Origin: a virus | Taxonomy: Duplodnaviria; Caudoviricetes | IMG/VR virus record: IMGVR_UViG_3300025154_000129 | Coordinates: 1-53,908 of that record | DNA length: 53,908 nucleotides | Direction: 5' to 3' (one strand) | The notes under the pieces: generated by a model | The model's database searches: none | What the model saw: the letters and a program-made list of their open reading frames with translations, nothing else | What the model was told of the DNA's origin: nothing | Program-made: the position numbers and the translations under genes | Part shown: in pieces, positions 1 through 53,908 of the stretch | Position numbering within the stretch: the first letter of the stretch is position 1 | Layout: each line of letters opens with the position of its first letter

Positions 1-132
1 GAGTTGTTTTGATATAGCAAGGAAAATTAAATCCTTGTGCTTTCCTTCAATCGAAAGTTACAGAACGAACTTTGAGTCATTGTAGAATTTGACGAGAAGG
101 TTGCTAGTTTGTAGATATGAAAGGATGAGTCA

Positions 133-3100
133 GTGGCGAGAACATTAGATCTTGGTATTCTATTCAAAGGCAACGCCGGGGATCTCATCAATACGGTGAA
201 CAAAGTTCGTTCGTCTCTTCAAAGTTTGAAAAAAGATTTTGAAGATCTAAACAAAGCTGCGGGACAAACAGGGGAAGGATCTGATAAAGCATCAAAGGGC
301 TTTGATAAAGCAGGGAAAAGTTCAAGAAAAACGGGGGATGACCTTAACTATCAAGGTAAACAAATAGGAAAGCTTAGTGATAGTTGGTATCGTCTAGGCG
401 CTGCTATGAGAGTAGTTTTGAGCTATACGATAGCAGGAGGTTTGTTTTACGGAGTAATAGAAGGAGCCAAAAAAGCTGTTTCGGAAATTATAAATTTCGA
501 TCAGGCTTTGCATAACTTGATGGCTATTTCAGGTGCTACTCGCGGTGAAGTAGGGGCAATGGGTGACATAATCAAGACTCTAGGCTCTACTACTCGATAT
601 GGTGCAAAAGAAATAGCAGATGGTATGGTTTACTTAGCACAGGCGGGTTTCAGTGCTGAAGAGTCTTTGGTTGCTATTAAAGACATTGCGATTTTGTCTA
701 CAGCTACTCTGGAGAAGTTTGAAACTACAGCGGATCTGGTGACGACTACCATAAGATCTTTTGGACTTCAAGCTTCTGATACAGCCAGAGTTACAGATAT
801 TTTTGCAACTGCGATTAATAAGTCCAAACTCGATATTGACAAATTGAGGGTCGCATTTAACTATGTAGGTCCTTTTGCACATAAAGCAGGAATGACGTTA
901 GAAGAAACGGCAGCGTCAATGATGGTCCTCGCTGATGCAGGCGTGAGACAATCAACAATAGGTACAGGTCTTCGTCAGGTTATTGCTCGTTTGGCAGGAC
1001 CTAGTGAGAAATTACGAGAAATTTTTTCCAAGTACAAAGTTGACATGGACAAAGTAAATCCTGCTACGAGTTCTTTTGTAGATATTATCAAAGAGCTTGA
1101 GAAGGTTATTCCTAAAGCAGCCGAGTCAGCTACAGGTCTAGGCAAAGCAGTTCAATTGTTTGGTCTTCGTGGTGCTCCTATCATATCAATTCTTACAGAA
1201 ATAGGATCTGAGAGGTATCAAGAGATTCTAAATATGACCTTCAAAATGGGATCTGCTGCTGAAATGGCAGAAATTCAGTTGCAAGGTCTAGGTTCTATGG
1301 TAAAGCAGCTTGGTGATAAGATGGGAGTTCTAGCTATTACTATAGGAGAAGGGGGAGTTTCATCTGCTTTTCGTGTTCTTTTAGGTATTCTAAGACCTTT
1401 AGCTGATGCAATGATTTACATAGCAGGAACAGCAGTGGGGAAATTCAATATTGCAATGACAGGTTTGACAGTCACAATTCTTGCTCTATACGCGGCTTTT
1501 AAGTTCCTTGCCCTTTCTTTCATCGCATTCAACTTTGGAACAACGATCATAGCTGCAAACTCTGCTGCAAAAGCATTAGGTTTGCTTACTTTATCTGCTG
1601 ATGCTTGCACCCTGGCTTTTAGATCACTGTGGGCGACCATGTTAGCTCATCCTATTATTGCTATAGCAGCAGGTTTAGCTGCTGTGATAGTGGCAATAAA
1701 GACATATGCGGATCATACAAAACAAGCTGCCCTAGAAGCAGAAAAGATGATTGTCAAGCATAATCAGGTCATCACAACTCTTGAGGGCTATAAAGATAAA
1801 CTGAGTAAGGTTGAAAAAGGATCAGCTAAGTACCATTCAATTGTTATGGCTCTTGTGAAAGAATATCCCCAACTTGCTTCCGTCATGTTAGATACAAATG
1901 CAACAATTGATGATCAAAGACTTGCAGTTAATAAGTTAATAGAGGAATACAAAAAACTCAAAGGTCTTGATCTTGAAACAGTAATGAGAAACATGGGGAA
2001 GGAAATTGTTGCAGCCACTACTAGAATGGAAGGTTTGCAAGAGCTTATACAAAAGAGGGGACAAGTTCCGACTGCGGTAGATGTTTTACCTCAAACTTTT
2101 GAAGCAAACGAAGCTCAGTTGAACTCGTGGGCAGCAGAAGCAGGCAAAGCAAAAACAGAATTGGAAGCTTTGCAAATGCAGGCTATGGAGTTGGACAGAG
2201 AATACACAAAGCTGACAGGGAAGAAATTTGATTGGAGCGGAGTAAAACTCCCTGAAGATTTGTACAAAAAAATAGAGCAGTTGAATGAGATAGTCAAAAA
2301 ACATGAAAAGTACATGCTCTCAGATGAAGCTAAGTTACAAGCTCAAATAGAAATGCTAGGTCAATTAGGAGATGCTTGGGTACAATACTACAATAGTGTT
2401 TCAGGTGCGGAAAAAGTCGATGTGATGGAAGCCGCAGAAAAAACGAACAAAGCAATAGATGAAATGAGGTCTAATGCTGAAAATCAATTCCTTACAGAAT
2501 CCCAAATAGAAGCAAAGAGAAAAGACCTTGTTGAAGACGGTCTAAAAACTCTCATGAAGAGTAAGCAGAAGGAAATAAAAGAGGTAGATCGAGCGGAGAG
2601 AGAAAAATACAATCTCAAAGAAGCTTGGTTGAATATAGAATACATGCGTCAGGCTATGGAACTCACGGAGAACGAGCAAAATTGGAGAAAAATAGCTGAT
2701 GCAGAATTGGAAGTTCTGACGGAAAGATTGGCAAACAGACAAAGGCTTACAAAAGAATTATCAGAACAAAGAGATTCCATGACTCCTGATACTTATGCTA
2801 AGTTGATGGAGGATGCAGTAAAGGGAGAGTTTGAGGCGTTCAAGGCACTATATGCCAAAGACAAAGAAGTTGTGAAGAAAAATCTGGATGAGAAATTAGC
2901 GAAAGAAGTTGACTACTCCCGAGAACATGCACGAATTACTAAGCTCATGTTTGACAATGATTTGATAACACGTAAGCAGTATGATGAATATGTAAAAAAT
3001 ATGTATCTTCACAGGCACCAATACGATACAGAGTATTACAAACAAGGGAAGCTATCTGCCAAAGAATATTTTGATTATTTGCTTGAGCTAGTCAAACAAG

Positions 3101-3876
3101 AAGGTGAGTTCTCTAAAGAAGCCAAAGAACAAATGGCTACAGAGTTCGGGACTATGACAGAGAGAATAGCTTTAGGGTTTGATCGAGCTAGAGAGAAAAT
3201 GAAAACATGGGGGGAAACAATTGTAAGCATAAGTGAGCAGATTGGTGATAAAATAGCAGATGAAGCTGTAGGGGCACTGGATTTGTTCGGAGATTCTGCG
3301 GATTCAATGTCGGAGAGATTTGCTAACGCTGCACGAAACATATTGAAGTGGTTGGCAGAAATGATCATCAAGCAAACTCTGATGAATGCTCTTATGGGAG
3401 GTGCCGGGGGAGGGGGAGGAATATTAGGTTTAATAACAGGAGCTTTGGGAATGAGCGGGGGACTAGGTTACGACCCTGCTCTAGGAAAAACTGGTTTTGG
3501 TATCACTCCTTATCATCACAAAGGTGGAATATTAGGCAAAGAAGCTACATTCCAAAGAGCAATTCCTTTGTCTGTATTTGCTAACGCGAAACGTGCTCAT
3601 GAAGGTGCTATACTTGGGAAAGATGAGATTCCTTTCATTGGTAAAAAAGGCGAAGGTGTTTTCACTGAGAAACAAATGGAAGCTTTAGGATCTTTCAGTC
3701 AACCCACAGTCAATGTAAAAACAGAGTTCAAAGTTGATCCTAATTTGAAAATGAAAATAAAAGAAGGTCCTACAAGACAAGAACTGCAAACAACCATTAA
3801 AACCATTCATCTTCAAGCTCTTACTGAGGACGAGGATTATTTAAATATGAATAGGTCTTTCATTAGGGGAGGTTGA
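133..3876 (+). CDS. Tail tape measure protein (TP901-family core)
   Basis: 1247 aa, helical and Ala/Gly-rich; TP901-type core (TTRYGAKEIADGMVYLAQAGF, IGTGLRQ, LFGLRG), central hydrophobic segments, C-terminal H-x-GG / GEGVFT motif; first gene of the tail module. Confidence 0.92.
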   Translation: MARTLDLGILFKGNAGDLINTVNKVRSSLQSLKKDFEDLNKAAGQTGEGSDKASKGFDKAGKSSRKTGDDLNYQGKQIGKLSDSWYRLGAAMRVVLSYTIAGGLFYGVIEGAKKAVSEIINFDQALHNLMAISGATRGEVGAMGDIIKTLGSTTRYGAKEIADGMVYLAQAGFSAEESLVAIKDIAILSTATLEKFETTADLVTTTIRSFGLQASDTARVTDIFATAINKSKLDIDKLRVAFNYVGPFAHKAGMTLEETAASMMVLADAGVRQSTIGTGLRQVIARLAGPSEKLREIFSKYKVDMDKVNPATSSFVDIIKELEKVIPKAAESATGLGKAVQLFGLRGAPIISILTEIGSERYQEILNMTFKMGSAAEMAEIQLQGLGSMVKQLGDKMGVLAITIGEGGVSSAFRVLLGILRPLADAMIYIAGTAVGKFNIAMTGLTVTILALYAAFKFLALSFIAFNFGTTIIAANSAAKALGLLTLSADACTLAFRSLWATMLAHPIIAIAAGLAAVIVAIKTYADHTKQAALEAEKMIVKHNQVITTLEGYKDKLSKVEKGSAKYHSIVMALVKEYPQLASVMLDTNATIDDQRLAVNKLIEEYKKLKGLDLETVMRNMGKEIVAATTRMEGLQELIQKRGQVPTAVDVLPQTFEANEAQLNSWAAEAGKAKTELEALQMQAMELDREYTKLTGKKFDWSGVKLPEDLYKKIEQLNEIVKKHEKYMLSDEAKLQAQIEMLGQLGDAWVQYYNSVSGAEKVDVMEAAEKTNKAIDEMRSNAENQFLTESQIEAKRKDLVEDGLKTLMKSKQKEIKEVDRAEREKYNLKEAWLNIEYMRQAMELTENEQNWRKIADAELEVLTERLANRQRLTKELSEQRDSMTPDTYAKLMEDAVKGEFEAFKALYAKDKEVVKKNLDEKLAKEVDYSREHARITKLMFDNDLITRKQYDEYVKNMYLHRHQYDTEYYKQGKLSAKEYFDYLLELVKQEGEFSKEAKEQMATEFGTMTERIALGFDRAREKMKTWGETIVSISEQIGDKIADEAVGALDLFGDSADSMSERFANAARNILKWLAEMIIKQTLMNALMGGAGGGGGILGLITGALGMSGGLGYDPALGKTGFGITPYHHKGGILGKEATFQRAIPLSVFANAKRAHEGAILGKDEIPFIGKKGEGVFTEKQMEALGSFSQPTVNVKTEFKVDPNLKMKIKEGPTRQELQTTIKTIHLQALTEDEDYLNMNRSFIRGG

Positions 3877-3877
3877 T

Positions 3878-4336
3878 ATGGCTTACGATTCGTGGCCATG
3901 GAATGCCATAGCAGGGGGACAATACACCCCTGATAATTTTAAATGTAAATGGGTAGATAAGATATTTATCCAAGAAGCAGGATCGGGGCAAATTTCGACT
4001 GAGCCCATGAATACTGATGGTTACTGGGTTTTTTCAATGGAATTCAAATGTGTCTATCCTGAATCATTCATTGACTTCCTTAATTTTTACTATGCTCATA
4101 GAGGGGGATCTCCTTTTTACTTTCGCTTTCCTTTTGAATTAGCAGGATATCCTGAAGGTGCAGAAGAAGCAGAGCCGGGGGGCTTAGGCCCTTGGGCTTC
4201 AGAAGTAGCGATAGGTGCAGGAGAGTCTTTCACTAAATTAGTAATTTGGGAACAAGATGATCTTGAGTTTGAGCGTCATCCTACAAAAGAGAACTACTGG
4301 CAAGTAAACGGAACTGTAATATTGAGGCAAATATAA
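3878..4336 (+). CDS. Distal tail / lambda gpM-like minor tail protein
   Basis: Directly after the tape measure gene; FLNFYYAHRGGSPFYFRFP motif typical of gpM/DUF2460-like proteins. Confidence 0.55.
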   Translation: MAYDSWPWNAIAGGQYTPDNFKCKWVDKIFIQEAGSGQISTEPMNTDGYWVFSMEFKCVYPESFIDFLNFYYAHRGGSPFYFRFPFELAGYPEGAEEAEPGGLGPWASEVAIGAGESFTKLVIWEQDDLEFERHPTKENYWQVNGTVILRQI

Positions 4337-4953
4337 TGCTGCCTATACCGTCTAATGTAATGGAAGAAATGCACAAGCTACACAGAGATGGGAGTTTACT
4401 CTGCTTGATTTCTGTAGCCGAAGCTGACATATACCTTGCGAGAAATGTGAAGGATGTTGTTTGGAATAGTATTACTTGGTTGAAGAGTTGGTTTGAGATA
4501 GACGGGATCACTCAGGATGGTAATGAGTACGCTCCCACTATCCAAGTTCATTTCAGTAACATAGGTGGAGGGGTTGAGCAGACAATTAGAGATAATGATA
4601 TGCTCAAAAGAATGTGGGCAGAATTGTATGTTATCAACTCCAAACTACTAGAAGCCGATGAATACATTTTTTACTCTAAGTTCCAAATAAAGAAACCTAC
4701 AGTGAGCAGAGGAGTAGCTACTGTTGTTGCTGGTCTTGACAACCCTCTGACTTTGCCTTGGCCCTATTGGAAGATGCATGATAGTATTTGTCAGTATCCT
4801 ACTTTTCCTGGAGATCCTAGATGCCCTTATTCTGGGGAATTAACTACATGCCCAAGAACTTTACGGGGCTGTCTTGATCGACATGGAAATGCAAAATACT
4901 TTGGTGCTCAATTAGGTATTGTTAGATCAATACAGGATGATGAAGATTTATGA
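4336..4953 (+). CDS. Lambda gpL-like minor tail protein
   Basis: C-terminal Cys cluster CQY..CPYSG..CPRTLRGC..FG; synteny. Confidence 0.7.
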   Translation: MLPIPSNVMEEMHKLHRDGSLLCLISVAEADIYLARNVKDVVWNSITWLKSWFEIDGITQDGNEYAPTIQVHFSNIGGGVEQTIRDNDMLKRMWAELYVINSKLLEADEYIFYSKFQIKKPTVSRGVATVVAGLDNPLTLPWPYWKMHDSICQYPTFPGDPRCPYSGELTTCPRTLRGCLDRHGNAKYFGAQLGIVRSIQDDEDL

Positions 4954-5339
4954 AAAGTGAATTTGATCATCTTATCGGTAAGCCTTTCGGAGAGTACGGC
5001 AGAGGTCCTGATTTGTACGATTGTTGGGGTGTTGTTATTGAGTCAGGAAAATTGATGGGAGAAGATACTCCAGATTATTCTGATATTTCACACAATGAAG
5101 CTGATAAAGTTTGGGGAATCGTAAGGAAAACGCTCCCCGAGTACGAACAGATAGACAAGCCCGTCAGAAAAGCTATCGTTCTTTTCAAGCATGTTGACGG
5201 GTCTGCCCACTTCGGTCGTATGATAGATAAAAGATACATGATTCATACCAATGAAGAACTAGGATGCCATATATCTTCTGTAACTGATGGTTTGTATTCT
5301 AAACTGGTGAAGGGATTCTACCTGTGCAAGAAACAGTGA
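4950..5339 (+). CDS. NlpC/P60 tail assembly peptidase (gpK-like)
   Basis: GKPF..GRGPDLYDCWG catalytic Cys motif, HFG and IH His residues. Confidence 0.85.
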   Translation: MKSEFDHLIGKPFGEYGRGPDLYDCWGVVIESGKLMGEDTPDYSDISHNEADKVWGIVRKTLPEYEQIDKPVRKAIVLFKHVDGSAHFGRMIDKRYMIHTNEELGCHISSVTDGLYSKLVKGFYLCKKQ

Positions 5340-8300
5340 GAGTTGTAGTTATCCCATATCTTATCTCCCCTTCTAAAGATAGAGTTGTGTACAACTACCC
5401 TTGGAGATTAGGTCTTACTATTGATGAGGCTATAAGGCTAGGAAAAGCACATCTTGATAAGCTAGGTGTAGATAGGATTCATATTAGTTGTCAGGGATAC
5501 CCATCTTCGCCGGAACAAGAATTGCTCCCGAGCGATATGATCATAATCTCATCGTATCAAGGAGCCCCTGCAATTGCAGGACTTCTTGTTACTTATGCAG
5601 GAACGGCTGCTACTACTGCTATGGTTGTTGCCAATATTGCAGCGGCAGTTTTAACCATAGGAGCAGGTCTTCTTATCAGTTCAATCATGTCCCCGACAAT
5701 ACCTGAATCTCCAGGTTCAGAGAAAGCCACGTACGGTTGGGGAGGAATGCAAAACATGAATGCTTCAGGACTTCCTGTTCCTGTAGCATATGGAGAGTTG
5801 TGGAGTGCCCCTCCTATTATCGGAGGTTACAGAACAGTAGATGAAGACTACAATATGTGGCAGTTTATTTTGTTTGCTCTGAGTGCAGGCAAAACAAATA
5901 ACGTAATAACAGCAGATAGAGTACGAATAGGGGAAGAACTTTTAACGAGCTATGATAATTATGTTTTTGCGGCTACAGACGGAGATACAACCGTAGGAGC
6001 TTCTACAGTAACTACACTCTCCAATTTTCCTGATACAAAACATGATTTCTCGTATGACAGAAGACTGAGATACGACCCTAGAGCAAATGCAGTAGGCGTT
6101 TGTCTTTTGAATTTTAACACTGCAATATGGTCTATGGAAACAACTTTTTTAGATGGGGATTACGTTCTCCCTACTGTAGTTGGAGACTACTGCTACGAAT
6201 GTACGACAGCAGGAGATACAGATATAACAGAGCCTGTGTGGGGGACTACCCCTGGGGGAACAACATCTGACGGAACAGTTGTTTGGACTTGCAGGGCTTT
6301 AGCTTCTCCTTCAGATTGGACAGCGAACACAGCAAAGATTTCAGGGGATTACGTTACCTCTACTGTATCTAATGGGTATTGGTATGAATGTACTACACCA
6401 GGAACTACTCATGCTACTACAGAACCTACATGGGGGACGGTTGTAGGGGGAACAACATCTGATGGGGTGGATGTTGTATGGACTTGTAGAACAGCAAAAA
6501 ACTTACCTGTGCTTGATTCTTCAGGGAGAGGCTCACCTTGGACGAAATACGGACAAGCTGAGGTAAAACTAGATAGTCCTAAATGGGGAAATGGTTATAT
6601 TGATTTACCCGGAGAAGGGGACTACTTATCTACAGATGATTATGAAACTCTGCTAATGTCTCGCCCTGTTCAATTTGAATTTTGGGTTAAATTCCCTGAT
6701 TATAATAATAGATGTCTTTTTTACACAACTTCTACAGAAACAGAAGGAGAAGTTGTTACCGTAACGAGAGTTTTCTTCGGTTACTTGAGCAGCCAATTAT
6801 ATTTTCAATCTTCTCAAGTGAAGTACGAAGTCTCAAACCCTCCTGCGGGAGGGGTAGATAGTTTGCAGTGGTCGGTTATTTTTAGTTCTTCTGAAGACTT
6901 CACTCCTACATTGGATACTTGGTACTATATCAAAGGAACAGTTTCGTCAGGTCATCTAATTTATACAGGGGAGATGGGTGCCCCGGAGGTAACGGAAGGT
7001 GATTTCAAAATCCAAGTTGAGGATGATTTAGGAGATCTTGTAACTTTAATGACCGACAAGGATTTTTACATAGCAAATAACGACGCCAGACTAAGCGATG
7101 CCCCTGAAGATTACAGTTCTTTGTCCTATAAGAGTTATTATAACCAATACATAGGATATGGTAAGTATGTTCTATCGGGTGTTCCTACAGAAATCTATGG
7201 TCTTTGTAGTTTGGATTGCATTAGAATTACTAGAGGAACAGCTTATGATTTGACAGTTGAAGGAACAGAAGATGTCGTTCCTACGGAAGAGATTACAACC
7301 AATGCGACAACAGACTTCGCCGCTGCTTTCATTATTCAAACTCAAAGTAAATGCGATCATGTCAAAATAATATTGGAGTTCAGGGAAGGCTTAGGGCATG
7401 TAAGTAGTAACACAGGTAAAACAAGTGCGAGGTCTGTAGAATTCTCTTACCATTATAGAGTAACAGGAACTTCTACTTGGACAGAAAGTACAATAGTATG
7501 TGGAGCAGAAAGATTATCTTCTGTCCCTCGTTTTGAATTTCAACTTGATTTGCCTTCTCGAGATTTTTACGATATTCTTTTAGTAAGGAAAACATCTGAC
7601 CATGACAACGAAGATAATACGAAAGATAGTTCATGGTTAGTGTCGTTTCAAGAAATACTAGATTTGCAGCAATTATATCCAGGTATTCAGGTAATGGCTT
7701 TGGGTGTGAAAGCTAGTGACAAAGTATCTGGTACTTTAGGAACTGTAGTTGTTAAACACCAAAGAACTCTTATTACAGTCCCTACTTGGGACAATTCAAG
7801 TACCCAAGAAGTTGATCCTTCTGTCCCCGCATGGCAAATGTTTGATGCTTGCACAAATAGACTATACGGAATAAAACAGACACCTTCAGATTTAAAACGA
7901 ACCTCTTTTGAGGATTGGGAAGAATGGACAGAAGCTTTAGTTGTAGGAAATAGAAGAGCAACGTGCAATGTTGTCTATGATGAGTTGTCCAATTTCGCTG
8001 ATGGGTTTCTAAGAAACATCGAACAATGTGGAAGAATGAGAATACTAAGAGAAGGGTCTTTGTGGAAACCTGTTGTTGATAAACCCAGAATCTCTCAATA
8101 TGTATTTTCAGCAGGAAATATCCTTCCTTCAAGCAAAGGATCAAAAGATAGTTCTTGTAGTTGGTCAGGGTATGACGAAACTGAGAAGGTTGATGCGGTT
8201 ACAGTAACTTGGTGGGATGCAGATAAGTACGGAGTAAAAAAGACCACTGCACTTGCAAAAGCTTCTTGGTATGAAGAACTTTCAAGACTTCCTAAAGTTC

Positions 8301-8851
8301 AGAACGTAGAATTAAGAGGATGCAATAATGAAGATGAAGCAAATAGACATGCTCGATATCGCATTAATAAAAATGAACACATTACAATGCAAGGTTCTCA
8401 TAAAGCGGGCGCTCAATGCTCTGGCATAGAATTCGGAGATGTTTTTACTTTGCTCCCTAGTAGTTATAAATCTGTTTGGGGAGGAAATCTTGCGAGAGAT
8501 CATACAAGCGAATCAGCTTTATATGTGAATGGCGAGGTTAATTTGACATATCCTAGTGGAGAGACTGAAACCTCTTATTTGAGTGCAGCTAAATTGTTCG
8601 CTGTGGGAACAAGTGGAGAATATTGCAGTTATTCAATTTCTAGTATTTCAGGAAATGTAATAGAAATAGTAGGAAGCCATTCAGGAAACAGGGGAGATAC
8701 AGTAGGTATAGGCAGATTAACAGAAGACAGATTGACACAGCAGGTTACAAAAGTCAGTCATAATTTTTCTGCTAGGGAAGTTTCTTTTGAATGGTGTACA
8801 TATTCAGATGATGTGTTTTATTATGACGATTGGCCCGGCATTCCTATTTAA
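5324..8851 (+). CDS. Central tail fibre / tip attachment protein (gpI+gpJ-like) with inserted lectin-like domains
   Basis: GLPVPVAYGE motif, PAWQMFD, FSAGNI, GCNNEDEA J-like motifs; internal LamG-like segment and two Trp/Cys repeats. Confidence 0.82.
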   Translation: MQETVRVVVIPYLISPSKDRVVYNYPWRLGLTIDEAIRLGKAHLDKLGVDRIHISCQGYPSSPEQELLPSDMIIISSYQGAPAIAGLLVTYAGTAATTAMVVANIAAAVLTIGAGLLISSIMSPTIPESPGSEKATYGWGGMQNMNASGLPVPVAYGELWSAPPIIGGYRTVDEDYNMWQFILFALSAGKTNNVITADRVRIGEELLTSYDNYVFAATDGDTTVGASTVTTLSNFPDTKHDFSYDRRLRYDPRANAVGVCLLNFNTAIWSMETTFLDGDYVLPTVVGDYCYECTTAGDTDITEPVWGTTPGGTTSDGTVVWTCRALASPSDWTANTAKISGDYVTSTVSNGYWYECTTPGTTHATTEPTWGTVVGGTTSDGVDVVWTCRTAKNLPVLDSSGRGSPWTKYGQAEVKLDSPKWGNGYIDLPGEGDYLSTDDYETLLMSRPVQFEFWVKFPDYNNRCLFYTTSTETEGEVVTVTRVFFGYLSSQLYFQSSQVKYEVSNPPAGGVDSLQWSVIFSSSEDFTPTLDTWYYIKGTVSSGHLIYTGEMGAPEVTEGDFKIQVEDDLGDLVTLMTDKDFYIANNDARLSDAPEDYSSLSYKSYYNQYIGYGKYVLSGVPTEIYGLCSLDCIRITRGTAYDLTVEGTEDVVPTEEITTNATTDFAAAFIIQTQSKCDHVKIILEFREGLGHVSSNTGKTSARSVEFSYHYRVTGTSTWTESTIVCGAERLSSVPRFEFQLDLPSRDFYDILLVRKTSDHDNEDNTKDSSWLVSFQEILDLQQLYPGIQVMALGVKASDKVSGTLGTVVVKHQRTLITVPTWDNSSTQEVDPSVPAWQMFDACTNRLYGIKQTPSDLKRTSFEDWEEWTEALVVGNRRATCNVVYDELSNFADGFLRNIEQCGRMRILREGSLWKPVVDKPRISQYVFSAGNILPSSKGSKDSSCSWSGYDETEKVDAVTVTWWDADKYGVKKTTALAKASWYEELSRLPKVQNVELRGCNNEDEANRHARYRINKNEHITMQGSHKAGAQCSGIEFGDVFTLLPSSYKSVWGGNLARDHTSESALYVNGEVNLTYPSGETETSYLSAAKLFAVGTSGEYCSYSISSISGNVIEIVGSHSGNRGDTVGIGRLTEDRLTQQVTKVSHNFSAREVSFEWCTYSDDVFYYDDWPGIPI

Positions 8852-8860
8852 GGAGAAAAA

Positions 8861-11671
8861 ATGAGCACACGAACTCCCAATTTAGTTTTGACTAAACCTT
8901 CTCAAGGAGAAGCTTGGAGAAGCGCCTACAACGAAGATATGGACGCTATTGACGTAGCCTATGGGACACTATCATCCAGAATCTCTAACGTAGCTTCCGA
9001 AATTTCCGATTCCCCTGAAGTTTATATTCTAACAGGTACGTTTAACGGCCCTACAGGAGTGACTGTATCGCTTCCGAAAGCCGTTTCTGCTATAACAGAG
9101 TACGGGACAAGTGAAGCTGTTCCGAATACTCATGCAGGGGCTATAGGAGATATATGGGTAGTACCCGGAACATCTTCGCTTGTTGTTTATTGTGCTGAGA
9201 ACAACACGACAGATACCTTTAGAATAGTTGTTTACTATAAAGGTACTGTAAATGCTTACGGTAATTCACAGTATCGAGAATGGATTGTTTCTCCGGATAC
9301 ATCTATTACAGATCATGGAGATGCTACAGACGAAGGTTCCCTAGCCTGGGTTTTGGCTACGCTTTCGGGCGAGGTCAGTGTTCGGCTTCCAGGTAATCAT
9401 ACCTATCAGCTTCTCCAATCCGTTACTGTGCCTACAGGCGTCACGGTAAGGCCGGATCGGGGTGCAATCATAGCCACACAGCTTTCCGTTGCCGGTGGAG
9501 GGGCCGCGTGGACCGTGGTGTCTGGGTCAATCTATGAGATGACCTTGGCTAATGAGCCTGCAACACTTTATGAGTCTGGGGTTGCGCTCACCAAAGTAGC
9601 TGGGGTTGGTAGCATTGACGCGGCTGGCAAATGGGCCTGGAACGCCGGACAGCTTATGGTGCGAACCACCGGCTCAGTGGATCCCGACTCATTGGGAGCA
9701 GATTTGCTGAAGGCTGGGTATTCAATCACCTTCGCCTCCGGCTCCCACCTGGAGGACAACGGCGGGCAGATGTTTTCGAGTCTGCCGGGGGAGGTGGTTG
9801 GGCTGAATTATGCTAGTCCTAATATGTTTGGAGAAAATACTTCTCCAGGCACTACAGCTATGACATCTTTCATAAATACTGCAATCCAATGTGTATCTGA
9901 TTCCGGCGGCGGGACAGTGGAACTTAGACCTGGTGAAACCTATTTAGCACTTTCAATAGCACACAAATCCAACGTCCGACTCATCGCTAATGGTGCGACA
10001 ATTACGAAAAATTCGGGGGCTGCACAAACCTGGATTATTAATATGGATGGATCAGAATCAGCCACAACTACGGCATTTTCCGTAAATTCGGCGGTAGGAG
10101 ATACCACATTAAATGTAACGAGTAGCGCTGGGTTTGCTGCCGGTGATTATGTAATAGTTTATGACGCTACCTATATCGTGGCGACAGATGGGAGGAACCA
10201 GGAACTTAACCGCGTTGCATCTGTTGGTGCTGGTACTATCGTGCTGCAAAATAAAACCATAGGCGCATACGTAATAGCAAGCACCGCCACGGTCACAAAG
10301 TTGAATGCACTTACGAACTCAACCATAGAAGGTGGTACATGGCAACTTGATGCAGGTGTGGTCGGTGGAGGAATTAAGTTATCATTGGCATACGGATGTC
10401 AGGTGAAAAATGCTGTTGTTACAGGCCCAGATGATGGAGAGGGTATAGAAATAGAGCAATCCGCTCATTGTGACATCGAAAACGTCATTGTGAGAGATGG
10501 ACAAAACATTGCAACTCCAGCGAAGGGATATGGATTTCATATCGGGGAATCTTCTCACAATATAGATATCTCTCATTGTAGAACTGAAAATGTCCGAGAA
10601 AATGCAATAACAGCTAATGTGAGATATTCTGGTTTCACAGATTGTACTGCAATTGGTGGGACGGGAGATGGTTTCAATCTTCATGGATTCTCATCTAAAG
10701 GTTGTTGGATTAGGGGTTGTAATATTATCGGTGCTACAGGTAATGGAATATCTGTAGGATACAACACACATAATTCCGGTGATCTTGATGCTGATGTATC
10801 TGGCAACATTGTAATAAATGCTGGAGCTAATGGGATATCAGTCAAGGGTCACACTGACGGAACCAAAGACAACAATGGTATTATAGTTAGTGGGAATACA
10901 ATAAAAGGTTATGGCCTAATAACGGCGTCGAGTAACGGGATTTCGGTGCATCATTCTGACAATGTAACAGTTTCGGGTAATGAAATAGACGGGAACAGCA
11001 TCAGCAATGCTGCATATGGAATTTACTTTTTGGACTCTTCATATAGCGTTGCATCTACTAACAAAATAAAGGGTATTTCTAATGGGTATGGAATAGCATG
11101 GAGCGGCGTTACTAATTTTTTGGCTAATGGCAATACTCTTAATAATATTTCTAGCTCAAATCTTAGGTCGCTAGGAACAAATGTAAATGTCAAGATATGT
11201 GACAATATTACAGATGATTCCACTGTGACCCAACAAGCGGGAGAAGTGTGGAGTGGGAATCATCTTGGTGCTATTCCAAGTAGTGAGCAGTTATTGACAG
11301 GAGCAAGTGGCGAAAAAGCCAGTATTGGAACCGTTACCCAACTTGTTACAGTCGCCGCCGCCGCAACGACAGATACAACAATAGATCTTCCGGCTAATGC
11401 TATAATACTAGGTGTTTCGGTGCGTGTTACCGTACTGATTCCTACAGCAGCTACTTTTACGGTGACAGGAGCCACTACGGGGACGGCTTTTCAAACGGGA
11501 GCAAGTGTTGCTGTGGCAGCAGGCACGACGGATGTTGGCACTAAGTCGTGTCCATACCTTAATGCGTCGGCACAAAAAATAAGGATTACTCCAAACGCAT
11601 CGCCAGCAGACAATACTGGTCGGGTAAGAGTTACAGTGTTTTATATTCAACTTACAGCACCAACATTATGA
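8861..11671 (+). CDS. Tailspike / receptor-binding protein with right-handed beta-helix (putative depolymerase)
   Basis: N-terminal TPNLVLTKP anchor; INTAIQ..GGGTVELRPGETY pectate-lyase-3-like start; many GN/GI beta-helix repeats. Confidence 0.8.
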   Translation: MSTRTPNLVLTKPSQGEAWRSAYNEDMDAIDVAYGTLSSRISNVASEISDSPEVYILTGTFNGPTGVTVSLPKAVSAITEYGTSEAVPNTHAGAIGDIWVVPGTSSLVVYCAENNTTDTFRIVVYYKGTVNAYGNSQYREWIVSPDTSITDHGDATDEGSLAWVLATLSGEVSVRLPGNHTYQLLQSVTVPTGVTVRPDRGAIIATQLSVAGGGAAWTVVSGSIYEMTLANEPATLYESGVALTKVAGVGSIDAAGKWAWNAGQLMVRTTGSVDPDSLGADLLKAGYSITFASGSHLEDNGGQMFSSLPGEVVGLNYASPNMFGENTSPGTTAMTSFINTAIQCVSDSGGGTVELRPGETYLALSIAHKSNVRLIANGATITKNSGAAQTWIINMDGSESATTTAFSVNSAVGDTTLNVTSSAGFAAGDYVIVYDATYIVATDGRNQELNRVASVGAGTIVLQNKTIGAYVIASTATVTKLNALTNSTIEGGTWQLDAGVVGGGIKLSLAYGCQVKNAVVTGPDDGEGIEIEQSAHCDIENVIVRDGQNIATPAKGYGFHIGESSHNIDISHCRTENVRENAITANVRYSGFTDCTAIGGTGDGFNLHGFSSKGCWIRGCNIIGATGNGISVGYNTHNSGDLDADVSGNIVINAGANGISVKGHTDGTKDNNGIIVSGNTIKGYGLITASSNGISVHHSDNVTVSGNEIDGNSISNAAYGIYFLDSSYSVASTNKIKGISNGYGIAWSGVTNFLANGNTLNNISSSNLRSLGTNVNVKICDNITDDSTVTQQAGEVWSGNHLGAIPSSEQLLTGASGEKASIGTVTQLVTVAAAATTDTTIDLPANAIILGVSVRVTVLIPTAATFTVTGATTGTAFQTGASVAVAAGTTDVGTKSCPYLNASAQKIRITPNASPADNTGRVRVTVFYIQLTAPTL

Positions 11672-11726
11672 GCGGTCTGCGAGGGATGCGGTGATAATGT
11701 TGCGACTCCTTTGTCGAGGACTGAGA

Positions 11727-12103
11727 ATGACAAAAATCCTACTCACTATAGCAACAATCCTCATTCTCGCGTCCCATTCCATCGCGGCAGACATCCGACT
11801 GGAACGGGACGTCACGAAGGATGCAACCGGCTACAAGCTCCAGATCAGCACCGACAACAAACCTTGGCATCCCTCACCGACTACCGTGAATGCGAAGTGG
11901 TCGGTGAGGGATGTGAGGATGTTAGGCCATGGGGAGAGGTCAGGGATACCGGGAGCGCCGGGCCTGAGTACGTTTGGAAGGGCGCTTCCGATTCCGGGCT
12001 GCTGATGTTTCGGATCATGTCATATAACGATTATGGGCGAGCATGGAATACTACTCGTGGGGTTTGGACTAATGAGGGTCGTAAAATCCCGACAAAGCAT
12101 TGA
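11727..12103 (+). pseudogene. Frameshifted exported FN3-like protein gene (copy A), interrupted by a hairpin insertion
   Basis: Signal peptide MTKILLTIATILILASHSIAA then DIRLE..ATGYKLQISTD in one frame; continuation WGEVRDTG..FRIMSYNDYG is in another frame after an insert of about 68 nt. Confidence 0.55.
11868..11913. repeat. 17-bp inverted repeat (1 mismatch), 12-nt loop
   Basis: CATCCCTCACCGACTAC (11868-11884) / GTGGTCGGTGAGGGATG (11897-11913). Confidence 0.9.
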
Positions 12104-12225
12104 GGTGCCTTCAATGGTTATAGGGTTTGAAGTGTCAGATTGGAAGTATCAGCAAGATACACCATAATGAAGACTGAGGGGAATGTAAGGAAACAATTAA
12201 AGTATTCAAAATTAAGGAGAAGAAA

Positions 12226-12600
12226 ATGAACAAATTTTTTATTGCTTTGTTGAGTGTATTTGTGCTAGCGAGTTGTTCGTCGGTATCCACATTTAGAGAT
12301 CCTTACGCAACTGTTTTTGATAAGGCTCAAGCTGTGTGCTCAGATCTTCAAACAAGTGCAGGACTTGCTCATCTCTCAATAGGAATTGCATCTGCAACTT
12401 CTCAAGGGAAAATGAAGGAATATATCGACAACAAGATACAACCTCTGCTATTGAGAATTGATGATGGAATCTCTGCTTACTGTACAATTGTTCCTCTCAC
12501 TGAGTCTACAAAAGATGTAAAGACTTTGTTGACCAAAGAACAAGAGATAAGAGATCTTATCAACTATGTTCTTAGAGCAGTAGGAACAAACAAAAGATGA
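12226..12600 (+). CDS. Lipoprotein (possible spanin or exclusion protein)
   Basis: MNKFFIALLSVFVLAS-C lipobox; AAGGAG RBS. Confidence 0.7.
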   Translation: MNKFFIALLSVFVLASCSSVSTFRDPYATVFDKAQAVCSDLQTSAGLAHLSIGIASATSQGKMKEYIDNKIQPLLLRIDDGISAYCTIVPLTESTKDVKTLLTKEQEIRDLINYVLRAVGTNKR

Positions 12601-12685
12601 AGTATCCTTTTTGAAATAATACCGCAAGAAGAGGACAATAGGAAACTAAAGTCTATCTTCTTCGGTATTAAATGGAGATATTGAA

Positions 12686-13129
12686 ATGCAAATATCATGG
12701 TGGCAGCTTGTAAAATCAATTCCTGAGCTTCGTAAAGCTATTGCTCCTATTGGCGAGAGTAAAGATTGGTATCTATCCGAGACATACTGGGCAGCTATCA
12801 TCAAAGCAACATTTACGTTGCTTTCCTGTTTTGGGATCTATGTCGCCGCGACTGTCGAGCAGATCCAGACAATCAGCATAGCTATCCCGCTCATTATCGT
12901 GCCCGCATGTTCGGCCTTCACCTCGCTCGCCATGATGTGGCTGAGAAACAGGTCCTCGACGCCGATCTCGGGAACCGCGGCTTCGGCTGTGATTGGGGAT
13001 AATACGATTGTACTTCCATCGGGTACAGAGGTTGAGGATACCACTGAAGTTATTAAAACAGCACGGGAAGCAGGCAAGAACGTAGTTGTGATTGTTCCGA
13101 AGACGAGTGATAGTAACAGTGTTAAGTAA
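12686..13129 (+). CDS. Holin-like membrane protein
   Basis: KDWYLSETYWAAI motif followed by two hydrophobic segments and LRNRSSTPI, resembling small phage holins. Confidence 0.5.
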   Translation: MQISWWQLVKSIPELRKAIAPIGESKDWYLSETYWAAIIKATFTLLSCFGIYVAATVEQIQTISIAIPLIIVPACSAFTSLAMMWLRNRSSTPISGTAASAVIGDNTIVLPSGTEVEDTTEVIKTAREAGKNVVVIVPKTSDSNSVK

Positions 13130-13169
13130 TAAGAAAATGAAAAATCTTTTGTAGTAAAAGGAGTGAAGT

Positions 13170-13496
13170 ATGCCTTGGAATATCGAAGCTGCAATAAGAA
13201 GAATGGCTCCTCCTGAAAACGAGTTCAAGATAACCGCAGTAACAGTAAGATCAGGGGAAGCTGAGTTTGCTACACATCTAACAGGGGGACAAGGAAGAAC
13301 AGGGATATATGCTTATAATAATTCTAATGGCTCTAGTGGTGAATGTTATTGGGGAAGCTCTCCTTTAACACCAGCTAACGGAATGCCTATACCTGTAGGT
13401 TCTATAATAGAAGTTCTCATACCGCCTGCTCAAAATCCATATTTTTGTAGCTTGAGCGGAGAAATAGGGGATCTTAGAGTTCTTGAAGTATCGTAA
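13170..13496 (+). CDS. Hypothetical protein (probably virion-associated)
   Basis: 108-aa ORF with AAGGAG RBS in the late operon. Confidence 0.55.
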   Translation: MPWNIEAAIRRMAPPENEFKITAVTVRSGEAEFATHLTGGQGRTGIYAYNNSNGSSGECYWGSSPLTPANGMPIPVGSIIEVLIPPAQNPYFCSLSGEIGDLRVLEVS

Positions 13497-13507
13497 AGGA
13501 GTATCGA

Positions 13508-14089
13508 ATGAAAAGAATACCAGGCACTCAGCTCAAACAAGATCCTGTTGCAACTACAGCAGAAATGCAAGCAGGGGCAGAGACAAAACCACGAAGAGTA
13601 AGTCCTGTCCTTGTTTGGGAATCCATAGCTTCTTGGTGGTCTACAGTAGGCCGACTGGCTCCTGGGGACATCGGTGGTACGACGCCTGCCGCTGGCACAT
13701 TCACCACGCTGAACGGAGGCATAAAGCGGGAAGAAGTCCCGACCACCGGGAATCTAACGGTTCAGCAGATGCGTGGAACGCTCATCAGTAATTCGGGCCA
13801 GACCGTAGCCAACACGCAACAATGCCCAACGCTTACAGGGGAAATGAATGGGCTGGTGCAGGTCGAAACCGCAGGGGCGGGTGCATTCTACATCAAGACC
13901 GGCCCCAACGACCGACCTGGAATCTCATCCGGTGGGGTAATCACGTGGGGGAACAACGGCGATAAAGTTGGATTTGCGACTCCATCAGTTGGTGATTCTT
14001 TCACGTTTAAAACTATCAAGGTCGGTGTCGATGCCTTCGATCTCATAATTTATCCCGGCGAGGGTAATGTCGTGAACGGAGGCGCATAA
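13508..14089 (+). CDS. Tail fibre-related protein
   Basis: IGGTTPAAGTFTTL fibre-shaft motif; ATTAEMQAG; RBS AAGGAG. Confidence 0.55.
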   Translation: MKRIPGTQLKQDPVATTAEMQAGAETKPRRVSPVLVWESIASWWSTVGRLAPGDIGGTTPAAGTFTTLNGGIKREEVPTTGNLTVQQMRGTLISNSGQTVANTQQCPTLTGEMNGLVQVETAGAGAFYIKTGPNDRPGISSGGVITWGNNGDKVGFATPSVGDSFTFKTIKVGVDAFDLIIYPGEGNVVNGGA

Positions 14090-14091
14090 TC

Positions 14092-15048
14092 ATGGCTCAT
14101 CCAATAATTCTCGATAGACTAAAACAGGAGTGGTACGGGCCAACCTGGGTGCTCGATTCGGCCACGGGGATTTGGACGAATACGCCTACGTTGGGTGAAG
14201 AGTTGTTGACCAATGGCGACATGGAACTGTTTACGGGAACTCTAGCAGACAATTGTGCAACTCAAGTTGGAACGAGTACGACAATTGATACAATCAAGGA
14301 GGCTACAATAAAGCACGGAGGAAATTATAGCCAAGGCTTCAATAGATCCTCCGGTGTATCATTCGTTTTGGTAAAACAAACAACCAACCAAACAAATGGA
14401 TTTTATAGAGCAGATGTTTGGTTATATGGTGACAATAATGCAATTATGACAAAAATTCAGGAAAATGGGGGATCTTATACTAATTACACCGGTGATATTA
14501 GTTCAAATGTTCCAGAAAGCTGGAACAAACGAATACACACATATCTAAAATATGGAGTTGCATCTACTATGTTTATAGTGCAACGTAATGTCGATGGTGT
14601 TGTGTATTTTGATGATATGTCAGTTAAGCAAATTTCCCTTCCAACCCTTTTCAAAACCCGACTTTTCTCGTCTGCTCTCGGAGCGGTGAAGGCGAAACTG
14701 GTAAACTCTCCCAACGGCACGCAGGCAGGTGTCTGCATGGGCCTTGACAGTTATTCTGCTCCAACATACGGAGTGGTTGGCTATCACAACGGAAAGAACT
14801 GCAAATTGGAGTATTTCTTAAACGGTTCATGGACCACGACTATCAATTCAGCGGTTGCTTTTGTAGCAAACGCCCTGATTGAAATTGAGCATCCAGACAC
14901 AACGACATATAGGCTCAAGTATAACGGTTCTCAGATTTTGGGCGATATCACAATCAACGACGCCACGCTCAACGCGAGTAGGCGGCATGGTCTGATTTCG
15001 ACATACGGCGGGAATCGGATAAAGGAATTTTCGTTTGTTCCGGCGTAA
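14092..15048 (+). CDS. Carbohydrate-binding-domain virion protein
   Basis: GEELLTNGDME ... VYFDDMSVKQ, the boundaries of a CBM4/9-like jelly-roll; second beta-rich domain follows. Confidence 0.55.
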   Translation: MAHPIILDRLKQEWYGPTWVLDSATGIWTNTPTLGEELLTNGDMELFTGTLADNCATQVGTSTTIDTIKEATIKHGGNYSQGFNRSSGVSFVLVKQTTNQTNGFYRADVWLYGDNNAIMTKIQENGGSYTNYTGDISSNVPESWNKRIHTYLKYGVASTMFIVQRNVDGVVYFDDMSVKQISLPTLFKTRLFSSALGAVKAKLVNSPNGTQAGVCMGLDSYSAPTYGVVGYHNGKNCKLEYFLNGSWTTTINSAVAFVANALIEIEHPDTTTYRLKYNGSQILGDITINDATLNASRRHGLISTYGGNRIKEFSFVPA

Positions 15049-15058
15049 TGGAGGTTGC

Positions 15059-15295
15059 ATGCTAGAGATACCAGAAAAAAGAATTTGCGGAACATGCCGA
15101 AAATGGGAAGCCGACTTAAGGCGAGACAAGCTCACATGGGGCCAGTGCTCCCATAATCACCTGCGCCCATTCGTTGCGTTTGAGGAAGAAGGGAATTTGG
15201 TTGATTTTAAGCAGGCGTTATTCCCGAGTACATTTAACTGCATCAATTATGAGATAGGGCGACCGAAATCAATGTGGTGTATCGAGGAGGCATGA
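15059..15295 (+). CDS. Small Cys-containing hypothetical protein
   Basis: ATG after GGAGG; CGTC..WGQC..C. Confidence 0.5.
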   Translation: MLEIPEKRICGTCRKWEADLRRDKLTWGQCSHNHLRPFVAFEEEGNLVDFKQALFPSTFNCINYEIGRPKSMWCIEEA

Positions 15296-15296
15296 C

Positions 15297-15548
15297 GTGG
15301 CACTTGTGACAAAAGTATTTCGAATGGCCCAGGACGGTGACTCCCTCACGCCGGAAGCCTGGCACGCTATCCAGGCCGAGCTTGAGGCCGTGATATTTGT
15401 CGAAGGGATGGAAGGTTGTGGTTTTGCCTGGAATGCCGAGCCGTGGTCTTCGCAGCTTGGTGAGCCCTGCACTCGCATCGCAACCGACGAAGCGGTTATG
15501 GCCGTGATCGAAGCGGACCCGCGCAGCGTGAAGGTCGCTGATCTGTGA
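15297..15548 (+). CDS. Hypothetical protein
   Basis: GTG start after GAGGAGG, closely following the upstream gene. Confidence 0.5.
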   Translation: MALVTKVFRMAQDGDSLTPEAWHAIQAELEAVIFVEGMEGCGFAWNAEPWSSQLGEPCTRIATDEAVMAVIEADPRSVKVADL

Positions 15549-15695
15549 GAGCATCCGTGCTCACAGTGGCTTTCGTTCTACTCCTGGCAGTCCCATTCCA
15601 GGCGGTAGACATCCGCCTGGAATGGGACTGCCAGTAAGAATGCGACCAGATACAAGCTACAGATCAGCACCGACCGGGGCCGCACCTGGGGTAGC
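15545..15695 (+). pseudogene. Truncated, frameshifted FN3-like protein gene (copy B)
   Basis: MRASVLTVAFVLLLAVPFQAVDIRLEWD then, after a +1 shift, ASKNATRYKLQISTDRGRTWG; nucleotide similarity to 11735-11855. Confidence 0.6.
15584..15634. repeat. Perfect 22-bp inverted repeat, 7-nt loop
   Basis: CTGGCAGTCCCATTCCAGGCGG-TAGACAT-CCGCCTGGAATGGGACTGCCAG, at the convergence of the + and - transcription units. Confidence 0.95.
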
Positions 15696-15737
15696 TGTTT
15701 TTCATGGTCGTATCCTCTCCGCGTCGTCTAACCACTG

Positions 15738-16118
15738 CTATGCCTTCTTAGCGTCCCTCATCGACAGAAAATCGATCTGATTCAAAATCATATACCGGCA
15801 TTCAGGGCACCGATCCATGAGTGCCTGCCTGGAGGCTGCGGGATCGGCCTTCCACTCTCGTTCCCACTCTTCCAGATAGCCAAAGTCCGGCTGCTCAATG
15901 GGGGAGTTGTGGTTCCCTCCCCGCCTCAACATTTCTGCCGCAAGTTCGTCGTGGCGCTCCTTGTACCTGGCCGGCTCGAAGCAATTATTCGTTAGATACT
16001 TACCAGGGCGCATTTTTTTTATGGTCCACTTTTTGATATGCTTGTGGTGCTCAAAATGCGCTCCATTGAGACACTGTGGACACATGAACTTCGGGTTGAT
16101 TGTTGGTCTGTGGTTCAT
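15738..16118 (-). CDS. Pyrimidine-dimer DNA glycosylase / T4 endonuclease V-like protein
   Basis: INPKFMCPQCLNGAH.E.H, RHDELAAEMLRRG.NHNSP, RCPECR; start set at ATG 16118 after GGGGAG. Confidence 0.65.
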   Translation of the reverse strand: MNHRPTINPKFMCPQCLNGAHFEHHKHIKKWTIKKMRPGKYLTNNCFEPARYKERHDELAAEMLRRGGNHNSPIEQPDFGYLEEWEREWKADPAASRQALMDRCPECRYMILNQIDFLSMRDAKKA

Positions 16119-16140
16119 TTGTACTCCCCCTTGTTTTGAG

Positions 16141-16743
16141 CTAGCTAACCACAGAAACACCGTCAATAAGATCAACATTAAAAACCTTATCCGCTGCTTT
16201 ATTTACAAGATCAACGTCACTGACCATTAAAAACTGAATGCCTAACTCATCTGATAACATCTTTACCATTTCAGAGCATCTTTCTTGTTCCTTTATTCCA
16301 TGTAGATTTCTAAAAGGTTCATCAATTAGTATCGTATCCCTGTTCTTCTTTAAGCTCCAAAAAGCAATCCTCAGAGCAAAGCAAGTAATGTCAAGAACTC
16401 CGCCCCCTGTAAATCCGATGGGATTCATTTCTCTCCCGTTTTTGATAAACAGCAAATCGCACTCTGTTTTGCCTCTTCTCTTTACGAATTTAACAAGAAA
16501 CTCTTCAGGATCATCAAATACCGCAGATAAAGCGGTTGTAACAAGTTTGGATATTCTAAACTCAAGATTCTTCTGTGTTTGTTCTGCAACTGCTTGAATC
16601 AAGACTCTCATCTTTTCAAGACGCAAGGATCTGTCTTCTAGTGTGTTTCCCTTCACTTTTAAAGCTTCAACATCTCTTTGTAGTATAGATTCTTCTGCTC
16701 TCAAGGAAATGTATTTCTCACGATAATCCTGCAATGTTGTCAT
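16141..16743 (-). CDS. SbcC/Rad50-like ATPase, C-terminal half
   Basis: Coiled coil, signature TGGG, Walker B ILIDEPF, QFLMVS. Confidence 0.8.
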   Translation of the reverse strand: MTTLQDYREKYISLRAEESILQRDVEALKVKGNTLEDRSLRLEKMRVLIQAVAEQTQKNLEFRISKLVTTALSAVFDDPEEFLVKFVKRRGKTECDLLFIKNGREMNPIGFTGGGVLDITCFALRIAFWSLKKNRDTILIDEPFRNLHGIKEQERCSEMVKMLSDELGIQFLMVSDVDLVNKAADKVFNVDLIDGVSVVS

Positions 16744-17024
16744 TTGTCATCTACTCCGAATATGTGATTCAATACATTGTTTTCTTTCGCTCTAGGATAA
16801 GGAGGAATAGGACCAAAGTAACATTCAACATCTGATATTTGTTCTAATTGGTGCTCTCCCATATACAAACATTTCGGATTTTGTGCTCTTCTCCAATCTC
16901 CGTAAGCAACAGTTACATTGTGTATGGGCCATTGTCCTCTATTCTTTATAAGATATAAACCAGGTTTAGAAGGCTTTCCTTCTTTCCATTCAAGCTTGTT
17001 ACAAGTACAAATATCTTTGATCAT
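16740..17024 (-). CDS. Hypothetical protein
   Basis: W.EGKPSKPGLYL..FGPIP small phage protein pattern; start and stop overlap its neighbours. Confidence 0.6.
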   Translation of the reverse strand: MIKDICTCNKLEWKEGKPSKPGLYLIKNRGQWPIHNVTVAYGDWRRAQNPKCLYMGEHQLEQISDVECYFGPIPPYPRAKENNVLNHIFGVDDK

Positions 17025-17269
17025 AAAGGAAACCTCGCTTTCATATCTTCAAACCCTGATCCTAGTTCTTTCTCAATCTTCTCTTTCTCATTTTTCCAAT
17101 CATCGACTATTTTCCTTGAAGCTTCTAAATCATCTGTTCCTGTTACTTCCTTCAACTGCTTACACATTCCTTGCAGAACACCTTGATCCCTTGCAATATC
17201 TTGTTTTGTTTGTCCTATAGCGGCTTCGTATTCTTTGAGTTCTTTGATGATTTGCTCAGGTCTAACCAT
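17021..17269 (-). CDS. Small coiled-coil protein
   Basis: 82 aa with heptad pattern; coupled to the SbcD gene. Confidence 0.65.
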   Translation of the reverse strand: MVRPEQIIKELKEYEAAIGQTKQDIARDQGVLQGMCKQLKEVTGTDDLEASRKIVDDWKNEKEKIEKELGSGFEDMKARFPL

Positions 17270-18197
17270 TTGTCGCTCCTTCTAAGATCTCTTGCATTAT
17301 GCTTTGATCGACACTATCGGGTTTTGTTTTGTCAAAAGCGTTTTTCAAATCCAAAGAGAAATCTAAACCTGATGTCTCCATATCTTTCTTTAGTTCCTCT
17401 TTGTAAACAAGTAATTCCTCATTCTTCTTTTTTTCTCTCTCAACCTTTTTCAGATCAAACACAAGAGAAGATTTTTCACAAGGAATAAAGATTTGTTCAA
17501 GCAGACCATTAAAAGTATCAAACACATAGAAACAAGGACGATGATCTGTTTGATCTGTTCCTTGTCTCATAATAGAACCTGCATTTATCAACCAAGCTCC
17601 ATCTGCTAAACCTGTAAGAGTTTGATGATTATCACCGGAAACAATCAAACTGTAATCAGGATATTTCCTCAGTAGTATGTTTGCTCTTTCTTCCCCGTCT
17701 TGGCCAAACCAGAGTTTTTCATGAACAACCATTCTGTGGGTAAGCAGGATATTGAAAGCATCAGGATCTTCTACTTGAGGAACTTCAGATCCCCATCCTG
17801 CTCCGTACACATTTGTTTCCTCATCCAACATGAAACAATCTTTGGTCATTAATTCGATTGCTCCACTTGTTCTTAGGTTCTCGATAGGAGTCCCTGTCAA
17901 GTCAGTCGAATGATACCTCTGATCGTGTTGTCCTTCTACTACAAGATGCTGAATTCCTTTATTCTTGTAAGTCAGGAACAACTCGGTGTACATATTGATT
18001 AATTTGAGCATCTGTTTCAAAGGTTGAATGGCTATGTCAAATAAGTCACCTCCATTTAAGATTGTTTTTATGTCATTTTCCAAAGCGTAGTTATAAATAA
18101 AAACAACCTTTTTGTATTGGGTGTAAAAGAAATCATCTATTCTATTCTCAGGTTTTGTAGACCTAAGATGCCAATCGTCTGTGCAGATAAGTTTCAT
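17262..18197 (-). CDS. SbcD/Mre11-like metallophosphoesterase nuclease
   Basis: DWHL, GGDLFD, GQHD, LLTH, GDNH, NAGS motifs; start at ATG 18197 after GGAGG. Confidence 0.9.
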   Translation of the reverse strand: MKLICTDDWHLRSTKPENRIDDFFYTQYKKVVFIYNYALENDIKTILNGGDLFDIAIQPLKQMLKLINMYTELFLTYKNKGIQHLVVEGQHDQRYHSTDLTGTPIENLRTSGAIELMTKDCFMLDEETNVYGAGWGSEVPQVEDPDAFNILLTHRMVVHEKLWFGQDGEERANILLRKYPDYSLIVSGDNHQTLTGLADGAWLINAGSIMRQGTDQTDHRPCFYVFDTFNGLLEQIFIPCEKSSLVFDLKKVEREKKKNEELLVYKEELKKDMETSGLDFSLDLKNAFDKTKPDSVDQSIMQEILEGATNG

Positions 18198-19444
18198 GAA
18201 TCCTCCAAGCAACACGGAACGGAAAAGATGGGACACAATTGCTTGACTTGCGAAAGTAGACTTTCACGCTTGTTTACAAGCTCAAGGAGACACTTTTCCT
18301 TGCCCCGTCCTTCAGCGATCTTTCTTGAAATGACTTCTAGCATGTTCTCAGTTTGAGTGATTATGGTAACTTTCTTTTGAAGCTCAGAAAAAAGTCTTTG
18401 GTTATTTAATAAAACAGCTTCAACCACCATCCATTTCTCATTGTCATGAACTCGCTCCTTCGTTTCTTCTATTTGTCGTATCAGAGATCTCGCTCGTTTT
18501 TCTTTGCTTTCTATTTCCTGAGCTTGCTCCACTTTCTCTTTCGTTGTTTTATGTAAAGACTCAACTTTCAACCAGTTTGTTTTTTTCTCTAACCTCTCGT
18601 TTGTCTTGAGTATAGAGGCAGAAAGATTGCTTGCTGTGTTTATAGAATCTTCTAAGGAATCAATCTTCTTCTTGTTCTCTACTAAATTACTATAGATTGA
18701 TTCAACTTGAAGCCACTCTTGATTGCCTTGAATGATGTCCAATAAATCTTCTGTCTCAGATATCAAAACAGATGCTTTGTCTATTCCTCTTTCGAGTTCT
18801 CCTTTCTTTTTGTCCATTACTTCCAACGAATCGAGTTCTTTTCCTAAAGCATCAAGATACTCAAGAGTTTTTAGCTTAGCCTCTTTTTCTTTTTGCTCTC
18901 CCCTTGCTTGATCCAACTGATCCTTTGTTCTTGTGTACAACTCTTTAGCTTTGTCTGTAACCTTATCAATAATCTCTAGTCCCACTAAAGCATTGAGCTT
19001 CTTTGCAATCTCACCGGGACTTGTCTTTTTACTCAGTAGAAATCTATCATCCTCTTGACCTTGAATATTGATCTCATTCATTCTAGCAATCAATTGGATC
19101 TCTTCAGGAACATCTGAGCCCAAAGCTACTGCTTTTCTTTCATCTCTTCCATCAAAATACTTGTATCCATTAACAGCTTTCTTTCCTTGTACTTCGTTCC
19201 TCTCCCTTTGCACCCAAGTTCCGTCTTCAAATTCGATCTTGCAAGAGCTTACTTCGCTGTCTTTCACAACGGGTCTGAAGCCTGTTCCTCTTACATCATT
19301 CAGTAAGCACCAATCGCCTGCTGCTCTTATTATTACTGATTTACCGTTCTTTGTTGCACCTGCAAGAATGTTCAGACCCGGGAGAAGTTTGAGAAGAGTC
19401 TTTTTGTGACTTTGCCAATTAATTACTTCAATTGTTTTGATCAT
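18194..19444 (-). CDS. SbcC/Rad50-like ATPase, N-terminal half
   Basis: IEVINWQSH, Walker A GATKNGKS, Q-loop IQGQ, long coiled coil ending in CPIFSVPCC. Confidence 0.85.
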   Translation of the reverse strand: MIKTIEVINWQSHKKTLLKLLPGLNILAGATKNGKSVIIRAAGDWCLLNDVRGTGFRPVVKDSEVSSCKIEFEDGTWVQRERNEVQGKKAVNGYKYFDGRDERKAVALGSDVPEEIQLIARMNEINIQGQEDDRFLLSKKTSPGEIAKKLNALVGLEIIDKVTDKAKELYTRTKDQLDQARGEQKEKEAKLKTLEYLDALGKELDSLEVMDKKKGELERGIDKASVLISETEDLLDIIQGNQEWLQVESIYSNLVENKKKIDSLEDSINTASNLSASILKTNERLEKKTNWLKVESLHKTTKEKVEQAQEIESKEKRARSLIRQIEETKERVHDNEKWMVVEAVLLNNQRLFSELQKKVTIITQTENMLEVISRKIAEGRGKEKCLLELVNKRESLLSQVKQLCPIFSVPCCLEDS

Positions 19445-19445
19445 C

Positions 19446-19622
19446 TTACAAACCTTTTAGAAGTTCAAAAGATTTTCTCCAAAGAAAATTATGAATTTCC
19501 ATCGAAACAACAAGTAAAAATAAAAACAGACAAGTAAAAGGTCCAGTTTCTTTGTAAGAAAAATAAAGCATGATAAAAGTCAATGCCCATCTAATCAATG
19601 CAGGTATTATTTGTTTACTCAT
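19446..19622 (-). CDS. Small membrane protein (58 aa, not in ORF track)
   Basis: Hand translation MSKQIIPALIRWALTFIMLYF..CLFLFLLVV..; ATGA overlap with the upstream gene, fills the gap. Confidence 0.55.
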   Translation of the reverse strand: MSKQIIPALIRWALTFIMLYFSYKETGPFTCLFLFLLVVSMEIHNFLWRKSFELLKGL

Positions 19623-20251
19623 TTTTGTCTCCTTATTATCTGTACTCTCCTAGACAACCATGATTCAATAAAAGATCTGAATCCCCCTTTAGTCCAATTC
19701 TGAAAATCCCTCCATTGCATAATTGTTATCTCTTCATTTCCTATGCTCATTTTGAAATAAGGACGTTTAACAGGATTTCCGAACTGATCTAAGAATTCCC
19801 CAAATTCAGAAGTTCTCAATGCAATACATGATTTCCTTCTATTGCGTCGGAAAATTAACATAGGAAAACGATTTGTTACTTGGGCGTCTCTTGATGCTTG
19901 TTTCCAAAATGTCTCAAACTTTGTTTCATCTTGTGCAGAATCAAGAACATCCAGAATGCACCAATGAAAAAAATAGATCTCACCACATTTCTTACATTTC
20001 TTTTTATCAGCATATCCTGTTTTGCTCTCAATGCTAAAAAGGTCAAACAGAGGTTTTATGATTGTGTCACTGAAAGTAAGATCCCCTCCTTGATATTTTG
20101 TCACTTCCGCTTTGTTATTTCTTTGTCTTGTGCTGGTCAGTCTTCCTCCGCTAGATTCTGTTCTCCTGACAAGATCCTTTCTTTTACCTTCAGTCCAAAG
20201 CTCAGACAACTCTCTGCCAATTAGATTCTCTTCAGTTCCTCCTTTAGCCAT
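19619..20251 (-). CDS. Holliday junction resolvase (PD-(D/E)XK type)
   Basis: KG..E..I..ELS, SSGG, GDL, FSIESK, WKQA..DA, LIFRRNR. Confidence 0.75.
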   Translation of the reverse strand: MAKGGTEENLIGRELSELWTEGKRKDLVRRTESSGGRLTSTRQRNNKAEVTKYQGGDLTFSDTIIKPLFDLFSIESKTGYADKKKCKKCGEIYFFHWCILDVLDSAQDETKFETFWKQASRDAQVTNRFPMLIFRRNRRKSCIALRTSEFGEFLDQFGNPVKRPYFKMSIGNEEITIMQWRDFQNWTKGGFRSFIESWLSRRVQIIRRQK

Positions 20252-21147
20252 TATTTAGTAACTCCCATGCAAGTTTTCCATTCCAAAACTTTCTCTGTTT
20301 TCAACATACTCACAAAACCATACTTATGGCACATTTGTTGGAACTTGCCCAATGACAAATCATCCTCTACTAAAGAAAATTCCCCTGTTCCTTCAAAAGG
20401 AAGTTTTACAAGACGAACATTCCTTTCAATTATTCTCTTTGAAGCAGAGGAGTCAATCAGTCTCTTTTTGCCGTCTCTTGCTGATAGTTTTTCATTGAGG
20501 TATTTACTTGCTGTTTTGTATCCTACATCAGGAATTCCATGCACTTCATCAGTATCACAACCTTTGATGCATAACAACTGCCACCATTGATCGGGTGTTA
20601 CTCCAAACTCCTCGTAAAGATCTGATTTCCTATACTTCTTTTTTGTCTTGATGTTGTACATATAAACGTCTTTTCCATTACCTTCGCTTAGCAGTTGGTA
20701 AAGATCTTTGTCAGATGATACAATGGCAATTTCTTTTTCGTAGGTGCGAACGATAGAGGCGACAATATCATCTGCTTCTAATCCTTCTTGAAAGAAAAGA
20801 TTTTTGAATCCCAACATAGGAAGAACAGCGTCTCGGATCTCATTGAATTGATCGTAGCAAACCTGATCGTAATATCTTTCCTGATCTGTTTTCTCTTTCT
20901 TCGCGTTGTTCCTCTTCAGTTTATATGTAGGATAGATCTCTCTTCTCAATGACTTCTCAGAGTCAAAAGCAAAAACAAAGTGGTTACTATTGAATTTCTT
21001 CGACAACGAAAACAGTTGAGAAATAAAGCTAAAGATTACACTGGTTTCTATTCCGTTGTTACTCAATCTGTTTGAAACCATAGCGTGCTTGGCTGTGTGC
21101 AGAATGTGAGAACAATCGACTAGAAGCATAGGAGTTGAACTTACCAT
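20251..21147 (-). CDS. 5'-3' exonuclease / flap endonuclease (T4 RNase H-like)
   Basis: LLVD, FD, RREIYPTYK, EADD, SSDKDLYQL, G.DTD.V.GIPDVG.KTA. Confidence 0.92.
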   Translation of the reverse strand: MVSSTPMLLVDCSHILHTAKHAMVSNRLSNNGIETSVIFSFISQLFSLSKKFNSNHFVFAFDSEKSLRREIYPTYKLKRNNAKKEKTDQERYYDQVCYDQFNEIRDAVLPMLGFKNLFFQEGLEADDIVASIVRTYEKEIAIVSSDKDLYQLLSEGNGKDVYMYNIKTKKKYRKSDLYEEFGVTPDQWWQLLCIKGCDTDEVHGIPDVGYKTASKYLNEKLSARDGKKRLIDSSASKRIIERNVRLVKLPFEGTGEFSLVEDDLSLGKFQQMCHKYGFVSMLKTEKVLEWKTCMGVTK

Positions 21148-22220
21148 TTCGGCCTCCTTTGGACTTTAGCTTCATTTCTCATTTCATCCCATCTTTGTTG
21201 TATCTTAGATAAAAGCTCTAAATAAGCAGAGGGGTTTTCATCAAAAAAAGGTTCAAGCTTGTTCTTGCCTTGAAATCGTTCCCCATTCCAATCATACCAA
21301 GAACCTGAAGGAACAAGAATATCATACTCTAAAGCAAAACTAACCGCACTTCCGATGTTATCTATCCCATATCCATAAAGAATACGAAACTCAACAGGCA
21401 TACTGTAGATTGCAGCATGATTCTTTTCTACTTCAACATTGACATTCTTGCCTTGCTGCATTCCATTATCATGCTCAATACTTCCTCTTTCTTCCAACCA
21501 ATAAATGATCGTAGCTGCATGATCAAGAGCATGTCCCGCAGATCGAGTAAGTTTTCGTTCCCAAGGTTTTGCTCCTATCTTTGCTCTCACTTGAGAAATA
21601 ATGTGGAACACGCAATTGCATTCTTTAATAAGACCACTATTCTCTTTGAAGAAATATGAAAGCATTGTAGCAACACCCACTTTGTAGTCCTGTGCTCCTA
21701 CGCTACTCTTTTTCTTCGCATGTTTCTCTTCTCTTTTTGACAAGATTCCATCAAGACTGTCAGTTGTAAGAACCATCAGATCATATTTGCCCCTGTTTTG
21801 ATTCAAACAGTTTGTCGCCCAATTATACCAAGAATCAGAATCTTGAGTATGAACCCACTCAATCTCATCAACAGGCAGCCTATTATCTGCTGCAAGCTTG
21901 TAATCGAATTTGTTCTCAGGCTCGTTATATCCTATATAAACACTCTTTCCTTTTTTCTTGCCTTCATTGTACCAAGCTTGATTGATCACTTCACAAGCCA
22001 ACAAGGTTTTCCCGGTGTCTTTTGTTCCTATGCCATTGATTATTCTTCCTACTGGAAATCCTTTACCTACATTTCCTGACAAAGCAAGATTGAGCGTAGG
22101 ACATCCTGTGCTGACCCATTGAATCTCCTCTATCTGAGGTCGATTCCCTTCTTTGACATGACTCTCAATATCATTAACCGATTCAGATGTGGACTTTCTT
22201 CGTTTTACTATAGACATCAC
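21141..22220 (-). CDS. recA: RecA/UvsX-like recombinase
   Basis: STGCPTLNLALSG, G.PVGRI, Walker A GTKDTGKT, DS, ISQVRAKIG, GHALDHAA, KN, GID, GSWY. Confidence 0.88.
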   Translation of the reverse strand: MMSIVKRRKSTSESVNDIESHVKEGNRPQIEEIQWVSTGCPTLNLALSGNVGKGFPVGRIINGIGTKDTGKTLLACEVINQAWYNEGKKKGKSVYIGYNEPENKFDYKLAADNRLPVDEIEWVHTQDSDSWYNWATNCLNQNRGKYDLMVLTTDSLDGILSKREEKHAKKKSSVGAQDYKVGVATMLSYFFKENSGLIKECNCVFHIISQVRAKIGAKPWERKLTRSAGHALDHAATIIYWLEERGSIEHDNGMQQGKNVNVEVEKNHAAIYSMPVEFRILYGYGIDNIGSAVSFALEYDILVPSGSWYDWNGERFQGKNKLEPFFDENPSAYLELLSKIQQRWDEMRNEAKVQRRPKW

Positions 22221-22237
22221 CTCTCCTTATAAAAAAG

Positions 22238-22390
22238 AGCTGAGGACAGGATTTGACACCTGCAAAGATCACAGCCTTTTATAGGCTCCCCCTCTTAAAG
22301 AATCCTCAAATCGTCCCCACCCACTGCATTCCCTTATCTATACTAGATCCGGATTCAATAAGGACCTCTGTGTTCTTCGGCCACCTCAGC
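22238..22390 (-). ncRNA. tRNA-like RNA with expanded interior
   Basis: Minus strand: 7-bp acceptor stem GCTGAGG/CCTCAGC, TGGCCGAA at tRNA positions 8-15, T-arm GCAGG-TGTCAAAT-CCTGT abutting the 3' acceptor strand; about 110-nt interior; followed by a T run. Confidence 0.5.
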
Positions 22391-22397
22391 ATTTTTG

Positions 22398-22571
22398 TTA
22401 ATCCGTCAAGGTCAGATCTTTTTCAGAGTACCATTCATTAGATGTAGTTGTACGAACTAGATAGATCTTTTCTCCTCCTCTATTAAGACACAAACTTTCG
22501 ACTATACCGTCTTGCCCTAAATCAGTCTTTACTTTAACCTTAAGGTCAAACTTAAATTCTACTGTTCTCAT
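22398..22571 (-). CDS. Small hypothetical protein (57 aa, not in ORF track)
   Basis: Hand translation MRTVEFKFDLKVKVKTDLGQDGIVESL..YLV..WYSEKDL; AAGGAG RBS. Confidence 0.6.
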   Translation of the reverse strand: MRTVEFKFDLKVKVKTDLGQDGIVESLCLNRGGEKIYLVRTTTSNEWYSEKDLTLTD

Positions 22572-22574
22572 TTT

Positions 22575-23654
22575 CTATCTCCTTCGTCTGCGAGCAACAA
22601 CTGGAGCTTCTGTTGTCTTTGTGGGTTCTTCTCTCTTTGTCTCTTCTTTCACAGGTTCTGTTTTTGTCTCTTCTTTTGTTCCCTTAAACTCCTTTGATTT
22701 TTCAGCACAAGCATCCCAAATTTTACACTTAGAACAAAGATTAGCAGGAAGTTCTTCGCAATCTTTTCCGAATGAACCTCCATGGGGACACTCAAGCTTT
22801 GTCTTCGTCTCTTGCGTAAATGCTTGATCTGTTACAGTTGTTTTCTCCTCCGTAGTTTGGGAAGCAGTTGAGTAAGTCTTGCCTGATGATTCTAGCGTTT
22901 CAGGAGCCTGATTCAAGATCTCATAGATTTCCTCCGCTGAAGGTTGAGGAAGAAGAGTCTCAAGAGAAAGAGCACTTGCTTGTTCTAGTATCTCTTGAGG
23001 AATATCCATCCTACGATCAAGAAACTTGTGCTCGGTGTATTTGGTACTTGTAGGACCTTTGCCTGTTCTTTTGAAATAACAAGTTTTGCCTTTCTCTTTT
23101 GAAGGGTGCATGAAAAGAATTGTTCCCCCACCGAAAGGGATCTTTGCAGCACCTTGAATGTCTTGCTCAAAAATATGCCAACTAGGCATCCAGAACTGAA
23201 CTCCTTTTTGTTCTTCAGCAGGGGCATTTCGCACCCAGATGTAATACATACTTCGATGCTTCGCTCGGATTCTATCAAGATACTCTTTGTTGAAAGAGGG
23301 CTTCAGCATTTCAGCATCACGAAACTCACAGATCGGACAACGCTTTCCCCATGTTCTCAAAGGACAAGTTACGAAATGTTCAAGAGGTCCTACTTTCTCA
23401 TGCCTGAAATAATCAACCGTATACGCCCATGTTCCTTTCTTATTGTTAGGGTGTAAATCAGTCTGCACTTTCCAAGGAACGATATCTATAGCATGTTCCC
23501 CTTCAGTGCATTTCCATTGAGGTCTGCAATTTTCAGGGAGAGGGAAAATCAATCCCCCTTGCCATTTTTGATTCCCTCCCCCTTCTTCTGCTCTTTCTAT
23601 ACTTTCCTGTTGAGATTTCTCAAGATCTTTTTCGAGTTCGGATAAATCAAACAT
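22575..23654 (-). CDS. ssDNA-binding protein (gp32-like)
   Basis: H..VG....CP..TWGKRCPICE zinc motif, F.RTGKG..TKY..F..R; located between recA and the UvsY-like gene. Confidence 0.7.
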   Translation of the reverse strand: MFDLSELEKDLEKSQQESIERAEEGGGNQKWQGGLIFPLPENCRPQWKCTEGEHAIDIVPWKVQTDLHPNNKKGTWAYTVDYFRHEKVGPLEHFVTCPLRTWGKRCPICEFRDAEMLKPSFNKEYLDRIRAKHRSMYYIWVRNAPAEEQKGVQFWMPSWHIFEQDIQGAAKIPFGGGTILFMHPSKEKGKTCYFKRTGKGPTSTKYTEHKFLDRRMDIPQEILEQASALSLETLLPQPSAEEIYEILNQAPETLESSGKTYSTASQTTEEKTTVTDQAFTQETKTKLECPHGGSFGKDCEELPANLCSKCKIWDACAEKSKEFKGTKEETKTEPVKEETKREEPTKTTEAPVVARRRRR

Positions 23655-23663
23655 TTGTGCTCC

Positions 23664-23867
23664 TTAATGTAATTTGTTTTTGGGTTTTTGTTTCTCACTC
23701 GCCTTCTTCTGCTCAAAGTAAGCTTTGAATACGACAGAGGAAAACACTTTTAAAGGAATAACAATACAGAATAGCAATATAGCCAATGCTAATTCAATAA
23801 CAAGAGCTATAGCTGCCCCGACACAAACAACGACACTCAATGCTAAATTCTTAATTACCTTTAGCAT
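23664..23867 (-). CDS. Small membrane protein
   Basis: Long hydrophobic stretch; probable start MLKVIK after GGAAGG. Confidence 0.5.
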   Translation of the reverse strand: MLKVIKNLALSVVVCVGAAIALVIELALAILLFCIVIPLKVFSSVVFKAYFEQKKASEKQKPKNKLH

Positions 23868-24369
23868 ATCCTTCCATTTCTTTATCCAAGTCTTGTTGAT
23901 CCATTGCATCTTTCATGTACCTAGGAATTCTTTCTTCACTCTTATAAAGAAAGATCCATAGTTTTGTTAGTCCCTCACACGTTGCCCTCCTTTGAAAATT
24001 CATCACATTTTCTGCCATCTTCAGAATGTGGGCATCTTTTATGGCTTGCGCCCAATTGTCCGAAGCTTCTATGTAACGAGGATCATTCCTAACACAAGAT
24101 TGAATAAAACTCTCCGTAGGAGATTTACTTTCTGCCCAACCAAAATCACTAGGCGAAGATCGAACATCAAGGTCAATCTTAGCCTTTACAATTTTGTAAT
24201 TCTGCTCTGCCATTTTCAATTCATACTCAGCAATTGCAGCTTTTTCAGCCCATTTCATTGCCAAAGAGCCGTTTTTGTTCCACTCTCTTTCAAGATCAAA
24301 CTTATCAACCTCAAGATCCTGTTCGTACTCACTTTTGTAATCAGAAAGTTTTGTTTCACTCTCAGACAT
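23851..24369 (-). CDS. UvsY-like recombination mediator
   Basis: DLEVDKFDLEREW, helical, PTE..I...V..D..Y; start MSESE after AAGGAG. Confidence 0.6.
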   Translation of the reverse strand: MSESETKLSDYKSEYEQDLEVDKFDLEREWNKNGSLAMKWAEKAAIAEYELKMAEQNYKIVKAKIDLDVRSSPSDFGWAESKSPTESFIQSCVRNDPRYIEASDNWAQAIKDAHILKMAENVMNFQRRATCEGLTKLWIFLYKSEERIPRYMKDAMDQQDLDKEMEGYAKGN

Positions 24370-24506
24370 TTTTGATCTCCTTATTACCAAGTATCAATTT
24401 CTATTCCAAAAAACAACCATTGAAAAATAAATTCACCTAAACCAGTAACAATCTTAGGTTTTAATCTCCAATAAGCAGGCTTATAGTAAATGATGAAAAA
24501 CAACAT

Positions 24507-24818
24507 TTATTTCCTCCATCCATTCTTTTTGTTTATTTCGCAAGGTCTGAAATCTTCTCTTACCAACTTACGTCCTATTCTCTTTTCAAAACACTCTTTA
24601 TGCACGTTCACAAATACATTAGGAAGCTCAGAAGGGAGTCCTGATTCACTCCATACTGTATCATGAACAACAAAAGAATCTTTATTGGTGAGAGGCTTAC
24701 CACATCGAAGAAAACATCCAATATTCGCTTTTTCCTTTCTGTTTTTATCACACATTAACTTTCTACTTTTTATCATATCATGATCTCGCTTTTTGCAGTC
24801 AGTTATTTTGTCATGCAA
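24507..24818 (-). CDS. Hypothetical zinc-binding protein
   Basis: CG..FVVHD.VW..H.ECFEKRIGRKL..EDF....IN. Confidence 0.55.
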   Translation of the reverse strand: MHDKITDCKKRDHDMIKSRKLMCDKNRKEKANIGCFLRCGKPLTNKDSFVVHDTVWSESGLPSELPNVFVNVHKECFEKRIGRKLVREDFRPCEINKKNGWRK

Positions 24819-25783
24819 CTTAGGTACGCCGCAAGTCTAAGACCAGATTCCCCTGACGAATAGAAATTGTTTGTCCAATAGTTTGCTATTTTAGCAATCC
24901 TCAAGTGGTCGTTTGTTGTTAGAAGAACTTTGGTGAGATAATCAAGAATCCCCCTACGCATCTTTTCAGGATCATTCTGTCCCCTCTGATCCTTTAAACC
25001 GGTCAAAATCCCCTGCATTTTCTTCCATCTACCTTCCACTGTCAAAGTCCCATCAATCATTGTCTGAATCAAATCTTTTATCGAAGCTTCAGCGATAAAA
25101 GCAGATTCCAGTATCTCAAGAGCTTTCTTTTCATCTTCTACATCAATAACAGTCTCAAGTAGATTGAGGGCATCACGAGGAACACCTTCGGATTTCTCAG
25201 CTATTTTGACAATGACAGAATCAGGAAAAGCTGAGGAATCTTCAAATTCCGAAGCTACAACTTCAGTGAGAAGTTGATAAATATCATCCCTTCGCAACAC
25301 CTTGACTTCAAACTTCACACATCTTGATCGGATCGTTTCTGTAAGATTCTGAGGTTCAGTTGTACAGAGTATGAAATATACATGACTGGGAGGTTCTTCT
25401 AAAAGTTTTAGAAAGGCCTCTTTGGCCTCTTTGGTTAGCATGTGAACCTCATCCATTAGATACACAATACAAGGAGATTGAACAGGTGCGTACATGCAAT
25501 CCTGAGCAATATCTCTTATTGTATCTATACCCCTAAAACTAGAAGCATTGAACTCTCGAAAGTCCGGGTTATATTCTTTGTCTGCACTGTAAGCCCCTAG
25601 TTTGGATGCTACTATTCTACCTATCGAGGTCTTTCCGCATCCTTTAGGTCCATGAAATAGAAACGCATGAGGTACTTTCTCTTGCTCTCTTCCGAAGATT
25701 GAAGCCAGAGAGTTCTTGATATCTTCATTTCCTATCACTTCATCAAAATCAACAGGTCTGTAAGCTGTGTCAAGTCCGCTCAT
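24803..25783 (-). CDS. dnaX: Clamp loader AAA+ (DnaX gamma/tau-like)
   Basis: YRP.DFDEVIG, HAFLFHGPKGCGKT, DEVHML, LLEEPP, FILCTT, SRC, G.PRDAL. Confidence 0.88.
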   Translation of the reverse strand: MSGLDTAYRPVDFDEVIGNEDIKNSLASIFGREQEKVPHAFLFHGPKGCGKTSIGRIVASKLGAYSADKEYNPDFREFNASSFRGIDTIRDIAQDCMYAPVQSPCIVYLMDEVHMLTKEAKEAFLKLLEEPPSHVYFILCTTEPQNLTETIRSRCVKFEVKVLRRDDIYQLLTEVVASEFEDSSAFPDSVIVKIAEKSEGVPRDALNLLETVIDVEDEKKALEILESAFIAEASIKDLIQTMIDGTLTVEGRWKKMQGILTGLKDQRGQNDPEKMRRGILDYLTKVLLTTNDHLRIAKIANYWTNNFYSSGESGLRLAAYLSCMTK

Positions 25784-25793
25784 TTGCTTCCTT

Positions 25794-26168
25794 TCAGTTA
25801 AATGTTTCCCAAATATGATTTCTTTCTATCAGTCGCTTTGCTTCAGGTATCAAATTGGAAACTTCAATGAATATTTGTCTTAATCTGTTCTCAGGAACGC
25901 AACCACTCAAAGCCAATTCCATAATAGTCATTGCTTGAGTTACTCTACCTAGTTCTTTAGATGTCAACTCTGATTTGTTATAGAGTTCCTGAAAGTTGGT
26001 CAATTCATCCTCGAGAGAGTTCACTCCCATGAGCAATTCTTCTTTCCTATTTTTATCCCTTTGTTTACTTACTTTCCTTTCTTCTATCTCCACTTTCATA
26101 TCATTGATAAGACCTTGAAGTAGAGAAAGAACAACCAAAGTGTATCTCTGTTTCTGGCTCATCCCCAT
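25794..26168 (-). CDS. Hypothetical protein
   Basis: 124-aa ORF coupled within the operon. Confidence 0.6.
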   Translation of the reverse strand: MGMSQKQRYTLVVLSLLQGLINDMKVEIEERKVSKQRDKNRKEELLMGVNSLEDELTNFQELYNKSELTSKELGRVTQAMTIMELALSGCVPENRLRQIFIEVSNLIPEAKRLIERNHIWETFN

Positions 26169-26380
26169 TAGATTAGATCCTTCTCTTCAGCTAACCATTC
26201 AGGAATTTCTATTGTAATTTCATCTCCGTTAAAAAAAGTTTTGTAATCAGAGTCTTCAAGATTCTTTACAAGGCTTTTTGGAATCCAAATTGACTCACCT
26301 TCTTCTTGTCGAATTGATATAGCTTTATCTGTATGCGTTATAAAAATGATCTCAACTTCTGTTGTTTCATTTCTTCCCAT
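26168..26380 (-). CDS. Small conserved phage protein
   Basis: TDKAI..WIPKS..IPEWLAEEKDLI pattern. Confidence 0.7.
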   Translation of the reverse strand: MGRNETTEVEIIFITHTDKAISIRQEEGESIWIPKSLVKNLEDSDYKTFFNGDEITIEIPEWLAEEKDLI

Positions 26381-29058
26381 TAGATTACTCCTTCTAATCT
26401 TTGACCAAAGAAAGGTGTTCCTTTTTTAGTAAAGTATCCCTCAGAATCTATCTCTGTTTTGTGATACCAAGAATGATTAACAGGGGATGCTTCAAACTCA
26501 AGTGTCAGAGGGACGTTAATCCAATCAAATCTTTCAGGTAGAATCTTAGAAACACAGTTTTCCATTGTTTGTCGTATCTGTTTGTACTCAGAAGGAACAC
26601 AATCAGGAATGATTTCATCGTGAATTTGCAGAGCTAGATTTGATTCCCATTTATTCTTTGCACACATTTCATCCACATAGATAAGAAGCTCAAGAACGAG
26701 ATGGAACAAAGTACCCTGAATGGGAGTGTTGCCTATCTCATTTTTCTTTAAATACCCCCCTCTCCTGAATCCATGTTTCAGTCGAACAAAACCTGTCTTT
26801 TTATACTCTGCTATGATCTCTTTTTGCCATTCTCTCAAGTTGCCAAATTTGTGCCAGAACTTTTCTTCTACTTGCTTCATGTGGTTTTCAAAAGATCGGA
26901 ATTGCTGGATCTGATTGTCTTTAGGAATAATTCCTATTTTAATCAGATGATCTTTTAGAACTACACCACTGCTTGTTTTCAAAGCTATGCAGTTCTTCCA
27001 CAAAGCTTTAGCACAGTTCCCATAATAATCACCGTAAAACTCAGGGAATACAAAGCAGTTCTTTGTATAGAACCTGATCTCTTTCGCTACTTCGCTCTCT
27101 GATATGTCCCAGATAACTTCAGATTGATCCCTGTGCATATCTGTTCCCGGTGTTTTAATGTAGTAAACAAGATTAGGATCTTTAGAGTACATTGCAGCAA
27201 CACAAACTTCACCTGCTTTCACATCTCCGAATAGAAAGAATCTTCCAGGAGAGGGATAAATGCCCGATCTACAAAGTTTCTTAGCAAGTTCATCTCTCAC
27301 TGGAATGTTGTGAAGATTGGGACTGTCCGACGAAGACCTGAAACTCCTGGGAATATGAAGATTGAACCAAGTATGAATTTTATCAGAACAAGTCTCCCTA
27401 ATAAACTGATCAAAATACGTTCCTTTTGTTTTATTCAACTCCCTTAGTTTGATGTTATCTTTCACAAAAGGAAGATCAATTCCTATTATAGCTTCTTTGT
27501 CAACAGAGGTTTGTTCTGATTCTGTAGTTTTGATAGGTTCAAATTGAAGATAGTCATATAGGAGTGTTCTTAGATCTTTGTCACTCACATTCTTTCCTAT
27601 CTTCAATTCTTTCCCTGATCTTCTTTTGAAAAACTCAGCTTCCTTGCTTGTTATTATTCTATTCTTCAAATCCGCTATCTCTTTGTCTATTTCCTTCCCT
27701 GTCGTTTCGTAGTAGTTCAAATCAGATCTGACACCATGTAGAGTCATTTTTGTTAAAGAAGAGGAAGCTCGATTGAAGAACTCTCTTGCTCTTTCTAATC
27801 CTGGTGATTGAGTTATCCTCTTTTGTAGATCCCATAGCATATAGCCTATTTTTGAGTCAAGACCTCCATAGTCAAGCAAGAGATCCAAATCAGCCTCTTC
27901 CATTCTATTGAACTTTTCTCCTTTAAGAGCTTTCTTATAAGGATCAATGTAAGAATCATAAGGTTCGATTCCGAAATTGATGTAACTTTGGAAATTCAGT
28001 GATGTGAACTTCTTTCGATCATCAATCACATGCGCGGTGTCCATAGTACACCAATGACCATTGTTTGTTTCTACACCAAAGATCACATACGTCCAAACTT
28101 TTTCGTACTTAAGGTTATGAGAAGTCTTGGGAATATCAGACTGCATGATTTGTCGCCATCTTTTCTTTATTGCCATCTTTTGTATTTTATCAAAATGATG
28201 GCGATAGTCATAAGGAAAAGCGTAAGCTTTGATCTTATCATCTTCCTCGAAAGCACAAGACACAGAAACTATTTTATGACCTTCTTGATAAGGTTTCAGT
28301 CCTGAGGTCTCATAGTCGTGAAACAAGTTGTCTACACCATATGTTTCTATTCTATTGAGAAGTGACATAACAGACTCGAAAGAAAAGATGTTCTCAACGT
28401 GAGATTTGTAGTCATAGAACTCAGGTCTAGTCTCATGACAACTTTCTATAGCTCTTTTCAGATCGAGCATGTAGAAGCTTTGGAGAAGATCATCCTTCAC
28501 ATTTCGCATAGGAAAAGAAGGATGATAAAGAGGGTAAAGAAAAGCGTTGAATCTCCTACTTGGAATCTTTAACCCTCTCCATCTTCCTATCGAAGTATCT
28601 TTGAAGATTTGTCCGAACATACACCTACAAGCTGACTCGCCCATTACAAGGATATCTGTAGGTTGAAGTTCGTCAATTACAGAGTAGACGTAAGGACGAC
28701 AGCAATCTATCTCTTGGTTTGTCGGTTCTCTGTTTGCTCCTTTTTCGTCTGAAGGTCTACAATTCGCTGAATTGATCTTCCAACAATCTTCCTCCAGATC
28801 AATATAACATTCTTTCAGTTTTTGTCGGAAGAACTGCCCTACTTCACCTACTAATTGAATGTTTAGCTTGTCCTCTTGCTCTCCCGGAGCCTCCGCAATT
28901 ATAAGAATCTTCCTCTTTCCTTTTCCTGTGTAAGGCATTTTAGGGGATCTACATTTACGAAATAGACCACATTCATTACATAGATCCCCTTCAGGAGCTT
29001 TATTTATCATGCCTTCACTTGCTTCCTGAATCTCTTTCGTAGTAAAGAAGCCCAGCAT
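26380..29058 (-). CDS. Family A DNA polymerase with N-terminal family-4 uracil-DNA glycosylase-like domain and 3'-5' exonuclease
   Basis: C..C.L...C, AEAPGEQED, N.ANCRP, HPS (UDG4); DYETSGL, HNLKYE, Y...D (exo); RSSSDSPNLHNIP, D....E, R...K..YG, NTPIQG, QIHDE (pol). Confidence 0.92.
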   Translation of the reverse strand: MLGFFTTKEIQEASEGMINKAPEGDLCNECGLFRKCRSPKMPYTGKGKRKILIIAEAPGEQEDKLNIQLVGEVGQFFRQKLKECYIDLEEDCWKINSANCRPSDEKGANREPTNQEIDCCRPYVYSVIDELQPTDILVMGESACRCMFGQIFKDTSIGRWRGLKIPSRRFNAFLYPLYHPSFPMRNVKDDLLQSFYMLDLKRAIESCHETRPEFYDYKSHVENIFSFESVMSLLNRIETYGVDNLFHDYETSGLKPYQEGHKIVSVSCAFEEDDKIKAYAFPYDYRHHFDKIQKMAIKKRWRQIMQSDIPKTSHNLKYEKVWTYVIFGVETNNGHWCTMDTAHVIDDRKKFTSLNFQSYINFGIEPYDSYIDPYKKALKGEKFNRMEEADLDLLLDYGGLDSKIGYMLWDLQKRITQSPGLERAREFFNRASSSLTKMTLHGVRSDLNYYETTGKEIDKEIADLKNRIITSKEAEFFKRRSGKELKIGKNVSDKDLRTLLYDYLQFEPIKTTESEQTSVDKEAIIGIDLPFVKDNIKLRELNKTKGTYFDQFIRETCSDKIHTWFNLHIPRSFRSSSDSPNLHNIPVRDELAKKLCRSGIYPSPGRFFLFGDVKAGEVCVAAMYSKDPNLVYYIKTPGTDMHRDQSEVIWDISESEVAKEIRFYTKNCFVFPEFYGDYYGNCAKALWKNCIALKTSSGVVLKDHLIKIGIIPKDNQIQQFRSFENHMKQVEEKFWHKFGNLREWQKEIIAEYKKTGFVRLKHGFRRGGYLKKNEIGNTPIQGTLFHLVLELLIYVDEMCAKNKWESNLALQIHDEIIPDCVPSEYKQIRQTMENCVSKILPERFDWINVPLTLEFEASPVNHSWYHKTEIDSEGYFTKKGTPFFGQRLEGVI

Positions 29059-30116
29059 TATTTCCCCTTCAACAAAGGAAGTTGAACCATATGCTTGAAA
29101 TTCCCTGAAGTAAACAGAGCTACTGAGAACTCTCGATCTTGGCGCTTCATTGAATGGAAAGAAACATCGGTACTCTTTTCAAGAACTTGACTGAGGAAGT
29201 AAGGATTGACGTGAAACTCTTTCTCTTCCCCTTCATACTCAGTCTTGATGATCTTCTCCAATGAACCTCTCTCCTGCTCTGCTTTACAAATGATCTCCCC
29301 CTTTTTGAACAAAACAGAGACGGTCTTTGTTGGGTCTGTTTTCACATTGTCAAGCATTACATAGGTAGATTCAATTGCAGTCTTAAATTCGGAAGGAAGA
29401 GTAAAGATTGTCGATCCTGAATCAATCAAAGAGAACAAAGAAACAAGAGGCAGATGATCACCCATCACTTTTCTGCAAGAGAAAGTTGCTTCATTTTCAG
29501 TCTTAAAATGCAACCAGTTATCTGATTCACAGTATTCAGAAACAGTGAGATTGGAAAGTTCAAGAGCATCAACAGCGGAAATCAACATCTTGTCAACACC
29601 CTCTTTCATTTTGTACCAGGATGTTCTCACTTTATCTGTAGTCGAAACATCTTCTCCATTAACAAATACAGAAGTGAGAACCAAGTCAGTCTGATTCTTG
29701 CTTGCAGAAAAGGCACACAACCACAAAGCGTCTGAGAAATCTTCAGGTAAGAACTTCCAATCACTCATTTCGTCGCTGAGTGACTTTATCAACTCTTCGA
29801 CTTTATCTCGTTCGTCAAGCATCACAGACAGCTTTGCCTTAGTGTCTGGCGTGACGATCCTTACTTTATCCTTATCAAGATTGATCTCGACTTCATCTGA
29901 AGACGAAGATTGAAGGATCTTGATAAGGTCGTCTGATTTGATAGAAGATACAAATTCAGAAGGTAAGGGGTGAGAGATCATTATGCTCCCATTTGTTGCA
30001 CAAAGATTTGTCCCTGTGAATATTAAATGGGTTTGTTGTTGAACTATTTCTCTTTTTGCTACAGCAGGTTTTACTATGTCAATTACTTCCAGCAATTGCT
30101 TCCTATTGAATTTCAT
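29058..30116 (-). CDS. dnaN: DNA sliding clamp (beta/DnaN-like)
   Basis: 352 aa; ATNG, AFSAS....LTSV, STTD..R, VNPYFL, MV.LP; near the loader and Pol genes. Confidence 0.75.
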   Translation of the reverse strand: MKFNRKQLLEVIDIVKPAVAKREIVQQQTHLIFTGTNLCATNGSIMISHPLPSEFVSSIKSDDLIKILQSSSSDEVEINLDKDKVRIVTPDTKAKLSVMLDERDKVEELIKSLSDEMSDWKFLPEDFSDALWLCAFSASKNQTDLVLTSVFVNGEDVSTTDKVRTSWYKMKEGVDKMLISAVDALELSNLTVSEYCESDNWLHFKTENEATFSCRKVMGDHLPLVSLFSLIDSGSTIFTLPSEFKTAIESTYVMLDNVKTDPTKTVSVLFKKGEIICKAEQERGSLEKIIKTEYEGEEKEFHVNPYFLSQVLEKSTDVSFHSMKRQDREFSVALFTSGNFKHMVQLPLLKGK

Positions 30117-30601
30117 GCGTTTAGCTCCTCTTTCGTTTTTCCTTTACAAGAAAGACAAGTGTAAGTATTTGATTCCTTGTCATATTCTGTATAGCAATCC
30201 CATAACCAATTACTACACACAGAACATTCAACCCATTTATCATTATCCGAGTGTAAATGCATCTTGTTTCTCCCATTTTGAAAACAAGCTTCTGTCCCTT
30301 TTTCTGTATTAATACTACTATTGAAAGGTAAGTCTGTTGCATCTTGATGATTAGATGGGGCAAGAGCACGAAACACGCCTTTAGTCACCCACCCTGACCC
30401 AGCACAAAAATCACAATCTTGTGGTTCATTACACCAACAAGGAACAGTAAACCCCAAGCAAGGACCTACTGCAAACACACCACTTTCCGGAATATCTAAC
30501 TCCTTCCAACATTCTTGTGCCAAGTGCATCATGTTCCCAAAGCCTATAATATGCCCTAATTCTTTAACTAATCCTTTATCTGACATTACTCTTTCTCCCA
30601 T
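30113..30601 (-). CDS. Cys-rich hypothetical protein
   Basis: IGFGNMM, CWC..CDFCAGSG, CSVC, CLSC. Confidence 0.55.
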   Translation of the reverse strand: MGERVMSDKGLVKELGHIIGFGNMMHLAQECWKELDIPESGVFAVGPCLGFTVPCWCNEPQDCDFCAGSGWVTKGVFRALAPSNHQDATDLPFNSSINTEKGTEACFQNGRNKMHLHSDNDKWVECSVCSNWLWDCYTEYDKESNTYTCLSCKGKTKEELNA

Positions 30602-30858
30602 TTAGGACACCAAAAGTTTTCACTAATTTCTGTAGTGTGCGGAGATTGAACTATGTTACAAAAAGGCTCACCATTTGAATGCTTGCAGTTTAAACATTTC
30701 TCCTCTTTCAAATCTAAAATATTTTGCACATGTTTAGGGTAAAAGAAAGAGACAAGTCTTTTGTATTCAAGTCCTTTGGACTCAACAAATTCCTTGTTTG
30801 CTCTTTCGATAGTAGGGGTGTTTAGTGCAGGGAAGTTCCCGGCTAAGTAGAGTTTCAT
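30586..30858 (-). CDS. Small protein resembling the N-terminal segment of DpdA/TGT-like barrels
   Basis: MKLYLAG...RLVSFFY followed by a Cys-rich tail. Confidence 0.5.
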   Translation of the reverse strand: MKLYLAGNFPALNTPTIERANKEFVESKGLEYKRLVSFFYPKHVQNILDLKEEKCLNCKHSNGEPFCNIVQSPHTTEISENFWCPKWEKE

Positions 30859-31271
30859 TATATATCATACTCCTCTATTTCTTTTCTCAATCTAAACCTT
30901 GTTCTTATTGTTTTCGTCAACACATCTTCGGCAGGAAATCTGTGTTTGTGACGAAGCTCAAGTAAAGAGGAAACAGTTATCCAGTAAGAGAACAACAAAC
31001 CAAATACAGCTTTCTCTTCCGAAGTTTCTGCCAACGATTGCTTTTCTCTCACGATCAGATTCATTTGCCTAGACCAGATTCCCCATTCATCGCTCAATCT
31101 TCCCAGTCTTTGTTTCGCTGCCCACTCATACTTTTCATCAATTACATTCAGAAGTTGAAGATGAAGAGGTTGATCAGGGTTAATCACAAACTGAGGTTCT
31201 GCTAGTTCTGCTTTCTTTACCAGAGCATCAAACCTTTGCATTATTTCTTCTTGTGTCAAACTGCTGCTCAT
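30858..31271 (-). CDS. Hypothetical protein
   Basis: 137-aa ORF with AGGAG RBS. Confidence 0.6.
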   Translation of the reverse strand: MSSSLTQEEIMQRFDALVKKAELAEPQFVINPDQPLHLQLLNVIDEKYEWAAKQRLGRLSDEWGIWSRQMNLIVREKQSLAETSEEKAVFGLLFSYWITVSSLLELRHKHRFPAEDVLTKTIRTRFRLRKEIEEYDI

Positions 31272-31297
31272 TGTATTGCTCCTATAGTTAATTGTGT

Positions 31298-31651
31298 TTA
31301 GTGAGGTTTAAATTGCCAGACAAAAACAGGCTTACCTAACCTTTTCATCTCCTCAATCATATTGACAGAGCCTCGAGATTTGCCATCCCAACAAACTATA
31401 GCTGCGTCTGCGTACTCTGCCATTTCTTTATTTCGTATAAAGCCTGCTGATTTACCATATTTATCCCAATCAGCAGGAAACTCTTTTACAGAGATATTGT
31501 TGCGTTGCGCCCATTCCTTCCCATGAGAGTCTGCACCCCTTGCCATACCACATACAACTTCTGTGATATTTCGACCTGTACCTGACCAATCGACAGCTTC
31601 AATTACATCGGCGTACCTGGCTGTTCTGCTTCCTGCAATTACAACTTTCAT
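31298..31651 (-). CDS. SLOG / DUF2493 (YspA-like) protein
   Basis: VVIAGSR, VVCGMARGAD, FPADWDKYGKSAGFIRN.EM, WDGKSRGS. Confidence 0.85.
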   Translation of the reverse strand: MKVVIAGSRTARYADVIEAVDWSGTGRNITEVVCGMARGADSHGKEWAQRNNISVKEFPADWDKYGKSAGFIRNKEMAEYADAAIVCWDGKSRGSVNMIEEMKRLGKPVFVWQFKPH

Positions 31652-31662
31652 AATATCTCCTC

Positions 31663-32544
31663 TCATAAGTCAAAAGCGCCTGTAAATATTCCTTTTTTGT
31701 GTTTGAAAGCCCAAGGCCATTTAGGTAAAGCTTGTTCCATTCTGAGAAAGAAAAGCATATTCCACTTATCTCTTACAGAACAATCATTGCTCAAACCCGG
31801 TTCTTCTACAACCTCCTTTCCATTTTCAAAATGACTCTTGCCTAGTGTAAAACCTTCTCCACTGATAACTTCTTCCAAATACTCACGTTCTGTTACAGAC
31901 ATAGTTTGTAGGTGTTTATCTGCTTTTTCAAGAGATGGGGATTTAGTGGATACTTTGATTGTGTAAGGGGATCTATCATATCTGCCTTGTTTAGGAAATA
32001 AGATAATCCCATATCTACCAAATTGAACCCAACTTGTGCTATCGACAGAGAAGAAGGGATATTTATATAACAGATCGGGAGAGGTCATAGCAAATCCGTG
32101 AGTCTTCCATCTAGGCAAACAATCAGGATAATCACAAAGCATTCCGAATACTTTATCTGCAAAATCATAGTAATCCGATTTTGTCATGTCCTGACCTAAC
32201 CCGCCTATTCCTATGTACTCATACTTATCCATATACTTTCTTAACCATTTGAAATCTTCTTTTGGATGAAATACAGGCAGAGGTGACAATCCGTGTTCTT
32301 TCTCAAGATATTCTTGAACTCGCCAAGAAGCTTCCCCATTGAAAATAACGTCCACATTGACATAGATATCAATATGATCAAAATTTTGTTTTATGAATTC
32401 GGCATAGTCATCAACATATTTCCAAAACTCTTTTGTTTCTACATAAGAATAATCAATATCTCCTTTTCTTTTTGATCCTTTATGCAGACTTTTCATTACA
32501 CGCTCATACAAAGAGTGAGCGCCTGAATCAAGAAAACATTTCAT
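31663..32544 (-). CDS. dpdA: DpdA-like 7-deazaguanine DNA transglycosylase (TGT-like barrel)
   Basis: FLDSGAHS, YVNVDVI, PLPVFH, YIGIGG, HGFAMT, PFFSVDSTSW; clustered with folE/queD/queE. Confidence 0.75.
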   Translation of the reverse strand: MKCFLDSGAHSLYERVMKSLHKGSKRKGDIDYSYVETKEFWKYVDDYAEFIKQNFDHIDIYVNVDVIFNGEASWRVQEYLEKEHGLSPLPVFHPKEDFKWLRKYMDKYEYIGIGGLGQDMTKSDYYDFADKVFGMLCDYPDCLPRWKTHGFAMTSPDLLYKYPFFSVDSTSWVQFGRYGIILFPKQGRYDRSPYTIKVSTKSPSLEKADKHLQTMSVTEREYLEEVISGEGFTLGKSHFENGKEVVEEPGLSNDCSVRDKWNMLFFLRMEQALPKWPWAFKHKKGIFTGAFDL

Positions 32545-32545
32545 A

Positions 32546-32881
32546 TCATCCTCTTTCTACTATCGCACCGTTTTCACCATCTTCAGATATCTCAACCCTG
32601 AAAGCATCAAAATGCTCAAGCAAATCTTCAGCTATCATCTCACACGAAACTCCTGTGCGAGGACGAGCTTGAGATGAATCCCATCTGTTTTTTATGTAAT
32701 CTTCTACCTTCCATTTAGTTTCGATAAACTCAATATCCCTATCGCTATGCGATACCTCAAACAACATCTTCACATGAAAGATATGCCTATGGGTAGAACG
32801 TAAAAAAGACAAATGAACAGGAGCATCAGGCCAATTATGGTACCCTTCAAACTGAGTTGTTAACCACACATAAATTTTCAT
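32546..32881 (-). CDS. dpdL: QueD-paralog T-fold protein, DpdL-like (putative CDG decarboxylase)
   Basis: FEGYHNWPDAP..FLRSTHRHIF (LxxxHRHxF instead of QueD CxxxHGH), DRDIEF, SCEMIA, SEDGENGA. Confidence 0.65.
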   Translation of the reverse strand: MKIYVWLTTQFEGYHNWPDAPVHLSFLRSTHRHIFHVKMLFEVSHSDRDIEFIETKWKVEDYIKNRWDSSQARPRTGVSCEMIAEDLLEHFDAFRVEISEDGENGAIVERG

Positions 32882-32882
32882 T

Positions 32883-34022
32883 CTACCAATCCTTTTTGGG
32901 GTACTGTTGTGTTCCTTGCATAACATTCAACATTCTCAACCAACTGTAATCATAGGGAAGGTAAATCCAATCAACATACTTGATTCCTCCGAAATTGATC
33001 TCCTGAAGTATCTTATTCGCAGCGGATTGAACATCGTTTTTTACATACATCATATCGTAGGCATATTGCAAAGCTTCAGGGAAACTAAGGTAGTTAGGAT
33101 ACACAGGAATGCAACCACAAGTTGTTGCTTCTAGTAAAGTCCAGCTTACAAAGTCCTGATGGGCGCAATTGAATTGAATTTTTGATTCCAACAGATTGTG
33201 GTAATATTCCTCTTTTGTGAGATTGATTTTGATATCAAAGTTATCAGGATACTTATCTTTGTAGCGATACACCTTGTCAATAAGCTCAGGGTTGTTAGAT
33301 CGTAGTTCAGGGGAGGATGTGGTCACTAAGAAATTGATGTAGTCATTTCCTGATTCGAGTATTTCATCAACAACGGAAAGAAAGAACAAAGGATCTTTTT
33401 CTTCATCCCACCTCGAAGTGAAAATTATTTGATTCTTCTTTTTCGGAAGTGTGCCAGGAAAGTGAGTTCTAACTTCATCACTATTGTAAGGCAAACCCGT
33501 GATATGTACTGTTTCTTCACTCCCTACGCCTGCATACAAGCATAGATCTCTCAGACAGGTGCTGGTTACAAATATGCCATCAAAGAAATTGCCTTGCCCT
33601 ACTTCAAAGTGTCGCATCCATTTTCTCATAGGGTATGTAAAATCATAAATGTCAACAGTTTGGGCATGGAGCATGGCAAATATTTTAGGTTTAATACCTG
33701 TTAGATGAAAAGCGTAGGGAAGAGCTTCTATACCCGGCGTCCAAAAATCATCAAGATAAATACAATCATCTGAGCTTATTTCTCCCTCATTTAATTTCCT
33801 TAGAAAATTCTGAATTTGACTACATGACCAATAACCTCGACCGCAAGCATCTAAAACGCTACCTGATCTTATATCATCATTTAGGCTTGCTCCTTCTATT
33901 CTTTCATAATTTAAACCTATTTGATTCCATCTTGACTCTAACCATCCCTCTTTTTCCTTCGACAACTGACAAGTATATCGAGAACGATAAGGTTCTAAAG
34001 GAAAATACCATAACTTTCTCAT
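32883..34022 (-). CDS. GT-B (GT4-like) glycosyltransferase
   Basis: IIFTSRWDEEKDP, KEEYY..L..SKIQFNC..QDFVSWTLLEATTCGCIPVYPN..SFPE donor-binding motif. Confidence 0.85.
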   Translation of the reverse strand: MRKLWYFPLEPYRSRYTCQLSKEKEGWLESRWNQIGLNYERIEGASLNDDIRSGSVLDACGRGYWSCSQIQNFLRKLNEGEISSDDCIYLDDFWTPGIEALPYAFHLTGIKPKIFAMLHAQTVDIYDFTYPMRKWMRHFEVGQGNFFDGIFVTSTCLRDLCLYAGVGSEETVHITGLPYNSDEVRTHFPGTLPKKKNQIIFTSRWDEEKDPLFFLSVVDEILESGNDYINFLVTTSSPELRSNNPELIDKVYRYKDKYPDNFDIKINLTKEEYYHNLLESKIQFNCAHQDFVSWTLLEATTCGCIPVYPNYLSFPEALQYAYDMMYVKNDVQSAANKILQEINFGGIKYVDWIYLPYDYSWLRMLNVMQGTQQYPKKDW

Positions 34023-34471
34023 ACAACCTCCTTATCTGTTTTGTATAAAATATCGTCAGGTTCTGTAAAATATTTGCTTTTCATCTCAAACCAGACTACC
34101 TCTTTCTTTTCATTTACCAATTTGATATCAAAACATCCCATAAAATCAAAATCAAAAGCAACCGGCAAAGTAAGAACTACTTTTATATTATCAGGTTGCA
34201 TATATGCAAGATTATCCCATATCTTTGCATATTGCTCAGGATTGTTTATTTCTATAACAACCTCTGATTCTTTTGTTAGATGCTCAAGCAATTCAACATT
34301 AATATCAGAAATGCCTTGGTTATTGTTTGCTCCGAAATAGACTCGTTTTATCTCAGGGTTTTCACTCAGGATTTTCAAGATCTCATTGTTGCCTACATCT
34401 TTAGACCCGATGAATAAAGTAAGAGCTCCTTTATCAGGACCCTCTGCTTCATTTCCTATGAATAGTTGCAT
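34019..34471 (-). CDS. Hypothetical protein in the modification cluster
   Basis: FIG.EAEG..G..TLFI, RVYFGAN; between folE and the glycosyltransferase, overlapping the latter. Confidence 0.7.
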   Translation of the reverse strand: MQLFIGNEAEGPDKGALTLFIGSKDVGNNEILKILSENPEIKRVYFGANNNQGISDINVELLEHLTKESEVVIEINNPEQYAKIWDNLAYMQPDNIKVVLTLPVAFDFDFMGCFDIKLVNEKKEVVWFEMKSKYFTEPDDILYKTDKEVV

Positions 34472-34475
34472 CTTC

Positions 34476-35054
34476 TTATCTCCTCATCATTAATGATAAT
34501 TCAATCATTTTTATAGCCTTTTCTTCCAAGACTGATATTTCTTTGAAAGAACCTCTAACCACAGATGTTATCATTCCCGAATCAGGTTCTTCTATGCCTC
34601 TGTGTGCCATGCATCCGTGGACAGCATCTATGTAGATCATACAACCTTGCGGCTGTATATTAGTTTCAAATCTGTCAAGAATGAGTTCTCCTAGCGACTC
34701 TTGAAGAATAGGTTGTTTTGAATAATGTTTAATCAAACGAGCAGGTTTGCTTGCTCCTATTAGCACTCTATCCGGAATGTAGAAGAACCAAGCATATCCT
34801 GATACAGGAAGAAAATGATGAGGGCAGATAGAAATGAAACTTATCTTAGGAAATGAAATGATCTGATCATAGTTATACTCATTAGGAAAACAGGCGTAAT
34901 CATCAAATTCTGTATCACAATTACAAAGAAACTCCTTGCAATACATTTTAGCTATTCTCTTAGGAGTATCTTTATAATTGGGATTGTGAATATTGAGATC
35001 CAAACCTGTTTCTAACATAGATCGAATACAATGTTCGACATGTTTCTGATCCAT
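34476..35054 (-). CDS. folE: GTP cyclohydrolase I
   Basis: DTPKRIAKMY, SICPHHFLP, Y.P...IGASK..R, LQE, AVHGCM..RG. Confidence 0.92.
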   Translation of the reverse strand: MDQKHVEHCIRSMLETGLDLNIHNPNYKDTPKRIAKMYCKEFLCNCDTEFDDYACFPNEYNYDQIISFPKISFISICPHHFLPVSGYAWFFYIPDRVLIGASKPARLIKHYSKQPILQESLGELILDRFETNIQPQGCMIYIDAVHGCMAHRGIEEPDSGMITSVVRGSFKEISVLEEKAIKMIELSLMMRR

Positions 35055-35091
35055 TTATTCTCCAACAGAATAGTGAAACGGAAAGCAAAGG

Positions 35092-35130
35092 AAGATAGAG
35101 GCTTACCTATACTAAGAAAGCCTCTATCTT
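35092..35130 (-). terminator. 13-bp perfect hairpin (terminator or attenuator) upstream of folE
   Basis: AAGATAGAGGCTT-N13-AAGCCTCTATCTT; pyrimidine-rich tail on the minus strand. Confidence 0.5.
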
Positions 35131-35139
35131 AAATTGAAA

Positions 35140-35796
35140 CTACATTTTTTCTTGTTCGATCTTAAAAAAAGATACTTCGGCTTCTCCTACTTTCTTTTTC
35201 GTTTCTGTGAGAGTAAGAGTAGGTCTTTTATCTTTGATATGCTTGAGATGGGACTGGATACGAAACTTCTTACAGGTACATTTCTCTGCTATTTCGTCCA
35301 AAGTTCCACCTTCCCAAAGAGCATCGTCAATCGCTGCTGCTTGAGTTCCTATCAAATGGCCATATCGAGATCGAGGGAGGTCCTGAATAGGCATACGCTC
35401 ACGAGGTTTCTTCTCTTTCGGTTCAGCAGGCTTGTCTCCTTCCGCTTTCTCTTTCTTAGGACGACCTCTCTTCTTAGGCTCCTCGGTCTTTGCCTCTTCT
35501 TTCTTTTCAGGTTCTGGTTCAGGAGCAGGTTCGTTGCCCTCATCTGAGTAAACAGCATTGTAAAAATCTACTGCGACTTTTGCTTTCTCCGCAAGTTCTT
35601 TTGTTGCTACGGGATCAGGATCATCAGATCCTTCTTTGTAAAGAATACTATCGAACTTCTCAGTGAAAACCTTGAGCAAAGCTTCTTTGCCTGTTCCTAC
35701 TATGCGAATCTTCACATCTCCGAGAAGCCCACTTTCATTGATCGCTTTAGCTGCCGTTTGCAGCTCCTTCGACTTGATATCTTCCAACTTTTTCAT
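35140..35796 (-). CDS. Lys/Glu/Pro-rich protein with AT-hook-like motif and C-terminal HTH-like region
   Basis: KKRGRPKK; GGTLDEIAEKC...RIQSHLKH. Confidence 0.6.
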   Translation of the reverse strand: MKKLEDIKSKELQTAAKAINESGLLGDVKIRIVGTGKEALLKVFTEKFDSILYKEGSDDPDPVATKELAEKAKVAVDFYNAVYSDEGNEPAPEPEPEKKEEAKTEEPKKRGRPKKEKAEGDKPAEPKEKKPRERMPIQDLPRSRYGHLIGTQAAAIDDALWEGGTLDEIAEKCTCKKFRIQSHLKHIKDKRPTLTLTETKKKVGEAEVSFFKIEQEKM

Positions 35797-35804
35797 TGTA
35801 TCTC

Positions 35805-36086
35805 CTATTTGTCGTTCAGTTCGTTCTTGGTTTCTCTGGCAGCTTTAAACTTGATCAATTTTGACTCAGGGATCTCAAGTGCTTCCCCTGTCCTGGGATT
35901 ATGTCCTGTTCGTACAGGGCGAATAGCTATCTTGAACTTCCCAAACCCATGAATTGCAACCTCTTCCCCTTGCATCAACTTTACCTTTATCTCAGTGAAG
36001 ATATAATCAACGATCCCCTTTGCTTTGTCCTTGTTCACCCCTTCAATGTTCTTCCTGATACCATCAATCAGATCTGCCTTTGTCAT
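35805..36086 (-). CDS. hup: HU/IHF-family DNA-binding protein
   Basis: MTKADLI, GFGKF, RTGHNPRTGE, FKA. Confidence 0.92.
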   Translation of the reverse strand: MTKADLIDGIRKNIEGVNKDKAKGIVDYIFTEIKVKLMQGEEVAIHGFGKFKIAIRPVRTGHNPRTGEALEIPESKLIKFKAARETKNELNDK

Positions 36087-36155
36087 TCTTGTTTCTCCTT
36101 GATTGTTTTGATTTTTTACTCCCTTCAAGCACCTTGCTTGATTTCGATTGTTATT

Positions 36156-36185
36156 ATTATACTAGCACACTTTTTAAAAAGTGAA
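36156..36185 (-). promoter_or_regulatory. Sigma70-like promoter overlapped by a 16-bp palindrome
   Basis: Minus strand TTCACT-N18-TATAAT; CACTTTTTAAAAAGTG palindrome at 36168-36183. Confidence 0.45.
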
Positions 36186-36217
36186 GCGAAAAAGTTAAAG
36201 GGTTGAGAAAAAAACCT

Positions 36218-36877
36218 CTATTTCAGACCAAGGAGCTTATGTACTTGAATATTCAGATAAAAATCGTTTATGCCTTGCGCTTCTAGCTCTCGGAGTATGT
36301 AGTGATGTCCTATTATAGTATCATCAGGGTTTATTTTGTTGAGAGGGGAGAAAGCAAATTGAGCATGACATAAACGACCATCTTTCAACTGTCTGTATAC
36401 TTCGATAGCTCTTTTCAAGTCAAGCTCAGTTCCTATAACGAACTTTACAAAATCTCTCGGTCGCAATCCATTGAAGTTGAACATATTCATTCTGTCTTCC
36501 ATACCTGAACTAGGTAGCTTATAATCCACAACAAAACTATTTACTCCGTAACCGAAAGCAGCAATTGTTCCGTTAGTCTCAATCGAAACAATCTTTTTCT
36601 CCACATTCAGTTCCCTGGTCAGATCAAATACGTTTTCTTGTAGAAGAGGCTCACCACCTGTTATTGTGACTTTCTTTGTCTTGCACTCCTTTACAATATC
36701 AATAATATTCATTTCAGTTCCTGAAGCAAAACTCTGAGCTTCAGGTGTGTCACAAGCTCTACAACGCAAATTGCACCCTGCCAAACGAATAAATGTTGTG
36801 ATTCTTCCTTGTCCTGTATTGCACACTTCACCTTCTATACTTCTAAAAATCTCTTTCACTTTCAGAGTTTTCATCAT
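36218..36877 (-). CDS. queE: 7-carboxy-7-deazaguanine synthase (radical SAM)
   Basis: EIF.SIEGE, FIRLAGCNLRCRACDT, TGGEPLLQ, IETNG, KFV, Q.HK. Confidence 0.92.
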   Translation of the reverse strand: MMKTLKVKEIFRSIEGEVCNTGQGRITTFIRLAGCNLRCRACDTPEAQSFASGTEMNIIDIVKECKTKKVTITGGEPLLQENVFDLTRELNVEKKIVSIETNGTIAAFGYGVNSFVVDYKLPSSGMEDRMNMFNFNGLRPRDFVKFVIGTELDLKRAIEVYRQLKDGRLCHAQFAFSPLNKINPDDTIIGHHYILRELEAQGINDFYLNIQVHKLLGLK

Positions 36878-37235
36878 CCCCTCTTTTTGTTCTCTCTCTG
36901 TTCGCTGTTTCTAGTTTGAACTTCAATTTCTTCCTCATCTCTTCGTTAAAAATAACTTTCCTTAAAGCCTCTTCATCAGCACTTAGTATCTGACAACACC
37001 AAACAAAAGAACCAGGTCTATTACTATTCGATTCAAACCATTTGAAAGCTGACTGTCTATCTGTTTCAATCTCTTGTTTTTTTGCTGTAGTAGATACTTT
37101 ATCCAAATCTGTTATTGCAGACAAAATCATCTCTCTGAATAGATCCTTATTAGCTTCTTTATCATACACTTTTCTACCTTTCTTTTGTCCATTCTGTATA
37201 TGAGGTTGAAGTTTCCCAGAACCTGATTCTCTCAA
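36843..37235 (-). CDS. Hypothetical protein (true start probably downstream)
   Basis: LF..MI..AI.D, A.KWF, GSFVWCC..L pattern seen in small phage proteins. Confidence 0.55.
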   Translation of the reverse strand: MRESGSGKLQPHIQNGQKKGRKVYDKEANKDLFREMILSAITDLDKVSTTAKKQEIETDRQSAFKWFESNSNRPGSFVWCCQILSADEEALRKVIFNEEMRKKLKFKLETANRERTKRGDDENSESERDF

Positions 37236-37545
37236 GAACTATTTCAGAATTTTCCAATGTAGTATTGAGTTTATCTGCTATCCATGTAACCACGTTCTCT
37301 GAAGTGGGGTTATCAAAAAGCGTATTGAGGTCTTTATGATCCAAATGCTTTACGATATCAACATCAACCATATCCTTCAGCTTTTTGAAATCGCAGATGA
37401 AACCTGTTTCAGGATCTACTCCGTATCTATTTGATACAGTTATTTCTATAATAGCGTTATGTCCATGAGGATTTTTGCAATCACCTTCGTACTTAGGAAG
37501 ATGATGAGCATAAGAAATTTCAAACAATTTCGTAACGGTTTTCAT
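37174..37545 (-). CDS. queD: 6-carboxytetrahydropterin synthase
   Basis: AHHLP.Y.G.C.NPHGH, DF..LK, LDH..LN, PTSEN, WET. Confidence 0.92.
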   Translation of the reverse strand: MKTVTKLFEISYAHHLPKYEGDCKNPHGHNAIIEITVSNRYGVDPETGFICDFKKLKDMVDVDIVKHLDHKDLNTLFDNPTSENVVTWIADKLNTTLENSEIVLERIRFWETSTSYTEWTKER

Positions 37546-37922
37546 AAGTAAGATCTCCTATAAGCGTAAAAATCATCAATTTGTCTGCCTTCTTCTACCT
37601 TGACTGCATCTTCATCATCATGATGAGTGGAAACTTCAAGCAAGATAGAACTCACCATAGAACTGAAACGATGCTTTGTATGAGGAGGAACAATAACAGA
37701 TTGGCCCTCTTTCATCAGTGTTCGTGTACTTTCAATCTCAATCCTAACAATTCCTTTCAAAATGTAGAAAGTTTCATGTTTGACGGGGTGATAATGAAGA
37801 CTGCATTGAAACCCCGGTTTGATATGAAGTAACTTACCACAATACATTTCATTATTCACTATGATTTCTTCACGTCCCCACAGCTTTTCTACTTTCTTGA
37901 TTTTGTTGTTAAAATGCATCAT
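37542..37922 (-). CDS. Cupin, sugar isomerase-like
   Basis: VEKLWG.E, YCGK, CSLHYH..KHETFY, HRF, EVST. Confidence 0.8.
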   Translation of the reverse strand: MMHFNNKIKKVEKLWGREEIIVNNEMYCGKLLHIKPGFQCSLHYHPVKHETFYILKGIVRIEIESTRTLMKEGQSVIVPPHTKHRFSSMVSSILLEVSTHHDDEDAVKVEEGRQIDDFYAYRRSYL

Positions 37923-38077
37923 CGCCCCCTTCGCGTCTGAGAGTGCTCTCCTTCGATTTTAGTTTCAGATCGTAGTTGTAGTCGTTTTGAGTAAGAAGAT
38001 TGAAGGAAAATACAAGGAAATCGTTTCCTTGACTATGTTAGAATCAACTGAGAGACTAGATTAGAACAGAATCTTTT

Positions 38078-39604
38078 TCATCTTGAAGATCCTCTCTTTA
38101 TGATTGAATCCAAATATGCTTGCCCAACATCTAAATTCCTAAGAATCAGTAACTCATCATCCTCGAACATCTTCTTATGTCGATGCTCAAGTAATCCGAT
38201 CTTCGTTACATTCATCCTGTTTGCTTGGGTTGTTGTATTGATCGCCATTGCAACATCAACATGACCTAATATTTGCCTAGCTCTGCCTATGTTACTTGAC
38301 TTGATTTGTGCTGCCCCAAGTGCTTCAGTTGTAACTTGAGAGGGTGCAAACAATAGATATCCTTTCTCTGAAGCTCTACCTACAATTCTCATCCAAATGT
38401 TGTTGATGCTTTCCCAATCAGATTTGAACCTATCATCAGATCTAGTGATTTCAGGTTGATCCCATATGACAGCTTTAGGAACAAAGCCGTGTATATGCTC
38501 CAACATATCAAGATCTCTGAATACATCGTTGACTGAGGCTCCGAATCTAGGGTAACACAGGACTCTGAGATAGTCATTGCCATAGTATTTGGAATAATCA
38601 TCAATTTTTTGATAGACATTATCATAGGTGTACTTAGGTCTCTCAACTGCTTCAAACCAGATTGCTTGCTGATACAATTCAGGATCGTTATTTCTGCACC
38701 AAGAACAAACTCGATAAGGGCTGTCTTGAGTAAATTCAGGATTGGGGTTTTCTTCAGTCTTGAGTTGAACCCTGTTCTCTCTCTCGTTCCTATTGCATTC
38801 ACCTGTTTGATTCATTTCACAATCGAAACGAGGGTAGATGTAAATATTTGATGCTTCCTCTCCGTATGCTGTTATCCTTTTATAAATCCTTTCGTTTATG
38901 TCAGGACGTAACATTTCGAGACTTACATAAACAGTTGGTATTTTGCTAGAAGATGTTAAAAATGCAGTCTCCAAACAGTAGGAGCTTTTATAGCCTTTGT
39001 ATTTTCCCGCAATCAGCACAGTCCAACCTTGTCTGAGAGGACCGACAAAATCACCAAATGCTCCAGGAAATCTAAAGAAGTCCGATTCTTTGGCAGCGAA
39101 GGATTCTGCAATAAATCGTTGTTCAAAAGGATTATAGCAGTTTGAAGTGGCTTTGCTTATTTTCTTTAACCCTAGCATCTCCGCTTCAGCATCTTCGGTT
39201 TTATCTTTCTCTACAAGAGCAAGAGCATTTCTTGCTCGGATCTCAATCTCTCGTTTTTTGTAGTATCTTAGCGTCTGCTGTACGTGGTAATCTGTATTGA
39301 AGCTCTCTAGTGCTTCAAATTCTCTTGACAGAGTGGAGAGAAATGAAGCGATTAGAGTAGCTTCATTAGGATCAAGACGTTCTCTTTCTGCTTCGTAGAT
39401 GGATTCAATGTTCTTTAGCGGAGCTTGATTGTAAATGTTGTAATATTCAAGTATCCACTGTGACACTCGTTTGACGAAGGAACTTCTGAAATAATCAGAA
39501 TCGTAGGAAGGTATGATGTTTTTAAGAAAGTCTGAGGATACGATCATCCCCGTTAGAATTTGCTTTTCTACAGAGGAATCTATTGTGTATCTGGTAAGTT
39601 CCAC
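38078..39604 (-). CDS. DnaB-like replicative helicase with Cys-rich insertion
   Basis: Walker A variant AGKYKGYKS, YVSLEM, WD, SQ, HVD, R; insert DC.MNQTGEC..CSWCR. Confidence 0.75.
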   Translation of the reverse strand: MELTRYTIDSSVEKQILTGMIVSSDFLKNIIPSYDSDYFRSSFVKRVSQWILEYYNIYNQAPLKNIESIYEAERERLDPNEATLIASFLSTLSREFEALESFNTDYHVQQTLRYYKKREIEIRARNALALVEKDKTEDAEAEMLGLKKISKATSNCYNPFEQRFIAESFAAKESDFFRFPGAFGDFVGPLRQGWTVLIAGKYKGYKSSYCLETAFLTSSSKIPTVYVSLEMLRPDINERIYKRITAYGEEASNIYIYPRFDCEMNQTGECNRNERENRVQLKTEENPNPEFTQDSPYRVCSWCRNNDPELYQQAIWFEAVERPKYTYDNVYQKIDDYSKYYGNDYLRVLCYPRFGASVNDVFRDLDMLEHIHGFVPKAVIWDQPEITRSDDRFKSDWESINNIWMRIVGRASEKGYLLFAPSQVTTEALGAAQIKSSNIGRARQILGHVDVAMAINTTTQANRMNVTKIGLLEHRHKKMFEDDELLILRNLDVGQAYLDSIIKRGSSR

Positions 39605-39612
39605 ACATCCTC

Positions 39613-41073
39613 CTATAATTTGTAACTTATTTTTTCTTTCAAATAGCCATTCTGTTTAAGATACCGAGCAAGCTCAAGGATCATCTTATCAGAGGATAAA
39701 TAGTACGCTTTCATTTGAGATATATCTTTGGTGTTCTGTAGTACCATATCCCAAAAACGAGAAGCTAGGGTTGTAGGAGTCCACTTTAAGCCCACATCAC
39801 CTATTAACAGAGTTTTGTTATCTTCGTAAAACTTATGGATTTTATCAGAGGTGGAAATGAAAGCGTTGATGCTATCGACTGGGAGTTTGACGTTCACACC
39901 ATTGCCTAACACATGCTTCTTGAATCCATCTTGTATTATGTTTGTTACAGAAGGGTGAAGATCTAATCTAGGTTTTCGGATATACTCAGGTTCATTATGA
40001 AGGTAATGCAGAAAGTTCGATTTTCCATGTCGAGCTTGACTGAATGGATCATACAGGAATTTATTGATTGTCATTGATGATATCTTTGTTTTATCTACAG
40101 GATAAACATCGGTATCAGTCAAAGCAGAGTGGAAGTTATCGACTGCTGTTTTCCATTCATTAAAAGTATAACATCTAACATGACCATTATCATATAAACC
40201 TTTGAATATCTTGCCTAATTCAAACTTCCTCAAACTCGCTATACATTCAGCGTAAGATTTTGTGTTTTCTCTAGGAACATGTAGTCCTAATGATTTCCAA
40301 TAATCAAACAGAGGTCGTATTCTTTCAGGTATTACAGGAGTGTCTTTTTTCTTATCTTTTTCTGCTGATTGCTGAGAAACAGCACTAGCAGAGTTCCTCT
40401 TTCTTTTTACTATCTTTATTTCAGAAAAGTCATCGGGGGACGACGCGCCGACAGGGGATGAATTTGAAAAGCTTTTTTCTTTTTCTTGCGTAGCTTCAGC
40501 GGAGCGAGAAAAAGTTTCTTCTTTTTCTTTAGAAAAAGAAGTTTTCTTTCTTGATATTATTTTAATTAGTATTCTTAGTGTCATGGGAGCTGATTTTAGC
40601 TCCCCTGTGTTTAGCTTTTCTAAAAGTAGTCCCTCGTTCTTTAGCTCTTGTTCAAGTTCCTCTTTAGAAGCTAAAGCTTTTAGCCTAGGGGGAAGATCAA
40701 CAATATACCCCTGTTTGTCTAGTTCTTGTATCTGCCCTGTCATAAAATCGAAATTAAAAGGAGAGGCAGAGTAGGCCATGAAACCCTGTCTGACTTTGTT
40801 TTTTTCTTTGTCTCGTATCACTAAAGGGATAAAGTAACCGTGTGCCATGAGTTCTTCTATTGCAGATTGAATCGCTGTTGTTCCTTCAGGACTCTCTTCT
40901 TTCAGTTTTGTTATGTATGTGTGCCAGATCTCATTTTTGTTGCTTAATAGCCTACATAAGACTCCTCTAGCTCTGTAGGAAAGATTTTTGTCTCTTAACA
41001 GATCATTGGGTATTTGGGTGTAGTTTTCTTTGGGGGAGCAGTTTATTAGATCAGGAAACGGAAGACTTGTCAT
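39613..41073 (-). CDS. Replication initiator-like protein with N-terminal winged HTH
   Basis: NYTQIPNDLLRDKNLSYRARG.L..LLS, I.EL...GY; start MTSLP after GAGGAG; upstream of the helicase. Confidence 0.65.
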   Translation of the reverse strand: MTSLPFPDLINCSPKENYTQIPNDLLRDKNLSYRARGVLCRLLSNKNEIWHTYITKLKEESPEGTTAIQSAIEELMAHGYFIPLVIRDKEKNKVRQGFMAYSASPFNFDFMTGQIQELDKQGYIVDLPPRLKALASKEELEQELKNEGLLLEKLNTGELKSAPMTLRILIKIISRKKTSFSKEKEETFSRSAEATQEKEKSFSNSSPVGASSPDDFSEIKIVKRKRNSASAVSQQSAEKDKKKDTPVIPERIRPLFDYWKSLGLHVPRENTKSYAECIASLRKFELGKIFKGLYDNGHVRCYTFNEWKTAVDNFHSALTDTDVYPVDKTKISSMTINKFLYDPFSQARHGKSNFLHYLHNEPEYIRKPRLDLHPSVTNIIQDGFKKHVLGNGVNVKLPVDSINAFISTSDKIHKFYEDNKTLLIGDVGLKWTPTTLASRFWDMVLQNTKDISQMKAYYLSSDKMILELARYLKQNGYLKEKISYKL

Positions 41074-41803
41074 TCTTACTCTCCTCTGCGTGAATCTTAC
41101 TGTGGCATGTAAAACAAACACAAACCAGATCGTCCATATGCTCTAGTTCTTTTCCTAGTATTTTGTAGGTTGTGTGGTGTGTATTCAGATTTGTGTTTTC
41201 ACCGCAGAGTGAACATCTGAAGTTGGACCTTCTTTTTACTTCATAGGAAATTGCTTTCCAATATGGGGTTTGTAAAAAATCTTGATACCCCATTGATTTT
41301 ATTGTCTTTAGTGCGCGATAGGAAAAATCTTTGTTATAAAGTAGGAGATTTCTTACCAATTGAAATCTTTCTCTTTTTTTGACATGATCTCGCCAATAAC
41401 TTAAGGGATCTAAGATAGTGGTAAGAGTTTCCTCTTTATCCCTGCGTTCGTCTTCTTCTCTTTTTTCTTGCTTTTTGCGTCTGTTTTCTTTTCTATCCTC
41501 TTCGCATTCTTTACACAACCAGATACTTTTATTTATAGAGGAAATGTAATTAAGTATTTCTGTTTTGGTTGCATCTTTGGGATATAATAGGTTACAATCA
41601 GCACAGAAAAACTCTATAGTGGAATGAATATCTCCTCTAGTTTGTTTGGTTGTTTTTTCAAATAGGAGTTTTTCTTTGCTTTTGAATTGGGATAAAAACT
41701 GAACGTCCTCAAATGATAAGTATGACCCTCTAGGTATTACAGGATCTGTTATAAATTGCATAAAATAAGAAACAGCATCCCTATCGAGGGTTGATTCTTT
41801 CAT
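41051..41803 (-). CDS. HNH endonuclease
   Basis: YQDFLQTPYWK, RCSLCG, L.THH.TY, E...DL.CVC..CH..IH. Confidence 0.8.
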   Translation of the reverse strand: MKESTLDRDAVSYFMQFITDPVIPRGSYLSFEDVQFLSQFKSKEKLLFEKTTKQTRGDIHSTIEFFCADCNLLYPKDATKTEILNYISSINKSIWLCKECEEDRKENRRKKQEKREEDERRDKEETLTTILDPLSYWRDHVKKRERFQLVRNLLLYNKDFSYRALKTIKSMGYQDFLQTPYWKAISYEVKRRSNFRCSLCGENTNLNTHHTTYKILGKELEHMDDLVCVCFTCHSKIHAEESKNDKSSVS

Positions 41804-41820
41804 TTTGGCAGACTTTCTTA

Positions 41821-42168
41821 TTACATTGCTTTTGAGGGTTTTGCTTCTTCGTATTCACTGAAGAATATTGATTCGGCTTGTTCTCTTTCTACCTTTGAAT
41901 TAAAGACAAGGTAAACAGAACCTGCGAAGCCTTTCTTAGCTCTGAAGCGGAATAGATGAACGTAGTTTTTCATTAAAAGTTCAGACCAGCCAGATCTTAC
42001 ACTCGATTCCCCATCGTCGCTTTCTTTTGTTAGGAATACTAGCTTGTCTCGATCTTGAGTTCCTGTTTTCATGAAAAAAGATAGCAGACCTTTAGCTTTT
42101 AAGCTCAGTTGCTTGTCAAACAAGAACTCATCAGAAGGTTGTTCAAATTTGTGTACGACAAATTTCAC
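41821..42168 (-). CDS. Stand-alone winged-HTH protein, paralog of the initiator N-domain
   Basis: DKQLSLKAKGLL, SDDGESSVRSG..EL...NY; GTG start after AAGGAG. Confidence 0.6.
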   Translation of the reverse strand: MKFVVHKFEQPSDEFLFDKQLSLKAKGLLSFFMKTGTQDRDKLVFLTKESDDGESSVRSGWSELLMKNYVHLFRFRAKKGFAGSVYLVFNSKVEREQAESIFFSEYEEAKPSKAM

Positions 42169-42302
42169 TATTCGCTCCTTATTATTTGTTTGTTTGTACA
42201 AATGTGAAACTATAATGAACATAAGATGATACGAACTGTCAAGCAAAAATATGTTAGAGAAAAAGATAGCACATCCTCTAACATATTTTTGCTTGATTCG
42301 TC

Positions 42303-42545
42303 CTACTTCTCGCCTAATTTCCACCCATGTTTCTTTTCCATACATCTTGTGATTTCATAAGTTGCTCTAAGGTTGCTTGTGTAAGGGCCTTTCGTCACAG
42401 CTTCTTTTTCACAGTCATACATATCCTTTTCAAATCGAGCCAATTTAGCTGAAGGACTTTCTACAGGTTGATAATTAAGGTAGAAATACAGTCCCCCTCC
42501 CACGATCCCTGTTCCAAATATAAAACCTATGATTAGTTTTTTCAT
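42303..42545 (-). CDS. Small membrane-anchored protein
   Basis: N-terminal TM; F.KD.YDC...CM..HGW. Confidence 0.6.
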   Translation of the reverse strand: MKKLIIGFIFGTGIVGGGLYFYLNYQPVESPSAKLARFEKDMYDCEKEAVTKGPYTSNLRATYEITRCMEKKHGWKLGEK

Positions 42546-42556
42546 TGTGCTATTTC

Positions 42557-43636
42557 CTAATATTCAAATGGTAGATCTTCACATTGAAAACCTGCTGCGC
42601 CTTTGTGACCACCACCGCCGAAGGACTTGGCGATAGCGCCGCAGTCGATGTCGGCTTTGGTGGAGTAGAGCGAGACGTTCCACTTTTTGTCAGAGCGTCG
42701 GCAGAAGGTGATCATGAGGTCGTAGGGTTCGATGTGGCCAAGACCATTACATCGAGGACAAACTCCTACATCAAGATCAATATGTGGTAAGTAATCGCAG
42801 TCCTTCCTCCGCACCGAATCAAACACCTTCGAGTTGGACATGCCAATGTTGAGGGCGATGGCTTTGTAGGTTACATACTTATTATCTGGAAATGTAGCTT
42901 GTTGTCTATAGCAAGCTTCTAAATGGGTTTTGGGGGGATTAGTGAGATAATTAATCCTTGTTTCAAACCCATACATCTGCACATATCGGCGCTTTTGTTC
43001 GTCATCGTAGCGGAGGAGGAGTTTGCCTTCTTGTACAAATCGCTCCAAAAGAGTATTCCCGCCAACAAGAACACAACCATGATCGTGAAGAAACCACTGC
43101 TCCCAATTCGCCATAGCGTGGTCGCTGTGAGGATTGTATGGATTCATATCCTCCATCCTCATCCGCATCTGGAATGGTAGAACCATCGGCTCAAGCTTGT
43201 GGCCCTGGTAGGTCCAGGAATCGTAAAGGGAGAGGAGTTTGACAGCGAGAGGAACGGGTCTGTCAGGAAAGAGATATTCCCAAGTGAGTTCACAGGCAGC
43301 TTTGGAAGTATCTCGTTTCCCTAGGATAAGATATCCGTTCCCCGTTAATTTAATAGTAAGTCGTAAATCTCCACTATGTTCATTAATAGCACTTGAATGG
43401 TGATCTATCCATATTAGATCTCCGCCTACGAATTGATGTAGTTTTATCATTTCGTTGAAAGGTTGGAGGCAGAAATCTGTCATAAATACTTTATCATCAT
43501 GCTTGATTTCATCCCAAGGAAACTCATCCCCATAGTTAATTGGGTGCATTACAACACCCGGAAAGCAGAACTTGACGATGGCGCCGGAACAGTGCCCGTC
43601 GAGGTCACACCCGTGGTAAAAACAATGAATAGCCAT
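42557..43636 (-). CDS. DHH/DHHA1 phosphoesterase
   Basis: YH..DLDG, DF, WIDHH, D.W, SLYS, GGGGHKGAAGF. Confidence 0.9.
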   Translation of the reverse strand: MAIHCFYHGCDLDGHCSGAIVKFCFPGVVMHPINYGDEFPWDEIKHDDKVFMTDFCLQPFNEMIKLHQFVGGDLIWIDHHSSAINEHSGDLRLTIKLTGNGYLILGKRDTSKAACELTWEYLFPDRPVPLAVKLLSLYDSWTYQGHKLEPMVLPFQMRMRMEDMNPYNPHSDHAMANWEQWFLHDHGCVLVGGNTLLERFVQEGKLLLRYDDEQKRRYVQMYGFETRINYLTNPPKTHLEACYRQQATFPDNKYVTYKAIALNIGMSNSKVFDSVRRKDCDYLPHIDLDVGVCPRCNGLGHIEPYDLMITFCRRSDKKWNVSLYSTKADIDCGAIAKSFGGGGHKGAAGFQCEDLPFEY

Positions 43637-43848
43637 TTTTATTCTCCTTTTCTTTTTCACATCAGATCTGTTTCAGATACTTTTAGGTCAACACCTTCTA
43701 TGAGATAGACCTTATCCCTTGTTTCTCCTATTCAGTAAATTTCTGCTTTCATCATTGTAGGTTTATTAAAGGGCTCGATAAATCCAATCGTAAATCCTAT
43801 CCAGATAATTAACAGCAAAAACGTCAGGATAAAATCTTTTTTGTTCAT

Positions 43849-44067
43849 TTATTCCCCCTTCTGCAAGCTCCCTCTTGCTACGAGTTGTGTTGAAAAAGTT
43901 TCTTTCCCTGTCAATGCATCTCTTTTATTGACTTTTATCCACAGCAATTCAGGGGAAGATATAGACTCAATCAATCCCTCTGTTACTTTCTTGTCCATCT
44001 TGTGGAGAATTCTTACTCTTTGTCCTACTCTTAATCCGCTTTCGTTTGATGAAAATGCTTCTCGCAT
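43849..44067 (-). CDS. Hypothetical protein
   Basis: 72-aa ORF, LRVGQRVRI. Confidence 0.5.
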   Translation of the reverse strand: MREAFSSNESGLRVGQRVRILHKMDKKVTEGLIESISSPELLWIKVNKRDALTGKETFSTQLVARGSLQKGE

Positions 44068-44314
44068 CGTTCTTCCCTGTAGTTATAGAGTTTATGTTGA
44101 TGAGTAGAGGGGCACTTTTGCTCCCTATTCGTGCCCCATCAACTCTACCATTTCTGAACATTGTATATATGCCCATTCTTGACATTTTTATTACTTTGCT
44201 TGCTTGTACTACAGTTAGCCATATTCCCTCAGGCAACTCATCCTTTGATTTTACTATCAAAGGATCCTTGAGTGCTTCTATTCTTTTGCTGCTGGGTGAT
44301 AGATAGGACATCAC
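43967..44314 (-). CDS. Excisionase-like HTH protein
   Basis: WLTVVQASKVIKMSRMGIYTMFRNGRVDGARIG. Confidence 0.65.
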   Translation of the reverse strand: MMSYLSPSSKRIEALKDPLIVKSKDELPEGIWLTVVQASKVIKMSRMGIYTMFRNGRVDGARIGSKSAPLLININSITTGKNDARSIFIKRKRIKSRTKSKNSPQDGQESNRGID

Positions 44315-44332
44315 TTTACTCCACTAGATTTA

Positions 44333-45265
44333 TTATCTCCCAAATACTTCTTTTCTAATCCATCTGACATCAGAATCAGATAGATCATCTGGATCACCTT
44401 GTTTTAGTTGGAGAACTTCAACTTTATTCTTTGGCATAAAGACTGCTAGATCCCAAGCTAATTTATCAGCTTGTTCTTCTGCCCCTGCGTCGTACATCAC
44501 AAAAGCTCTTTTTAGTTTCCAGATAAGAATTCTTATTTGGGCTTTTGTGTATTCAACTCCAAATGTAGCAATAGCTCCATCTCCTATTCTCCATTGATCG
44601 AGAATGCCTTCAACTACAATTCCTACATCTCCGCAAGAATCAATTCCGTAAATACATTCCTTGCTGAATAAGATTGACTTTTCATGTGAGGCTGCTTTAT
44701 ACCTCTCATTCAACTTCTTTGTTGTGTCTATCCCTACATACGTCATGATCTTGTGTTCCATGTAAACAGGAACGATAATCCTATACTTGTGATCCCCGTA
44801 TTGGGGACAAGCATAGAGGTCGTACTTAGGAACAACAATGTCAGGATCATAACGTCTGCTGTAAAGATAGTTCATGTGAACAGGCAAGAATACTTTACGG
44901 GCATCAGAAGGCAGAATGTGATCGCTCTCTGTTTTCCTTTGAAACTTATCTTCGGTCCTCAAGTGAATTAGAGTTCGATCTTTGTACTTCTCAAGTATAG
45001 CATTGATAGCTGACCAAGAGCACTTCTCCTTTTCTTTGATTAAATGAGTGATGTTTCCTTTCTTTCCACATCTCCAACAGTGAATGTAATTTCTTGTGAA
45101 TCTTGGATTTGATAGGTTAATTCCAAGATGAAATGCGGGGTCGTTGTCACAGAAAGGACAACAAACCCCTATCCAACCAGAACCTACATCTTGCCCTGTA
45201 GTCTGATAAGATATTCCTCTTGACGTGAGCCAAGATTGAGTATCAAAGATTTCAGATAGATCCAT
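44333..45265 (-). CDS. DNA primase (zinc finger + TOPRIM)
   Basis: CPFC..HLG..CWRCG..G, YL..R, RIIVP, VVEGILD, G, YD, DPD. Confidence 0.88.
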   Translation of the reverse strand: MDLSEIFDTQSWLTSRGISYQTTGQDVGSGWIGVCCPFCDNDPAFHLGINLSNPRFTRNYIHCWRCGKKGNITHLIKEKEKCSWSAINAILEKYKDRTLIHLRTEDKFQRKTESDHILPSDARKVFLPVHMNYLYSRRYDPDIVVPKYDLYACPQYGDHKYRIIVPVYMEHKIMTYVGIDTTKKLNERYKAASHEKSILFSKECIYGIDSCGDVGIVVEGILDQWRIGDGAIATFGVEYTKAQIRILIWKLKRAFVMYDAGAEEQADKLAWDLAVFMPKNKVEVLQLKQGDPDDLSDSDVRWIRKEVFGR

Positions 45266-46747
45266 CTAATCTACTCTCATTCGTCTTTGTATAAATTCTC
45301 TCATTGTCAGAAATTCCCAGTTATTATCTCTGTAGATTTTCATCCTTTCTTCAAAGTGAGCTTCAAACCATCTGTGGATGTTGTCTTGGTACTCGACTAT
45401 CAAAACTTCATTCTTGTCCTTCGTTTTTCTTGTCCCTCTCCCCACAGTCTGCAAAGTCATGATTTCCGATTTACCGCCCGAGGCGTTCAAGATACAGTCT
45501 ATAGCAGGGATATCAATTGCTTCTCTCCATACTACATTAGCGATACAACATTTGATTTCCCCTGTTTTGAAAACTTTTTTGAACTCTTCTCTGGTATCAT
45601 CACTCAAGTTACCATGAACGAAAGGAACATAAGTGTCTGATACTTCTCGGAACATATCTCGAATAATTTTCCCATGCTCTACCCGAGATACCATGACAAG
45701 AGTATTCAGATTGTTTTCTGTCAAGAATTTGATATCCTTGACAATTTCTTGATTTCTCAAAAAGTTCTCAACTACCCCTCTGTTGTACGCCTCAATGTAG
45801 TTTTTTACAGATCGAATGCGAACGGTTTGAGGAACTTCTCTAACGCAGATTTTGGGAGAAGCTAATATTCCTAACTCTTCTCCATCTGCTATTGAGACTT
45901 CAGCAACAACAGGACCGAACATAGCTTCAAGAGCCATCATCTTTTCGTCTGTATCAGGTAGAGTAGCTGTGAATGCTAAACGAATAGGAGCAGGGATTTG
46001 TTCAAGTAAGGTGAAGTATTGGGATTTTCTGGAATTACAGTGATGGCCCTCATCAAGTAAGATAACCTCTACGTTTTTGAAATGTTCGATTTCTTTTTCT
46101 AAGGATTGTCGTGTAGCAAGAACGATCCTTTCTCCTTGCCAAGTTTTAACTCCCGCCCCTAATATGCCAAACTTGAATTTGAACTCTTTCAAGTCTGAGG
46201 CAAGTTGAAGCAATAGTCCCTTTTTGTCACAAAGGAACAGAATCTTTTTATCAGGGAATGCAGACATGATTCCCATAATGACAATGCTCTTCCCGAAACC
46301 CGTAAAAGCTTTGATGATTCCTCTTTGGTTCTTTACTGCTTGATCTACCAGAGCCAATTGATCCGCTCTGAAGTTCTTGAAAACTCTACCGTCTGAGAAT
46401 ACAGTGATAGGTAGAAAAGGATCTTTGAAAGGGATTCTTGGTTTTGCGTTTGTTACTCTGACTTCCATTTCATTTTGAGAACAGAACTCGACAAGTCTAG
46501 GTAGTAGACCTGTGTGAAAGTACAAAGCTCTGCCTGTTTTTTTCATCATAGATTTGATGGACTTCTCTTTGCTTCTTGATCCGAATCGGTTAGGGAGCCA
46601 AACCTCTGTTTCGTAGCTCAGTCCTGATTTTATGTAAGGGGCAAGTTTAGGATCAGTAGCACACCAAATAGGGTTTACTATCGTGACAGGGATCTCAAGT
46701 ACATCCTTACTTCCCTCTTCGCTTCTCTTATCTTGTCTCTCGTCCAT
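45266..46747 (-). CDS. SF2 helicase (UvsW-like); start uncertain
   Basis: Q motif, TGFGKS, DEGH, TAT, IDIP, QTVGRG.R. Confidence 0.88.
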   Translation of the reverse strand: MDERQDKRSEEGSKDVLEIPVTIVNPIWCATDPKLAPYIKSGLSYETEVWLPNRFGSRSKEKSIKSMMKKTGRALYFHTGLLPRLVEFCSQNEMEVRVTNAKPRIPFKDPFLPITVFSDGRVFKNFRADQLALVDQAVKNQRGIIKAFTGFGKSIVIMGIMSAFPDKKILFLCDKKGLLLQLASDLKEFKFKFGILGAGVKTWQGERIVLATRQSLEKEIEHFKNVEVILLDEGHHCNSRKSQYFTLLEQIPAPIRLAFTATLPDTDEKMMALEAMFGPVVAEVSIADGEELGILASPKICVREVPQTVRIRSVKNYIEAYNRGVVENFLRNQEIVKDIKFLTENNLNTLVMVSRVEHGKIIRDMFREVSDTYVPFVHGNLSDDTREEFKKVFKTGEIKCCIANVVWREAIDIPAIDCILNASGGKSEIMTLQTVGRGTRKTKDKNEVLIVEYQDNIHRWFEAHFEERMKIYRDNNWEFLTMREFIQRRMRVD

Positions 46748-46992
46748 TTCAGTTCCTTTTTTGCAAGTTCCATCAAGTTTTGTGGTTCAACCTCTTCAAA
46801 GTCTTCCGCTTTTTTTAGGCAGAAAGACATTAAGGTTTTGGCTTTCTTAGAAAGTTCAGGCTTGTTTATTTCCTCTTGTAGTATCAAGAGAGTTTCTGGA
46901 TCAAGACATTCAGATTGAATATCTTCCAATCTAGGGGAGAAAGTCTCCTCTGATTTCCATAGAATCTTGTAAGCGATTTCAAGATTGGTCAT
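46678..46992 (-). CDS. Hypothetical helical protein
   Basis: 104 aa; PE..L..LS..AK, W....I..A..EV. Confidence 0.5.
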   Translation of the reverse strand: MTNLEIAYKILWKSEETFSPRLEDIQSECLDPETLLILQEEINKPELSKKAKTLMSFCLKKAEDFEEVEPQNLMELAKKELKWTRDKIREAKREVRMYLRSLSR

Positions 46993-47317
46993 TTCTCCTT
47001 CTCCTCACTATTACAGGTTCTTGATTGTTTCTTACACCTCTACGGGAAGCAACAAGATCATGGAATTGAGGACAGTTGATGCAAGTCTCTTCTTTTTGTT
47101 TGTACTTGTGGAAACAAACTTCCACTTTCATTCTGTACCCTGTGTTGTCGCAGAAAAAGTAGTTATGAATAGCAAAGTGTTTACAGGTTTCTTCATTTTC
47201 TGTGATAGGCTGTTCTTTGAAAGGACATAGCCGTAGGTGTGCATCGAATTCGTCTGTTCTTCGGTATCTCTTGGGTGTAGTCTCCCAATGCTCGCAATAT
47301 CTGCATATTTTTGCCAT
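46979..47317 (-). CDS. Cys-rich hypothetical protein
   Basis: CRYCEHW and further Cys pairs. Confidence 0.6.
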   Translation of the reverse strand: MAKICRYCEHWETTPKRYRRTDEFDAHLRLCPFKEQPITENEETCKHFAIHNYFFCDNTGYRMKVEVCFHKYKQKEETCINCPQFHDLVASRRGVRNNQEPVIVRRRRNDQS

Positions 47318-47326
47318 TTATTCCTC

Positions 47327-47704
47327 CTATTTTTCGGTTAGAATGTTAAGTATTTCTTCAGGTTCTATGTATTCTCTGATAGAATCACTTTCGGAGTATG
47401 CTGTAATAAGGGAATAACCAGAATCATTTTCAAGACAATTGCCATGCTGTTCTTGATATTCACAGCCTTCGCAAAAATTGGGATCGTCGTAGAATAAGAC
47501 GCAGAATGGACATAACGCAGAATCTTTGTAATATTTGTTATTGATGTTGTCTATCATAACGGAAATTGCTTCCTCAGCTTTTCCGTCAGTCAAAGAGCGC
47601 AGAGCTTTTGCGTCTTCTTCATTGAAGAAAATCTTTTGGAATTCTTCAGGCAAACAAGATTGTTTGTATTCCATGACTTTTATAAGTCGCTCTTGGTTTG
47701 TCAT
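47327..47704 (-). CDS. Cys-rich hypothetical protein
   Basis: CPFC..C.GC.Y...HGNC; start MTNQE. Confidence 0.6.
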   Translation of the reverse strand: MTNQERLIKVMEYKQSCLPEEFQKIFFNEEDAKALRSLTDGKAEEAISVMIDNINNKYYKDSALCPFCVLFYDDPNFCEGCEYQEQHGNCLENDSGYSLITAYSESDSIREYIEPEEILNILTEK

Positions 47705-47909
47705 TTCTTTTTTTTCCTTTCTTTTGTTGGGAAGCGTCGAATGCTTTTTTGAATCTTTTGCCAGGAGTGGTATCATAAAGGACATAGTAAGAACAAACAC
47801 CTGAGGCTTCGATATACCCTCTGTCTCCGGGGTATAGTCTACTCTTGCATTTAGGACAGAACATTGAATGCTCGATCATCATTTTCTCATCCCCTTTCAG
47901 GGATATTTT

Positions 47910-48152
47910 TTATTTCAGGTTGCGTCGTTTTTTCATTTCTTTGTAATCAACAATGTCGCCTGATGGTATCATTTTGAACATTCCATCTTCCAAGGGATCG
48001 CAACCGTAATCTTCTCCCGGTATTCTTACTATGGGTTTAGCAATGTAAGTCTCGGGATCTTTCCCCATAGAAAAAGCCATGAGTCTTGTCTGGCCATCAC
48101 CTGTAGTATGATCAAAAGGATATAAGTGCTTGGGTTTTTTATTCTTGCTCAT
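47910..48152 (-). CDS. Hypothetical protein
   Basis: Start after the GGGAGAATTAAAATG leader; DYGCDPL.DG.FKM.PSGD. Confidence 0.6.
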   Translation of the reverse strand: MSKNKKPKHLYPFDHTTGDGQTRLMAFSMGKDPETYIAKPIVRIPGEDYGCDPLEDGMFKMIPSGDIVDYKEMKKRRNLK

Positions 48153-48230
48153 TTTAATTCTCCCTTCTAGTTTCATGCTATTAACTGTAATCTATAATAG
48201 CATGAAACTAGATTACAAGATAGATTTTTA

Positions 48231-48455
48231 TTACTTTCCAAACACCGAGTCTTGACATTCTTGGCACATTCGGGATATAGCAAATTCCTTTCTACTGAGA
48301 TCATCTCGGAAATCTTCAGGGGATATTTTTCTGCTCCCACAAGTAACACAAACCAAGTCTGTCCGAGATCTGCCAAAAACATTGATTGCAATATTGTTCA
48401 GAAAAGTTTCTATGTAAGGACTTTTTTCTGACTTGGGAATTTCTTTCTCGCTCAT
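48231..48455 (-). CDS. Small zinc-finger protein
   Basis: CVTCG..FRD.LS.KEF.IS.MCQ.CQD.VF. Confidence 0.75.
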   Translation of the reverse strand: MSEKEIPKSEKSPYIETFLNNIAINVFGRSRTDLVCVTCGSRKISPEDFRDDLSRKEFAISRMCQECQDSVFGK

Positions 48456-48529
48456 GTCTCAATCTTGCTTTCTTCTCATCTCTGAGATAGCTAGGAAAAT
48501 TAAATCCTTGCCCCTTCCTTCGATTTTCT

Positions 48530-48871
48530 CTAAGAGAATGAACTTTGACTCATCTCTCTTTTTGAGAGAAAGGATACATCTAAGTTTTTCTCTTGTATCC
48601 TCTTCATTGTACTGAGAAAGAAGTTGATGTCCTTCCACACAGCATCAATTTTCTTGTATCTCTTACCAAAAACAGTCTTTGCCGCTCCTTTTTCTGAGAT
48701 AATTTCTGAGATCCTGTAGTGACCTTTTCCGTTTCCGTCAAGAAACCAAGCTCCTACGTTATACGCCCAGATCCCTTCTTCTTTCTCAATGTAAACGTCT
48801 GTTTCTTTTCCAAAGAGTTCCGCAAACTCCTTGAATTTATTTTCCATCCTTTGGTTCTTTTTCCTCCTCAT
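48530..48871 (-). CDS. Hypothetical protein
   Basis: ORF in the co-oriented early cluster; start uncertain. Confidence 0.45.
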   Translation of the reverse strand: MRRKKNQRMENKFKEFAELFGKETDVYIEKEEGIWAYNVGAWFLDGNGKGHYRISEIISEKGAAKTVFGKRYKKIDAVWKDINFFLSTMKRIQEKNLDVSFLSKREMSQSSFS

Positions 48872-49199
48872 TTTCTCTCCTCTCTTTTTTAAGAACCCAT
48901 TCCATCGCTTCTTTCAAACTATTTTTCTTTTCTACTATCATACCCTCTGAGCCACTTCTTAATGAGATGATCAAATAATTATTAGTAATCTCAAAAGGGT
49001 ATTCTCTAATGTTAAATTCTCTTTTCTCTGTTTTCCACTGTTTGTGTTCTTTGTCGTAGGTATATCCCAACGTGAATTTCTCTTTCATGATTATCCTCCT
49101 AGCATGTCCAGAAAATTCAAACTTCTGTTTCTTTTGACAATGACAGGTTCCTCTTTTTTCTTTTCTTGTGATTTTGTCCATAGGTACACTTCCCAACAA
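48837..49199 (-). CDS. Hypothetical protein (start probably MKEKF)
   Basis: ORF in the early cluster with an internal AGGAGG RBS. Confidence 0.45.
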   Translation of the reverse strand: MLGSVPMDKITRKEKRGTCHCQKKQKFEFSGHARRIIMKEKFTLGYTYDKEHKQWKTEKREFNIREYPFEITNNYLIISLRSGSEGMIVEKKNSLKEAMEWVLKKERRENEEEKEPKDGK

Positions 49200-49450
49200 T
49201 CTTGCAGAGTTCCCAGAGTAATCCTGATAATTTTTGTTGTTGTTTTAGAATCATCGGGGACAGGGAGAAGTACGTCTTTGCTGGAAGGCTTGATAGTCAT
49301 TCCTGTTCTAGCTTTGACGTACTTCAAAAATTCCAGATCATCCCAATCAAAATCGTATTCAGTTATTTTGACTAGAATGTCTGGTATTTGGCAAATAGTT
49401 ATAGGTTGTGGTCTTTTCCATCTTGTTTGACGGAATACAGAGTGAGCCAT
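49091..49450 (-). CDS. Hypothetical protein
   Basis: ATG after GAGGAG; co-oriented. Confidence 0.55.
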   Translation of the reverse strand: MAHSVFRQTRWKRPQPITICQIPDILVKITEYDFDWDDLEFLKYVKARTGMTIKPSSKDVLLPVPDDSKTTTKIIRITLGTLQDCWEVYLWTKSQEKKKEEPVIVKRNRSLNFLDMLGG

Positions 49451-49454
49451 ACTA

Positions 49455-49652
49455 CTACTCCTCTTTTTTATACAGGTATTTTACAAAGACATAGCGCCAT
49501 CCATCAAAGTGCCGAAGGTAAGCAAGATCGACTTTGCCCTTCAGATTGCCCTTGTAAAATAACTCTGCTTTTTTCACAGTCATTTCCTCGGTTACTACTT
49601 TAATCTTTCCTTCCTCCATTTCAGGAGTTTTGAAACATAGCTGAACTCTCAT
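49455..49652 (-). CDS. Hypothetical protein
   Basis: Starts at the repeated GAGAGAAAGGAGAATTAAAATG leader. Confidence 0.65.
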   Translation of the reverse strand: MRVQLCFKTPEMEEGKIKVVTEEMTVKKAELFYKGNLKGKVDLAYLRHFDGWRYVFVKYLYKKEE

Positions 49653-49710
49653 TTTAATTCTCCTTTCTCTCTCATTGTTAATTTCCTACTTCTAGCTTAT
49701 TCTAGTGCAG

Positions 49711-49741
49711 GAGAGAAAAGGCAGCGAAGCTGCCCTCTCTC
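49711..49741 (-). terminator. Intrinsic terminator, copy 1
   Basis: GGCAGC-TTC-GCTGCC followed by TTTTCTCT on the minus strand. Confidence 0.75.
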
Positions 49742-49748
49742 TTACACA

Positions 49749-50618
49749 CTAGACCCAAGCAGGATTTCTATTCTCAGTAATCATAAACAAATCCCAGAGG
49801 GTCTTGTCAACAATCTTGTTATACTCTGCCCTTGCAGGATCGACAATCTTGTCAAACTCTGCCCTTGCAGCATTGACAATCTTGTCACGCTCTGCCCTTG
49901 CAGCATTGACAACCTTGTCAAACTCTGCCCTTGCAGCATTGACAATCTTGTCAAACTCTGCCCATGCAGCATTGACAATCTTGCCAAACTCTGCCCTTGC
50001 AGCATTGACAATCTTGACACACTCTGCCCTTGCAGGATCGACAATCTTGCCAAACTCTGCCCTTGCAGGATCGACAATCTTGTCAAACTCTGCCCATGCA
50101 GCATTGACAATCTTGTCAAACTCTGCCCTTGCAGGATCGACAATCTTGTCAAACTCTGCCCTTGCAGGATCGACAATCTTGTCACGCTCTGCCCTTGCAG
50201 GATCGACAATCTTGTCACGCTCTGCCCTTGCAGCATTGACAATCTTGTTATACTCTGCCCTTGCAGCATCGACAATCTTGTCAAACTCTGCCCTTGCAGC
50301 ATCGACAATCTTGTCACGCTCTGCCCTTGCAGCATCATTCAACAACCCTACAGGGCATCCCATGCCTCTAAACTTTCCCGCTTTGATCGCTTCAACGATT
50401 TCAGCGGGAAAGTTTAGAGGCGTACTGAAATCAGTACACTCTCTCTGTACCCCACCTTCAAAACCCCCATAGAACCAACGCAATGCACCATGGCCTACAA
50501 GATCATCATCGTCCCCGCAATGCTCGCGGAGTTCGATGCCTCTCTTGCTCGCCAAGTCCGCCGATGTTAGAAAATAATTCTTACCGTCTTTTTCAATCCA
50601 AGAAACAAATTCACACAT
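49749..50618 (-). CDS. Hendecad-repeat protein, 16 units of [DN][AP]A[RW]AExxK[IV]V
   Basis: MCEF.SW N-domain, 16 x 33-bp tandem repeat, conserved C-tail ENRNPAWV; strong RBS. Confidence 0.85.
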   Translation of the reverse strand: MCEFVSWIEKDGKNYFLTSADLASKRGIELREHCGDDDDLVGHGALRWFYGGFEGGVQRECTDFSTPLNFPAEIVEAIKAGKFRGMGCPVGLLNDAARAERDKIVDAARAEFDKIVDAARAEYNKIVNAARAERDKIVDPARAERDKIVDPARAEFDKIVDPARAEFDKIVNAAWAEFDKIVDPARAEFGKIVDPARAECVKIVNAARAEFGKIVNAAWAEFDKIVNAARAEFDKVVNAARAERDKIVNAARAEFDKIVDPARAEYNKIVDKTLWDLFMITENRNPAWV

Positions 50619-50710
50619 TTTAATTCTCCTTTCTCTCTGGTTTGGGTTTGATACTTCGCCTCACAACACTTGAGCCTGACGAACGGTGTTTTGCTCGCAG
50701 GCTCCTTGCG

Positions 50711-50908
50711 CTAAGAGGCAGGATTCAATCTTGCGTTTATCAGAGACAATCGGAATCTGAAAGCATCTGTTTCTTTTCCAAAGTATGCAATAATACCTGT
50801 TTCGTCTGTAACAGCGTGCCAACTTTGTATTGCAGAGTCAGACATTTCGTTTTCCCATTGGTAAGGATCTATGACCGAAATTTCTTCCAAAAGATCATTC
50901 AAGTTCAT
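50711..50908 (-). CDS. Hypothetical protein
   Basis: W.AVTDE.GIIAYF..E.DAFRFRL..IN..LN; AAGGAG RBS. Confidence 0.7.
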   Translation of the reverse strand: MNLNDLLEEISVIDPYQWENEMSDSAIQSWHAVTDETGIIAYFGKETDAFRFRLSLINARLNPAS

Positions 50909-50921
50909 CTAATTTCTCCTT

Positions 50922-51125
50922 TCAATAACTCACTTTTCTGTAAAGAAGGTCATCGAACAGAACCATAATTTCCCCTGTTTCTGTGATAACCGCTCTACTG
51001 TTCACGTCACTTACAACATAAGCCCTAGACCAGCGAAGTCCTCCTTCTTTTGATCCTTCAAGTTCGTAAACATCATCCCCAGGCATCAAATTTTCCCATC
51101 GAACTTGTTCATAATGGGACATCAA
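50922..51125 (-). CDS. Hypothetical protein
   Basis: AAGGAG RBS, coupled to the upstream gene. Confidence 0.55.
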   Translation of the reverse strand: MMSHYEQVRWENLMPGDDVYELEGSKEGGLRWSRAYVVSDVNSRAVITETGEIMVLFDDLLYRKVSY

Positions 51126-51310
51126 TTCTCCTTTTTCAGTATAGCTTCGACAGTAGTTCGATAGGAAAGTTCAGGATCGGGAGTGCAGGGGATCTGATCT
51201 TTCCCTTCTTTCCAGTGCTCGATCAAACGATCCCAAAACTCTGCCGTTGCTTCCAGATCCTCTTGACTAACATCTTCAAACGATCCGTCCTTCAACTGCA
51301 CTCTTTCCAC
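51122..51310 (-). CDS. Hypothetical protein
   Basis: AAGGAGG RBS, GTG start. Confidence 0.55.
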   Translation of the reverse strand: MERVQLKDGSFEDVSQEDLEATAEFWDRLIEHWKEGKDQIPCTPDPELSYRTTVEAILKKEN

Positions 51311-51346
51311 TCTATTCCTCCTTCTATTCTCCTTTAAGTTATTTGC

Positions 51347-51847
51347 CTACTCTATGAGCCGTTCTTGATGGATGATTTTTGCTTCTCTTGCCTTCTTGCC
51401 AAACTGTTCTACAAATGAAGACAAATCTCTAACCAGTCCTTGCAGATGTGGAATGTATTCATCAAACAACCACATCATACTTTCTTTTGCTTCTTCCAAA
51501 GATATTTCAGGGTCTGCACAAGGAACTTTCTTAAATCTGGGCGCTCTCCTTTTTATCTGAGATTCATCTTTTCCGTTATTTTCTTTTCGTATAGCAGGAG
51601 GGCGAGAAACAAAAGCTCGGTCGATGTTGTCCAGTTCAGCTCTTTCAGGACATCTGTAAATATCTTTACCATCCATAGTGATAACACCTGTTCGACTTAT
51701 GTTTCTGAGATAGGCTGATACAGTGGCGTAGTTGCCCCCGCTGTATTCGTGGACTTCTTTGGTAGTGAATCGTCTTACCCCTTTAAGCTCTACAATTACT
51801 TTGAGGGAGTCAATAGTCCTGTCAAGAACGGTACCCTTTCTTATCAT
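51347..51847 (-). CDS. Winged-HTH-like protein
   Basis: FTTKEV....GGNYATVSAYLRN....GVI...G..Y; starts at the repeated leader. Confidence 0.6.
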   Translation of the reverse strand: MIRKGTVLDRTIDSLKVIVELKGVRRFTTKEVHEYSGGNYATVSAYLRNISRTGVITMDGKDIYRCPERAELDNIDRAFVSRPPAIRKENNGKDESQIKRRAPRFKKVPCADPEISLEEAKESMMWLFDEYIPHLQGLVRDLSSFVEQFGKKAREAKIIHQERLIE

Positions 51848-51905
51848 TTTAATTCTCCTTTCTCTCTCATTGTTAATTTCCTACTTCTAGCTTATTCTAG
51901 TGCAG

Positions 51906-51936
51906 GAGAGAAAAGGCAGCGAAGCTGCCCTCTCTC
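51906..51936 (-). terminator. Intrinsic terminator, copy 2
   Basis: Same hairpin as 49711-49741. Confidence 0.75.
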
Positions 51937-51943
51937 TTACACA

Positions 51944-52582
51944 CTAGACCCAAGCAGGATTTCTATTCTCAATAATCATAAACAAATCCCAGAGGGTCTT
52001 GTCAACAACCTTGTCAAACTCTGCCCTTGCAGGATCGACAATCTTGTCAAACTCTGCCCTTGCAGGATCGACAACCTTGTCAAACTCTGCCCTTGCAGGA
52101 TCGACAATCTTGTCAAACTCTGCCCATGCAGCATTGACAATCTTGTCACGCTCTGCCCATGCAGCATCGACAATCTTGTCATACTCTGCCCTTGCAGCAT
52201 ACCTAACCTTGTCATACTCTGCCCTTGCAGCATTGACAATCTTGACACACTCTGCCCTTGCAGGATCGACAATCTTGTCAAACTCTGCCCTTGCAGCATC
52301 ATTCAACAACCCTACAGGGCATCCCATGCCTCTAAACTTTCCCGCTTTGATCGCTTCAACGATTTCAGCGGGAAAGTTTAGAGGCGTACTGAAATCAGTA
52401 CACTCTCTCTGTACCCCACCTTCAAAACCCCCATAGAACCAACGCAATGCACCATGGCCTACAAGATCATCATCGTCCCCGCAATGCTCGCGGAGTTCGA
52501 TGCCTCTCTTGCTCGCCAAGTCCGCCGATGTTAGAAAATAATTCTTACCGTCTTTTTCAATCCAAGAAATAAATTCACACAT
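51944..52582 (-). CDS. Hendecad-repeat protein, 9 units
   Basis: Paralog of 49749-50618; start set at ATG 52582 after the shared leader (212 aa). Confidence 0.85.
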   Translation of the reverse strand: MCEFISWIEKDGKNYFLTSADLASKRGIELREHCGDDDDLVGHGALRWFYGGFEGGVQRECTDFSTPLNFPAEIVEAIKAGKFRGMGCPVGLLNDAARAEFDKIVDPARAECVKIVNAARAEYDKVRYAARAEYDKIVDAAWAERDKIVNAAWAEFDKIVDPARAEFDKVVDPARAEFDKIVDPARAEFDKVVDKTLWDLFMIIENRNPAWV

Positions 52583-52683
52583 TTTAATTCTCCTTTCTCT
52601 CTCGTTTGGGTTTGTTGGATCATACACTAGATCCGTTCTAGGGCATGAAGGAAAGCATAATTTCTTATGCTCTCCCTTATAAC

Positions 52684-52902
52684 CTAGCTTGCCATGCTAA
52701 TCAAAAACTGCCGATCTTTTCTTCTGAAGTGGACTTTGAATGGTTTCATCTCATACCAAGAACTTTGACCTGATCCGTTCCTGATATTATCACAGATTTC
52801 ACAAAGTTGCTTTTGTTGTTCCGCGATGCAGTTCTTTTTTGATACTAATCCGAGTGAATTGACATACTTCAGACAATCATCAAAAGACTCGATTAGGATC
52901 AT
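52684..52902 (-). CDS. Hypothetical protein
   Basis: ATGA overlap with the upstream gene. Confidence 0.55.
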   Translation of the reverse strand: MILIESFDDCLKYVNSLGLVSKKNCIAEQQKQLCEICDNIRNGSGQSSWYEMKPFKVHFRRKDRQFLISMAS

Positions 52903-53621
52903 GACAGCTCCCTTCTTCTTTCACCTGCAATAGGCTTCGTAAGAGAAAGTTTGCTCCCTGCTTCAGCTCCTCTCATCCAAGCCTCTCTTGATCCGGATGC
53001 TTTCCAAGGTCTTCCTGTTTTCACATTAGGAAACTCTTGTTTCAGGTACTTATCGACCGTATCTTTTTTAACCACGATCAGAGCTTTGCACGTTGAAATT
53101 TCGTTCCTTCTTTGGTACATGTCAGCAAGTCTCCAAGTGATCTTTGTTACCATCCCTTGCTTGAAAGATTCTCTGTCTTTTCCTTCTCTGGGAACTTCGA
53201 TTTTACTGATTTTCCCGACAGACCTTCTTACATACAAGTGCATCCACTTTGCGATTTCAACGTCGCCTTTCTGGCCTATGAAAATGATGCCCCACTCACC
53301 CCAAGTCCCTCCGTACTTTCTGTTTAGGGTGATACAGTCGAAAGCTTTTGAGATGCCTGCAGCGAGAACAGATTCCCACATCTGGAATTTGCCCATTCCT
53401 CCTACTACTTCGTTGCACATTCCTTTCATCAATGCTTCCTCTTGGGTCATAGGAGATCCATTTTCAGGAATGTCAAGCATTGATAAAGAATATTTCTCCA
53501 TGATAGAGGTTGCTTTCTCCATTGCAAGTTGCGCCTCATGTTCATTCGGCGATGTAGCAAGGGCAAGAAGTTTCTGGAGAAGGTTTGTGATTTTGGTTTT
53601 CTCTTCCGGTGAAAGTTTCAT
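52899..53621 (-). CDS. DUF2786-domain protein
   Basis: KI...LQKLLALATSPNEHEAQLAMEKA...MEKY; FIG...DV; SF..G; G..AG. Confidence 0.85.
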   Translation of the reverse strand: MKLSPEEKTKITNLLQKLLALATSPNEHEAQLAMEKATSIMEKYSLSMLDIPENGSPMTQEEALMKGMCNEVVGGMGKFQMWESVLAAGISKAFDCITLNRKYGGTWGEWGIIFIGQKGDVEIAKWMHLYVRRSVGKISKIEVPREGKDRESFKQGMVTKITWRLADMYQRRNEISTCKALIVVKKDTVDKYLKQEFPNVKTGRPWKASGSREAWMRGAEAGSKLSLTKPIAGERRRELS

Positions 53622-53908
53622 TTTAATTCTCCTTTCTCTCTCATTGTTAATTTCCCACCTCTAGCTTATTCTAGTGCAGGAGAGAAAAGGCAGCGAAGCT
53701 GCCCTCTCTCTTACACACTAGACCCAAGCAGGATTTCTATTCTCAATAATCATAAACAAATCCCAAAAGGTCTTGTCAACAATCTTGTTATACTCTGCCC
53801 TTGCAGCATACCTAACCTTGTCATACTCTGCCCTTGCAGGATCGACAATCTTGTCAAACTCTGCCCTTGCAGGATCGACAATCTTGTCACGCTCTGCCCT
53901 TGCAGCAT
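53619..53908 (-). repeat. Cassette repeat copy 3 (cut by window edge)
   Basis: Same leader, terminator (53680-53710) and gene 3' end; offset 3969 bp from copy 1. Confidence 0.95.
53718..53908 (-). CDS. Hendecad-repeat protein, third paralog (3' part, about 4 units visible)
   Basis: Hand translation ..AARAERDKIV DPARAEFDKIV DPARAEYDKVR YAARAEYNKIV DKTFWDLFMIIENRNPAWV*. Confidence 0.85.
   Translation of the reverse strand, partial: AARAERDKIVDPARAEFDKIVDPARAEYDKVRYAARAEYNKIVDKTFWDLFMIIENRNPAWV

Follow-up and report, generated by a model that had tools for sequence, protein, structure and literature searches.

The end of a virus record from groundwater carries a real array, not an assembly artefact, of one gene cassette bounded on both sides by the same Shine-Dalgarno leader. 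The window, i.e., the whole stretch of DNA analyzed (53,908 nt), is the whole 53.9-kb record, and three copies of the cassette lie at its end, on the minus strand like all the genes there (ORF list). In our best reading, which we hold as a whole with a probability of roughly 60%, at least five to seven copies of this early-gene cassette are present in a tailed phage of ca. 90 kb, the window ends inside the array, and a terminator/leader module resembling the promoter-early stem-loops (PeSLs) of T4-type phages has taken a complete gene to that many sites or more by recombining at the shared leader, the copies having since been homogenised. All the DNA evidence consists of short-read assemblies and k-mer contigs, in which the inserts may be wrongly ordered and the units of each copy, or the copies themselves, miscounted.

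Anatomy of the repeated cassette

Repeat searches of the window returned a 296-nt family (left ends at 49644, 51839, and 53613; 92 to 94% identity) and a family of 27-nt leaders (49650, 50616, 51845, 52580, and 53619). Together with alignments of the 3' ends of the three copies (A1) and of the 5' ends of copies 1 and 2 (A2), they bear out a preliminary description of at least three near-identical units, with left ends at 49650, 51845, and 53619, composed of a leader, a repeat gene, a terminator, a spacer, and a second leader at the next ATG, and differing at only a few bases outside the arrays. Read along the minus strand, a 24-nt Shine-Dalgarno leader, strong as a ribosome-binding site, is followed by the repeat gene, a hairpin, and an identical leader fused to the ATG of the next gene, the repeated unit measuring 0.77 to 1.0 kb with the whole gene included. 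Copy 1 (49653..50650, delimited by A1, A2, and repeat families D2 and D3) encodes a protein of 289 aa (49749..50618) with a head of ca. 95 aa, 16 units of 11 aa, and the tail KTLWDLFMITENRNPAWV; its second leader (49650..49676; repeat family, A1, and core count) ends at the ATG of a 65-aa ORF. The gene of copy 2 (51848..52614; ORF list, A1, A2, and array analysis) spans 51944-52582 and encodes 212 aa with nine units, and copy 3 (53622..53908; repeat family and A1) runs into the end of the record inside its array. The tandem 33-nt arrays comprise 16.0 (49810-50336, period 33, by TRF), 9.0, and, in the copy cut by the contig end, at least 3.9 units.

Starting in the final codons of the repeat gene and continuing through its stop codon, the three 3' ends are identical save for a few bases, along a shared stretch made of the hairpin GGCAGC-TTCG-GCTGCC, TTTTCTCTCC, and ca. 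45 nt running up to GAGAGAGAAAGGAGAATTAAAATG, and the likeness ends directly after the ATGA of the downstream gene. At the 5' side it begins ca. 34 nt upstream of the ATG. The motif AAAGGAG-N8-ATG is invariant in the three window copies (A1) and in a second virus record (G001, see below), and two leaders on a metagenome contig extending the latter (L037) keep the Shine-Dalgarno sequence with one or two bases changed in the 8-nt spacer. The 21-nt leader core occurs five times exactly in the window and once with three mismatches at 48150, a count of six against 0.02 expected that was reached in none of 100 shuffles. The inexact site (48150..48176, minus strand), which precedes an 80-aa gene starting at 48152, could act as partner in a deletion variant; a loose contig end lies at 49648 in the public contigs of runs X1 and X5. 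Because the borders fall at the shared leader, any pair of copies provides the homology needed to delete, duplicate, or swap the DNA between them.

The GC-rich hairpins, each followed by a T-run (49720-34, 51915-29, and 53689-703), are predicted to terminate transcription. In copy 1 the core (49720-49734) belongs to a longer hairpin (49695..49760, minus strand) that spans the stop codon and covers a TAGAAT box behind the core (RNA fold of −40.3 kcal/mol, z −5.1, with none of 200 shuffles equally stable). This box, which has no −35 partner, is the sole promoter-like feature, and a scan with a sigma-70 consensus that may not be the host's found no promoter in any cassette flank. Hence, of the "ready-made expression signal" proposed earlier for the cassette, the part shown is the ribosome site of its Shine-Dalgarno leader. 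A second, perfect 19-bp hairpin lies within the head-domain codons at 50364..50421 and again at 52328-52385 in copy 2 (inverted repeats I2 and I3; −41.5 kcal/mol, z −8.6).

Genes between the copies and cassettes on other contigs

The genes that follow the three cassettes of the window, all on the minus strand, are distinct, as had been noted. Copy 1 is followed by the 65-aa ORF (49455..49652), without a family match in Pfam or PHROGs. The block between copies 2 and 1 (50711..51847) holds ORFs of 166 (51347-51847), 62, 67, and 65 aa and gave no Pfam match; the 166-aa protein, which follows copy 2, has no sequence relative in the PDB and a single PHROG match ("Ren-like," E 0.0048), and with no Pfam match the wHTH label first given to it is not confirmed. 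Between copies 3 and 2 (52684..53621) are a 72-aa ORF and, directly after copy 3, a 240-aa protein (52899-53621) with the Pfam domains DUF2786 (E 2.2e-11) and DUF7168 (E 1.7e-13) and a match to phrog_421 (E 1e-38).

The same cassette was found on related DNA. The second virus record carries two copies with a 279-aa ORF inserted between them, copy B being cut by the contig end. The metagenome contig that extends this record (99.85% identity over 683 nt) continues with a DUF932 insert, a full cassette copy, and then the next copy directly. Thus, the comparison of relatives suggested in the preliminary description returned two other inserts at the same junction and one junction free of any insert. 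When the seven 3' flanks of the window and these two contigs were compared (the first L037 flank and copy B being one locus), their shared parts differed at a few bases only, yet they led into six different continuations, five into different unique genes and one from cassette to cassette. Gene replacement at the cassettes is indicated by these six continuations on one 3' flank and by alternative flanks in the runs X1, X3, and X5. In the public contigs from these groundwater samples, loose ends at the borders of the cassette matched the flanks of G001, with further alternative flanks besides, such variant junctions resting on loose ends of 14 to 30 nt or on one contig each.

The window contains both replication and tail genes, and its PHROG matches (a tape-measure protein, minor tail genes of lambda type, and a lambda-J-like central tail fibre) describe a siphovirus-like phage. 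The window lacks terminase, head protease, and major capsid genes, all three of which (the last as an E-type major capsid protein) are found in G001. Since head genes are in one record and tail and replication genes in the other, the two appear to be complementary parts of one genome type; they share no unique DNA, and a single genome is deduced from this gene content and from the G001-type flanks in X1.

The repeat protein and its family

In all copies the layout is a head of ca. 95 aa, 9 to 16 eleven-residue repeats, and a conserved tail. An AF2 model (pLDDT 94.8) contains the head and two helices (residues 95-147 and 152-201), and the protein is predicted to be lollipop-like, with a small head, a two-helix hairpin built of the repeats, and a tail returning to the head. 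Among the invariant or near-invariant head residues (Cys2, Gly42-His43-Gly44, and Glu60-Cys61-Thr62-Asp63), Cys2 and His43 never vary. No match to the protein was found in PHROGs, NCBIfam, PADLOC, or a copy of Pfam without PF28068, the family that the protein database gives for the four closest proteins; the local Pfam scan listed weak compositional matches with no stretch above threshold. Fold searches gave no match either (best VIA Z of 3.0, best Foldseek E of 1.5).

Repeat number and composition differ by copy, with 39 distinct 33-mers among 65 units. Departures from the major codon in 69 units were non-synonymous in 153 cases and synonymous in 12, codons 2, 4, and 8 of the unit did not vary at all, and the variable bases included G/C, A/T, C/T, and G/T/A alternatives at first and second codon positions. 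The repeats thus vary in a position-specific manner, which, as far as sequence can tell, looks like the signature of a variable binding surface.

The head domain is common to 432 representative proteins (clusters) of a large, phage-only family. In 44 other members the 11-residue periodicity is kept with quite different DNA and residues, and variability within each protein is highest at unit positions 1, 3, 7, and 10; in another (L125), the same head is joined to 24-aa MORN-like repeats. Amplification is lineage specific: two head domains within 3 kb on either side were found at only 2 of 68 IMG/VR loci of the family, the other 66 being single copy, and at least 12 nt of the leader recurred downstream at 4 of 44 single-copy loci (40 without). 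Homogenisation is indicated by the first 291 coding bases (the head domain), which show a single difference between copies 1 and 2, against a protein identity of at most 75% to homologues in other phages.

Mechanism, alternatives, and known systems

With one and the same leader at both of its ends, the unit could be inserted, deleted, or duplicated there by ordinary homologous recombination or by template switching, and it could enter before any leader-bearing gene with translation undisturbed. Continued exchange among copies would keep head and flanks near-identical and reshuffle the internal repeats. We infer that the phage's own recombination genes take part; of those attributed to it at the outset, a UvsX-like recombinase (phrog_97, E 4.2e-34) and a superfamily-2 helicase (phrog_16) were found in the window. 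The phage would benefit by making an early protein, one that binds a variable host target, in larger amounts and in more variants. The first proposal, a modular platform for exchanging cargo, agrees with the shared-leader borders and the other inserts in related DNA, and an amplified, diversified gene with caught neighbours fits equally well.

A tentative alternative takes the array as a repertoire, a small multigene family whose helical hairpin would show a hypervariable stripe (positions 1, 3, 6, 7, and 11), with recombination making new repeat combinations that would bind, early in infection, defence factors or variable proteins of the host. In this view the exchange could be driven by each copy's strong palindrome, acting as a break or pause site. 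This arrangement may be likened to the cassette-based antigen variation of bacterial and parasite surfaces or to the repeat-variable residues of TAL effectors.

It seems unlikely that the array reflects dosage amplification only, a "genomic accordion" in which more product helps the phage and the intervening genes came along as passengers or were inserted later, with no role of the array in cargo exchange. Tandem cassette-to-cassette junctions, one in L037 and one in X5 (depth of 14 versus 3.8 to 5.9 for inserts), would be expected of it. So would the depth of the cassette in public k-mer contigs of two groundwater samples, ca. 3.4 to 4.2 times that of the unique inserts (555.6 and 669.7 for cassette pieces versus 172.9, 159.4, and 153 in X1; 93.6 and 103.3 versus 23.4 and 25.4 in X3), contig depth not being a copy number. 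Precedents exist in the T-even phages, in which, according to the cited passages, lab-evolved T4 amplifies the early anti-defence gene dmd-tifA via short homologies (PMC9391042) and SegB drives amplification in T6 (PMC13096335). However, when a segment is simply amplified, all that lies between its junctions is repeated with it, and here five of six junctions enter different unique genes; moreover, the copies are unlike in repeat number and composition, and their borders fall exactly at the shared leader instead of at arbitrary microhomologies. Should either a repertoire or a dosage response to host defence prove right, the family would be a good candidate for a novel class of early proteins for host takeover or counter-defence, and the array a natural phage gene amplification caught in the wild.

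We consider improbable a selfish mobile element whose head domain is an enzyme (nuclease or recombinase) moving its own gene to leaders, in the manner of homing endonuclease genes. The conserved head residues, the insertion precisely between ribosome site and start codon, and the palindrome would suit such an element, but the protein matched no nuclease or recombinase family and no fold in the searches above, the family is mostly single copy and mostly lacks the repeated leader, and homing enzymes do not typically have a repeat region of coiled-coil or MORN type that is both long and variable.

Very improbable is an artefact in which each genome has one cassette and the assembler chained strain variants or collapsed repeats. 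The record does end inside a copy, 13 of the 68 IMG/VR family contigs end within 61 nt past the matched part of the gene, the arrays (300 to 530 bp) are longer than short reads, and depth alone cannot tell n copies per genome from n single-copy strains. Nevertheless, each insert is a single public contig touching cassettes at both ends (1,265 nt, equal to 50609-51873, and 1,071 nt, equal to 52577-53647), and therefore any genome with that insert has at least two copies. In X1, two inserts and a contig leading from the third towards the replication genes have near-equal depths (153 to 173), and the two covered inserts agree in X3. The window, G001, and L037 are independent assemblies of the same architecture, and the copies bear distinguishing base differences. 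Since the gene breaks assemblies, its copy number in databases is probably under-counted.

That the arrays act as DNA (origin iterons, packaging sites, or protein-binding arrays) with an incidental reading frame, as regular 33-nt repeats at several early-region places near a palindrome might suggest, is scarcely credible given a frame open in every copy, the 432 head-bearing proteins, the periodicity kept on different DNA, the codon-position-specific and mostly non-synonymous variation, and the MORN-like repeats of L125.

Among known systems, an integron-type cassette array was rejected, as no integrase was found among the 66 window ORFs scanned against PHROGs and the borders are a ribosome-site leader, not imperfect palindromic attC sites. 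So was a diversity-generating retroelement target, with no reverse transcriptase among the ORFs scanned and variable bases not confined to adenine positions. Simple tandem segmental amplification was also discarded, given that the inserts differ and one of six junctions is cassette to cassette. The T-even amplifications, as the cited passages present them, likewise raise the copy number of an early gene with its expression signals by recombination, tandem junctions being possible, but they are simple tandem repeats with arbitrary microhomology borders obtained under laboratory selection; the copies here are natural, mostly dispersed among different genes, leader-bordered, and internally diversified. 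The Campylobacter group II phages CP21, CP220, and CPt10 have long repeat regions (PMC4546147) in which, in the part of that report drawn on here, very similar repeats stand between unique parts, differ in their number of units, disrupt assembly, and have been put forward as recombination targets. Those are non-coding units of 72 to 86 bp that flank large modules and enclose few ORFs, unlike the protein-coding gene with terminator and leader described here.

The closest likeness is to the PeSLs of T4-type phages (Arbiol et al. 2010, PMC2839356; Comeau et al. 2014, PMC4122927). As the cited passages describe them, these are composite intergenic modules in which the upstream stop codon, a stem-loop, and then a Shine-Dalgarno sequence with the next start codon follow each other. 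They are described as recurring in a plastic early region, among small genes whose functions are unknown, where homologous exchange at the repeats adds, deletes, or swaps genes and the modules provide the expression signals. The cassette has the stem-loop, with a T-run and predicted termination, the Shine-Dalgarno sequence and start codon at its 3' end, and, in short-read assemblies, gene gain, loss, and replacement at the modules. In place of the strong sigma-70-like promoter, the scan left the TAGAAT box without a −35 element, under a consensus that may not be the host's. The phage is no T4-type myovirus, having lambda-like tail genes and, in G001, an E-type major capsid protein. Furthermore, a PeSL is, in those passages, a control sequence of ca. 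100 bp, whereas the unit here measures 0.77 to 1.0 kb, includes a whole gene, and is near-identical at five or more sites. The PeSL logic would thus multiply a whole gene in a siphovirus-like groundwater phage unrelated to the T4 type, extending the recombination-prone control cassettes of T4-type phages to a complete and internally hypervariable gene.

Cassette anatomy and genome setting

The cassettes lie on the minus strand, in a stretch of small genes without family matches, all in that orientation in the ORF list, that runs from ca. 49 kb to the end of the window. Alignments, repeats, and ORFs bore out the structural part of the preliminary description on every point. Each unit starts with a leader (...GAGAGAGAAAGGAGAATTAAAATG), followed by the repeat gene (a head, 33-nt repeat units, and a conserved tail), its stop codon, a GC-rich hairpin with a T-run, a spacer of ca. 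45 nt, and a second leader, the same as the first, which ends at the ATG of a gene that differs in each unit. The leader common to both unit ends measures 24 nt (up to ca. 45 nt in some copies), and its 21-nt core has five exact occurrences in the window against 0.02 expected. Similarity between copies begins ca. 34 nt 5' of the repeat-gene ATG (alignment of 5' ends, A2) and stops right after the ATGA of the next gene (alignment of 3' ends, A1); copies 1 and 2 show a single difference in their first 291 coding bases. Their products have 289 and 212 aa, and copy 3 is cut by the contig end, the record terminating inside it; the three arrays hold 16, 9, and at least 3.9 units of 33 nt. A 65-aa ORF follows copy 1, a 166-aa ORF heads a block of four small ORFs between copies 2 and 1, and a DUF2786/DUF7168 protein and then a 72-aa ORF lie between copies 3 and 2. 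The label "wHTH" given earlier to the 166-aa protein found no confirmation in family or structure-database searches.

The record is linear (53,908 bp, GC ca. 39%, CheckV completeness 58%), and PHROG matches across it indicate a tailed phage. A tape-measure protein, a J-like tail fibre, and minor tail proteins are encoded on the plus strand (133 to 15,048), and the minus strand carries a replication and recombination module with DNA polymerase, clamp, clamp loader, UvsX-like recombinase, SSB, exonucleases, RusA-like resolvase, DnaB-like and superfamily-2 helicases, and primase. A 7-deazaguanine (queuosine/archaeosine-type) cluster at 31298 to 37922, with tRNA-ribosyltransferase-like, GTP cyclohydrolase, QueE-like, and QueD-like genes, indicates that the phage probably modifies its DNA. 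In IMG/VR, neither the DUF2786 insert nor the helicase retrieved a close relative. No tRNA genes were found in the window, the 12 loci of the head-domain family that sit in metagenome-assembled genomes span unrelated phyla (these are probably mis-binned phage contigs), and we made no host assignment.

Further copies and the reality of the array

A head-domain search of IMG/VR retrieved a second record (G001, 20,233 bp) with two copies, A and B, separated by a 279-aa ORF, the record again ending at a copy. The cassettes are the only DNA that it has in common with the window, and its plus strand encodes a terminase, a head protease, and an E-type major capsid protein, exactly the genes that the window lacks. 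A leader scan of metagenome contigs yielded L037 (2,642 bp), 99.85% identical to the end of G001 over 683 nt, which continues from copy B through a leader, a 294-aa DUF932 protein, a leader, a 256-aa copy (C), and a hairpin plus leader directly into the next copy (D). G001 and L037 add copies to the three of the window, and the different cargo expected at corresponding junctions was found in the 279-aa ORF and the DUF932 protein. The seven 3' flanks, two of which represent one locus, differ by few bases in their common parts and have six different continuations.

Loose ends at cassette borders in the public groundwater run X1 match the G001 flanks (in translation, the SEVECMTGNF flank and the start of the 279-aa ORF, MTREEKLVAIC), so pieces of the window and of G001 were both present in one sample. 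If the records belong together, the composite map would run from the early genes through A, the 279-aa ORF, B, DUF932, C, and D to a gap, and after it through copy 3, DUF2786 with the 72-aa ORF, copy 2, the four small ORFs, copy 1, and the 65-aa ORF to the replication genes. The number of copies would then be six or seven; otherwise it is at least three. Copies A and B of G001 also carry clustered changes, five of them synonymous within 7 nt at coding bases 134 to 140 of A (recoding Ala-Leu-Arg) and five at bases 168 to 176 of B (VQR to IQK), patches suggestive of conversion by a more distant homologue over short tracts.

Assemblers stop at repeats, as the window record does inside copy 3, and both the insert order and the unit count of each 33-nt array, known from short-read assemblies, are provisional. 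Window positions 48,900 to 53,908 were compared with public k-mer contigs of four groundwater runs. In the two best-covered runs, each insert was a single contig reaching a cassette on both sides (50,609 to 51,873 and 52,577 to 53,647), so that a genome with that insert must have two copies or more. Insert depths were 172.9, 159.4, and 153 in X1 and 23.4 and 25.4 in X3, and these equal values argue that the inserts all lie on one genome. Cassette pieces reached 555.6 and 669.7 in X1 and 93.6 and 103.3 in X3, ca. 3.4 to 4.2 times the inserts, although the depth of a contig does not give its copy number and, by depth, n copies per genome look like n single-copy strains. Among the IMG/VR loci of the family, 13 of 68 contigs stop within 61 nt past the matched part of the repeat gene; assemblies often break at this gene, and copy number in the databases is therefore probably under-counted. 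Two further proteins concern copy length: P0005 (223 aa, 10 units), with C-terminal units and tail as in the cut copy 3, may be its full form, and P0002 (190 aa, 7 units), which starts like copy 1 and has 9 units fewer, is either a genuine length variant or the product of assembly collapse.

The samples also contained variant junctions. In X1 and X5, the cassette leader was joined to the 80-aa gene starting at 48,152, a joint that would delete ca. 1.5 kb with the 65-aa ORF and the small genes after it; in X1, X3, and X5, the repeat gene appeared behind a different leader; and in the run contigs another gene had the cassette leader and ca. the first ten codons in common. A head-domain contig of X5 (record 22, depth 14 versus 3.8 to 5.9 for the inserts) continues into the 3' flank of a different cassette, which reproduces the tandem junction of L037. 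These variants are each represented by one contig or one loose end of 14 to 30 nt, and we regard them as good leads rather than proof. The X3 joint 52603->53618 (depth 12.5, side 30) was left out of the argument. One public contig from X1 follows the window to 51296, inside a 62-aa ORF, and then continues into unrelated sequence, a variant of the insert block with its break away from any leader.

The repeat protein

The head domain was found in 432 representative proteins (E ≤0.001), almost always from residue 1, and in the ESM Atlas every one of the closest clusters is an unnamed viral protein. For the repeat protein, all matches in Pfam, PHROGs, NCBIfam, and PADLOC were weak or compositional, among them DivIVA, ATP synthase b, tape measure, and Cas5a (E 0.008), and they were discarded as coiled-coil noise. 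In an alignment of 40 sequences (A3), Met1-Cys2, Gly27, Gly42-His43-Gly44, Glu60, Phe64, and Phe70-Pro71 of the head and Arg207 and Trp211 of the tail are invariant, with Cys61, Thr62, and Asp63 nearly so (≥90%); in a wider one of 86 (A4), only Gly42, His43, and Pro71 remain. Cys2, His43, and Cys61 may form a zinc site. The AlphaFold model (pLDDT 94.8) predicts a small alpha/beta head and two long antiparallel helices (95 to 147 and 152 to 201) built of the repeats, the tail returning towards the head. A fold search with the whole model gave helical hairpins only (colicin E2/E3 receptor domain, F-BAR; E ≥0.5), and BFVD no match at E ≤0.001; a 95-aa protein from an uncultured phage, tenth in the BFVD ranking, is probably a family member. 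Against solved structures, the head-only model (pLDDT 90.2) reached at best a VIA-wide Z of 3.0 and a Foldseek E of 1.5, which is not proof of a new fold.

Across 69 repeat units, departures from the major codon were non-synonymous in 153 cases and synonymous in 12. Codons 2, 4, and 8 never vary, third base included, and variation falls at codons 1 (A/P), 3 (R/W), 6 (F/R/Y/C), 7 (D/N/V/G), 9 (I/V), and 11 (D/N/Y); the five full copies have 39 distinct 33-mers among 65 units. In 44 other family members, variability within the protein peaks at unit positions 1, 3, 7, and 10 (mean entropy, 1.17 to 1.26), against 0.24 to 0.49 at positions 2, 4, 5, 6, 8, and 9. By helix geometry rather than model coordinates, positions 3, 7, and 10/11 would fall on one helix face. 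The repeats thus resemble the constant framework and variable stripe of repeat proteins with diverse targets, and from this analogy we think that the product is a putative early host-directed binder, of which several diversified copies would, we infer, raise dose and breadth.

The gene also contains a palindrome (50364 to 50421 and 52328 to 52385; head codons ca. 66 to 86) with a perfect 19-bp stem and an inner 5-bp stem (-41.5 kcal/mol, z -8.6). In the family locus L092 (ca. 3195 to 3280; best segment, 50% protein identity), a hairpin at the corresponding codons shows three compensatory pair changes, yet z is above -4 in 45 of the 48 scored rows across family loci, and because of both it appears to be selected in few lineages only. 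It could perhaps act in RNA processing or as a recombination hot spot.

Proposed leader exchange and known systems

Because the unit starts and ends with the same 24 nt, exchange at the leader could insert or remove units: it would place a unit before any gene having that leader, exchange between two units would remove whatever lies between, and every ribosome site and start codon would be kept intact. Most likely this corresponds, by analogy, to the model proposed for the PeSLs (promoter-early stem-loops) of T4-type phages, which PMC2839356 and PMC4122927 describe as an upstream stop, stem-loop, promoter, Shine-Dalgarno sequence, and start codon, acting as exchange points and giving mini-circles. 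The cassette module likewise contains an upstream stop, a stem-loop (-40.3 kcal/mol, z -5.1; its core a predicted terminator-like site), a Shine-Dalgarno sequence, and a downstream start. Of the "ready-made expression signal" suggested earlier, then, the Shine-Dalgarno sequence and start are present, but a sigma-70 scan found no such promoter in the cassette; the sole candidate is a TAGAAT box lacking a -35 box inside the extended hairpin. The recombination genes invoked as the phage's own machinery are represented by a UvsX-like recombinase and a superfamily-2 helicase (PHROGs), and their part in the exchange is one that we infer. Repeat-protein identity to the nearest other phages is ≤75%, and the near identity of the copies here points to recent spread or ongoing gene conversion. 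In the metagenome scan, four contigs with no other relation to the array (L036, L039, L040, and L041) had the exact leader 23-mer before unrelated genes; these matches may reflect chance, a common style of ribosome site, or a distant link, and we treated them as one of the first two.

The repeat gene itself is probably not the mobile agent, since two head domains within 3 kb on either side occur in only 2 of 68 IMG/VR family loci (G001 and L125), the locus's own leader is repeated downstream (≥12 nt) in 4 of 44 single-copy loci, and Pfam, PHROGs, and NCBIfam show no nuclease or recombinase signature in the family. In L125 (an IMG/VR record of 33,417 bp; positions 1 to 3929), the head is fused not to 11-aa units but to MORN-like repeats of 24 aa. 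Four copies of a 53-nt element made of a hairpin, an AT-box, and a ribosome-site separate two genes of this kind (85% identity in their first 300 nt), a gene with repeats alone, and a 114-aa insert, a layout implying that this type of arrangement has at least one further, independent origin. The array lacks the defining features of an integron, a DGR, or iterons, and a CRISPR-like reading was also rejected.

The preliminary description had seen in these units a modular platform for deleting, amplifying, or swapping cargo; its observation stands, and its interpretation is borne out in part. A natural multi-copy array, junction variants at the population level, and position-specific hypervariable repeats make the system worth following, and the large uncharacterised phage protein family adds to its interest. 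Among known systems, laboratory amplification of early anti-defence genes in T4 and T6, as reported in PMC9391042 and PMC13096335, raises dose by recombination; the amplifications described there are plain tandem repeats, unlike this array. Campylobacter group II phages, according to PMC4546147, have long inter-module repeat regions at which assemblies break and whose unit number varies, but these are described as non-coding, whereas here the repeat is a gene. By analogy, the closest known kind is the PeSL, from which this array differs in belonging to a phage of another type than the T4-type, in that no sigma-70 promoter was found in the cassette whereas PeSLs include a promoter, and, above all, in repeating a whole gene with near identity at many sites.
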